Assembly: GCA_023142215.1 (NCBI GenBank)
Contig: JAGLJW010000013.1
Span: 1-35,560, forward strand
Origin: Candidatus Parcubacteria bacterium
Lineage (GTDB): Bacteria > Patescibacteriota > Patescibacteriia > Patescibacteriales > UBA12075
Direction: 5' to 3'
Length of the DNA stretch: 35,560 nucleotides
Shown: positions 1 to 35,560 of the stretch, one piece after another
How positions within the stretch are numbered: the stretch's first letter is position 1
Layout: every line of letters begins with the position of its first letter
The notes under the pieces: model-generated
The model's input: the letters and a program-made list of their open reading frames with translations, nothing else
Databases searched by the model: none
What the model was told of the DNA's origin: nothing
Position numbers and translations under genes: made by a program

Positions 1-399
1 ACTAAGCCTTTTGTTAAACAATTAATTAGTAAAAGATATTCTTTGACTAATTTATGGAATAGGAGTAGTGGATCATTTAAAGAATTTTTTAATTTTTTTG
101 AGGTTTTCCCGAGAGATTTTTTATTATTAATTAGGAATTTAAGAAAAGGAAAATTAAATATTATATTTCAGCATAAAGAATTAGATAAATTGATTCTTGA
201 AATAGATCGTTCTAGTAATCGTTTATCTTTTAGTATGATAATTGCTTCATTGATAATTGGTTCTTCTATGATTTTGGGTCAACCAATTGGACCTTTCATT
301 TTTGGTTATCCAGCAATTGGTATTATTGGTTATGTATTTGCTAGTTTTTTAGGATTATTCTTAATTATTTCTATTTTACGATCAGGAAAATGGAAATAA
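1..399 (+). CDS. C-terminal fragment of a UbiB/ABC1-like kinase family membrane protein (5' end outside window)
   Basis: Frame 1 is open from base 1 (TKPFVKQLISKRYSLTNLW...) to the stop at 397-399. LLLIRNLRKGKLNIIFQHKELDKLILEIDRSSNRLSF followed by two hydrophobic helices matches my memory of UbiB/AarF C-termini. No catalytic region is visible, so the family call is tentative. Confidence 0.45.
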   Translation, partial: TKPFVKQLISKRYSLTNLWNRSSGSFKEFFNFFEVFPRDFLLLIRNLRKGKLNIIFQHKELDKLILEIDRSSNRLSFSMIIASLIIGSSMILGQPIGPFIFGYPAIGIIGYVFASFLGLFLIISILRSGKWK

Positions 400-1091
400 A
401 AAACATTATGACAATAACGGCTATATTGCCTGTTTTTAATGAAGAAAAGACTGTTGCTAATGTCTTATCTGTTTTATCTAAATCTGAACAATTTAATGAG
501 ATTATTGTGATAGATGATGCATCTACGGATAATAGTTTGAATATTGCAAAGGGTTTTCAGTCAGATAAATTAAAGATAATTCATTTAGAAAAAAATTTAG
601 GAAAAAGTGGTGCTGTTAAGTTTGTGGTAAAAGATTTGCAAACTGATATTTTATTTTTTTGTGATGGTGATTTGCATAATTTTACGAATCAACATATTGA
701 TCAACTTTTAAAACCATTGAAAGCTGGTAAACATTTAATGACAGTTGGAATTAGAGATAGAGGAATAATACATAATACATTTGTTAAGAAATTTGGACCA
801 TTGGTTACAGGAGAAAGAGCAATGCCTTATGGAATTTTTAAGAAAACGATGGACAGTCAATTTAATAATAGATTAATGGAAGGATATAACATGGAAATAG
901 TTTTAAATAACTATTGTAAAATACACAATATTCCCATAATTAGAATGATATCAAAAGGAGTAAAAGAAACTTTTAAACCATGTAAATGTAAGAATGGAAC
1001 GACTCTCTTTATAAAAGAGGTTCTTGGATTTATTTTAGTATTTATAAAATTAAAAACATTATGTCTGAACAGAATAAAAAAAGACCATTAA
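390..1091 (+). CDS. Family 2 glycosyltransferase (GT-A fold)
   Basis: ILPVFNEEKTVANVL...IIVIDDASTDNS...FFCDGDL is the typical GT2 N-terminal signature. The start overlaps the upstream stop (ATGGAAATAA). An alternative start at 408 is possible. Confidence 0.75.
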   Translation: MEIKNIMTITAILPVFNEEKTVANVLSVLSKSEQFNEIIVIDDASTDNSLNIAKGFQSDKLKIIHLEKNLGKSGAVKFVVKDLQTDILFFCDGDLHNFTNQHIDQLLKPLKAGKHLMTVGIRDRGIIHNTFVKKFGPLVTGERAMPYGIFKKTMDSQFNNRLMEGYNMEIVLNNYCKIHNIPIIRMISKGVKETFKPCKCKNGTTLFIKEVLGFILVFIKLKTLCLNRIKKDH

Positions 1092-1882
1092 TTGCCTTGT
1101 CTCTTGGAGGCGGGGGAGCTAAAACATTTGCTCACTTGGGAGTGCTTGATGCTTTCAAAAAACATGACATTCCAATTGATTTTTTAGTAACTTGTTCAGC
1201 TGCTTCAGTGGTTGGTGTTTTATATAATTCTGGAGTTTCTAGTCAAGAAATTAAAAAAGAATTTAAAAGAAAAAGAAAATGGTTCTATATTCTTAGATGT
1301 TCTATCTTTAAACGGATACTTGAGAAATTTATAAAACAAAAGAATATTGTTGATATAAAAGATTTAAAAATTCCAATGTCAATAATAACTGTGGATTTAA
1401 AAACAGGAAAAGAAATTATTTTCAATGAGGGTAATCCATTGTTAATTCCTTTAGCCTCAAGTGCTTTTCCTGGAATTTGGCAACCAATTGAATATAAAAA
1501 CTATGAATTAATTGATGGTGGAGTTTTAAATCCTGATCCAGCTAATGTTGCCAGAGAAAAAGTTGGTCCTGATGGTTTAGTTATTAGCGTTACCTTAAAG
1601 ATGGAATTCACAGAAGAGAAGACCAGGGGTCGTTTTAATACAATTTTAAAATCTTTATATTTATTGTCTTTTAAATATAGAAATAAAATTGTTGAAAAAA
1701 ATTCTGATATTATAATAATGCCATCTAACGGATTGAAAGTTAATTTTCGTGACTGGAAAGAAACATTTTTTGGATATTTTAGCAACAATAGGATTGAGCA
1801 TTATTATAAAAAAGGATTTGAAGAAGCTGAAAGAAAAGTTATTAAAATAAAAGAATTAATTGATTATAAAAAAACATCTTAA
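1061..1882 (+). CDS. Patatin-like phospholipase family protein
   Basis: Oxyanion motif LSLGGGGAKTFAHLGVLDAF and Asp motif LIDGGVLNP. The nucleophile region reads VTCSAASVVG instead of GxSxG. It overlaps the GT2 gene by 31 nt. Confidence 0.7.
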   Translation: MSEQNKKRPLIALSLGGGGAKTFAHLGVLDAFKKHDIPIDFLVTCSAASVVGVLYNSGVSSQEIKKEFKRKRKWFYILRCSIFKRILEKFIKQKNIVDIKDLKIPMSIITVDLKTGKEIIFNEGNPLLIPLASSAFPGIWQPIEYKNYELIDGGVLNPDPANVAREKVGPDGLVISVTLKMEFTEEKTRGRFNTILKSLYLLSFKYRNKIVEKNSDIIIMPSNGLKVNFRDWKETFFGYFSNNRIEHYYKKGFEEAERKVIKIKELIDYKKTS

Positions 1883-1888
1883 ATATTT

Positions 1889-3745
1889 ATGAAAAATTTA
1901 ATTTTAAATAAAACCAGCAAGTGGATAATAATCAGTGTTTTATTATTAGCAGGATTGATTATGTCGGTTTATAATCTATTGATAGTTAATAATAAAGCTG
2001 TGACTGATGTCGCAGAAGAGAAAGAAGAGATAATGTCTGTTGAAACTGTTAAAGTAGTTTCTCAAGATATCAGCGATAATATTAATTTATCAGGAATTAC
2101 AGAGCCTTTAGATAAAGTTATGGTGAGTTCAAAAACGACTGGTAAAGTTATTAGTTTTAATGTCAAGGAAGGTGAAAGTGTTTATGCTGGACAAGCTATT
2201 GCGCAACTTGAACAAGATTCTATCCTTTTAGCTTCATACAATAATGCTAAAATGAGTTTAATAAATACAGTTTCTACTACGAATCAAGATATTAGTAATG
2301 CTGAACTGGCTATAACTACAGCTGAAATGAATTTAATAAATACAAAAATTAATGCAGAAGAAAATATTAAAAATACTGAATTAGCAATAGATTCAGCAAA
2401 AATTGCATTTCAAAATGCTGAAAAATCATTAGATAACACTCAAAGTTCTAGTGAACAATCTATTCAGAATGTTTATGATAACATTCTGGTAACAATGCAA
2501 AGTAATTTATTAACCATAAATACAGTATTAATTGTTGTAGGTGATATAATTGGTGAAGAGCCAGGAATGACTAATGCTAATGATGATTATGAAGATGTTC
2601 TTGGTGTAAAAGATATGCGAAGTCTAAATGACACTGAAAGTTTATTTTTGCAAACAAAAATTAATTATGAGAATGCTAAAAATAATTATGATAATCTAAA
2701 CACTTTATCTTTAAATAATGAAATAGATTCAATAGCTAGTGATATAGCTACATCTTTAAGTTTAACAAAAGATGTTTTGGAGTCGGCTTTAGTTATGCTT
2801 GATAATACAATTACCAAAAGTGACTTTACTCCTAGTGATTTATCCATATTAAAAACTTCTATTAATACAAATTTAACAAATGTAAATACCGCTATCAGCA
2901 CACTTCAACTTAGTCAGCAAGCTATTATTAGCTCTAAATTATTGGATACGAGTAGCAGTGATAATGTAGTAGCTGTTTATGAATCTGCTAAGAAAAATTT
3001 AGAAACATCAGAGCAGGGTTTAGTGTTGGTTGAAACACAGTCTAAAATGCAGATTGATGCATCCGAAAAGCATCTCAAGTCAACAGAAGCAAATTTAGAA
3101 AGTATTAAAAAAAGATCCAAATTGCAAATTAATTTAATTGATGGTCAAATTAATTCAATTAGTGCTCAATTAAAAAATACAACGATTATTGCTTCCATTT
3201 CAGGTGTTTTAAATCAAGTCTTGGTTGAAGTTGGAGAAATGGCGATTGCGGGCAAACCCATAATTAGTATTGTTAATACTGAAAGCATAAAAATTGAATT
3301 AGCTATAACAGAATTTGATATTGGACGAATATCAAATGAACAAGAGCTAAAAATTCTATTATCTGCTTATCCAGAAGAAGAATTTTTAGGACATATCTAT
3401 TATGTTGGTTTAGTGGCAGATCAAATAAGTAAAAAATTTCCTATTAAAATTCAAGTTTCCAATGAAAATAAAAAAATTAAAGCTGGCATGGTAGCACAAG
3501 TTGAAATATTACTTGAGGAGCAAAAAGATGTTTTAGTAATTCCAAAAACAGCAGTATTCACAGAGGAAAGTTTTGAGAAAGTTTATACTATTGATGAAAA
3601 TAAGTGTGTAAAGATACTATCAGTTAAGACCGAATTTATTAATGAAGAAACAGTGTTAGTCAAAGAAGGATTAGCTGAGGGCGATACAGTTGTAGTTAAT
3701 GGTAATTATGACTTAAAAGAGGGCGATAAAGTTAATATAAAATAG
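1889..3745 (+). CDS. RND efflux periplasmic adaptor (HlyD/MFP family), unusually long (618 aa)
   Basis: N-terminal TM helix and lipoyl-like motif SSKTTGKVISFNVKEGESVYAGQAIAQLEQD. A very long Asn/Ser/Leu-rich helical insert is followed by a beta-barrel part (ISGVLNQVLVEVGEMA...VAQVEI). It sits directly upstream of an RND pump. Confidence 0.75.
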   Translation: MKNLILNKTSKWIIISVLLLAGLIMSVYNLLIVNNKAVTDVAEEKEEIMSVETVKVVSQDISDNINLSGITEPLDKVMVSSKTTGKVISFNVKEGESVYAGQAIAQLEQDSILLASYNNAKMSLINTVSTTNQDISNAELAITTAEMNLINTKINAEENIKNTELAIDSAKIAFQNAEKSLDNTQSSSEQSIQNVYDNILVTMQSNLLTINTVLIVVGDIIGEEPGMTNANDDYEDVLGVKDMRSLNDTESLFLQTKINYENAKNNYDNLNTLSLNNEIDSIASDIATSLSLTKDVLESALVMLDNTITKSDFTPSDLSILKTSINTNLTNVNTAISTLQLSQQAIISSKLLDTSSSDNVVAVYESAKKNLETSEQGLVLVETQSKMQIDASEKHLKSTEANLESIKKRSKLQINLIDGQINSISAQLKNTTIIASISGVLNQVLVEVGEMAIAGKPIISIVNTESIKIELAITEFDIGRISNEQELKILLSAYPEEEFLGHIYYVGLVADQISKKFPIKIQVSNENKKIKAGMVAQVEILLEEQKDVLVIPKTAVFTEESFEKVYTIDENKCVKILSVKTEFINEETVLVKEGLAEGDTVVVNGNYDLKEGDKVNIK

Positions 3746-3757
3746 TTAGAATTATTT

Positions 3758-4159
3758 ATGGAATATAGAAATCATCAAAATAGAAAATGGTTACATTTAA
3801 TTTCTACTCCTATTGTTTATGGTATGATTATTCCTTTGTCTTTTCTTGATCTTACATCGGGAATATATCATAACATTTGTTTTAGATTATATGGGCTTAA
3901 GTTGTTGAAAAGATCAGAATACATAAAAATTGACAGACATAAATTAGAATATCTTTGTTGGTATGAAAAAATAAATTGTGCTTATTGTGGTTATGCGAAT
4001 GGATTAATAAATTATATTCAAGCGATATTTGCTGAAACAGAAAAATATTGGTGTGGTATAAAACACAAGAAAGATAAAAATTTTATAGAACCAGAATATC
4101 ATCAAGATTTTATAGATTATGATGATGAACAAAAATATAGAAAAACGCCAGAAAGGTAA
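3758..4159 (+). CDS. Hypothetical small membrane-anchored Cys-rich protein
   Basis: 133-aa ORF packed tightly between the adaptor and pump genes. It has one predicted TM helix (LHLISTPIVYGMIIPLSFLDL) and then the motifs INCAYCGYANG and KYWCGIKH. No family name that I can assign. Confidence 0.5.
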   Translation: MEYRNHQNRKWLHLISTPIVYGMIIPLSFLDLTSGIYHNICFRLYGLKLLKRSEYIKIDRHKLEYLCWYEKINCAYCGYANGLINYIQAIFAETEKYWCGIKHKKDKNFIEPEYHQDFIDYDDEQKYRKTPER

Positions 4160-4188
4160 TTTTCTATATTTGTGATAAAAAATATATT

Positions 4189-7100
4189 ATGAATTTACCA
4201 AAATTTTCAGTTGATAAACCAGTAACTATAACAATGATAGTTTTAATTATTGTTGTTTTTGGTTTCATTTCTTTTAGTAGATTAGGATTAGATATGTTGC
4301 CTGATATTGAATTTCCAGTAGTATCAGTTATTACATCATATAATGGAGTAAGTAGTGAGGATATTGAAGACGTTTTAACTAAGCCTATTGAAGATGCGGT
4401 TAGTACAGTTAAAGATGTTAAATTAGTGTCTTCAATTTCACAAGAGGGAGTGTCAGTCGTGATGGTGGAATTTAATAGTGGTACTAATATTGATTTTGCA
4501 TCTCAAGATATTAGAGACAGAATTGGATTGATAGAGGATTATTTGCCTGAAGATTCCAATAAACCGATGGTAGTTAAAATGGATGTTGGTGCTATGCCAG
4601 TCCTAGCTTACGGTATTACTTCGGATAGTATAGACATTTTAGAATTGAAAGAGATATTAGAAGATAATATTAAAGACAAAATTGAAAGATTAGATGGTGT
4701 GGCTTCTGTTGAATTGCGTGGCGGTAAAGAAAGAGAAATTTTAGTTAAATTAAACAAACCGCAATTAGAATCCTATGAAATAACGCAAGATCAGATTGTT
4801 CAAACTTTGCGTAGAGAAAATGTTAATTTGTCTGGTGGATTTATTGAACAAGGATTACAAGAATTTTCTTTGCGAACTGCTGGGGAATTTAAGAATTTGA
4901 AAGAGATGGAAGATACGGTTATTATTGTTAAAAATAATGTGCCAATTTATTTAAAAGATGTAGCACAAATTGTTAATACGCACAAAGAAACAAGGAGTCA
5001 TTGTCATACTAATAAAAAAGATAGCATTTTATTATTAGCAAGTAAGCAGTCAGGAGCTAATACTTCGCAAGTTGTTGATGCAATTAAAAATGAAATACCG
5101 AAATTAGAAAAATCTTTATCCAAGGATATTGATTTTAAATTAGTAATGGATCAAAGTCATTTAATTAAAACCTCAACTAATTCCGTGACACAAAGTGGTG
5201 TGATTGGTGGATTATTGGCAATGTTAATGATTTATGTTTTTTTACGAAATTGGCGACCAACTTTGGCTATTGCTATGGCTATTCCTTTGTCATTAATTGC
5301 TACTTTTATACCTCTTTATATTATTGGTTATTCTTTGAATTTAATGACTTTGGGCGGATTGGCTTTAGGCATTGGAATGTTGGTTGATAATGCTGTAGTT
5401 GTAATTGAAAACATTTATCGTCATTTGGGAAAAATTGGCAAGAGACGAAAAGCAGCTATTGTAGGTGCTAAAGAAGTTGGAATAGCAATTACAGCGGCTA
5501 CTTTAACTAGTATTGCTGTATTTCTACCAATGTCTTTAGGTACAGGTATTGCAGGACAAATATCAAGGGGATTATCTCTGACAATTATTTTTGCTTTGTT
5601 TTCTTCTTTATTTGTTGCTTTAACATTAGTGCCAATGCTTGCTTCAAAGATTTTCAAAAAAAGAGAAAAGACGGAAGATTATAAAAAAGCATCGGATGAG
5701 AAATATTTTATCAAAGTAAGAAATATTTATAAAAAAGTTTTAATTTGGTCATTAAATAATCGTTTTAAAACCATGGCTATTACGATTATTTTATTAGCTA
5801 GTACAGTTGTTTTAATTCCATTTATCGGTACAGAATTTATGCCTGTTAGTGATCAGGGTATGATGTTATTAGGTGTGAAAATGCCTATTGGTACATCTTT
5901 AGATGAAACCGATAAAATTATTAATCAAATAGAAAGTGATTTAATTAAAATTGATGGAATATCAGTTATTACTAGTTTTGTCGGATTAGATGAGTCTAGT
6001 AGAAATGACAGTGTTGCTTTAGGATTGGGTTCAGCAGGCATTAATGAGGCTCAAATTTTTATTAGATTAGAAGACAAAAAAGATAGAAAATATTCAGCTG
6101 AAGATATCCAAGAAATCATTAGACAGAAACTTCCGAAAATAAGAAATATAGAAATTAATTTTATGGATATGAGTAAAATTCTAATAAGCGGTTCAAGTTT
6201 TCCAGTTGAAATAAAAATTTTTGGTAAGGATTTAGCTATATTGAAAAGTGTATCCGATGAAATTGCACAAAAAATTAATAATGTGGAAGGTCTTCGCGAT
6301 GTGGATACTACCTTAAGTCAAGGTAAACCAGAATTAGTTGTTACTATTGATCGTGAAAGAGCTTCTTATTTAGGATTAACTGTTGGTCAAATTGGATCAG
6401 TAGTAAAAGATTCTATGCAAGGCGTGGTTGCTATTCAATTTCATAAAGGAGGAGAAGAAACAGATATTAGAGTTCGTTATGATAAAATTTATAGAGATGA
6501 TATTAAACAAATAGAAAATTTAACCATTATTACTCCAACTGGAAATAAGATACCATTAAAACAAGTAGCCAAGATTTCTAAAGGTGAAGGTCCAGTAAAA
6601 ATTGTTCGTGAAGACCAAATAAGAAAAGTAGCAGTTACAGCCAATGTGTTAAACAGGGATGTTGGCAGTGTTGTTAAAGATATAAAAAATATACTAAATG
6701 ATTACAATTTACCTTCAGGATATTTTATAGAATATGGTGGTTCATATAAGCAAATGCAAGATACTTTTGGCACTTTAGCTTGGGCATTAGCTTTGGGAAT
6801 TTTATTAGTTTATATGGTAATGGCTTCACAATTTGAATCACTAATTCATCCGTTCATTGTTATGTTTGAAATACCCCTAGCGTTTATTGGGATTAGTATA
6901 GCTTTATTTATCACGGGGCAAACTTTATCTTTGCCATCTTTTATGGGCGTAATAATGCTGGCAGGTATCGTTGTAAATAATGCAATTGTTTTAATTGATT
7001 ATGTTAATCAATTAAGAAAAAAAGGCATGAGTGAATTTGATGCTTTAGTAGAAGGTGGAGTTACTCGTTTAAGACCAATTCTGATTACATCTATAACTAC

Positions 7101-7299
7101 TATATTAGGAATGTTGCCAATGGCTTTAGCAAGACAAGAAGGTTCAGAAATTATGCGACCAATGGCAATTGCTGTAATTGGTGGACTATTGGTGTCTACA
7201 TTATTAACTTTGATAATTATTCCTGTGATTTATAGTTTAATAGAAAAATTTTCAAAACGAACTTATATGAAATTTGAAAAAGTGATAAATGCAAAATAA
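4189..7299 (+). CDS. RND efflux transporter permease (AcrB/AcrD/AcrF family)
   Basis: 1036 aa with the N-terminus FSVDKPVTITMIVLIIVVFGFISFSRLGLDMLPDIEFPVV. There are two 6-TM bundles (GLALGIGMLVDNAVVVIEN, MLAGIVVNNAIVLIDY) separated by large loops. Confidence 0.9.
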   Translation: MNLPKFSVDKPVTITMIVLIIVVFGFISFSRLGLDMLPDIEFPVVSVITSYNGVSSEDIEDVLTKPIEDAVSTVKDVKLVSSISQEGVSVVMVEFNSGTNIDFASQDIRDRIGLIEDYLPEDSNKPMVVKMDVGAMPVLAYGITSDSIDILELKEILEDNIKDKIERLDGVASVELRGGKEREILVKLNKPQLESYEITQDQIVQTLRRENVNLSGGFIEQGLQEFSLRTAGEFKNLKEMEDTVIIVKNNVPIYLKDVAQIVNTHKETRSHCHTNKKDSILLLASKQSGANTSQVVDAIKNEIPKLEKSLSKDIDFKLVMDQSHLIKTSTNSVTQSGVIGGLLAMLMIYVFLRNWRPTLAIAMAIPLSLIATFIPLYIIGYSLNLMTLGGLALGIGMLVDNAVVVIENIYRHLGKIGKRRKAAIVGAKEVGIAITAATLTSIAVFLPMSLGTGIAGQISRGLSLTIIFALFSSLFVALTLVPMLASKIFKKREKTEDYKKASDEKYFIKVRNIYKKVLIWSLNNRFKTMAITIILLASTVVLIPFIGTEFMPVSDQGMMLLGVKMPIGTSLDETDKIINQIESDLIKIDGISVITSFVGLDESSRNDSVALGLGSAGINEAQIFIRLEDKKDRKYSAEDIQEIIRQKLPKIRNIEINFMDMSKILISGSSFPVEIKIFGKDLAILKSVSDEIAQKINNVEGLRDVDTTLSQGKPELVVTIDRERASYLGLTVGQIGSVVKDSMQGVVAIQFHKGGEETDIRVRYDKIYRDDIKQIENLTIITPTGNKIPLKQVAKISKGEGPVKIVREDQIRKVAVTANVLNRDVGSVVKDIKNILNDYNLPSGYFIEYGGSYKQMQDTFGTLAWALALGILLVYMVMASQFESLIHPFIVMFEIPLAFIGISIALFITGQTLSLPSFMGVIMLAGIVVNNAIVLIDYVNQLRKKGMSEFDALVEGGVTRLRPILITSITTILGMLPMALARQEGSEIMRPMAIAVIGGLLVSTLLTLIIIPVIYSLIEKFSKRTYMKFEKVINAK

Positions 7300-7390
7300 G
7301 TAAAAAGTATTATTGAATCAAAAAGATGGTTGTTAGCCCATTTGACATTTTTTTGGTTATTGTAATATGGGTCTGTTGCTTCAAACACTG

Positions 7391-9052
7391 CTATTTAGTT
7401 GCTAGTGCTTGTAATGCGAAAGCGGTTGGTAAAGATTTATTTGTAAAATATCGTGGTTTTGTTCCTTCTCGATAAAGTGCATCCATTGGCCATGATCCTG
7501 CTTTCTCTTGAATACTAAGTAAGACATTTTTTTCTTTTTGATTTTGTATTCCCAGTGTGTCCGCAATGACATTTCTCATAGCCAAGTCTAATGGATTGTT
7601 TGTTTTACCGATTCTGTTTTTAAGTTGTTCTTCTAAATTGGTTTTTAGTTTCTTTTTTATTTTAGGAAATTTCATAAGTCTACTGAGTGCATACAAAAAA
7701 CACTCTGGTGAATGGTAAAAACGTGATCCTTCAAGATATTTTCCAGATTTCAGCATTGTGGTTATCCATTCTTCTGTTGACTGTATGTCGTCTTCTCTAC
7801 CAAGAAGATATGCCAAATAAGCTACATTTGTAGCAACAACATGATCTAAGCGATTTTTTCTTTCTTGTGAAAGCCAAACCTGTATCTTTCCTTCTTTATC
7901 AATATATTCTAATATAGTATTTAATATTTTATTAGCTTGTTCAGAAGTTGTGCGTTCGTTTTCAAGAAGGACAGAATATCCCCATGAATTTGTATCGGAA
8001 TCAGGAGTAATCAATGATCTATCCTCAAAAAAACTTAATTGTCCTTGTTTGGATTGGGTTTCAATATGTTGCAAAATAGTATTTCTTAACTCATCATGTG
8101 AACTTCGTTTTGGTAAAATATCAGCGATTACAATAGAGGAAAATATTTCCTTAGGAGCCTGGTTTGTACTTAATTCAGAACGATTAGAAGCAATATAGGA
8201 GGGAAATACTCCTTGTTGGCTTTCTGATTTTAAATATTGCCATGCATTTTCTATAGCTTTTTCTTTTTCTGCTCTGTGTGATTCTGTTTCAGGATTTTTT
8301 GAAAAAGTTATTGTGGAAATAGGATATGTTACTATAATGTCATTTTTTGTTTCTTCGTATTGTATATATGTTTGGTTTTCTAGAATGGTTTTGATTTTTG
8401 ATAAATCGGGTTGATCTATACCTTTTGTTGCAAATCGGTCTTTCATGGAAATATGCATGTTAAATGATTGCTTGTCAGATACTTTGGCACCTGAATTTTG
8501 TATAAGTGACTTCAGTTCTTGAAGTGTGGGTACGTATGTTACATCATTTTTTCCTTCTAGGTTTGCAACTTCGGTCTCAATGCGATTTAATATATCTTTT
8601 TCTTCTACTGTTCTAGCGAAATAATCTTGCAAAATTGTTATTCCATTGGCATTGATAATGCGTGTGTATTCACATAAAATTAGTGGATAATCATCTTTGC
8701 TCACATTATTCAGACCACCTCTACAAAAAACTATATCAAATGAATCATCTGGTAAACCTATTTCGGTTGCGTCTGATAAGATACGTTCATTGTCCTGATA
8801 TGCACCTGACTCTAACATTTTTGGACTTTTGTCTTGGTAAACAATTTTGATTTTATCAAAAACTTCTTTAATCTTATGACCAATAATTCCCGTTCCAGCC
8901 ATAGAATCAAGGCAATGTAAATTTTCACCTTTTTGAGTGATTTGTTCTTGTACTTTGGTAATGATTTGTTGGAGTGATTTTGAATCACGAAATGCCTCAA
9001 AGGATTCAAGGTATTCTGGTTGTCTAATTGTAAATTGATCTCTTTCTTTCAT
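7391..9052 (-). CDS. Fusion protein: N-terminal class I SAM-dependent methyltransferase plus C-terminal QW-repeat (prenyltransferase/squalene-cyclase-like alpha/alpha toroid) domain
   Basis: N-terminus: motif I-like CLDSMAGTGIIG, acidic end of strand 2 VYQDKSP, DSFDIVFCRGGLNNV, NANGITILQD. C-terminus: repeated LxxxQxxxGxW/F strings (LLSIQEKAGSW, IETQSKQGQLSF, YLKSESQQGVF) and a DSDTNSWGY string reminiscent of the DxDDT region of cyclases. Confidence 0.55.
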   Translation of the reverse strand: MKERDQFTIRQPEYLESFEAFRDSKSLQQIITKVQEQITQKGENLHCLDSMAGTGIIGHKIKEVFDKIKIVYQDKSPKMLESGAYQDNERILSDATEIGLPDDSFDIVFCRGGLNNVSKDDYPLILCEYTRIINANGITILQDYFARTVEEKDILNRIETEVANLEGKNDVTYVPTLQELKSLIQNSGAKVSDKQSFNMHISMKDRFATKGIDQPDLSKIKTILENQTYIQYEETKNDIIVTYPISTITFSKNPETESHRAEKEKAIENAWQYLKSESQQGVFPSYIASNRSELSTNQAPKEIFSSIVIADILPKRSSHDELRNTILQHIETQSKQGQLSFFEDRSLITPDSDTNSWGYSVLLENERTTSEQANKILNTILEYIDKEGKIQVWLSQERKNRLDHVVATNVAYLAYLLGREDDIQSTEEWITTMLKSGKYLEGSRFYHSPECFLYALSRLMKFPKIKKKLKTNLEEQLKNRIGKTNNPLDLAMRNVIADTLGIQNQKEKNVLLSIQEKAGSWPMDALYREGTKPRYFTNKSLPTAFALQALATK

Positions 9053-9286
9053 ATTGAGTAAGCAATTGTTTGTGTAAAATATTAAATCGTTGTTTTTATT
9101 TACAACAAACTATTTTTTAAGGTGTTAATTTCAACTTAATGTATTACGAGTTTAGCATATTTTATTAAATGCGACAAACTAATGCTACTTTTTTTATTTA
9201 ACTATTTATTGTATAATTAAAAATATAGAATTTTATAAATTATTTGCATTATTTTAGTTTTAAATTTTGCATTTTAATTTTTTATT

Positions 9287-11992
9287 ATGTATTTAAAAAA
9301 ACTTGAAATTCAAGGGTTTAAATCTTTTGCGAAAAAGAATATTTTGGTTTTTCCTGGAATAGTTGATAAAAAGGCAAACAGAAGAGGAATTACAGCTATT
9401 GTTGGTCCAAATGGTTCTGGAAAATCAAATATTTCTGATGCGGTTCGTTGGGTAATGGGAGAGCAGAGTATGAAAGCTTTGCGTGGAAAAAAGAGTGAAG
9501 ATATTATTTTTTCTGGATCAGTTAAAAAAGGCAGACTTTCAATGGCTGAAGTTTCTTTATATTTAGATAATTCAGACAAACAAGCTCCGATTGATTATAC
9601 TGATTTAGTTATTACTAGAAGAATTTATAGAAATGGCGACAGTGATTATTTAATTAACAATTCCAAAGTTCGCTTAGCTGATATTCATATGTTACTTGCT
9701 AAGGCTAATGTTGGTCAAAAAACTTATAGTGTAATCGGGCAAGGTACAGTTGATATGTTTTTAAATTCGTCATTAGCTGATAGAAAAGAATTTTTTGATG
9801 AAGCAACTGGAGTTAAACAATATCAAATTAAGCGAGATGAGTCTTTGAATAAATTAAAATCAAGTTACGAAAATTTAGCTCAGGCTCAAATGTTGATTGT
9901 TGAAATTGAACCAAGATTAAATAGTTTAACAAGACAAGTTAATAAACTTAGGAAAAGAGGTGGATTTGAAAAACAACTTGGAAATTTGCAATATGATTAT
10001 TATTCAAAAGTTTGGCATGAAAATAATAACCTTTTTAAAAATTATAATAATGAATATTTGAAATTAGAAAAGCAAAAACAGGAAAAAGAAAAACGCTTAG
10101 CTGGATTTAGAGTTGAGCTCAAAAAATTTGAAGTAGAAACAATGGAAGATGATAATTTTGCTTTTTGGCAAAAAAAACTTTCAGAAATGCAAAACAAAAA
10201 AGATGAGATTAGTAAAAAATTAGCAAGATTAAATGCTCAAATTGAAGTTAAACTTGAAACAAAAGGAAAATTTGATTTATCTTTTTTATTAAATAAGAAA
10301 GAAGAATTATCAAAGCAATTGCAGGCGGTGTTTGAAGAAATTGAGAGTATTAAAAAAAATATAAAAGCAAATGTTGAAAAAGAAGTAAATTTAAATAAAG
10401 AAAAATTAAATTTGGAAGAAGAAATTAATAGGGTAAAAATTAAATTAGATCAAATTAATGCAACCATTAATGCCAGAGCTAATTCTTATGACGATGTATC
10501 AAAGAATATTAATATTTTTTTAGAAGAACTACTTGAGCATGTCAATAAAATAAAAGTTGAAGAGGATGTAATAAAAATTAAAGATGTAATTTTGAAAATT
10601 GAAAAAAGACTTCATAAGGCTTTAAAGATTTCTACGAAAGAAGAGCAATATGTAGCAATGGAACAAAATAAAGAGTGGGATGGGATAAATAAAATTTTGA
10701 ATTCACTTGTTTTGAGCAAGGAAGATTTAATTAAAAAAAATAATGAAAATTATTTAAAGATTTCAACCAAAAAAGAAACGGTTAGATTATTAAATGAGAA
10801 ACAAACAAATTTAGAAAAAGAATTAAATCAAATTGAGAAGAAAATAAAACAAGGTTCAGTTGGATTTGATTTTGAAGGATTAAGGAATGAGAAAGAAGAA
10901 CTTGAAAAGGAAATGCAAAAAATCAATAGAGAAATTTTTGAAATAAAAGAGAATATAAATGATTTAAATATTGAGGAAAAACAAAAGAAAGAAAAACTTT
11001 TTAGTGTTCAGCGTGAATACGAAGCAATGCAATTAGAAATTAATGTTGTGACTAGCGAATTAAGTAATTTGAAAGTTGATGCTACTAGATATGAAATTAA
11101 ATTAGAAGATTTGGAAGTAGAGATTAGAGAGGAATATGGAGAATTGACTTTGGTGCGAAATAATAAAGATGTAAAGATTGAAAATGAAGCAGAAGTGAAA
11201 ACTGAAATTGTTAAAATTAAGAGACAACTTGAATTAATTGGTGGAATTGATCCTGAAATTGAAGCTGAATATAAAGAAACAAAAGAACGTTATGATTTTT
11301 TATCTGGACAAGTTGATGATTTAACTAAAGCCGTTGCTTCTTTAGAAAAAATAATTAAAAAACTTGATATAGTTATTAAAGAAAAATTTGATAAAGAATT
11401 TAAAATTATTTCAAAGAATTTTGAAAAGTATTTTAAAATTGTGTTTAATGGCGGTTCGGCTAAAATTGAAAAAGTAGTTGAAGACTTAGAAGATAAAACA
11501 GAAAGCAATCAACAGATTATAAAAGATGGAGAAAATGCCGAGGTGAAAGAAAAAGAAGTTAAACAAGAACAGGTTTTACCTCCAGGGGTTGTAGATCCAA
11601 AGAAAATTAAATTTTTGAAAAAACATAATGCAACTGGTTTAGCTGGAGTTGAAATTCAAGCTCATCCACCAGGAAAAAAGATTGCTGCTATTTCAATGCT
11701 TTCGGGCGGCGAACGTGCTCTAACAGCAATTGCTTTAATTTGTGCAATTATCAGTGCTAATCCAGCTCCATTTGTTTTTTTAGATGAGGTTGATGCAGCA
11801 CTTGATGAAGCAAACTCAGAACGTTTAGCTAATATTTTTGAAAGTTTGGCTACTAAAACTCAATTTATAGTTATCACACATAATAGAGCGTCAATGAAAA
11901 AATCCAATGTTTTATATGGTGTCACAATGGGAGATGATGGAGTAAGTAAAATTTTCTCTGTGAAATTGGATGAAGTAGGCGCTGCAAGATAA
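9287..11992 (+). CDS. smc: SMC-type chromosome segregation ATPase, short form (901 aa)
   Basis: N-terminal head LEIQGFKSFA...IVGPNGSGKSNISDAVRWVMGEQS. C-terminal head has PPGKKIAAISMLSGGERALTAIALI (signature) and FVFLDEVDAALDEAN (Walker B). Long Lys/Glu heptad-rich arms lie between the heads. Confidence 0.85.
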   Translation: MYLKKLEIQGFKSFAKKNILVFPGIVDKKANRRGITAIVGPNGSGKSNISDAVRWVMGEQSMKALRGKKSEDIIFSGSVKKGRLSMAEVSLYLDNSDKQAPIDYTDLVITRRIYRNGDSDYLINNSKVRLADIHMLLAKANVGQKTYSVIGQGTVDMFLNSSLADRKEFFDEATGVKQYQIKRDESLNKLKSSYENLAQAQMLIVEIEPRLNSLTRQVNKLRKRGGFEKQLGNLQYDYYSKVWHENNNLFKNYNNEYLKLEKQKQEKEKRLAGFRVELKKFEVETMEDDNFAFWQKKLSEMQNKKDEISKKLARLNAQIEVKLETKGKFDLSFLLNKKEELSKQLQAVFEEIESIKKNIKANVEKEVNLNKEKLNLEEEINRVKIKLDQINATINARANSYDDVSKNINIFLEELLEHVNKIKVEEDVIKIKDVILKIEKRLHKALKISTKEEQYVAMEQNKEWDGINKILNSLVLSKEDLIKKNNENYLKISTKKETVRLLNEKQTNLEKELNQIEKKIKQGSVGFDFEGLRNEKEELEKEMQKINREIFEIKENINDLNIEEKQKKEKLFSVQREYEAMQLEINVVTSELSNLKVDATRYEIKLEDLEVEIREEYGELTLVRNNKDVKIENEAEVKTEIVKIKRQLELIGGIDPEIEAEYKETKERYDFLSGQVDDLTKAVASLEKIIKKLDIVIKEKFDKEFKIISKNFEKYFKIVFNGGSAKIEKVVEDLEDKTESNQQIIKDGENAEVKEKEVKQEQVLPPGVVDPKKIKFLKKHNATGLAGVEIQAHPPGKKIAAISMLSGGERALTAIALICAIISANPAPFVFLDEVDAALDEANSERLANIFESLATKTQFIVITHNRASMKKSNVLYGVTMGDDGVSKIFSVKLDEVGAAR

Positions 11993-12014
11993 ATTAAAAA
12001 AAATAATATTATTT

Positions 12015-12770
12015 ATGGAAAATTTTGGTGTTAAAATAGAAGCTAATCAAATAAGTCAAACGGAGAAAGATAATTTACTTGAAAAATTAGAAAATTCTTT
12101 TTTTGATTTAGATATTTACGGTGAAAAGAAACAAGAATTCAATATTAATGATATGAAGATTAATTTTGAATTTTCTGAATGTGAGTTTAATTATGTGATG
12201 GATAAATTTCGAGCAGTTCCAAGTACTCATTATAAAGATGAATATGCAGAAGAATGGAAAGAACTTAAAAATTTAAAAATTAAAACAGAAACAGGAACTA
12301 TTTCGTTTTTAGAATGGTTACCAGATGATTGGAAAATTATTGTAGATTCTGAAATTCCAAAACGTGACAGAAATGGTGATACAGATTTTAATGAAAAAAT
12401 AATTTCTTTAGGTGCTGTTGATCTTTCGTCGTTACAAGGAATTATTACTTTGGCTCATGAAATTGGCCATGTTGCTTCAACAATCAATACTAGTGAAAGT
12501 GAAATGAAAAAATATTTTAGGAACATTGAAGAATTTACTAGCGGAAGGGTATATAAATTTCCCATTAACAAAGAAGCTGCTGAAGATGTTATTTCTAAAG
12601 AAAGAGATGCTTGGGCAGTTGCCTTCAAAATATTAAAGCCGTTGATTAAATCAGGTATTCTATCAAAAAATAATCTTGTTGATTATGTACATAAAACGTC
12701 TAAAGAGTCTTTGTCTAGTTATTCTGATCATTTCAAGTGGTACATTGATAACGAATTATTAAAAGATTAA
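12015..12770 (+). CDS. Hypothetical protein with HExxH zinc-metallopeptidase motif
   Basis: ITLAHEIGHVAS (HExxH) with a downstream SKERDAWAVAF that could supply a third ligand. No further family assignment possible. Confidence 0.45.
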   Translation: MENFGVKIEANQISQTEKDNLLEKLENSFFDLDIYGEKKQEFNINDMKINFEFSECEFNYVMDKFRAVPSTHYKDEYAEEWKELKNLKIKTETGTISFLEWLPDDWKIIVDSEIPKRDRNGDTDFNEKIISLGAVDLSSLQGIITLAHEIGHVASTINTSESEMKKYFRNIEEFTSGRVYKFPINKEAAEDVISKERDAWAVAFKILKPLIKSGILSKNNLVDYVHKTSKESLSSYSDHFKWYIDNELLKD

Positions 12771-12820
12771 TTTTTTGTTAAGTTTTTTAGTTTTTGTACA
12801 AAATTGGTCTTAAATTCTAT

Positions 12821-12860
12821 GAAAATAAAAAACTGTAACTACAATTAAGCAGTTACAGTT
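12821..12860 (-). terminator. Intrinsic terminator for the minus-strand small ORF
   Basis: 10-bp stem AACTGTAACT (12831-12840) / AGTTACAGTT (12851-12860). On the minus strand it is followed by TTTTTATTTT (12821-12830). Confidence 0.45.
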
Positions 12861-12886
12861 GGAAAAATTCATTTTGGATTATTTTT

Positions 12887-13081
12887 TTATCCGAATATAA
12901 ATTTTGTAAGTTTTGGTGATTTCTTGAAAATATTATCAATAAACACTTTGGCGATAACTTCACCGACGCTTTGAAGATACATGAATGGTTTCCCCTTTTG
13001 GTTTATTATGAATACGTTAATAGACAAAAGAAGAACTATCCCCAAGCCAAGAAAAAAATATCTTGTAATCATTGTTTCCAT
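12887..13081 (-). CDS. Small hypothetical membrane protein (64 aa)
   Basis: ATG at 13081 (METMITRYFFLGLGIVLLLSINVFII...), preceded by one of the few clear AAGGAG sites in the window (13088-13093, minus strand). It is followed by a terminator. The listed ORF start at 13120 is probably too far upstream. Confidence 0.4.
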   Translation of the reverse strand: METMITRYFFLGLGIVLLLSINVFIINQKGKPFMYLQSVGEVIAKVFIDNIFKKSPKLTKFIFG

Positions 13082-13195
13082 TTGAATCTCCTTTATTTTT
13101 TTGATATTTTGAATGACCAACCTAATTAACAGAAGCTTAGCATATTAATCTATTTTTGTCAAATTTTGGAATAGTAATTGCTCACTGATTATATA

Positions 13196-13304
13196 CTGTC
13201 ACTGTGGCTTTGCTATCTGGCGAATGAGTGGCAATCTTACAAACCAAGGAACAACAGTCTAGCCGAGGAGATTGCCACGTCGCTCCGACTCCTCGCAATG
13301 ACAG
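13196..13304. repeat. Long imperfect hairpin element, TGTCA-terminated family, copy A
   Basis: Outer arms are CTGTCACTGTG / CGCAATGACAG and inner arms are GTGGCAATCT (13228-13237) / AGATTGCCAC (13269-13278). It is locally GC-rich in an AT-rich context. The termini and inner AATCT box are shared with the elements at 27212 and 33572. Confidence 0.7.
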
Positions 13305-13466
13305 TAAAGTTAGCTAATTTTGTAGCCTCAGTAAGTAATTACCTGGGATATTATAGCAATTAGTGTTCAATAAAAAACTCACAAAAATAGAAAAAACCTT
13401 TAAGCTTAGGTATAATTGGGATGCGAATCTAGTGAAACATTATCAATAATCTTGAGATGTTGCAAG

Positions 13467-13502
13467 CTTCGCAGATAATTATTTCTGTGGAGTCTTTTTT
13501 TT
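13467..13502 (+). terminator. Intrinsic terminator-like hairpin plus T8
   Basis: CTTCGCAGA (13467-13475) pairs with TCTGTGGAG (13484-13492): 9 bp including two G-U pairs, 8-nt loop. It is followed by TC and TTTTTTTT (13495-13502). Confidence 0.45.
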
Positions 13503-13547
13503 AAATTAAATTACTAAAAAAATATGTGTTGAAAATAGTAATTTTAA

Positions 13548-13656
13548 CGTGAATTTGTGTGAAATTTATACAATATTCACGGTATATTGACAAAAAAACG
13601 TGAATATAGGCAATATTTTAGTATAATTCACGTTTATGGTTGACAAAACCGTGAAC
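13548..13656. promoter_or_regulatory. Operator-like array: CGTGAAT-N20-ATTCACG twice plus a third half-site, 51-bp period
   Basis: CGTGAAT at 13548 and 13599 and CGTGAAC at 13650 (spacing 51 and 51). Partners ATTCACG lie at 13575 and 13626, each exactly 20 nt after its half-site. The third site lies inside the promoter spacer within ACCGTGAACGGT. Confidence 0.55.
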
Positions 13657-13667
13657 GGTGCTATAAT
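13640..13667 (+). promoter_or_regulatory. Near-consensus sigma70-type promoter of the Fic gene
   Basis: TTGACA (13640-13645), 16-nt spacer, then TGcTATAAT (extended -10, 13659-13667). This is about 28 nt upstream of the ATG at 13695. Confidence 0.6.
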
Positions 13668-13694
13668 ATAAGTATTAATTATAAAATAATTATT

Positions 13695-14573
13695 ATGGCA
13701 AAACAAATAGGTATATATAAAAAAATAGATTTTCTTCGTGAAAGATATTATAAAGTGGTTATAGGCAAAGAAGCTCTTATGAAAATAATTTCTGAAACTG
13801 AGGTTGCGGAACAAGTATACAATTCTAACGCTATTGAAAATAGCACATTAACACTTGAAGAAACAGAAAAAATTCTTTTGCAGATTGATTTAGAACGATA
13901 TATTAGTGAACGAGAATTATTTGAAGCTAAAAATTTAGCTCGTGTTGTGGAATATACAAATAAGCGTGCTAAGGATCAAGAATTAACATCTGATGTTGTT
14001 TTGTTGTTACATAAAATGTTAATTTCAAATATTAGAGATGATATTGCGGGAAGGTTCAGAAATAATAATGAGTTTGTGCGAGTAGGAAACCATATAGCTC
14101 CAGCGCCACAAGAAGTTGCGTTATTAATTGAAAAAATGTTTACAGAATATAAATCCAAGAGTTCTGAAAGTATCATAAAAAGGATTGCAAAACTACATCT
14201 TAATTTTGAGTATATACATCCGTTTGTGGATGGTAATGGTCGTATTGGTAGAGTGCTTAATAATTATTTATTAATTAGAGAAGGTTTTGTGCCGATAAAC
14301 ATTAGGGTTATTGATCGCGTAGAATATTATGAAGCATTTCGTGAGTTTGATATAAAGGGCAAGACTGTTATTATGGAGGAGATTGTAGGTAAGGCTTTAA
14401 CCAATAGTTATCACAAAAGATTAGCGTATTTAGAAAGTAAAAAAATTATAACTCTTTCTGAATATGCGAAAAATAGTAAATCTTCTTTCTCAAATTTATT
14501 AAATAAAGCGAAAAGGCAAACCATTCCTGCTTTTCGTGAAAAAGGAGTTTGGAAGATTGGTGTTGAGGTTTAA
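13695..14573 (+). CDS. Fic/DOC family protein (AMPylase-type) with N-terminal inhibitory-helix motif and C-terminal excisionase-like HTH
   Basis: Canonical Fic motif HPFVDGNGRIGR. An (S/T)xxxE(G/N) motif, SNAIEN, lies upstream of it in the same chain. The C-terminus ITLSEYAKNSKSSFSNLLNKAKRQTIPAFREKGVWKIG fits the excisionase/MerR-type HTH pattern. Confidence 0.85.
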   Translation: MAKQIGIYKKIDFLRERYYKVVIGKEALMKIISETEVAEQVYNSNAIENSTLTLEETEKILLQIDLERYISERELFEAKNLARVVEYTNKRAKDQELTSDVVLLLHKMLISNIRDDIAGRFRNNNEFVRVGNHIAPAPQEVALLIEKMFTEYKSKSSESIIKRIAKLHLNFEYIHPFVDGNGRIGRVLNNYLLIREGFVPINIRVIDRVEYYEAFREFDIKGKTVIMEEIVGKALTNSYHKRLAYLESKKIITLSEYAKNSKSSFSNLLNKAKRQTIPAFREKGVWKIGVEV

Positions 14574-14621
14574 ATATTGATACAATACAATTAATATATA
14601 GATGAATTTTATTTTAAGTTT

Positions 14622-14674
14622 ATATAAACAAATAACAAAAATAAAAGTTTATTATTTGTTTATATGAATTTTTT
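14622..14674 (+). terminator. AT-rich hairpin plus T-run downstream of the Fic gene
   Basis: ATATAAACAAATAA (14622-14635) pairs perfectly with TTATTTGTTTATAT (14652-14665), then GAATTTTTT follows. Confidence 0.4.
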
Positions 14675-14711
14675 GCTAATTATAGTGAAATTTTGAAAAT
14701 GGTGTAAAGTG

Positions 14712-14740
14712 TTGACAAAGGAGCTGTATTAGTATAAACT
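14712..14740 (+). promoter_or_regulatory. Candidate promoter for the ribosomal-protein cluster
   Basis: TTGACA (14712-14717) followed by either TATAAA (14733-14738, 15-nt spacer) or TAAACT (14735-14740, 17-nt spacer). This would give a ~265-nt leader before rplC. Confidence 0.35.
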
Positions 14741-15007
14741 TGTTGTAGTGATAGTTCACTAAATAAATAAGCTTTATTAAAAGGTTGTTTTAAAAACTCT
14801 TTTAATAGATTGTATCTAAATAAAAGAAAGTATTTTAACGGCTTTAGTAAAGAAGAAAGGATTTTAAATTTCAACAGAACTAAAAAGTATTGATATGTTT
14901 TTAAAACATGTTTATTTGCTGGGTTTTGTTACTCCAGTTTTTTTGTATTAAAATCCAAATTATTGACCGCTGAAAAGTTAAATAACTTATTTAAGTCATT
15001 AGAAAAT

Positions 15008-15670
15008 ATGAAATTTATTTTAGGGAAAAAAATTGAAATGACACAAGTTTGGAAGGACGAAAAGTCAATTGCAATAACTAAAATCCAAGCCGGACCATGT
15101 GGAGTGGTTCAAGTAAAGAATGAAGAAAAAGATGGTTATAAAGCAGTTCAAATTGGTTTTGGAATTAAGAAAGAAAAGAATATTAAAAAACCACAAAAAG
15201 GACATTTAAAAGGATTAGAAAATTTTAGATATTTAAAAGAGTTCAGAATTACAGATGAGCAAGTCAAGAAAGGTGATATTATTAACGTTTCAAGTTTTGC
15301 AGTTGGTGATATTGTAAGAGTTGCAGGGACATCAAAAGGTAAAGGTTTTCAAGGTGTTGTTAAAAGATGGGGATTCGCAGGACAAATTAAGACTCACGGT
15401 AATAAAGATCAACTTAGAATGCCTGGTTCAATTGGTGCGACTGGTCCAGCTCATGTATTTAAAGGTACAAGAATGGGTGGAAGAATGGGAGGCGAAAGAG
15501 TTACAACAACAAATTTAGAAATCATTGATATAGATTTAGATAACAACATTATTTCCATTAAAGGTTCTGTACCAGGATCAAGAAATGGTTTAGTTGAAAT
15601 TAAAGGTGAAGGTGAATTGAAAGTTATTGTAAAGGAAGAAAAGAATGATAATGCGAATGCAACGAATTAA
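15008..15670 (+). CDS. rplC: 50S ribosomal protein uL3
   Basis: MKFILGKKIEMTQVW..., GKGFQGVVKRWGFAGQ. The ATG at 15008 is preferred over the listed upstream TTG at 14963. The last codons (NANATN) lie inside a repeat element. Confidence 0.93.
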   Translation: MKFILGKKIEMTQVWKDEKSIAITKIQAGPCGVVQVKNEEKDGYKAVQIGFGIKKEKNIKKPQKGHLKGLENFRYLKEFRITDEQVKKGDIINVSSFAVGDIVRVAGTSKGKGFQGVVKRWGFAGQIKTHGNKDQLRMPGSIGATGPAHVFKGTRMGGRMGGERVTTTNLEIIDIDLDNNIISIKGSVPGSRNGLVEIKGEGELKVIVKEEKNDNANATN

Positions 15671-15712
15671 TATGCGAATTCCGCGAATTAATTAAATGCT
15701 AATGATTATAAA
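15649..15712 (+). repeat. 64-nt GCGAAT-word element, copy 1 (overlaps rplC 3' end)
   Basis: TAATGCGAATGCAACGAATTAATATGCGAATTCCGCGAATTAATTAAATGCTAATGATTATAAA matches 22163-22226 at 60 of 64 positions by my manual alignment. A further partial copy lies at about 15724-15761. Confidence 0.85.
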
Positions 15713-15822
15713 ATGATAATGTAAATGCTGCGAATTAGATTAAATGCGAATGATTTATAAATTTGTAATTCGTGTAGTTATAAAAATTTGCGGAATTTGC
15801 ATATAATTCGCAGATTAGCATT
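15650..15822 (+). other. About 170-nt composite RNA hairpin spanning the whole rplC-rplD spacer
   Basis: The helices are 15671-15689 with 15785-15803 (19 bp, two G-U), 15663-15669 with 15804-15810 (7 bp), and 15650-15658 with 15814-15822 (9 positions, 1 mismatch). The rplC stop codon is inside the stem and the rplD AUG is 10 nt after the stem base. Confidence 0.6.
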
Positions 15823-15831
15823 ATAAAAAAA

Positions 15832-16491
15832 ATGAAAATTAAAGTTTACAATAAAAAAGCAGAAAAAGTTTCAGATTCTGAAATTTCAGATAAAGTTTTT
15901 GGATTAGATGTTAATGAATCTTTGATTCATCAAGCTTACGTGAGACAGATCAGCAACGAAAGACAGATTTTGGCCCATACCAAAGATAGAAGTGAAGTTA
16001 GAGGTGGTGGAGCTAAACCATGGGCACAAAAGGGAACTGGTAGAGCTAGACATGGTTCAAAACGATCTCCGATTTGGATTGGTGGTGGTGTAACTTTTGG
16101 TCCTAGCAAAGATAGGAATTTTAGTAAAAATATTAATAAGAAAATGAGACAAAAGGCATTATTGATGGTAGTTTCTGATAGGGTAAAAGATTCTGCTATG
16201 TTGGTGATGGAAGATATAAATATGGATGAATATAAGACTAAAATTTTTAATGAAATAGTTACCAGTTTTGAAAAAAAGGTAATTAAACTTGATGAGAAAA
16301 AGAAAAGAAGTATTTTAGTTATTAATGATAAAAAAGACGATAAAGTAAAAAATTCAGGACGAAATTTAACGGGAGTAAAAGTTATTAATTTAGATAATAT
16401 TAATATTGTAGATTTGTTAAAATATAGAAATTTGATAATAACACAAGAATGTGTTAAACAATTAGAAGAGAGATATGTGACAAAGAATTAA
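15832..16491 (+). CDS. rplD: 50S ribosomal protein uL4
   Basis: RGGGAKPWAQKGTGRARHGSKRSPIWIGGGVTFGP is the uL4 hallmark. Confidence 0.93.
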   Translation: MKIKVYNKKAEKVSDSEISDKVFGLDVNESLIHQAYVRQISNERQILAHTKDRSEVRGGGAKPWAQKGTGRARHGSKRSPIWIGGGVTFGPSKDRNFSKNINKKMRQKALLMVVSDRVKDSAMLVMEDINMDEYKTKIFNEIVTSFEKKVIKLDEKKKRSILVINDKKDDKVKNSGRNLTGVKVINLDNINIVDLLKYRNLIITQECVKQLEERYVTKN

Positions 16492-16525
16492 GAATTAAGA
16501 TTTAAGATTGAAGATTCGCTCCGTC

Positions 16526-16541
16526 TCCGCCAGCTGGCGGA
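16526..16541. repeat. Perfect 16-bp GC-rich palindrome TCCGCCAGCTGGCGGA
   Basis: Read directly from the sequence. It shares the core CGCCAGCTGGCG with 23518-23533, 32918-32933 and 32965-32980. The flank CTCCGCCAGCTGGCGGAYGGYGAAAAGA is shared with the 32965 copy. Confidence 0.85.
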
Positions 16542-16563
16542 TGGTGAAAAGAATTAAAATAAT

Positions 16564-16998
16564 ATGGCATTATTTGGGAAAAAAGATAAAAATAAAACTG
16601 AAGAAAAGAAAGATGTGAAAAAAGTTTCAGCGAAAAAAACTGTGGCTAAGAAAGATGCGAAAAAGATTGAAAAAGAACCTGTTAAAGCTAAAGCTAAAAC
16701 TGAAAAGAAATTTGGTACAGCTTATAAGATTTTGATAAAACCTTTGGTAACGGAAAAAGTTGCGAAAGAGACTGAATTAGGTAAGTATGTTTTTGAAGTT
16801 TCTGTTGATGCTAACAAAGTTGAAGTATCTAAGGCTATTAAAGAAGTTTATGGAATGAAAGCAGTTAAAGTAAATATTGTAAATATGGAAGGAAAAAGAA
16901 AAAGACTTGGCAGAAGTTCAGGAAGAAGAAAAGACTGGAAAAAGGCAATTGTTACTTTAGAGAAAGGAAAGAAAATTAATGTTTATGAAGGAGTTTAG
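16564..16998 (+). CDS. rplW: 50S ribosomal protein uL23 with about 55-aa Lys-rich N-terminal extension
   Basis: The core is YKILIKPLVTEKVAKETELGKYVFEV...AIKEVYGMKAVKVNIVN. An internal start cannot be excluded. Confidence 0.85.
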   Translation: MALFGKKDKNKTEEKKDVKKVSAKKTVAKKDAKKIEKEPVKAKAKTEKKFGTAYKILIKPLVTEKVAKETELGKYVFEVSVDANKVEVSKAIKEVYGMKAVKVNIVNMEGKRKRLGRSSGRRKDWKKAIVTLEKGKKINVYEGV

Positions 16999-17001
16999 AA
17001 C

Positions 17002-17038
17002 AACAATTAACACTTAACAATTAATTATTAACAATTAA
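17002..17038 (+). repeat. AACAATTAA word repeated three times with 14-nt period
   Basis: Copies at 17002, 17016 and 17030 in the rplW-rplB spacer. The same word occurs twice at 18879-18895. Confidence 0.8.
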
Positions 17039-17096
17039 TAAAAATAGTTTGCGGAGAATTTGAAAATTACGAATTATCGCAAATAATTAAAATAAG

Positions 17097-17939
17097 ATGG
17101 GAGTTAAAAAAGTTAAACCGACAACACCAGGTAGAAGAAGTGCAACCTATGATGATTTTTCAGATATTACTTCTACGAAACCAGAAAAAAGTTTGGTTAA
17201 AACAAAAAAAAGAATTAGTGGAAGAAATAATCAAGGTAGGATAACGATTAGACATAGAGGTGGTGGAGTGAAAAGAAACCTTAGAGTTATTGATTTCAAA
17301 AGAGATAAAAATGACGTTCCAGCAAGAGTAGCTTCAATTGAATACGATCCAAATAGGGGAGCTAGAATTGCATTATTATATTATAGAGATGGTGAAAAAA
17401 GATATATTGTTGCTCCGATTGATTTGAAAGTTGATGATGTTGTTGTAAGTTCAAAAGAAAAACAAGTTGAAGTGAAACCAGGAAATGCGATGCCAGTTGA
17501 GTTTATTCCAGCAGGTATTCAAATTTACAATGTTGAACTTAATCCAAACAGAGGCGGAAAAATTGCTAGAGGAGCTGGAAATAGCGTAGCAGTAATGGGA
17601 ATAGAAGGTAATTTTGCACAAATTAAGATGCCATCAGGAGAGATTAGACTTGTTAAAAAAGAATGCATGTGTACAGTCGGAAGAGTTAGTAATCCAGATA
17701 AACGATTAATTAAAATAGGTAGTGCCGGAAGAAAAAGAAAATTAGGATGGAGACCAACAGTTCGTGGTACAGCTATGAATCCAGTTGATCATCCACATGG
17801 TGGTGGTGAAGGAAAGCAATCAATTGGTATGAAACATCCAAAAACACCATGGGGACGTCCAGCATTGGGAGTAAAGACTAGAGATAAAAATTCTAAGTCA
17901 AATAAATTAATTATTCAAAGAAGAAAAAAGAGAAAATAA
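17097..17939 (+). CDS. rplB: 50S ribosomal protein uL2
   Basis: KPTTPGRR..., [17 protein letters not shown]. Confidence 0.95.
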
Positions 17940-17941
17940 CC

Positions 17942-17969
17942 ACGTAACACATAACACATAACACATAAC
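17942..17969 (+). repeat. Heptanucleotide tandem repeat (ACGTAAC, then ACATAAC x3)
   Basis: Read directly from the sequence. An inverted copy ATGTGTTATG lies at 18007-18016. The same heptamer array occurs inside der at 28245-28293 on the other strand. Confidence 0.85.
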
Positions 17970-18024
17970 AAAATTGATATTTATAATTTATTACGTGTTC
18001 CATGCTATGTGTTATGAGAGAAAT

Positions 18025-18294
18025 ATGTCTAGAAGTTTAAAAAAAGGTCCATATATTAATGAAAGATTATTGAATAAGGTTAAATCAATGAAACCTGGTG
18101 ATAAAACAGTTATTAAAACATGGGATAGATCATGTACGATAACTCCAGAAATGGTTGGTTTTACAGTTGGAGTTCATAATGGAAGAAAGCATGTTCAGGT
18201 TTATATGGTTGAAAATATGGTAGGACATAAATTAGGAGAATTTGCACCAACTAGAAAATTTGTTGGACATGGTGGCAAAAAAGCTAAAGCATAA
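18025..18294 (+). CDS. rpsS: 30S ribosomal protein uS19
   Basis: [16 protein letters not shown]..., [13 protein letters not shown]. The ATG at 18025 is preferred over the listed 17974, which reads through spacer repeats. Confidence 0.93.
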
Positions 18295-18350
18295 AAGGTA
18301 ATGCGAATAATTATAAATAGATAATTCGTGAAATTTACATTATAGAAAAT

Positions 18351-18863
18351 ATGGAAATTAAGGCTAAAGTAAAAAATATAAAAAATTCACCAAGAAAAGT
18401 TAGGCTTGTTGTTGATGTTGTACGAGGCTTAAAGGTTGGTGATGCGTTAAATCAATTGCGATTTGTTAATAAAAAGGCAGTAATTTCGGTTACAAAATTA
18501 TTAAAATCTGCTATTGCAAATGCGACTAACAATTTTGAACTTGATGAAAGTAATTTGTTTGTGAAAGAAATTAAAGTAGACGAAGGTGCGACAATGAAAA
18601 GATGGATGCCAAGGGCAAGAGGTAGAGCTACTCCGCTTAGAAAAAGAACTAGTCACATTAATATTGTTTTAGGTGAATTAGTTGATAGTGGTAAAAAAGA
18701 AGCTAAGAAGCAAGAACTTGAAGCACCAGTAAAACTTGATGAGATGGCAGGTGGAACAGATACAAAAAAGACAGGTAAGAAAAAAGAAGATACTAAAAAA
18801 ATTAAAGGACAGAAGTCAGAGAAAGGAACATCAGGTAAAATTTTTCAGAGAAAAGTAGGATAG
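18351..18863 (+). CDS. rplV: 50S ribosomal protein uL22 with about 60-aa Lys/Glu-rich C-terminal extension
   Basis: SPRKVRLVVDVVRGLKVGDALNQLRF..., RWMPRARGRATPLRKRTSHI. Confidence 0.92.
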   Translation: MEIKAKVKNIKNSPRKVRLVVDVVRGLKVGDALNQLRFVNKKAVISVTKLLKSAIANATNNFELDESNLFVKEIKVDEGATMKRWMPRARGRATPLRKRTSHINIVLGELVDSGKKEAKKQELEAPVKLDEMAGGTDTKKTGKKKEDTKKIKGQKSEKGTSGKIFQRKVG

Positions 18864-18878
18864 TAACAGTTAACTATT

Positions 18879-18895
18879 AACAATTAACAATTAAC
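18879..18895 (+). repeat. AACAATTAAC word x2 inside a bulged hairpin in the rplV-rpsC spacer
   Basis: AACAATTAACAATTAAC. The flanking AACAGTTAA and TTAACTATTGTT can pair with a 3-nt bulge. Confidence 0.7.
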
Positions 18896-18919
18896 TATTG
18901 TTTATAATCATAACAAGAT

Positions 18920-19615
18920 ATGGGTAAGAAGATAAATCCAAAAATATTTAGAATATCAGCGACAAGAGTGTGGCCATCAAAATGGTTTGCATACGGTAAG
19001 GATTATGCTAGAAAAATTGAACAGGATGTAACGATTAGAAGATATGTAACTAAAAAGTTAATTGAAGCTGGAATTGATAAAGTAGAAATTGAAAGAACTG
19101 CTAACAAAATTAATATTAATATTTATACAGCTAAGCCAGGTATTATTATTGGAAGAGGCGGAAAAGGTGTTGATGATTTAAAAAAAGAAATTCATAAAAA
19201 GTTTTTATCTCGTCCAGCAGGAATTAAGACTGGTGATATAAAATTAAATGTTTTTGAAGTTTCAAGACCAAATTTAAGTGCACAAATTATTGTTCAATCA
19301 ATGATTTTAGATATTGAAAAAAGAATGCCTTTTAAAAGGGTTATGAAACAAGTTGTAAATAGAACTGAAAGAGCTGGTGGACTAGGAATAAAAATTGTTG
19401 TTGCTGGAAGGTTAAATGGTGCAGAAATTGCTAGAAGTGAAATGTTAGTATCAGGAAAAATTCCATTATCTACACTTAGAGCTGATATTGATTATGCAAG
19501 AGGTATGGCTAGTACGATTTATGGTGCGATTGGAATTAAAGTTTGGATTTATAATGGAGAAATGAATGATAAAAAAGAATCAAAGAAAGGTGATGTAGTT
19601 GGGAAAAAAAGATAA
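18920..19615 (+). CDS. rpsC: 30S ribosomal protein uS3
   Basis: MGKKINPKIFRI...W.SKWFA, KH region IIIGRGGKGV, GRLNGAEIARSE. Confidence 0.93.
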   Translation: MGKKINPKIFRISATRVWPSKWFAYGKDYARKIEQDVTIRRYVTKKLIEAGIDKVEIERTANKININIYTAKPGIIIGRGGKGVDDLKKEIHKKFLSRPAGIKTGDIKLNVFEVSRPNLSAQIIVQSMILDIEKRMPFKRVMKQVVNRTERAGGLGIKIVVAGRLNGAEIARSEMLVSGKIPLSTLRADIDYARGMASTIYGAIGIKVWIYNGEMNDKKESKKGDVVGKKR

Positions 19616-19622
19616 TTTTGAA

Positions 19623-19710
19623 AGATTCTTGTGATAGTTAAGATTTTTAAGATTCTTGAGATAATTTTTTAAAAAAGTTGTCCTAAGAATCTTAAAAATC
19701 CTAAGAATCT
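19623..19710 (+). other. Bipartite hairpin filling the rpsC-rplP spacer
   Basis: The inner stem is a perfect 16 bp, GATTTTTAAGATTCTT (19642-19657) with AAGAATCTTAAAAATC (19685-19700). The outer stem is 8 bp, AGATTCTT (19623-19630) with AAGAATCT (19703-19710). Confidence 0.7.
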
Positions 19711-19733
19711 CAAGGTTCTTAAGTGAACAAAAT

Positions 19734-20138
19734 ATGTTAATGCCAAAGAAAACTAAATATAGAAAATCACATAAAGGTAGAAGAGGTGGAAAAGCGACTA
19801 GAAAAACTACTATTGCATTTGGAAAATTTGCTTTGAAAAGTATGGAAGCACATTGGGTTACAGCTAGACAAATTGAAGCAGCGAGAAGAGTGATAACTAG
19901 ATTCACTAAAAGGGGTGGTAAACTTTGGATTAGAATTTTTCCTGATAAGCCAATTACTGCCAAAGGCAATGAAATGCCCATGGGTAAAGGTAAGGGTGCT
20001 GTAGATCATTATGTTGCAAAGATTAGAGCTGGTGAGATTATGTTTGAACTTGAAGGCGTATCTGAGGAAATTGCAAAAGAAGCAATGCAATTGGCAGCAT
20101 ATAAAATGCCAATAAAATGTAGATTTATAAGTAAATAG
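19734..20138 (+). CDS. rplP: 50S ribosomal protein uL16
   Basis: [19 protein letters not shown]..., [13 protein letters not shown]. Confidence 0.93.
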
Positions 20139-20192
20139 CTTTAGTTTATTAGGAATAATAATATCAAAGCTAAAAGTTAATAAGCTAGAAAA

Positions 20193-20429
20193 ATGAATTT
20201 TAAAGAATTAAAAAAGAAAAAAGAAAGTGAATTACATAATTTATTAGCTGAAAGCAGAGATAAATTAAGAGAGCTAAGATTTAAAGACGCTAATAAGCAG
20301 TTAAAAACTGTTAATAAAATTAGTGAATTAAAAAAAGTAATTGCTAAAATATTGACTATATTAAATGAAAAGAAGAAGGTAGTGAATGGTTTGTCTAATA
20401 AAGTTGTTGAAACTAAAGATAGTAAGTAA
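20193..20429 (+). CDS. rpmC: 50S ribosomal protein uL29
   Basis: The KELKKKKESELHNLLAESRDKLRELRFK pattern, and its position between rplP and rpsQ. Confidence 0.85.
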   Translation: MNFKELKKKKESELHNLLAESRDKLRELRFKDANKQLKTVNKISELKKVIAKILTILNEKKKVVNGLSNKVVETKDSK

Positions 20430-20476
20430 AATTTATTTTTGTTGATTATTTATTTGAAATTATTAATTGATTAAAT

Positions 20477-20743
20477 ATGTTAAAAAAAGAAGTAAAATTA
20501 AATAAGGAAAAGGAAATAATCAGAAAGAAGTTTGATGGTATTGTTGTTAGTGATAAAATGGAAAAGACAATTGTTGTAAAAGTTGATAGCGTAAAGATTC
20601 ATTCAAAGTATAAAAAAAGATATACTGTAAGTAGAAAATATAAAGTTCATGATGAGAAAAATCAGTTTAAAATCGGTGATAAAATATCTTTTGTTGAATG
20701 TAGACCAATGTCAAAAGATAAAAGATGGAGAGTAATTAAGTAA
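20477..20743 (+). CDS. rpsQ: 30S ribosomal protein uS17
   Basis: KKFDGIVVSDKMEKTIVVKV...KYKVHDEKNQFKIGDKISFVECRPMSKDKRWRV. Confidence 0.92.
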   Translation: MLKKEVKLNKEKEIIRKKFDGIVVSDKMEKTIVVKVDSVKIHSKYKKRYTVSRKYKVHDEKNQFKIGDKISFVECRPMSKDKRWRVIK

Positions 20744-20747
20744 TAAT

Positions 20748-20776
20748 TGTAGATACGACCCGCTGGGGCGTATATG
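20748..20776 (+). repeat. GC-rich hairpin repeat, variant copy (GATACGACCCGCTGGGGCGTAT)
   Basis: ATACGACCC (20753-20761) pairs with GGGGCGTAT (20765-20773) with one mismatch. It is related to the two copies at 21171-21242. Confidence 0.75.
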
Positions 20777-20788
20777 TAAATTAAGTAT

Positions 20789-21160
20789 ATGATTCAAGTA
20801 GAGTCAAAAGTTAAAGTCGCAGATAATTCAGGTGCTAAAAAAGTGCTTTGTATTAGAGTTTTGGGTGGATATAAAAAGAGATATGCAGGAGTTGGTGATA
20901 TAATTACTTGTGCAGTAAAGGAAGCTACACCTCACACTGCTATTAAAAAAGGTGATGTTGTACATGCTGTAATTGTTAGAACTAAAAAAGAAATCAGAAG
21001 AGCGGATGGAACATACGTAAGATTTGATGAGAACGCTTGTGTGATTATTGATAAGGCTAAAAAAGAACCAAAATCAACAAGAGTTTTTGGTCCAATTGCT
21101 CGCGAAGTAAGAAGAAAAGGATTTTTCAAAATCGCTTCGCTTGCACCAGAAGTATTATAG
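20789..21160 (+). CDS. rplN: 50S ribosomal protein uL14
   Basis: [27 protein letters not shown]. Confidence 0.95.
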
Positions 21161-21170
21161 ATTAATAAAC

Positions 21171-21242
21171 CGTAGATGCGTCCCCGCTGGGGCGTATCAA
21201 ACAACAAAAAACGTAAATGCGTCCCCGCTGGGGCGTATCAAA
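21171..21242 (+). repeat. Two direct 31-nt copies of CGTARATGCGTCCCCGCTGGGGCGTATCAAA (41-nt period)
   Basis: Copies at 21171-21201 and 21212-21242 differ at one base. Each contains a 10-bp hairpin GATGCGTCCC / GGGGCGTATC (two wobble pairs) with loop CGCT. Confidence 0.9.
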
Positions 21243-21268
21243 TAATCAAATATTTACGAATTAAGAAT

Positions 21269-21616
21269 ATGAAAATAAAACGTAATGATAAAGTTAAAAT
21301 ATTAGCGGGTAAAGATAAGGGTAAAATTGGAAAAGTTTTACAGGTTTTTCCTGATGGCAATAAGGCGAGTGTTGAAGGTATTAATTTGTTAATTAAACAT
21401 TTAAGACCACAGAAGCAGGGAGAAAAAGGTCAAAGAATTGAATTTCCAGCACCAATGAATATTTCAAACTTGATGATTATTTGTCCGAAGTGTAATAAGG
21501 AAACAAGAGTTGAGTATACTATTGTTAAGAATGAAGATGATACTTCAGCAGATTCAGTACGAGTAAAAAATAAGAAATTTAGAAAATGTAAAAAATGTCA
21601 AGAAGTTATTGATTAG
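21269..21616 (+). CDS. rplX: 50S ribosomal protein uL24 with four-Cys (zinc-ribbon-like) C-terminal part
   Basis: KOW motif KVKILAGKDKGKIGKV, then CPKC...CKKC. The ATG at 21269 is preferred because the listed 21176 start reads through the GC hairpin repeats. Confidence 0.9.
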   Translation: MKIKRNDKVKILAGKDKGKIGKVLQVFPDGNKASVEGINLLIKHLRPQKQGEKGQRIEFPAPMNISNLMIICPKCNKETRVEYTIVKNEDDTSADSVRVKNKKFRKCKKCQEVID

Positions 21617-21628
21617 CATAAAGTAAAT

Positions 21629-22162
21629 ATGATTTTAAAAAAATATAAAAAAGAAATAATACCAAAGTTGAAGAAAAAGTTTGGATATAAAAATATTCAT
21701 GAAGTTCCTAAATTAATTAAAGTAGTTATTAATGTTGGATTTGGAAGACATACGAAAGAAAAAGCCTATATTAAAAATGTTGTTGATTCACTTACAAGAA
21801 TTAGTGGTCAAAAACCAATTTTAACAAAAGCTAGATTGTCAATTTCATCATTTAAAATAAGAGAAGGAATGACAATAGGTGCTTGTGTTACTTTACGTGG
21901 GACTAGGATGTATGATTTTATAGAAAAATTGGTTGGAACGACTTTTCCCAGAATCAGAGATTTTAGAGGTATTGAAGTTAAGAATGTAGATAGGACTGGT
22001 AATTTAACGGTTGGTTTTAAAGAACATTTAGCTTTTCCTGAAGTAAGACCTGATGAAGTTGATAATATATTTGGATTAGAAGTAAGTATTGCAACGACAG
22101 CCAAGAATCACGATGAAGGATTAGAATTATTTAAATTAATGGGATTTCCATTTAAGAAATAA
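21629..22162 (+). CDS. rplE: 50S ribosomal protein uL5
   Basis: VPKLIKVVINVGFG..., FPRIRDFRG..., GLEVSIATTAK. Confidence 0.93.
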   Translation: MILKKYKKEIIPKLKKKFGYKNIHEVPKLIKVVINVGFGRHTKEKAYIKNVVDSLTRISGQKPILTKARLSISSFKIREGMTIGACVTLRGTRMYDFIEKLVGTTFPRIRDFRGIEVKNVDRTGNLTVGFKEHLAFPEVRPDEVDNIFGLEVSIATTAKNHDEGLELFKLMGFPFKK

Positions 22163-22226
22163 TAATGCGAATGCAGCGAATTAATATGCGAATGCTGCGA
22201 ATTAATTAAATGCGAATGATTATAAA
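22163..22226 (+). repeat. 64-nt GCGAAT-word element, copy 2
   Basis: It starts immediately after the rplE stop codon and matches 15649-15712 at 60 of 64 positions (manual alignment). Confidence 0.85.
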
Positions 22227-22249
22227 TAATTTGCATTATAGTAAAGTAT

Positions 22250-22435
22250 ATGGCTAGAACAGCATTAATAGCAAAATCAAAGAAGACACCAAAATTTTCA
22301 ACAAGAAAAGTAAGAAGATGTTGGAAGTGTGGTAGAAATCATGGATATATGCGTGATTTTGATTTATGTCGGATTTGCTTTCGCGAATTAGCAGAAAACG
22401 GAGATCTTCCAGGAATTGTAAAATCATCTTGGTAG
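22250..22435 (+). CDS. rpsN: 30S ribosomal protein uS14, short zinc-binding (type Z) form
   Basis: 61 aa, with CWKCGR...CRICFRE and a terminal W. Confidence 0.92.
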
Positions 22436-22504
22436 ATAAATATAAAATATTTGTAGAATTTGCATATTATTGTAGATTTTCATTATAAGTTAAATTATAA
22501 AATT

Positions 22505-22918
22505 ATGACAGATCCAATTGCGGACATGCTAACAAGAATAAGAAATGCATCAGCAATCAATAAAATTGATGTAGTTTTACCTATGAGTAAGACCAAACAT
22601 GCAATTGCAAAAATTCTTAAAAAAGAAGGCTGGATTGAAGATGTTCAAATTCTTAAAGTGGACAGTAAGAAGAATAAAACAAATGCGTTTGATGAATTGA
22701 AATTGATATTGAAATATGAAGAGAATAAAAAATCAGTTTTCAAATCAATTAAGAGAGTTAGTAAACCAGGATTAAGAATTTATTCTACAAAAGATAGATT
22801 GCCAAGAGTATTAAATAATTTAGGAATTGCAATAATTTCTACTTCTTCTGGAATGATGACTAATAAAGAAGCCAGAAGAAAAGGTTTAGGTGGAGAAGTT
22901 ATTTGTGAAATATATTAG
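22505..22918 (+). CDS. rpsH: 30S ribosomal protein uS8
   Basis: MTDPIADMLTRIRNA... The ATG at 22505 is preferred over the listed 22460. Confidence 0.93.
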   Translation: MTDPIADMLTRIRNASAINKIDVVLPMSKTKHAIAKILKKEGWIEDVQILKVDSKKNKTNAFDELKLILKYEENKKSVFKSIKRVSKPGLRIYSTKDRLPRVLNNLGIAIISTSSGMMTNKEARRKGLGGEVICEIY

Positions 22919-22966
22919 AACAATGCGAATTTGCAAATTAATTTGCATCATTTGAATTATAATTTT

Positions 22967-23509
22967 ATGTCAAGATTAGGAAAATTACCAATTAAATTAT
23001 TAGATGGAGTAACAGCTAAGGTTGATAATGGTTTTATTATTGTTAAAGGACCTAAGGGTGAGTTGAAACAAGAACTATTAGATTTAGTAAAAGTTGAAAT
23101 ATTAACTGATGGTATTCAAGTTAGTGTTGATAATAAAGAAAATAAAAAAGAAAAAGCTTTTTGGGGATTGTATTGGAGCTTAATTAGAAATATGGTTACT
23201 GGTGTTACCGAAGGCTATGAAAAAAAGTTAGAAATTATTGGTGTTGGTTATAAAGCAGCTCTGGCTGGACAAAAATTGACATTGAATGTTGGATTTTCTC
23301 ATCAAGTTAATTTTGTGTTGCCAGAAGGAATTAAAGGCACAGTAGAAGGAAATATTATTACAGTAGCCGGGATTGATAAACAGTTAGTTGGTGAAACGGC
23401 TGCCAGAATTAGAAAAGTTAAAAAACCAGAACCTTATAAAGGGAAAGGTATTAAGTATATTGATGAAATAATTAGAAGAAAAGAAGGTAAGACAGCAGGG
23501 AAAGAGTAG
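22967..23509 (+). CDS. rplF: 50S ribosomal protein uL6
   Basis: MSRLGKLPIKL...VKGPKGEL..., KPEPYKGKGIKY. The ATG at 22967 is preferred over the listed 22931. Confidence 0.93.
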   Translation: MSRLGKLPIKLLDGVTAKVDNGFIIVKGPKGELKQELLDLVKVEILTDGIQVSVDNKENKKEKAFWGLYWSLIRNMVTGVTEGYEKKLEIIGVGYKAALAGQKLTLNVGFSHQVNFVLPEGIKGTVEGNIITVAGIDKQLVGETAARIRKVKKPEPYKGKGIKYIDEIIRRKEGKTAGKE

Positions 23510-23515
23510 AGTTTG

Positions 23516-23560
23516 GATTCGCCAGCTGGCGAATAGATTTAAGAATTAAGATTTAAGAAT
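23516..23560 (+). repeat. Composite repeat: palindrome TTCGCCAGCTGGCGAA plus two AGATTTAAGAAT words
   Basis: The 31-mer GATTCGCCAGCTGGCGAATAGATTTAAGAAT (23516-23546) is identical to 32916-32946. A second 12-mer lies at 23549-23560. Confidence 0.9.
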
Positions 23561-23637
23561 ATAATATTTAAAATTGAAGGTGATAATTTATTGCCTGTGC
23601 TTGAAAAGTATTTGAGCGGATATTTTTAAAGAGATTT

Positions 23638-23991
23638 ATGAATAATAAAACAAGTATTAAAACAACAAGAAGAGATAGAAGGCGAGGTAAAATTCGATCT
23701 AAAATTTCTGGTACAAGTATACGACCAAGACTTAGTGTTTTTCGTTCAAATGCAGGAATGTTTATTCAATTAATTGATGACGCAAAAGGAACAACTATTA
23801 TTGGTGTTAATATGAAGGAAATAAAAAAAGGAACTAAGATGGAAAAAGCATTTGAAATGGGAAAAGTTATTGCTAAAAAAGCATTAAAACAAAAGATTGA
23901 ATCAGTTGTTTTTGATAGAGGTGGATATAATTATCATGGTAGAGTTAAAGCAGTAGCCGATGGAGCCAGAGAGGCAGGACTCAAATTTTAA
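23638..23991 (+). CDS. rplR: 50S ribosomal protein uL18
   Basis: [24 protein letters not shown]..., [19 protein letters not shown]. Confidence 0.93.
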
Positions 23992-24010
23992 AGATTTAAG
24001 AATATTATAT

Positions 24011-24718
24011 ATGTCTGAAGAAAAAAAATCACAAAGTACTCCAGCTAAAACAGGTGGTGTAAATAATAAAACAGTTAAACCAATTGCAAAAAAGGTTGAC
24101 AATAAGGTTGGGAATGCTACAGCTAAGAGTGTTTATGGTGCAAAGAGAAGTGCAGGAAAGAAAAAACCATTTAAAAGAAAAAGAGAAAAACGAGATGATT
24201 TTGAACAAAAAATTGTTGATTTAGCACGTGTTACTCGTGTAATGGGTGGTGGTAAAAGAATGAGATTTAGAGCCTGTGTTGCCGTTGGTGATAAAAAAGG
24301 GAAAGTTGGAATTGGACTTGCAAAATCAATTGATGTTACAACAGCAATTAATAAAGCTGCAACTAATGCTAGAAAAGCGATTATTGATGTCGCTACTGTA
24401 AACGATACAATTCCGCATGAAGTATTTTTAAAATTAGGAGCTGCAAAAATATTATTAAAACCAGCTAAAAAAGGTAAAGGTGTAATTGCTGGTGGAGTTG
24501 CTCGTACTGTTTTAGAATTAGCTGGAATAAAAAATGTTACAAGTAAAATTTTAGGAACAAATAATAAAGTGAATATTGTTAAATCAGTTCTAATGGCTTT
24601 AGAAAGTATGAAGAAAGTGCCTAAAACACCAAAGACGGAAATTAAAGAAGAAGTTAAAACAGAAAAGAATACAAAAAATAAGGAAGTTGAAAAAACAACT
24701 AAAAAAGAAAATAAATAA
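24011..24718 (+). CDS. rpsE: 30S ribosomal protein uS5 with Lys-rich N- and C-terminal extensions
   Basis: The core is VDLARVTRVMGGGKRMRFRACVAVGDKKGKVGIGLAKS. The ATG at 24011 is preferred because the listed 23960 overlaps rplR. Confidence 0.92.
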   Translation: MSEEKKSQSTPAKTGGVNNKTVKPIAKKVDNKVGNATAKSVYGAKRSAGKKKPFKRKREKRDDFEQKIVDLARVTRVMGGGKRMRFRACVAVGDKKGKVGIGLAKSIDVTTAINKAATNARKAIIDVATVNDTIPHEVFLKLGAAKILLKPAKKGKGVIAGGVARTVLELAGIKNVTSKILGTNNKVNIVKSVLMALESMKKVPKTPKTEIKEEVKTEKNTKNKEVEKTTKKENK

Positions 24719-24764
24719 TTATTTCTAATAAGCTAATAAGCCACAAGCTAAAAAGCTAAATACA

Positions 24765-25202
24765 ATGTCATTATCATTAAATACAATTAAACCAGCAGAA
24801 GGTAGTACTAAAAATAGAAAAAGAATTGGGAGAGGTAATGCTTCTGGAACAGGTACTTATGCAGGAAAAGGTCAAAAAGGTCAAAAATGTAGAAGTGGTG
24901 TAAGTAATCTAAAAAGACTTGGTATGAAACAAGTATTGCTTAGAACTCCTAAACATAGAGGTTTTAAATCTTTTCATCCTAAAAATCAAGTAGTAAGTTT
25001 TGAATCGTTAAATGAGGTTTATAAAGACAAAGAGGAAGTAAATCCAGAAACTTTATTTGAAAAAAAAGTAGTCAGTACTTTAAAGGCGCCTGTTAAGATT
25101 TTAGATAACGGTGATTTAAAAGTTAAGGATTTAAAATTTAAAAATATTAAAGCCAGTAAGTCTGCTTTTGAAAAAATTAAGAAAGCAGGAGGAAAGTTTT
25201 AA
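24765..25202 (+). CDS. rplO: 50S ribosomal protein uL15
   Basis: [41 protein letters not shown]. It directly follows rpsE, with no rpmD between them. Confidence 0.92.
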
Positions 25203-25220
25203 TTAATACTCAACAATCAA

Positions 25221-26501
25221 ATGGTTTTTGATAAAATATTTCAAATTTGGAGAGTTAGAGAATTGCGAAATAGCATTTTGTTTGTTTTGGCAATGCTTGT
25301 TGTTTTTAGATTTGCGGCTAATATTCCAATTCCTGGTGTAAATAGAGAAGCTTTGGCTAATTTTTTTAGCAATTATCAAGTTTTTGAGGTAATGAGCATG
25401 TTTTCTGGTGGTGGAATGGAAAGGTTTTCTATTGTGATGATGGGTATTGCTCCGTATATTACAGCTTCAATTATTTTTCAACTTCTTGGTATGATTGTAC
25501 CAAAATTAGAAGAAATGCAAAAAGAAGAATCAGGAAGACAGAAAATTACAATGTGGACTCGTTGGTTAACAGTTCCATTGGCTGGTATGCAAGCTTTTGG
25601 TATGATTACTTTATTACGAAATTCATCATCCCAAATTCTTGGTGATATATCATTCTTGACTATGATAAGTATGATTATCGTTATCACAGCTGGAACAGTG
25701 TTTTTAATGTGGATTGGAGAACTTATTACGGAAAAGAAAATTGGAAATGGTATTTCTCTTTTGATTTTTGCTGGAATTGTTTCTGGATTACCACAAATGT
25801 TGCAAAATGCAAAGGCTCAATATTTGCCAGGTGATTTTATGATTTATGTTATATTTGCAGTCTTAGCAGTATTAACTGTTATTGGTGTTGTATATTTAAC
25901 TGAAGGTCAAAGAAATATTCCAGTACAATATGCTAAACAAATGAGAGGAAATCAGTCATATGGGGGAAGCACATCTCATTTGCCGCTTAGGGTAAATATG
26001 GCTGGAGTTATTCCAATTATTTTTGCAATATCAGTTGTAATTTTTCCTTCAATGGTTGCTCAGTTTTTTGTCGGCGCTAAAACCGCTTGGATAGCTAATT
26101 TTGCTACTTGGACGATTGACATATTTCAAAACCAATTAATTTATGGGCTTATATATTTTGTATTAGTGTTTGCGTTTACATTTTTCTATACAGAAGTAGT
26201 TTTTCATCCAAATCAAATTGCTGAAAATTTACAGAAACAAGGAGGTTTTATTCCTGGAATTAGACCAGGAAAACCAACCAGCGAATATTTATCACGCATT
26301 GCATATCGTATATTATTTGTAGGAGCATTATCGCTTAGTTGTATTGCAGTATTACCACTTGTGCTTAAAGCGTTTTATCCTCAAAATCAAGCCATAGCGC
26401 TTGGTGGAACTAGTTTATTGATTGTTGTAGCAGTGGTTATTGAAATGGTAAAACAAATTGAATCACAGTTGAGTATGAGAGAATATGATAATGTAGATTA
26501 A
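25221..26501 (+). CDS. secY: Preprotein translocase subunit SecY
   Basis: 426 aa with 10 hydrophobic segments. Motifs include LGIAPYITASIIFQLL-like (MGIAPYITASIIFQLLG) and GGFIPGIRPGKPT. Confidence 0.95.
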   Translation: MVFDKIFQIWRVRELRNSILFVLAMLVVFRFAANIPIPGVNREALANFFSNYQVFEVMSMFSGGGMERFSIVMMGIAPYITASIIFQLLGMIVPKLEEMQKEESGRQKITMWTRWLTVPLAGMQAFGMITLLRNSSSQILGDISFLTMISMIIVITAGTVFLMWIGELITEKKIGNGISLLIFAGIVSGLPQMLQNAKAQYLPGDFMIYVIFAVLAVLTVIGVVYLTEGQRNIPVQYAKQMRGNQSYGGSTSHLPLRVNMAGVIPIIFAISVVIFPSMVAQFFVGAKTAWIANFATWTIDIFQNQLIYGLIYFVLVFAFTFFYTEVVFHPNQIAENLQKQGGFIPGIRPGKPTSEYLSRIAYRILFVGALSLSCIAVLPLVLKAFYPQNQAIALGGTSLLIVVAVVIEMVKQIESQLSMREYDNVD

Positions 26502-26531
26502 GTATAATTTTTAAAAAAATATATTTTAAAT

Positions 26532-26564
26532 AAAAAAAATTCGTTAGAAATAACGAATTTTTTA
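26532..26564. terminator. Bidirectional intrinsic terminator between secY and pth
   Basis: An A-run, then AATTCGTTA (26538-26546), loop GAAA, TAACGAATT (26551-26559), then a T-run. The symmetric flanks would serve both convergent genes. Confidence 0.7.
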
Positions 26565-26584
26565 TTATTTAAATCTTATCTTTT

Positions 26585-27139
26585 TTACATATTCAAAATA
26601 ATTTCATTTAAAATTTCATCAATTTCATCCATTTCTTCATTGGAAAATCTCATTAATACAAACTTTTCTGCTGGGATTTTTTCTTTTAATTCATTTTTAA
26701 TTCCGATACGAATTCTTTTAAATTTTTTAGTTTTTAAATGATTAATAATTGATTGTACACCGTTATGTCCACCACTTCTGGAATCAATTGAAGTTTTTAT
26801 TTTTCCTTGATTAATATCCAAATCATCATGAATTACTGTTAAAATATTTGATAAATCACAGTTTTTTATTTTTATAAAACCTAGTTTTTTTGGTAAAATT
26901 TTAAAATAACTCATTACTGCTTCAACTGCTTGACCCGAATTATTCATAAATGTCATTGGTTTAATAAGAATAGTGCCATCTGTTTTTATAATTTCAGCAT
27001 TGATTTTTTTGTCAAAATTAAATCGGAGATTTAATTTATTAGCTATTTTATCCAAAGCTAAAAATCCAACATTATGTCTAGTTTTTTTATATTTATCGCC
27101 TGGATTACCGAGACCGATGATGATTTTTTTGTATTTCAT
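26585..27139 (-). CDS. pth: Peptidyl-tRNA hydrolase
   Basis: IIIGLGNPGDKYKKTRHNVGF..., GGHNGVQSI. The ATG at 27139 is preferred over the listed TTG at 27160. Confidence 0.9.
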   Translation of the reverse strand: MKYKKIIIGLGNPGDKYKKTRHNVGFLALDKIANKLNLRFNFDKKINAEIIKTDGTILIKPMTFMNNSGQAVEAVMSYFKILPKKLGFIKIKNCDLSNILTVIHDDLDINQGKIKTSIDSRSGGHNGVQSIINHLKTKKFKRIRIGIKNELKEKIPAEKFVLMRFSNEEMDEIDEILNEIILNM

Positions 27140-27211
27140 AAGTGTGTGTAGAATTTTCAATTTTCAAATAATTTTTAATGATGTAGCTATTTACTGATTA
27201 TAAAAAATCAT

Positions 27212-27297
27212 TGTCATTCTGAGCTTGTCGAAGAATCTCGTTGTTGATGTTGTCCTGCGTAATTATCGGGATTCTTCGACTATCGCTCAGGATGACA
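27212..27297. repeat. Long hairpin element, TGTCA-terminated family, copy B
   Basis: TGTCATTCTGAGC...TCGAAGAATCTCG (27212-27240) pairs with CGGGATTCTTCGA...GCTCAGGATGACA (27267-27297). That makes two 13-bp helices separated by a small internal loop, and both non-Watson-Crick positions are U-G on the plus strand. Confidence 0.8.
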
Positions 27298-27323
27298 TTT
27301 AAGATTAGTGAGGAGAATTACTA

Positions 27324-28859
27324 TTATTTATTTTTTCTATTTTTCATTTTTTCCTTATTTTTTTCTAATACATCCCACGAATCTTCTTCGCTCATCCCGT
27401 GGATTTTTTTATTTTTTGTAACGCTTACTGAAACAGGAGTTCCGAAGAAATCAAATTCTTTTCGTAATTTATTTTGAATAAATCTAACATAAGAGTCGGA
27501 AAGAGAATCTTTAGAGCCGATACGAATTTGAAAAGCTGGGGGGTTGGTTCTTGTCTGTTTTAATTCATAAATATATGGATATTTTGTTCCGCCTGCTTTT
27601 GTTGGTTTGTGTTGTTTGATTAATTTTTTTAAAAATCTAGTTAAATAATTTTGATTAATTTTCGTTTTTCGTTTTTCGTCAATTTTCAAAATAATATCAA
27701 ATATTTTTTTTACTTTTTCGCCTGTAAGAGCTGAAACAAATTGAATAGGTGCCCAAGTTGCGAAAGGTAAATGACCATAAATTTCTTGTTTAGCTGATTT
27801 AGTATCATGATCTTCTATTAAATCCCATTTATTGCCAACAATAATTAAACCAATATTCCTAGTAATAATTTCTTCAACGATTTTAGAATCTTGATGAGTA
27901 AGTCCATCTTCAACATCTAAAATTAATAAAGCAATGTCAGCTTTATTCAAAATTTTAAGAGTTCTATCAATACTATGACTTGCAAGAGTATTTTTAGTCT
28001 TAGATTTTTTTGTATTTTTTTGTCCTTGTTTGCTAATTCCAGCAGTGTCAATTAAATTTATTTCTTTATCTTTGTAGCTAATCTTAGTATCATTCGGCTC
28101 ACGAGTTGTATGAGCAATTGGACTAACAATAATTTTTTCTTCACCAAGAATTGAATTAACCAAACTTGATTTTCCAACATTCGGCTTACCAACAATACAA
28201 ACATTTATCATGTTAGATTCTTGATTTAGAATCTCTTCTTCTTTGTTATGTGTTATGTGTTGTGTGTTATGTGTCGCGTGTTGTGTGTTATGTGTTTTAA
28301 GCTTTTTTACAATTAAATCCAACAAATCACCAGTTCCTGATCCAGTAGAAGCTGAAATTAAATACGGTTTACCAAGCCCCAGTTTATTAAATGCACTAGC
28401 TTCGTTTCTAAGATTGAAATTATCAGTTTTATTAGCAACGAGTAAAGTTTTATCTTTTAATTCATTTCTTTTTTGAATTTCTTTAGCAATATTTTGGTCT
28501 TGTGGTAAAATTCCGTCATGTGAATTAACTAAGTATAATATTAAATCTGCTTGCTCTAAATAATTTTCAGCGAGTTGTTGAACTTTTGTATCTAAATCGG
28601 CGAGTGAATTAATTTGTTTAATTTTTTTCTTTTTATTTTTGAATAAATTACTGATTTCAATAATTCCGCCAGTGTCAATAATTTCAAATTGACATCTATT
28701 CCATTCAACTGTGCCAGTATTAACATCGCGAGTAGTTCCATGAATATCACTAACCAAGGCAGAATGTTTTTCTGTTAAAGTGTTAAAGAGAGTAGATTTT
28801 CCGACATTGGTACGACCGAAAAGGACTACTTTTGGTAAATTGTTTGTTTGTTCTTTCAT
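27324..28859 (-). CDS. der: Ribosome-associated GTPase Der (EngA) with repeat-encoded linker insert
   Basis: Two G domains (GRTNVGKST...DTGG...NKTD and GKPNVGKSS...DTAG...NKWD) plus a KH-like C-terminus. The linker reads KTHNTQHATHNTQHITHNKEEE. Confidence 0.92.
   Translation of the reverse strand: MKEQTNNLPKVVLFGRTNVGKSTLFNTLTEKHSALVSDIHGTTRDVNTGTVEWNRCQFEIIDTGGIIEISNLFKNKKKKIKQINSLADLDTKVQQLAENYLEQADLILYLVNSHDGILPQDQNIAKEIQKRNELKDKTLLVANKTDNFNLRNEASAFNKLGLGKPYLISASTGSGTGDLLDLIVKKLKTHNTQHATHNTQHITHNKEEEILNQESNMINVCIVGKPNVGKSSLVNSILGEEKIIVSPIAHTTREPNDTKISYKDKEINLIDTAGISKQGQKNTKKSKTKNTLASHSIDRTLKILNKADIALLILDVEDGLTHQDSKIVEEIITRNIGLIIVGNKWDLIEDHDTKSAKQEIYGHLPFATWAPIQFVSALTGEKVKKIFDIILKIDEKRKTKINQNYLTRFLKKLIKQHKPTKAGGTKYPYIYELKQTRTNPPAFQIRIGSKDSLSDSYVRFIQNKLRKEFDFFGTPVSVSVTKNKKIHGMSEEDSWDVLEKNKEKMKNRKNK
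28245..28293 (-). repeat. Seven heptanucleotide units (ACATAAC family) in frame inside der
   Basis: The plus-strand units are GTTATGT x4, GTTGTGT x2 and GTCGCGT x1. The 20-mer AACACATAACACATAACAAA is identical between 17953-17972 (plus) and 28242-28261 (minus). Confidence 0.85.
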
Positions 28860-28904
28860 GGTGTTTAATTATTACATTCTTAAATCTTAAACCTAATTTT
28901 AAAT

Positions 28905-30401
28905 CTAATCTAAAATATTCTCAACCCCACTTTTACTTTTGTCAGCATCTCGTCCTAATACTAAAATGAAATCAGGTTGAATTGATTTTGATTCTTTTGA
29001 TATTTTTTTACTTATATCATCTTTTAACCAATCAGGCAAGGAGAAAGAAATATTGGCATTTGTTTTATTTTTAAGAACTGTCAAAGATTCTATTTTTTCT
29101 CCGTAAGTTAAATCATAAATTACAGATTTTTGAAAATTTTGTTTACTTGAATTTCCAATTCTTAATACTATAAAACCATATTTTTCTATGTCTAATGATA
29201 CTTGTGAAGCAAGACCATTAATCCAAGTTCCATTATAAATTTCTACAGTAGTTTCTTCTTTTATAACCTTTATTTTTTTTTCTTTTGGTGCATCAGTAAA
29301 AATATTATTTACCATATATCTTATTTCTTCAAAGTCACCACTTTTTGGAGTAAGTACATAAGCACCTATTTCATTACGTTTTGCAATTAGTAAACCATTA
29401 GGACTATCATCTAAAACTTTACTACTAATATTTTCTTTTTTAATATTTTTGGCAATATTCCAAAGTTTAAACATTTCCCAAATTTTTAAATTAGTACTAA
29501 CATGTTCGTTTAATTCGTGAATAATACCTGTTATTGCTTTTGGATTTAAAAATGTTTTTGAAGAAAGAGCTTTTTCTTTAACAGCTGAAATTACTAATTG
29601 TTGTCTTCTGCTTCTTGCAAAATCTGATCCTTCAATTCCAGTTCCATGTCTAGAACGAGCATATTTTAGAGCCAAAGTACCATCCATTTCAGTCAAGCCT
29701 TTTTTAATATAAAGATGCTCAAAACGTGATTTATAATCTTCAGCTTCTTCGCGTCCCATGATTGGATAACTGTAGTCATTTAAAATATTTTCAACGTTTA
29801 TTTCAATACCGCCAAGTTTATCAACAATATCAATAAAGCCTTGAAAGTCTATTCTGAAATAATAATCTATTGGAGTTCCTAAAATATCACTAATTGCTTG
29901 TGATGTAGCTAAACCGCCACTTCCTTTTTCATCCATTTCGGCATAGGCATTGACAGCATTGATTTTTTGTGTTTCCATGTTTTCAATCGGAACAGACATA
30001 TCACGAGGAAATGAAATCAAAGAGACTTTTTCAGTAGATGGCTCAATGCTTGCAAGCATAATTGTGTCAGTTAAATTTCCGCCTTCATGTGTTTTTCCGC
30101 CCATTCCGAGAAGTAAAATGTTAATTCTGTTATTTTTTTCACCTTTAAGTTTTCTGTCAGCACTTTCAGCTAACTGACTAATTTGTCTAATAATAGGCAA
30201 ATTTTTAAACCAAGAAACTGTTCCATGTTGAGAATCACTAACTATAATTTGAGACGAAAAAATAGCCACTCCTGTTATGAAGAATATGGCAATATATATT
30301 GTAATTTTAGTTATTTTTTTAAATTTATTTGATTTTTTTTCTTTTGATTCATTGCAACTTTTGTTGAGTTCTGAATCATTTATGTGTTTTTTTTCTTGCA
30401 T
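28905..30401 (-). CDS. LytR-CpsA-Psr (LCP) family cell-envelope phosphotransferase with C-terminal LytR_C-like domain
   Basis: N-terminal TM helix, then INILLLGMGG...NLTDTIMLASI...ISFPRDM...KINAVNAY...IDYYFRIDFQGFIDIVDKLGGIEINV, and RSRHGTG...DFARSRRQQ. Confidence 0.85.
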   Translation of the reverse strand: MQEKKHINDSELNKSCNESKEKKSNKFKKITKITIYIAIFFITGVAIFSSQIIVSDSQHGTVSWFKNLPIIRQISQLAESADRKLKGEKNNRINILLLGMGGKTHEGGNLTDTIMLASIEPSTEKVSLISFPRDMSVPIENMETQKINAVNAYAEMDEKGSGGLATSQAISDILGTPIDYYFRIDFQGFIDIVDKLGGIEINVENILNDYSYPIMGREEAEDYKSRFEHLYIKKGLTEMDGTLALKYARSRHGTGIEGSDFARSRRQQLVISAVKEKALSSKTFLNPKAITGIIHELNEHVSTNLKIWEMFKLWNIAKNIKKENISSKVLDDSPNGLLIAKRNEIGAYVLTPKSGDFEEIRYMVNNIFTDAPKEKKIKVIKEETTVEIYNGTWINGLASQVSLDIEKYGFIVLRIGNSSKQNFQKSVIYDLTYGEKIESLTVLKNKTNANISFSLPDWLKDDISKKISKESKSIQPDFILVLGRDADKSKSGVENILD

Positions 30402-30459
30402 GATATTATTATAATGAATTGATATAAAAAATACAAGTACTTGATTTATTTTGTAATTA

Positions 30460-30492
30460 ATGTTATATTCAATTAGTAATTAAATATAACAT
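30460..30492. promoter_or_regulatory. 10-bp inverted repeat in the divergent LCP/lepB promoter region
   Basis: ATGTTATATT (30460-30469) and AATATAACAT (30483-30492) with a 13-nt gap. AT-rich, so significance is limited. Confidence 0.25.
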
Positions 30493-30509
30493 ATTATTCT
30501 TTGAAATAC

Positions 30510-31070
30510 ATGAAGAAGTTTTTAATTTTTGTTTTAGAATTAGTAAAGATTGTAGTAATATCACTTGTAATTATTATACCAGTTAGATATTTTTTAATTC
30601 AACCATTTTATGTTAAAGGTGCTTCAATGGAACCTAATTTTTTTGATCATGAATATTTGATTATTAATGAAATTTCTTATAGATTTAACGAGAAAGAAAG
30701 AGGTGATATTGTAGTTTTCAGGTATCCAAGAAATCCACAAGAATATTTTATTAAAAGATTGATTGCTTTGCCTGGTGAAGAAATTAAAATTGATGATGGT
30801 AAGGTGATTATCTATAATAAAGAAAATCCAGATGGATTTATATTGGAAGAAAGTTATTTAGGTGAAGGAATAATTACAAATGCTGTTAATAATGATAGAG
30901 TTAAAATTGATGAAGATGAAATTTTTGTTTTAGGAGATAATAGACTTCATAGCAAAGATTCCAGAGTTTTCGGACCGGTAAATAAAAGTTTTGTTATAGG
31001 GAAAGTAATGTTAAGAGGATGGCCGTTTAATCGTGCAAAATTTTTTGAAACACCAGAATACTCATATTGA
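30510..31070 (+). CDS. lepB: Signal peptidase I
   Basis: GASMEPNF (Ser box), KRLIALPGE (Lys box), GDNRLHSKDSR. The ATG at 30510 is preferred over the listed TTG at 30501. The stop codon is TGA. Confidence 0.9.
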   Translation: MKKFLIFVLELVKIVVISLVIIIPVRYFLIQPFYVKGASMEPNFFDHEYLIINEISYRFNEKERGDIVVFRYPRNPQEYFIKRLIALPGEEIKIDDGKVIIYNKENPDGFILEESYLGEGIITNAVNNDRVKIDEDEIFVLGDNRLHSKDSRVFGPVNKSFVIGKVMLRGWPFNRAKFFETPEYSY

Positions 31071-31122
31071 TAATTTAGATTTAAGAATAAAGATTTAAGA
31101 ATAAAGAATAAAATAAAAATAT

Positions 31123-32484
31123 ATGCCTAGACCGATGAAGGGGAAAGAAGATAACGTAATTATAAAAGTAAATAAAAAATATGCTCGTCTTAGAGGGATG
31201 AAAGATGTTTTATTTGATGAATATAAGTATTGGGATTTGGTAGAAAAGAAAATTACCAACTTAGCTAATGTCTATGGTTATAAAACAATTGAAACACCAG
31301 TACTTGAAAAATTGGCATTATACAAAAAAGCGACCGGTGAAGATACTGATATTGTTTCTAAAGAGATGTATACATTTTTAGACAAGAGTGGAGATAAGAT
31401 TGCTCTTAGACCAGAAGCAACTCCTAGTTTAGTAAGAGCCTATATTGATCATGGAATGTTTACTTTGCCTCAACCTGTTAAAATGTTTTGGATGGGACAA
31501 ATATTTAGACACGAAAAACCACAAGCTGGAAGATTAAGACAACACACTCAAGTTAATTTAGATATTTTTGGTGAAGAAAATCCATTTGCTGATATCCAAC
31601 TAATTTTGATTGCTTATAATTTTTTTAAAGAATTACAAATTAATGTTCAAGTTCAGATAAATAGTATTGGCTGTTCTGAATGCAGACAAAATTATATTAA
31701 AGATTTGGTTGAATTCTACAAAGAAAGAGGTAAACGTTCTAAACTTTGTGGTGATTGCAAAAAACGTTTTGTAAAAAATCCATTAAGACTTCTTGATTGT
31801 AAGGAGGAAGATTGTATTGAGGTGCGAGACGGAGCACCACAGATTGTTGATTTTTTATGTGATGGCTGTAGAGATCATTTAATTAAAGTTTTAGAATATT
31901 TAGATGAATTAGAAATTCCATATAATTTAAATCCATCTATGGTTCGTGGTTTAGATTACTACAACAGAACAGTGTTTGAATTTGTACCAGTAGAAGATGA
32001 GGCTGAAGAAAATGAAGATAATAAAAAGAAAATAATTTCTTTTGGAGGAGGCGGTCGTTACGATGGACTTGTTGAGCATATGGGAGGTCGTCCAACTTTT
32101 GCTTGTGGATTTGGAATTGGAGTTGAAAGAGTGGTAGCTAAAATAAAAGAAATGAATATTCCATTAAAAGAAGATAAAAGTAGTTTTGTTTTTTTAGCAC
32201 AACTTGGTGATCAAGCCAGAAGAGAAGCTTTCATTCTTTTTGAAGACTTAAGAAGATCGGGGTATGATATAAGACAGGCATTAACTAAAGATAGTCTAAA
32301 AGCACAATTAGAAGAAGCAAATAGAATAGGAGTAAGATATACTTTAATTCTAGGGCAAAAGGAAATAATTGATGGAACTATTATTATTAGAGATATGGAA
32401 TCAGGAAATCAAGAAGTGGTTGATATTAAGAAAGTTCAACAGGAATTGAGTAAAAGACTTGATGATGGTGAGAAGAAAGAGTAA
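31123..32484 (+). CDS. hisS: Histidine-tRNA ligase
   Basis: RLRGMKDVL, LRPEATPSLVRAY, FRHEKPQAGRLRQHTQ, GGGGRYDGL, plus the anticodon-binding C-terminus. Confidence 0.92.
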   Translation: MPRPMKGKEDNVIIKVNKKYARLRGMKDVLFDEYKYWDLVEKKITNLANVYGYKTIETPVLEKLALYKKATGEDTDIVSKEMYTFLDKSGDKIALRPEATPSLVRAYIDHGMFTLPQPVKMFWMGQIFRHEKPQAGRLRQHTQVNLDIFGEENPFADIQLILIAYNFFKELQINVQVQINSIGCSECRQNYIKDLVEFYKERGKRSKLCGDCKKRFVKNPLRLLDCKEEDCIEVRDGAPQIVDFLCDGCRDHLIKVLEYLDELEIPYNLNPSMVRGLDYYNRTVFEFVPVEDEAEENEDNKKKIISFGGGGRYDGLVEHMGGRPTFACGFGIGVERVVAKIKEMNIPLKEDKSSFVFLAQLGDQARREAFILFEDLRRSGYDIRQALTKDSLKAQLEEANRIGVRYTLILGQKEIIDGTIIIRDMESGNQEVVDIKKVQQELSKRLDDGEKKE

Positions 32485-32511
32485 GATGTTATTGGTAACA
32501 ATAAAGATTTA

Positions 32512-32560
32512 AGATTTAAGAATAAATTAAAAATTATTTAATAATAATATTCTTAAATCT
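32512..32560 (+). other. Hairpin formed by inverted AGATTTAAGAAT words downstream of hisS
   Basis: AGATTTAAGAAT (32512-32523) and ATTCTTAAATCT (32549-32560) form a perfect 12-bp stem with a 25-nt loop. Only a weak T-run follows. Confidence 0.6.
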
Positions 32561-32606
32561 AATTTTAAATTAATTATTAAAATAAACTAGAAAGGATGGT
32601 GTTGTT

Positions 32607-32843
32607 ATGGTAGAATTTAAAAGAAAACAGAGTGAAAATTTTGAAGGTTTTTTGCGAAGGTTTAATAGAACACTTATTAAAAGTAGAAAATTAGCACTTG
32701 TAAGAAGTAAGAAATTTTTAACCAAAAAGAAAAATAAATTAAAGCAAAAAGATCAGGCTTTAAAAACTATAGATTATAAAAAACGAGATGAATATTTGAT
32801 GAAAATCGGTAAGATTAAAGAAGACCCAAGAAGAAAATGGTAA
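32607..32843 (+). CDS. rpsU: 30S ribosomal protein bS21
   Basis: VEFKRKQSENFEGFLRRFNRTLIKSRKLALVRSKKF fits the bS21 pattern (V.V...E.F..ALRRF.R). Small basic protein with AAAGGA upstream. Confidence 0.7.
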   Translation: MVEFKRKQSENFEGFLRRFNRTLIKSRKLALVRSKKFLTKKKNKLKQKDQALKTIDYKKRDEYLMKIGKIKEDPRRKW

Positions 32844-32874
32844 ATTAATTTTGTAAAATTTAAAATAGTTTAAC

Positions 32875-32900
32875 AAAACAGACATTTTTGTCTGTTTTGT
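32875..32900 (+). terminator. Intrinsic terminator after rpsU
   Basis: AAAACAGACA / TGTCTGTTTT stem (10 bp) with a TTTT loop. The 3' arm runs into a T-tract. Confidence 0.65.
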
Positions 32901-32915
32901 GCTATAGTATAATTA

Positions 32916-32980
32916 GATTCGCCAGCTGGCGAATAGATTTAAGAATAAAGAATTAAGATTTGCCTCCGCCAGCTGGCGGA
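32916..32980 (+). repeat. Composite repeat with two CGCCAGCTGGCG palindromes and AGATTTAAGAAT words
   Basis: TTCGCCAGCTGGCGAA at 32918-32933, AGATTTAAGAAT at 32935-32946, TCCGCCAGCTGGCGGA at 32965-32980. Each half matches a spacer in the ribosomal cluster (23516 and 16521 respectively). Confidence 0.9.
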
Positions 32981-33060
32981 CGGCGAAAAGATTTAATAAT
33001 AAGATTTATATTGTTGTAATTTGTATTAGATTAATAATTTAGCAATATAATTGTATATTT

Positions 33061-33510
33061 ATGTTAATAAATCAAGTTATGGAGGATTTAAAAACTGCCA
33101 TGCGAGAAAAAAACAAGGAAGAATTAGGTTTACTTAGAATGCTTAGTGCGTCTTTTAAAAATAAAAAAATTGATTTAGGTAATAAAGATGAATTAACAGA
33201 AGAACAGGCCGAAGGAGTTGTTAAGAGTGAAGTTAAAAAAAGAAAAGACTCTATTAAAGCTTATGAAGAAGGCAATAGGGAAGATTTGGTTAAAATTGAG
33301 AAAGTAGAATTAGCTATTTTGGAAAAATATTTGCCAAAACAAATGAGTGATGAGGACTTAGAAGAAATTGTGAAAGATGTTATAAATAGCATGGGAAATG
33401 TGACTATGAAAGAATTTGGTAAGATTATGGGTCAAATTATGGGTAAAGTAAAAGGTTTGGCTGACGGCGATAGAGTAACTACAATGGTAAAAAAGATTTT
33501 GAATGGTTAA
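33061..33510 (+). CDS. GatB/YqeY domain-containing protein
   Basis: The DLKTAMREKNKEELGLLRMLSASFKNKKI...AILEKYLPKQMSDEDLEEIV pattern is typical of YqeY. Confidence 0.8.
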   Translation: MLINQVMEDLKTAMREKNKEELGLLRMLSASFKNKKIDLGNKDELTEEQAEGVVKSEVKKRKDSIKAYEEGNREDLVKIEKVELAILEKYLPKQMSDEDLEEIVKDVINSMGNVTMKEFGKIMGQIMGKVKGLADGDRVTTMVKKILNG

Positions 33511-33539
33511 TGTTCATAGGAATTTATGAATATTGATTA

Positions 33540-33568
33540 AAGATGTCCTATTTAGGGCATCTTTTTTA
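33540..33568 (+). terminator. Intrinsic terminator after the yqeY-like gene
   Basis: AAGATGTCC / GGGCATCTT (9 bp, one G-U) with loop TATTTA, followed by TTTTTTATTTT. Confidence 0.65.
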
Positions 33569-33571
33569 TTT

Positions 33572-33695
33572 TGTCATTTCGAATCCCCCTTGCGGGGTGA
33601 GAAATCTCTTTAATATTAATTATAATATTAAGTATGCTTTGTTTGTACTATTCATATTGAAGAGATTTCTCACCCTAAAGGGATTCGAAATGACA
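33572..33695. repeat. Long hairpin element, TGTCA-terminated family, copy C
   Basis: The outer 16-bp helix is TGTCATTTCGAATCCC (33572-33587) with GGGATTCGAAATGACA (33680-33695). The inner 16-bp helix is GGGTGAGAAATCTCTT (33595-33610) with AAGAGATTTCTCACCC (33660-33675). Each arm also has its own mini-hairpin (CCCCCTTGCGGGG, CCCTAAAGGG). Confidence 0.85.
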
Positions 33696-33768
33696 AATGT
33701 AAACTATTACTTTATTAATCAACTGGACAATTCAATCTACAATTGTATTATTATATATGATCCAAATT

Positions 33769-33777
33769 TTATCCACA
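33769..33777 (+). promoter_or_regulatory. Consensus DnaA box TTATCCACA
   Basis: Exact 9-mer. A one-mismatch inverted box TGTGGATTA lies at 33848-33856. Both are upstream of the nrdR promoter region. Confidence 0.35.
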
Positions 33778-33889
33778 GAAATATAGAATTAAATTTAAAA
33801 AAATTGATTATTTATTGAATTTTAACTTTTTATACTGTGCATTTCTTTGTGGATTAACTAAAATAAGCAGATTGTCAAGACCTTGTCTA

Positions 33890-33938
33890 ACGCTATATCT
33901 TGTGGTATAGTTAAATTAACTACCACAAGATATAGTGT
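33890..33938. promoter_or_regulatory. Pair of NrdR boxes overlapping a candidate promoter
   Basis: ACGCTATATCTTGTGG (33890-33905) and CCACAAGATATAGTGT (33923-33938) match the published 16-bp NrdR-box palindrome acaCwAtATaTwGtgt at 13 and 14 positions. Their centres are 33 bp apart. TTGTCA (33872-33877)-N16-TATATC (33894-33899) overlaps box 1. Confidence 0.7.
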
Positions 33939-33977
33939 TAGTTAGTTTAAAGAAAAAAGTAATATTTATTAACTTTA

Positions 33978-34439
33978 ATGAAATGTCCAATATGTTATCA
34001 TCAAGATACAAAAGTGGTTGATTCGCGAGTAGCGGTTGATGGTTTTTCCATCAGGAGAAGGCGAGAATGTTTAAAATGTGGGTTTCGTTTTTCAACTTAT
34101 GAAGAAATTGAAATTTTAGATTTAACTGTTATTAAAAATGATGGCAGAAAAGAAAGTTATCAAAAAGATAAATTAATTAGAGGTTTAAAGAAATCACTTG
34201 AAAAAAGAAATGTAGCAGATGATAAATTTAAAAAATTAATAAATCAAATTGAGAGAGATTTGCAAGCAACTAGGAAAAGTGAGATAAAATCTGGAAGAAT
34301 AGGGGAGATAATAATGAAACATTTAAAAAAGTTGGATAAAGTTGCCTATATTAGATATGCCAGTGTTTATAAGCTGTTTGATGATTTAGAATCGTTCCAA
34401 GATGAATTAAATAATTTAATTAAAAAAAGAAGGAAATAG
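33978..34439 (+). CDS. nrdR: Transcriptional repressor NrdR
   Basis: MKCPICYHQDTKVVDSR...RRRECLKCGFRFSTYE zinc ribbon followed by an ATP-cone. Confidence 0.95.
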   Translation: MKCPICYHQDTKVVDSRVAVDGFSIRRRRECLKCGFRFSTYEEIEILDLTVIKNDGRKESYQKDKLIRGLKKSLEKRNVADDKFKKLINQIERDLQATRKSEIKSGRIGEIIMKHLKKLDKVAYIRYASVYKLFDDLESFQDELNNLIKKRRK

Positions 34440-34454
34440 AATTTAATAAGAGAT

Positions 34455-35560
34455 ATGCCTACAATTACAAAGATTATTAAAAGATCAGGTGAAATTGCTG
34501 ATTTTGAACCAGAAAAAATTTCAAATGCTATTTACAAAACAACTATTGCAATCAATAGAAAGAACAAAGCTTTATCAGAAAAATTAACTGAAAAAGTTAT
34601 TGAAAAAATTAATGAAAAATTTCATGTTCGGAGTATCCCGGCTGTAGAAGAAGTACAGGACATTGTTGAACAAGTTATTATAAATGAAAATCATACTAAA
34701 ATTGCAAAAGCTTATATTATTTATAGAGATCAGCATAGACAACTTAGAAATATTCAGGATGATGGACAAAAATTAATGGAAGATTATTTGGCAAGATCTG
34801 ATTGGAGACTGAATGAAAATTCCAATATGAGTTTTTCGGTTCAAGGTTTAAATAATTATTTGGCTTCAAGTGTGTCTGCTAATTATTGGTTAAATAAATT
34901 ATATCCAGTTGAAATTAGAAATGCTCATGTGAATGGCGATTTTCATATTCATGATCTTGGGATGCTTGCTCCATACTGTTGTGGCTGGGATTTGAAAGAT
35001 TTATTAATGCGTGGTTTTGGCGGTGTTGGTGAGAAAATTCAATCTAAACCCGCAACACATTTTAGATCAGCTTTGGGCCAAATAGTAAATTTTTTATATA
35101 CATTGCAGGGCGAAGCAGCTGGAGCTCAAGCATTTGCAAATTTTGATACTTATTTATCTCCTTTTATTCGTTATGATAATTTAAGTTATAAAGAAGTTGC
35201 ACAAGCTTTGCAGGAGTTTATGTTTAATGTAAATGTACCAACTCGGGTTGGATTTCAAACACCATTTACAAATGTGACCATGGATGTTATACCAACTGGA
35301 GCTGTTGCAGAGGAGCATGTTATAATTGGTGGAGAAATAAAGTCAGAACAATACAAAGATTTTCAGAAAGAAATAGATATGTTTAATAAGGCTTTTGCGG
35401 AGGTGATGATTGAGGGTGATGCAACTGGGCGAGTGTTTTCTTTTCCAATTCCAACATATAATATAGATAAAAATTTTGATTGGGATAATGAAGCTTTAAA
35501 ACCAGTTTGGGAGATGACAGTAAAATATGGTATTCCTTATTTTTCAAATTTTATTAATTC
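34455..35560 (+). CDS. nrdD: Anaerobic (class III) ribonucleoside-triphosphate reductase, N-terminal part (3' end outside window)
   Basis: I translated this frame by hand from the ATG at 34455 to the window end and found no stop; it is absent from the ORF track because no stop is reached. It has an ATP-cone (ITKIIKRSGEIADFEPEKI), then GDFHIHDLGMLAPYCCGWDL, GRVFSFPIPTYNI and YGIPYFSNFIN. Confidence 0.88.
   Translation, partial: MPTITKIIKRSGEIADFEPEKISNAIYKTTIAINRKNKALSEKLTEKVIEKINEKFHVRSIPAVEEVQDIVEQVIINENHTKIAKAYIIYRDQHRQLRNIQDDGQKLMEDYLARSDWRLNENSNMSFSVQGLNNYLASSVSANYWLNKLYPVEIRNAHVNGDFHIHDLGMLAPYCCGWDLKDLLMRGFGGVGEKIQSKPATHFRSALGQIVNFLYTLQGEAAGAQAFANFDTYLSPFIRYDNLSYKEVAQALQEFMFNVNVPTRVGFQTPFTNVTMDVIPTGAVAEEHVIIGGEIKSEQYKDFQKEIDMFNKAFAEVMIEGDATGRVFSFPIPTYNIDKNFDWDNEALKPVWEMTVKYGIPYFSNFIN

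Follow-up and report, generated by a model that had tools for sequence, protein, structure and literature searches.

The long hairpin between the ribosomal protein genes rplC (uL3) and rplD (uL4) belongs to a dispersed family of palindromic repeats whose building block is the word GCGAAT. It probably did not evolve for this gene pair; we favour a palindromic insertion similar to REP, MITE or STRR repeats, which would have rewritten the last seven codons of uL3 and filled a once-short spacer. In the window, meaning the whole 35,560-nt stretch of DNA that was analysed, GCGAAT was observed 26 times, compared with 9.3 expected, and its occurrences were concentrated in spacers. The features to which we refer are the following, in window coordinates.

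15008..15670, + strand: rplC (uL3), NCBIfam TIGR03625 (6.7e-70); the profile stops 21 residues before the stop codon
15648..15824, no strand assigned: GCGAAT-word palindromic element, 177 nt, from the fold and the nhmmer matches of a half-element profile
15648..15712, + strand: 5′ arm, in which GCGAAT/ACGAAT words recur with a super-period of 21 nt (9 + 12), from word spacing and 93% identity to 22158-22226
15716..15782, + strand: nested partial second copy, the inner hairpin, from a copy at 15712-15737 (85%), an nhmmer match at 15716-15752 and the inner helices
15783..15824, + strand: 3′ arm with ATTTGC/ATTCGC words, from sequence, nhmmer and fold
15825..15831, + strand: unpaired A-run linker before the rplD ATG, from sequence and fold; it matches the genome-wide A-rich start context at -5/-6
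15832..16491, + strand: rplD (uL4), NCBIfam TIGR03953 (6.9e-62)
22161..22239, + strand: sister copy in the rplE-rpsN spacer, from 93% arm identity and the half-element profile

Fold of the rplC-rplD spacer

The segment 15640-15840 of the plus strand folded in RNAfold with -50.1 kcal/mol, against a mean of -32.2 kcal/mol (sd 3.5) for 200 dinucleotide shuffles, none of which matched its energy (z = -5.17 for the sense RNA). Dinucleotide shuffles were used for this main hairpin and mononucleotide shuffles for the later script-derived z-scores. In the minimum-energy structure, 15648-15654 pairs with 15818-15824 (7 bp), 15656-15658 with 15814-15816 (3 bp), 15663-15669 with 15804-15810 (7 bp) and 15671-15688 with 15786-15803. 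The last of these is the longest helix, with 18 bp including 2 G-U pairs and pair probabilities of 0.99-1.00, and a possible 19th pair (15689/15785) had p = 0.78. This near-perfect helix of 18-19 bp runs via a 1-nt bulge into a 7-bp helix.

The hairpin proposed in the earlier note is thus real: RNAfold recovered it as the minimum-energy structure of 15640-15840, with the long helix at p ~0.99, its helices had been placed correctly to within 2 nt, and the 19-bp helix with two G-U pairs that it described has 18 bp in the minimum-energy fold and a 19th pair at the probability given above. The stop-to-start geometry holds as well, as the rplC stop codon TAA (15668-15670) is located within the stem, while the rplD ATG at 15832 is just beyond its base, 8 nt past the last pair (15824) and within a run of unpaired A. 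The spacer between the two genes is 161 nt long. It had also been described as one hairpin of ~170 nt, and the outer stem does span it; however, the inner part (15716-15782) forms a second, smaller hairpin within the loop of the outer one. Since this nested partial copy has its own hairpin, the spacer consists of an outer and an inner stem rather than of a single plain hairpin.

The element starts with ATAATGCGAAT (15648-15658) and ends with ATTAGCATTAT (15814-15824), and the nhmmer half-element profile matched 15648-15705 on the plus strand (E = 8e-11) and 15825-15783 on the minus strand (E = 9e-8). The true start of rplC is the ATG at 15008. As the element begins inside rplC, it supplies the last seven residues of uL3 (DNANATN) as well as the stop codon.

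The G-U pairs G15676-U15798 and G15685-U15789, legible directly in the sequence, are the sole non-Watson-Crick pairs of the long helix, and two C-to-T departures of the 3′ arm from the complement yield them. They had been described as pairs valid only in the sense RNA, which would make the structure better as plus-strand RNA than as DNA or antisense RNA. The first point is true, and the sense RNA of 15640-15840 does fold better than the antisense (-50.1 vs -35.9 kcal/mol, a difference of ~14), but this is not diagnostic of a selected RNA and is mostly a matter of composition. The shuffled controls themselves differed by 10.8 kcal/mol (sense -32.2 vs antisense -21.4), and so ~11 of the 14 kcal/mol are compositional. 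The fold was also significant for antisense RNA (z = -4.25) and for single-stranded DNA (z = -4.2). Among 254 co-directional spacers (60-260 nt, contigs up to C65, including spacers with no significant structure), the sense strand gave the better fold in 163 and the poorer one in 53 (p = 7e-14). With shuffles that differ this much, all strands significant and a genome-wide sense bias, the G-U pairs are not evidence of a selected RNA. On the coding strand of the window G exceeds C (GC skew +0.3 to +0.5), and under such a skew C-to-T changes, which leave G-U in the sense and an A-C mismatch in the antisense strand, are the expected mutational pattern. Three of the five palindromes of the host genome favoured the sense strand and two were neutral.

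Known RNA classes were also considered. An Rfam scan of the whole window at the gathering score gave no match, and no tRNA or tmRNA was found in it either. A ribosomal-protein leader or autoregulatory RNA, such as the L4-binding S10 leader, was rejected, with no Rfam match and the structure absent at this junction in relatives; rpsJ is not in this ribosomal-protein cluster. An intrinsic terminator was rejected too, as no terminator-like site was detected in 14500-16700 and the stem is followed by an A-run, not a U-tract.

The GCGAAT family in the host genome and its relatives

Positions 15644-15712, which contain the 5′ arm, showed 93% identity over 69 nt to 22158-22226 in the spacer after rplE. 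The sister copy there has five words on its left side, and its right end, ATTTGCATTAT, is short and lies 10 nt upstream of the rpsN ATG. When the whole assembly (1.19 Mb, 92 contigs, 29% GC) was searched with the half-element profile, 16 matches at 10 loci were identified. Five loci are palindromic (rplC-rplD, rplE-rpsN, upstream of rpoB, frr to an rseP-like gene, and tpiA-fba), and five carry a single arm (before secA, before leuS, rplQ-rplM, after the gene at the end of contig C34, and inside an ORF). All copies in the host genome have the ends ATAATGCGAAT and ATTCGCATTAT in common, and within the arms, which are tandem arrays, 21-nt segments are duplicated. The end ATTCGCATTAT is found 3-10 nt upstream of the ATG of rplD, rpsN, rplM, secA, leuS, fba and the rseP-like gene. 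One copy is translated in frame within a membrane-protein gene (518 aa), whose orthologues carry a copy at the same loop. Arrays of other, locus-specific words fill many other spacers. No SSU rRNA gene (16S) was found in the assembly. The three sequencing runs that contain the stretch are DNA only and come from cold-seep metagenomes in all cases.

A strict three-word pattern matched 9 of the 25 genomes of the host's GTDB family, representing 8 of 18 genera, and its reversed control matched none. The aligned copies have in common an ordered module of ~57 nt, which occurs with the same ends in many genera. Among GTDB species representatives, the three-word pattern together with the conserved end was detected in 74 stretches, nearly all from Patescibacteria records (Falkowbacteria, Kuenenbacteria, Sungiibacteriota, Liptonbacteria, Nealsonbacteria and Parcubacteria, some of them machine-labelled bins). 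A mix of palindromic and single-arm copies is present in other genomes as well. The number of word pairs per family genome is patchy, ranging from 0 to 22, with at least four genomes having none. The preferred inter-word spacer also differs between genomes, being GAC in G016 (8/16), ATA in G006 (10/22) and TCT/TCC in the host genome (10/17). Such genome-specific spacers point to copying or homogenisation inside genomes rather than to independently conserved sites. On the other hand, the exact word GCGAAT is retained across the classes of the phylum, including GC-richer genomes where the inter-word spacers drift, which points to sequence-specific recognition by some factor. Such a factor could be regulatory rather than selfish.

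In 42 of 76 copies the outer end of the element was no more than 20 nt from a gene boundary, and the distances clustered sharply at 5-8 nt before starts and at -4 or +1 nt at stops. This sharp spacing could reflect a function or insertion into tiny spacers. Single-arm copies were equally frequent in either orientation relative to transcription; 21 copies have the conserved outer end next to a start codon, and 21 next to a stop.

At the rplC-rplD junction itself, the element was not conserved. The spacer was at most 40 nt in 16 of 29 relatives (uL4 50-65% identical), 41-70 nt in 8 and >100 nt in 5, and no GCGAAT array was found at this junction in any of the 29. On the test of orthologous spacers set in the earlier note, this particular helix is therefore not conserved, although analogous stop-to-start hairpins made of other words recur in two of these relatives, L006 (z = -5.2) and L025. 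Long rplC-rplD inserts in two others, G015 and G012, were examined and are unrelated to the element; they hold ORFs on the opposite strand, one lipoprotein-like and one for a membrane protein. By uL4 identity, the closest relatives were P0002 (81%), P0003 (79%) and P0004 (77%), and an identical protein is encoded on a second contig.

The rplQ-rplM junction is short in 15 of the 25 family genomes. In three genera it contains the GCGAAT element, with differing forms and orientations, and in four it has hairpins of other words. Presence at orthologous sites is thus 0/29 for rplC-rplD and 3/25 for rplQ-rplM. The congeneric genomes G010 and G036, whose flanks are 83-90% identical, have unlike word-palindromes at one shared site, namely a GCGAAT palindrome of 115 nt in one genome and, in the other, an insert of 267 nt around a palindrome of the word ATTTTCA.

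Origin and possible roles of the element

In the account that we consider probable, the element, with its nested partial second copy, would have been copied into an rplC-rplD junction that was probably short. The insertion would have overwritten the end of rplC, whose last seven codons and stop are now repeat-derived, and would have created the 161-nt spacer. Since a palindrome fills the spacer, the transcript must fold as a rod whose base links the stop codon to the start region, and the stop-to-start geometry would be a by-product of the insertion and not an adaptation of the rplC-rplD pair. The element is presumably co-transcribed with its flanking genes, is probably tolerated since its self-folding leaves the A-rich start region of rplD free, and its transcript may be cut by RNase III. 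The identity of 93% over 69 nt, together with the same ~57-nt module at 10 loci, requires inter-locus copying or gene conversion.

We searched for a mobiliser among the Y1/RAYT and TnpB families. The Y1/RAYT transposase (PF01797) had no match in the three array-richest genomes (the host G000, G013 and G006) and was present in the array-free G007, G009 and G005, all of these genomes being 87-95% complete; with no correlation to array content, it was rejected for this role. TnpB was found in 0/25 family genomes. An inward-facing pair of copies in L101, a candidate autonomous element, encloses ordinary ABC-transporter genes and was rejected. The flanks of ~9 full copies revealed no consistent target-site duplication, and their AT-richness would mask a duplication of 2 nt.

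It is possible, but on balance doubtful, that the element has been co-opted as RNA-level operon punctuation, either as a processing or stabilising site for RNase III or, as the earlier note had it, as a means of holding the terminating ribosome near the AUG for reinitiation without a Shine-Dalgarno (SD) sequence. The rod is very stable, with its 18-19 bp near-perfect helix plus the 7-bp helix, and it leaves the rplD AUG unpaired. The host genome has a gene for RNase III (rnc, contig C58, 24518-25171), an enzyme that is generally retained in CPR bacteria (PMC12641178), and the element would be a plausible RNase III substrate. There is a precedent in the Correia repeats of Neisseria, which are cut by RNase III or protected (PMC2649163). 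The genome is also SD-poor: AGGAG was found at -20..-5 in only 51 of 750 genes, and the start context is A-rich at -5/-6 with T at -1. The earlier description of an organism without SD sequences is roughly right. In addition, stop-to-start hairpins of unrelated words recur at operon junctions of relatives.

Against such a role, the helix is not conserved at rplC-rplD, the orientations of single arms are even (21 vs 21) and the difference between the strands comes from composition. Spacer-spanning hairpins (z < -3, span > 70%) were detected in 32 of 254 co-directional spacers, but also in 8 of 30 convergent and 3 of 35 divergent ones, and hence they are not specific to translationally coupled pairs. 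The complementarity of the arms beyond the common word is weak, too. Chimeric elements, with left and right arms taken from different genomes, folded nearly as well as real pairs, at ~90% of their energy (-0.40 against -0.44 kcal/mol per nt; p = 0.01), and thus the pairing derives mainly from the common word. The idea that the hairpin is a coupling device for uL3 and uL4 finds no support in conservation, as it belongs to a dispersed repeat that occurs at this junction in 0/29 relatives, and whose members also stand as single arms, between convergent or divergent genes, and within an ORF.

More speculatively, and with a rather low probability in our view, GCGAAT may be the site of a conserved Patescibacteria factor that copies or homogenises the palindromes, with the elements co-opted as operon punctuation in SD-poor, regulator-poor genomes. 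Each would then combine a 3′ hairpin for RNase III processing or stability with a start-proximal module (ATTCGCATTAT, 3-10 nt, ATG). If true, this punctuation would be a new phylum-wide way to organise polycistronic expression.

We regard as improbable that the element is a DNA-level cis-regulatory module with an incidental hairpin, in which GCGAAT words 9 + 12 bp apart (a 21-bp, two-turn super-period) bind a conserved protein, or the outward end serves as a portable promoter. The proposed promoter would consist of TTCGCA, ~17 nt, CATTAT, 3-10 nt and ATG, leading to short-leader or leaderless transcripts. The phylum-wide word, with inter-word spacers that drift with GC content, agrees with this, as do the position of ATTCGCATTAT 3-10 nt before the seven host ATGs listed above, the conserved end before 21 start codons in other genomes (mode 5-8 nt) and the promoters created by the ends of Correia elements (PMC2649163). 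Yet a consensus scan revealed no promoter-like site facing rplD in the spacer, and the same end adjoins stop codons equally often. At least four genomes of the host's family lack the element, congeners have a different word family at the same site, and the genome-specific inter-word spacers point to copying, not to independent conserved operators.

Finally, it is very improbable that the array arose in place, by replication slippage and fold-back template switching (for the inverted arm) along the STRR or simple-sequence-repeat route with no inter-locus transfer: tandem arms with internal 21-nt duplications, locus-specific word arrays in many other spacers, the slippage proposed for heptamer arrays with inverted pairs in Xanthomonas and Nostoc (PMC4692102) and the lack of a Y1/RAYT or TnpB transposase match accompanying the arrays all fit it, but the 93% identity over 69 nt to the rplE-rpsN copy and the same ordered ~57-nt module with its ends at 10 host loci and in many genera do not.

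Comparison with known repeats

For the rplC-rplD locus the result is deflationary, as the rod would follow from a palindrome that landed in a short junction. The family is of greater interest, being an ordered module found in many lineages but patchily, homogenised within genomes and with no recognisable transposase alongside, which turns up time and again at the same junctions and even in the same loop of a protein. If transcript processing or start sites map to these elements, they would bear on the expression of long operons in ultra-small SD-poor bacteria; if not, they would be a clear new example of selfish, REP/MITE-like DNA in streamlined genomes. In the literature searched on palindromic repeats, MITEs and leaderless mRNA in Patescibacteria/CPR, we found no description of the GCGAAT family.

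The REP/REPIN sequences of Pseudomonas and enterobacteria include REP doublets that form hairpins, and the inverted doublet is the form that replicates (PMC3116915, PMC3337134). Like them, the GCGAAT elements are short, dispersed, non-coding and mostly intergenic repeats, in which an inverted doublet gives a long hairpin and single arms remain as remnants (five palindromic and five single-arm loci in the host), and they form within-genome populations with lineage-specific variants. Unlike REP, which is one imperfect palindrome of 20-40 nt, their arms are tandem arrays of a 6-nt word; they have no RAYT partner in the array-richest genomes, and copies sit in operon junctions, one of them translated.

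The Correia elements (CREE/NEMIS), a MITE family of Neisseria, have ends that make promoters and hairpin RNA that is cut or protected by RNase III (PMC2649163). The GCGAAT elements resemble them in their size of ~100-160 nt, in their terminal inverted repeats (ATAATGCGAAT / ATTCGCATTAT in the host and many genera) and in being gene-adjacent, probably co-transcribed, and gained or lost between close relatives. They differ in that neither a TA target duplication nor a cognate transposase was recognised for them, in their multi-word-array arms and in their phylum-wide distribution, CREE being limited to one genus.

STRR, or heptameric repeats, are intergenic simple-sequence arrays in Nostoc/Calothrix and Xanthomonas (PMC4692102). 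Both families consist of short tandem words in intergenic DNA, including operon-internal spacers (pecE-pecF in the case of STRR), with inverted pairs able to form stem-loops and with length and sequence that vary strongly among close relatives, and even the word shape is similar (GGGAATC in STRR and GCGAAT here). The GCGAAT words, however, are spaced by 9/12 nt in a 21-nt super-unit (occasionally 7-8), whereas STRR has a period of 7, and they are arranged in a fixed, ordered ~57-nt module with conserved ends and a word that is kept phylum-wide.

Translated copies recall the Rickettsia palindromic elements (RPE), which sit in frame within genes for proteins and are translated with them. GCGAAT copies differ from them in being mostly intergenic, in their word-array arms and in showing no sequence similarity, but like RPE they are translated, in the tail of uL3 and in the loop of the 518-aa membrane protein.

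Gene junctions in the family and element-bearing contigs

The rplQ-rplM junction, compared in 25 genomes of the host's family (stretches L131-L156), is a hot spot. In the source genome (G000), G013 and G017 it holds the GCGAAT element, a dispersed palindromic repeat with arms made of arrays of that word, with extra small hairpins nested within the right arm of the G017 copy, and word-hairpins unrelated to GCGAAT were identified in G015, G011, G031 and G016. The remaining junctions were mainly short, 15 of them being 25 nt or less. At a single intergenic site in two congeneric genomes (L164:636-750 versus L166, i.e. contig C52 13587-13855 of G036), palindromes of two different word families, GCGAAT and ATTTTCA, were detected, one per genome, between flanks that were 83-90% identical.

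The rplC-rplD junctions of G015 and G012 contain small ORFs:
L003:2250-2486, opposite strand, 78-aa lipoprotein-like product (G015)
L013:787-1236, opposite strand, 149-aa membrane protein (G012)
In both genomes, the C-terminal tail of uL3 is long and acidic, with internal repeats.

Some element-bearing contigs (L056, L085, L088, L124 and the "Gammaproteobacteria" and "Saccharibacteria" TPA records among L051-L124) are labelled as Helicobacteraceae, Lysobacteraceae, Nanoarchaeia or Gammaproteobacteria. Such contigs could come from Patescibacteria and have been wrongly labelled or binned; alternatively, the element may truly have spread outside the phylum.

A translated half-element

One single-arm copy lies in frame within a membrane-protein gene of the source genome:
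L130:1072-1131 (contig C56 19071-19130), minus strand, GCGAAT half-element
Its translation, NNNANSANYMRIPRIDKNAND, falls within a loop of an O-antigen-ligase-like membrane protein of 518 aa, and the G016 orthologue (45% identical) has a half-element, DNNANDANDLRMTRI, at the same loop position. G031 and G032 carry a related one. Across the family this loop differs in length, and in the array-free genomes it contains no GCGAAT words.

Surroundings of rplC and other repeats in the window

The rplC gene is not preceded by rpsJ (S10), which is on a separate contig and is followed by a spacer forming a strong hairpin of its own:
13695-14573, Fic-domain gene upstream of rplC
14574-15007, 430-nt non-coding stretch between the two
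14712-14740, promoter-like TTGACA-17-TAAACT within that stretch
contig C32 26290-26586 of G000, rpsJ

Two short sequences that are perfect palindromes, ATTCGCCAGCTGGCGAAT and TCCGCCAGCTGGCGGA, occur repeatedly in spacers of the window, with word runs of the AAGAATTAAGATTT type following them; both arms of ATTCGCCAGCTGGCGAAT include the GCGAAT word. Other words (AAGATTCTT, CACATAAC, AACAATTAAC and others) build strong hairpins or arrays in further spacers, and a tandem duplication is placed at the start of ORF 21176-21616 in the ribosomal-protein cluster:
23517-23534, 32917-32934, 16526-16541 and 32965-32980, ATTCGCCAGCTGGCGAAT/TCCGCCAGCTGGCGGA palindromes
21167-21248, tandem duplication of a 41-nt unit, with a GCGTCCCCGCTGGGGCGT hairpin in each unit
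19616-19733, other-word spacer hairpin (z = -7.7)
33819-33977, other-word spacer hairpin (z = -7.4)
32844-33060 and 17941-17972 / 28236-28297, other-word spacer hairpins or arrays

Follow-up and report, generated by a model that had tools for sequence, protein, structure and literature searches.

Among the intergenic repeats known from bacteria, REP, BIME, and REPIN elements were first described as intercistronic elements of operons. Arrays of the TAACTGA heptamer sit within ribosomal-protein operons that lack Shine-Dalgarno (SD) motifs, and a role in tuning translation or transcription through protein binding has been proposed for them (PMC4679880). In Patescibacteria, TIGR arrays have been reported, the 36-nt units of which adjoin a gene for the Nop-domain protein Tas. 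Here, we analyzed a stretch of 35,560 nucleotides, referred to as the window, from Candidatus Parcubacteria bacterium, a tiny, uncultured, Falkowbacteria-like member of the Patescibacteria. In the window, the genes from rplC to secY are separated by long, repeat-rich spacers. The modules in these spacers are palindromic and resemble REP elements, REPINs, and heptamer arrays, and some carry a short GC-rich, partly GTAG-tagged hairpin of the REP type. They differ from TIGR arrays in their periods of 7 to 9 nt, and Pfam scans of the window's non-ribosomal open reading frames (ORFs) gave no Tas-like (Nop-domain) match. A full-text literature search retrieved no description of such modules in Patescibacteria. 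The original prediction that no described system has this organization was nevertheless too strong, since REP/BIME/REPIN elements and TAACTGA arrays are close precedents.

Repeat words in the spacers of the rplC-secY cluster

Gene starts from rplC to secY were set by N-terminal homology, which placed the rpsS start at 18025 and the rpsE start at 24011. With these starts, 16 of the 19 junctions measure at least 45 nt (range, 45 to 161 nt; sum, 1,329 nt), which bears out the earlier figures of 16 junctions of 45 to 161 nt and about 1.3 kb. Two other parts of the original prediction need correction. The feature had been limited to positions 15671 to 24764, but the first module begins at 15644, within rplC, and codes for the final residues of RplC (NDNANATN and the stop). 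It had also been described as a feature of the ribosomal cluster, but the same words and hairpins are found at four further sites in the window (Table 1). The repeat phenomenon is genome-wide and clade-wide, not one that belongs to the ribosomal cluster.

Every word listed originally was present at the junctions named for it and was almost missing from coding DNA. Twelve of the 20 copies of GCGAAT lie within ribosomal-protein spacers. AACAATTAA is found at 17002, 17016, and 17030 (14-nt period) and also at 18879 and 18886, ACATAAC has three copies within 17949-17969, and AAGCTAA occurs at 20167, 24730, 24745, and 24753. Further words are CGCCAGCTGGCG (16528 and 23520), CCCGCTGGGG (20759, 21183, and 21224), and AGATTTAAGAAT (23535, 23549, and 23992); of nine sites with a word of the last type, eight carry it in sense orientation. 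The null for repeat counts was 500 dinucleotide-preserving shuffles per spacer. Direct repeated 8-mers within spacers numbered 87 (shuffled, 10.3 ± 4.3; maximum, 27), inverted 8-mers 93 (24 ± 9; maximum, 59), and 8-mers common to different spacers 197 (94 ± 15; maximum, 134). These counts support the view that the spacers draw on a common lexicon of words in direct and inverted copies.

Table 1. Modules, spacers, and transcription signals in the window (z, folding relative to shuffles; D numbers, repeat families)
Feature	Position	Strand	Description
Best candidate promoter of the rplC-secY unit	14712-14740	+	TTGACA-17 nt-TAAACT, ~270 nt upstream of rplC
rplC-rplD module	15644-15831	+	Spacer 15671-15831, 161 nt; GCGAAT / ATTCGC / TTAGCATTAT words; long imperfect hairpin ~15648-15824, MFE -50.1 kcal/mol, z -4.9; 69-nt element 93% identical to 22158-22226 (D6)
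rplD-rplW module	16483-16563	+	AAGAATT/AAGATTT x5 heptamer array (16483-16517) providing the rplD stop codon, then GC hairpin TCCGCCAGCTGGCGGA (~16513-16555)
rplW-rplB spacer	16999-17096	+	TTAACAA-type array 17002-17038, then hairpin TTTGCGGAGAATTTG...ATTATCGCAAA (~17043-17088); z -2.5
rplB-rpsS module	17940-18024	+	Hairpin ~17943-18016; left arm CGTAAC + ACATAAC x3, right arm GTGTTAT / TTACGTG; z -2.6
rpsS-rplV spacer	18295-18350	+	One GCGAAT...ATTCGT inverted pair; weak hairpin, z -0.4, not significant
rplV-rpsC spacer	18864-18919	+	TTAAC(A/T)ATTAAC array, 77% similar to 17002-17045 (D10); z -0.3
rpsC-rplP module	19616-19733	+	~45-bp stem 19622-19720; AAGATTCTT / AAGAATCTT words; -40.4 kcal/mol, z -6.25
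rplP-rpmC spacer	20139-20192	+	AAGCT(A)A / TAGCTTT words; small hairpin, z -1.4
rpmC-rpsQ spacer	20430-20476	+	AT-only, 9% GC; no significant structure
rpsQ-rplN spacer	20744-20788	+	GTAG-tagged GC hairpin GTAGATACGACCCGCTGGGGCGTAT (~20749-20773)
rplN-rplX spacer	21161-21268	+	Two tandem 41-nt units (21167-21207, tag GTAG; 21208-21248, tag GTAA), 88% identical, hairpin GCGTCCCCGCTGGGGCGT in both (D11); z -4.4
rplE-rpsN module	22158-22249	+	Second GCGAAT element copy (22158-22226), closed by TTTGCATTAT; hairpin ~22162-22239, from stop codon to 10 nt short of ATG
rpsN-rpsH spacer	22436-22504	+	ATTTGC words, small AT hairpins; z -1.2
rpsH-rplF spacer	22919-22966	+	Hairpin GCGAATTTGC...ATTTGCAT (~22923-22948); z -1.1
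rplF-rplR module	23510-23637	+	GC hairpin GATTCGCCAGCTGGCGAAT (23517-23535), AGATTTAAGAATTAAGATTTAAGAAT word array (23535-23560), another structured stretch; z -2.7
rplR-rpsE spacer	23992-24010	+	19 nt: one AGATTTAAGAAT word + A/T leader
rpsE-rplO spacer	24719-24764	+	AAGCTAA x3 words; z -0.6
Likely bidirectional terminator, end of unit after secY	26532-26563	.	AT-rich hairpin between A-runs and T-runs; z -5.5
LCP-der spacer copy	28860-28904	-	AAGATTTAAGAAT, sense orientation; LCP and der on minus strand
lepB-hisS spacer copy	31071-31122	+	AGATTTAAGAATAAAG words, direct repeats only (D4)
Copy 3' of hisS	32485-32606	+	AAGATTTAAGATTTAAGAAT, then its complement ATTCTTAAATCT
Copy 5' of yqeY	32913-33005	+	Both GC-hairpin subtypes, TTCGCCAGCTGGCGAA and TCCGCCAGCTGGCGGA, with AGATTTAAGAAT words between; first hairpin copy 93% identical to 23513-23558 (D1)

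The claim that nearly every spacer can fold into a hairpin was overstated: 6 to 7 of the 16 clearly beat shuffles, and the others folded no differently from shuffles. The rpsC-rplP hairpin is the strongest of the window (z of -6.3), followed among the spacers by rplC-rplD and rplN-rplX and, more weakly, by rplF-rplR, rplB-rpsS, and rplW-rplB. For two modules, the antisense strand folds better than the sense strand (rplB-rpsS, -29.6 versus -17.9 kcal/mol). The modules are neither intrinsic terminators nor promoters and belong to no known RNA family. Of 56 strong hairpins, 27 had an A-rich tail and 1 had a T-rich tail, and an Rfam search gave no family match. A scan of positions 15000 to 26500 detected no site comparable to the candidate promoter at 14712 and no terminator-like site. 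Promoter-like sites were not enriched in the cluster (80 versus 76 ± 9 expected), canonical TTGACA-N17-TATAAT promoters occur elsewhere in the genome, and no SD motif was found at any of these genes.

Distribution and turnover of the modules in related genomes

The same architecture was present in at least 12 related Patescibacteria of a Falkowbacteria-like clade, at junctions between ribosomal genes and at others; in more distant relatives, the clusters are compact, with spacers of 3 to 30 nt. In the clade, tandem words just after the stop codon are followed by a short loop and by complementary words that end about 8 to 12 nt before the ATG. Of the relatives' long ribosomal-protein spacers, 82 of 204 had a z below -2, with median distances of 1 to 2 nt from stop to stem and 8 to 9 nt from stem to ATG. 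The strong hairpins (n = 60) had a median of 25 bp, with 30-nt arms, a 5-nt loop, and word periods of 7, 8, or 9, and the 5' arm was G-rich in 42 of 55 hairpins. The sense strand folded better in 104 spacers and the antisense strand in 96 (P = 0.58). This equality means that there is no G-U signature of selection at the RNA level.

Modules appear or vanish whole, change by whole-word steps, and are copied and pasted between junctions. Junction lengths differ even in the closest relative, L083, which also has the rplW-rplB hairpin and, at rpsC-rplP, one built from the same word family as that of the window. Between conserved flanking genes in the sister species L005, L006, and L007, rpsC-rplP measures 84, 21, and 11 nt, respectively, and rpsH-rplF 8, 95, and 8 nt, and rplV-rpsC has 104 nt in L005 versus 6 nt in L007, indicating gain or loss of whole modules. 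A step of a single 7-nt unit separates arms that are otherwise identical in sister species. Slippage, one of the roles and origins first suggested, thus keeps some support. Copies at different junctions are 99% identical over 103 nt in L008 and 94% over 50 nt in the window (rplC-rplD and rplE-rpsN). Where paralogous copies in L008 have diverged, 8 pairs are broken, 3 changes are one-sided, and none is compensatory, which looks like decay rather than maintenance of structure. The copy upstream of yqeY shows one compensatory U-A to C-G pair.

Retained modules had 0 mismatches in 70 nt for L005/L007 (34% at four-fold sites), 7 in 143 for L005/L006 (16.6%), and 9 in 83 for L006/L007 (35%), a divergence 3 to 30 times below that of four-fold synonymous sites. 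The compact relatives L027 and L029, with 13 mismatches in 339 nt of spacer, are equally conserved relative to four-fold sites, so that this conservation may be a general intercistronic constraint and not specific to hairpins. The periodic rplN-rplX arms are kept in L005, L006, L007, L010, and L025, with varying enclosed cargo. A few word super-families, namely, xGA(A/T)T, AAAGTC, TTAG(C/T)T / TAACT(A/G)A, and CGTAAC, recur at non-orthologous junctions of species with 65 to 70% ribosomal-protein identity. Compact relatives with nothing conserved had been named among the findings that would speak against the original prediction. The outcome is mixed: clusters are compact in distant relatives and the lengths of junctions vary, but retained modules are under constraint.

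Possible role and origin of the modules

We favor, at a probability of roughly 0.55, the reading that the spacers hold lineage-wide, fast-turnover, small palindromic repeat modules that are transcribed as intercistronic stem-loops and have a generic part in the punctuation or stability of mRNA. A module comprises tandem 7- to 9-nt words from the stop codon or a few bases off, a short loop, and complementary words, or in some cases the short GC-rich, partly GTAG-tagged hairpin instead of word arms, and spares an A/U-rich leader of ~8 to 12 nt before the next ATG. The cluster is probably a single transcript that begins at the candidate promoter near 14712 and ends at the likely terminator downstream of secY. 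In this mRNA, the stem-loops may fold the insert away and thereby keep the stop close to the next start and the initiation leader open. Replication slippage of a stop-proximal word, a second arm made by fold-back or template-switch copying, and recombinational or transposase-mediated spread may have given rise to the modules. The suggestion of RNA punctuation or stability retains some support, since the hairpins lie between stop and start without terminator tails and shared modules are better conserved than synonymous sites. Against it stand the missing G-U signature of selection on RNA over a DNA palindrome, the differing junction lengths of the closest relative, which indicate that no junction requires its module, and the fact that roughly half the long spacers in the window fold no better than shuffles.

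It is possible, albeit rather doubtful, that the modules serve no purpose at the RNA level and are selfish or neutral DNA only, arising through slippage and template switching or through REPIN/MITE-like mobilization and accumulating where harmless. The stop-proximal position and spared start leader would then reflect only purifying selection against harmful insertions. Such an origin is consistent with the absent sense-strand bias, the decay of paralogous copies without compensation, near-identical multicopy elements inside genomes, sister species that vary in presence or carry different modules at one junction, an rplC C terminus overrun and replaced by a module, and distant relatives that do with short spacers. 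A G-rich 5' arm, being strand-independent in a palindrome, also points to element manufacture and not to transcription. Neutrality is at odds with the low divergence of retained modules, with rplN-rplX arms that persist in five species while the interior changes, with a module density in the ribosomal cluster far above that of the efflux and accessory operons (spacers of 6 to 29 nt) within the ~45 kb of this genome that was covered, and with the finding that no target-site duplications were seen.

We regard as unlikely that each cistron's translation or transcription is tuned by a protein that recognizes the sequence of the arrays in RNA or DNA, for instance, ribosomal protein S1 or a cold-shock, CsrA-like, or nucleoid protein. 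The recurring super-families, the genes without SD motif, the TAACTGA precedent (PMC4679880), and direct-only arrays abutting a start codon (lepB-hisS and rplR-rpsE) fit this proposal, but each genome has many different words, sister species differ in their words at one junction, and, in most arrays, pairing with the complement would mask a single-strand binding site. A separate transcription unit for each gene, with the hairpins as terminators and the AT-rich pre-ATG stretch as promoter of leaderless or short-leader mRNA, is very improbable. TATAAT-like strings such as CATTATAG do lie 8 to 12 nt upstream of several ATGs and SD motifs are missing, but these strings are the 3' arm pairing with TAATAATG at the stop codon, the tail and promoter counts speak against this arrangement, and orthologous junctions of sister species lack modules. 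Least credible is that the regions are not spacers but result from mis-called starts, belong to protein tails or small ORFs, or represent TIGR- or CRISPR-type guide-RNA arrays: the longest possible ORFs take in part of five spacers, ribosomal proteins have long tails here, and TIGR arrays are reported in Patescibacteria, but N termini match homologues at the starts used, stop codons occur in every frame of the spacers, and the periods differ from those of TIGR units, with no Tas-like match in the Pfam scans of the window's non-ribosomal ORFs.

The pattern is real and spread across the lineage and appears to be undescribed there, and it resembles known bacterial intergenic repeats. If the modules act as intercistronic stem-loops, the longer stems (25 to 45 bp) would be natural RNase III substrates and barriers against 3' exonucleases, and the modules would thus be generic elements of mRNA punctuation and stability in these bacteria rather than gene-specific regulators.

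Spacers of the ribosomal-protein cluster and their genomic setting

The window (35.6 kb, 29% GC) is a piece of bacterial chromosome that uses the standard genetic code. Two contigs of the metagenome-assembled genome (MAG) GCA_030637645.1 match it at 99.9% identity, and its relatives are labelled Falkowbacteria, Parcubacteria, or Patescibacteria. SecY is 79% identical to that of the closest relative (L083, a Logan assembly) and 72% identical to the next; a protein search of metagenome data returned no SecY relative above 79%. The cluster lacks rpmD (L30), rpsJ is not the upstream neighbor of rplC, and nothing follows secY, the convergent pth being directly next. The features discussed here are compiled in the table.

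Gene starts were set by N-terminal alignment to homologues. With these starts, 16 of the 19 junctions measured 45 to 161 nt (sum, 1,329 nt), in agreement with the original prediction, and each repeated word that it listed was found in the spacer assigned to it and almost never in coding sequence. Three measures each exceeded all 500 dinucleotide-preserving shuffles, namely, (i) words repeated within a spacer, (ii) words inverted within a spacer, and (iii) words shared between spacers. Folding was less uniform than had been proposed: instead of a hairpin in nearly every spacer, six or seven spacers were clearly structured, and the rest were indistinguishable from shuffles. The most structured were rpsC-rplP (z = -6.3, z being the fold energy of a spacer relative to its shuffled versions, with negative values for better folding), rplC-rplD (-4.9), and rplN-rplX (-4.4), along with rplF-rplR, rplB-rpsS, and rplW-rplB.

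The words also turned up in other operons, at yqeY and in the lepB-hisS, hisS-downstream, and LCP-der spacers; the last three are filled with AGATTTAAGAAT words, and a 93% identical copy of the hairpin-plus-word unit of rplF-rplR stands upstream of yqeY. The same degree of identity links the rplC-rplD and rplE-rpsN spacers over a 69-nt segment, which begins within rplC and encodes its last residues. The spacers of the efflux and SMC operons are 6 to 29 nt long. In the 9.6 kb that precede the window, read from a contig of a near-identical assembly (L085), terminators are mostly of the ordinary kind, even SD-like motifs occur, and only one spacer has lexicon words. Each repeat family is represented by 2 to 5 copies in the ~45 kb of this genome that were read. 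No copy of the hairpin-plus-word pattern was found in the scanned species-representative genomes, a collection that does not contain MAG GCA_030637645.1.

Several other observations concern the window itself. A Fic-domain gene stands upstream of rplC, where rpsJ is absent; inverted pairs in its promoter region have an operator-like look, and a 434-nt leader region follows the gene. Several r-proteins carry long Lys/Glu-rich extensions, and the L3 tails of relatives are long and variable. Compared over 20.3 kb, the window and the MAG contig (L001) show 15 differences, 12 of them in a 37-nt tract of rplP. The tract reads PDKPVTLKGGAIP in the MAG, a version like that of L083; recombination may have produced it, or an assembly that mixed strains. 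A stretch of the SMC gene is a recurrent assembly break point: the window spans two MAG contigs there, an independent ENA scaffold likewise ends within it, and mismatches accumulate at contig ends. Two inverted 16-nt boxes lie upstream of nrdR-nrdD, and we take them to resemble the NrdR-box consensus; if they are NrdR boxes, this inverted repeat would be explained as an ordinary operator. The pth-der spacer contains long GC-rich inverted repeats of a separate family (GTCATTCTGAGC...GCTCAGGATGAC; related forms, GTCATTCCCGCGAAGGCGGGAATC and GTCATTGCGAGG), which also occupies two ribosomal junctions of the relative L071.

Gene blocks, arrays, and spacer modules of the window and of related assemblies
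Feature	Source	Position or spacer length	Description
Efflux/accessory block	Window		GT2, patatin, HlyD, AcrB
SMC gene, Fic gene, rplC-to-secY cluster	Window		
pth, der, LCP gene, lepB, hisS, yqeY, nrdR-nrdD	Window		
SMC-gene break point	Window	9833-9985	DAOWGC010000020 ends at ~9985; DAOWGC010000041 begins at ~9833
GC-rich repeat family, further site	Window	13291-13302	
CGTGAAT/ATTCACG inverted pairs	Window	13548-13632	Fic promoter region
Fic gene promoter	Window	13640-13667	Perfect TTGACA-N16-TATAAT
Fic-domain gene	Window	13695-14573	Within region 12771-15007
Promoter-like site	Window	14712-14740	Within leader region after Fic gene
L3 (rplC)	Window	15008-15670	Short tail; final residues encoded by GCGAAT repeat
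L23 (rplW)	Window	16564-16998	N-terminal extension, ~50 aa
L22 (rplV)	Window	18351-18863	C-terminal extension, ~55 aa
S5 (rpsE)	Window	24011-24718	Extensions at both ends
Tandem-word arrays	Window	16483-16517, 17002-17038, 17949-17969, 23535-23560, 31077-31110	
rplP tract	Window	19943-19979	
pth-der spacer	Window	27213-27296	
nrdR-nrdD upstream boxes	Window	33890-33905, 33923-33938	ACGCTATATCTTGTGG, CCACAAGATATAGTGT
GC-rich repeat family	L071	6336-6421, 6959-7106	Two ribosomal junctions
rpsC-rplP	L005/L006/L007	84, 21, 11 nt	
rpsH-rplF	L005/L006/L007	8, 95, 8 nt	
rpsQ-rplN	L005/L006/L007	119, 120, 1 nt	
rplV-rpsC	L005/L007	104, 6 nt	
rplF-rplR	L005/L007	72, 12 nt	
rplN-rplX slot	L005	3630-4290	
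rplN-rplX slot	L006	2402-2833	
rplN-rplX slot	L007	2731-3297	
rplN-rplX slot	L010	8847-9649	
rplN-rplX slot	L025	165 nt	
Shared module	L005/L007		0 mismatches in 70 nt vs 34% at four-fold sites
Shared modules	L005/L006		7 mismatches in 143 nt vs 17% at four-fold sites
Shared module	L006/L007		9 mismatches in 83 nt vs 35% at four-fold sites

Module architecture and turnover among relatives

Homology was used to annotate the ribosomal clusters of 80 relatives. Junctions were expanded (medians of 50 to 112 nt) in the ten closest relatives (65 to 71% mean r-protein identity), in L060, in L071, and in a few others, whereas the medians of most other relatives were 3 to 30 nt. A rough neighbor-joining tree grouped the window with L083, L011, L004, L010, L005 to L007, L025, and L028, with L060 as an independent case. 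Expanded spacers have a common layout: tandem words of 7 to 9 nt start at or just past the stop codon and are followed by a short loop and then by complementary words that end a few bases short of the ATG. Among 204 long spacers of relatives, 82 had z < -2, and the median distances were 1 to 2 nt from stop codon to stem and 8 to 9 nt from stem to ATG. Among the 60 strong hairpins of relatives, the median length is 25 bp and words recur with periods of 7, 8, or 9; these hairpins and about six modules of the window have stems of ~20 bp or more, as long as RNase III processing sites require. L083 uses the same lexicon, but its expansion lies at different junctions. Expanded genomes also have longer non-ribosomal co-directional junctions (median of 115 versus 36 nt under a like-for-like longest-ORF rule), and hairpins of this type occur there too.

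The sister species L005, L006, and L007 differ at 17 to 35% of four-fold synonymous sites and have highly similar flanking genes. Whole modules were cleanly present or absent among them (see the table), and at rplX-rplE the L006 module differs from that of L005 and L007. No target-site duplication was seen when filled and empty sites of the three species were aligned, which argues against IS-derived MITEs, defined by terminal inverted repeats (TIRs) and such duplications. Duplication of whole modules between junctions of one genome was observed in L008 (99% over 103 nt), L060, L071, L004, and L024 and in the window. A single 7-nt unit is the sole difference in one arm between L005 and L007. 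Arrays frequently start within the last codons of the upstream gene, which fits either seeding through slippage of the word nearest the stop codon or insertion of a module that took the place of the gene end. The near-identical assemblies L001, L002, L085, and L086 had no indel polymorphism in spacers.

The rplN-rplX junction has its own pattern. Five species keep periodic arms there (ACTCGTAAC... downstream of the rplN stop codon and ...GTTACGAGTTACGAG ahead of the rplX start), and the 165 to 803 nt between the arms vary, often including a small SD-led ORF of 64 to 140 aa. In L005 to L007 this ORF is followed by a terminator-like GC hairpin, and those of L007 and L010 form a related pair; the small ORFs at this junction in relatives had no Pfam match. 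Only the arms are present in L025, and both the arms and the ORF are missing from L004 and L028. The arms around the small ORFs look like the TIRs of MITEs.

Constraint and competing explanations

Several known element types were compared with the spacers and set aside. (i) Intrinsic (Rho-independent) terminators do not account for them: a T-rich tail followed 1 of 56 strong hairpins of relatives and an A-rich one 27 of 56, and no terminator-like site (GC-rich stem plus U-tract) was found inside the cluster at 15000-26500. (ii) No r-protein autoregulatory leader or other Rfam family matched at gathering score, and the E-value mode gave generic hairpin matches only, far below threshold. (iii) In TIGR arrays, which adjoin a Tas gene, the unit is 36 nt long and contains edge and loop repeats, whereas the periods here are 7 to 9 nt; among the non-ribosomal ORFs of the window scanned against Pfam, none had a Tas-like (Nop-domain) match. 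(iv) The core motifs of integron attC sites are RYYYAAC/GTTRRRY, which the CGTAAC words do not match. (v) An interpretation as GANTC methylation sites fits the rpsC-rplP words only and was dropped.

Loss of SD motifs does not explain the expansion either, since these motifs are missing from the ribosomal genes of all 80 relatives, compact and expanded alike; they were found at none of the 20 cluster genes of the window (secY and 19 r-protein genes; 15000-25300). Upstream of the window, AGGAG-type SD motifs precede several accessory genes, which also have ordinary hairpin-plus-T terminators (L085:1889-8324). Initiation regions of two kinds seem to coexist in this genome.

The observations are consistent with palindromic repeat modules as a class of element: born by slippage and fold-back, spread by copy and paste, turned over quickly, and inserted only where the A/U-rich initiation leader is spared. 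We assign a probability of roughly 55% to the reading that these modules act as generic intercistronic RNA stem-loops. The cluster would then be transcribed as one unit with the modules folding within that transcript, the long stems would be cut by RNase III and would block exonucleases, and each stem would hold stop and start codons adjacent. Modules shared by sister species have far fewer changes than four-fold sites. That the same modules have no RNA role is the less probable reading, and one we consider rather unlikely. It would agree with the equal folding of both strands, that is, no sense-strand bias in a G-U test for RNA-level selection, and with the diverged paralogous copies of L008, which contain broken pairs and no compensated ones; copies of the CGCCAGCTGGCG hairpins include one compensatory pair, and such samples are too small to weigh for either reading. 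Also against module-specific constraint, conservation is just as high in the short spacers of relatives with compact clusters, where 13 mismatches in 339 nt compare with 35% at four-fold sites. In the compact pairs L027/L029 and L019/L046, spacers of 10 to 44 nt diverge by ~4 to 15% versus 35 to 44% at four-fold sites and have a common A/T-rich ...AWATATG start context, which points to strong constraint on these SD-less initiation regions.

Protein-binding arrays, per-gene transcription units, and misannotation share the small remaining weight. Per-gene units might be suggested by TATAAT-like strings before several ATGs; these strings are the 3' arm of a hairpin pairing with TAATAATG at the stop codon, and promoter-like sites in the cluster occur at chance level, so per-gene promoters were rejected. 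Doubtful, and the boldest reading, is the proposal that this SD-less clade of Patescibacteria evolved a dedicated intercistronic punctuation. Periodic-arm stem-loops under purifying selection, recognized by a nuclease or RNA-binding protein, would segment and stabilize long housekeeping transcripts and juxtapose stop and start codons, and the arms would also bracket small foreign ORFs that ride in the rplN-rplX junction of the operon and are cut out of the RNA.

Relation to known elements and implications

The stems of RNase III sites, as in the R sites of the phage T7 early region and around 16S and 23S rRNA, provide one point of comparison. Common to both are long imperfect predicted stems between cistrons, the lack of a U-tail, and a base that adjoins coding ends; in addition, the rplN-rplX arms flank a variable insert as rRNA stems flank the mature RNA. 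Unlike those sites, the stems here are made of repeated words, are not conserved in position, and have no RNA-strand bias.

REP, BIME, and REPIN elements of Proteobacteria, originally reported from between the cistrons of operons, are palindromes that exist in multiple copies and influence mRNA stability (PMC3184786, PMC3116915, PMC3337134). Their types include GTAG/CGTC-tagged palindromes and RAYT-mobilized REP doublets (PMC3184786, PMC3116915, PMC3337134, PMC3733652), GTAG being the tag of one REP superfamily (PMC3733652). The modules resemble them in that (i) they are small imperfect palindromes located in intergenic regions and within operons, (ii) several near-identical copies exist per genome and inverted pairs form hairpins, and (iii) they are probably transcribed without termination and turn over rapidly within genomes, an effect on mRNA stability being reported for REP. 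A 5' GTAG is present on two of the three CCCGCTGGGG hairpins (20749 and 21172) and missing from the word-array modules. Most modules differ from REP elements in being AT-rich, with arms that are tandem arrays of 7- to 9-nt words. Each genome also apparently has many families of words, where REP elements follow one or a few consensus sequences in high copy. The REP surveys searched do not cover the phylum Patescibacteria, and the non-ribosomal ORFs of the window had no transposase-family match in Pfam.

Direct repeats of the TAACTGA heptamer are found between genes in marine Beggiatoaceae, Cyanobacteria, and Bacteroidetes (MacGregor 2015, PMC4679880). They adjoin start codons of SD-less genes, also within ribosomal operons, and consist almost exclusively of this one word in direct orientation, with one indirect set in 170 (PMC4679880). 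The modules share with these arrays a position inside ribosomal-protein operons before SD-less genes and a patchy phylogenetic distribution. TAACT(G/A)A arrays themselves occur in the relatives L060, L005, L016, and L008; the window contains no tandem TAACT(G/A)A and no CCCCAGT or similar word as an array unit. Heptamer arrays called STRR were reportedly described in cyanobacteria by Mazel et al. in 1990. Tandem words of 7 to 9 nt a few nucleotides from start codons are common to TAACTGA and STRR arrays and the modules; unlike either, the modules draw on a lexicon of words and usually continue into a complementary array that forms a hairpin. A full-text literature search returned no description of such modules in Patescibacteria. 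What sets the modules apart is the combination of many word families per genome, tandem-word arms mirrored into long hairpins, the filling of most ribosomal junctions, and the phylum.

Few operons are as compact and conserved as ribosomal-protein clusters, which are the standard markers for the phylogeny and binning of Patescibacteria. Here, one lineage tolerates, and partly conserves, hairpin modules of 50 to 200 nt at most junctions of such an operon. In practical terms, the repeats likely cause break points and misjoins in metagenome assemblies, and they can mislead gene callers into extended ORFs and altered C termini, as for rplC in the window. The REP and heptamer-array phenomena thereby reach a further phylum, in a form whose periodic arms are unusual, and gain and loss among sister species offer a natural system for following the birth of such elements. 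The modules in this operon also raise a concrete question on polycistronic expression in very small SD-less genomes, namely, whether it involves processing, stability, or re-initiation.
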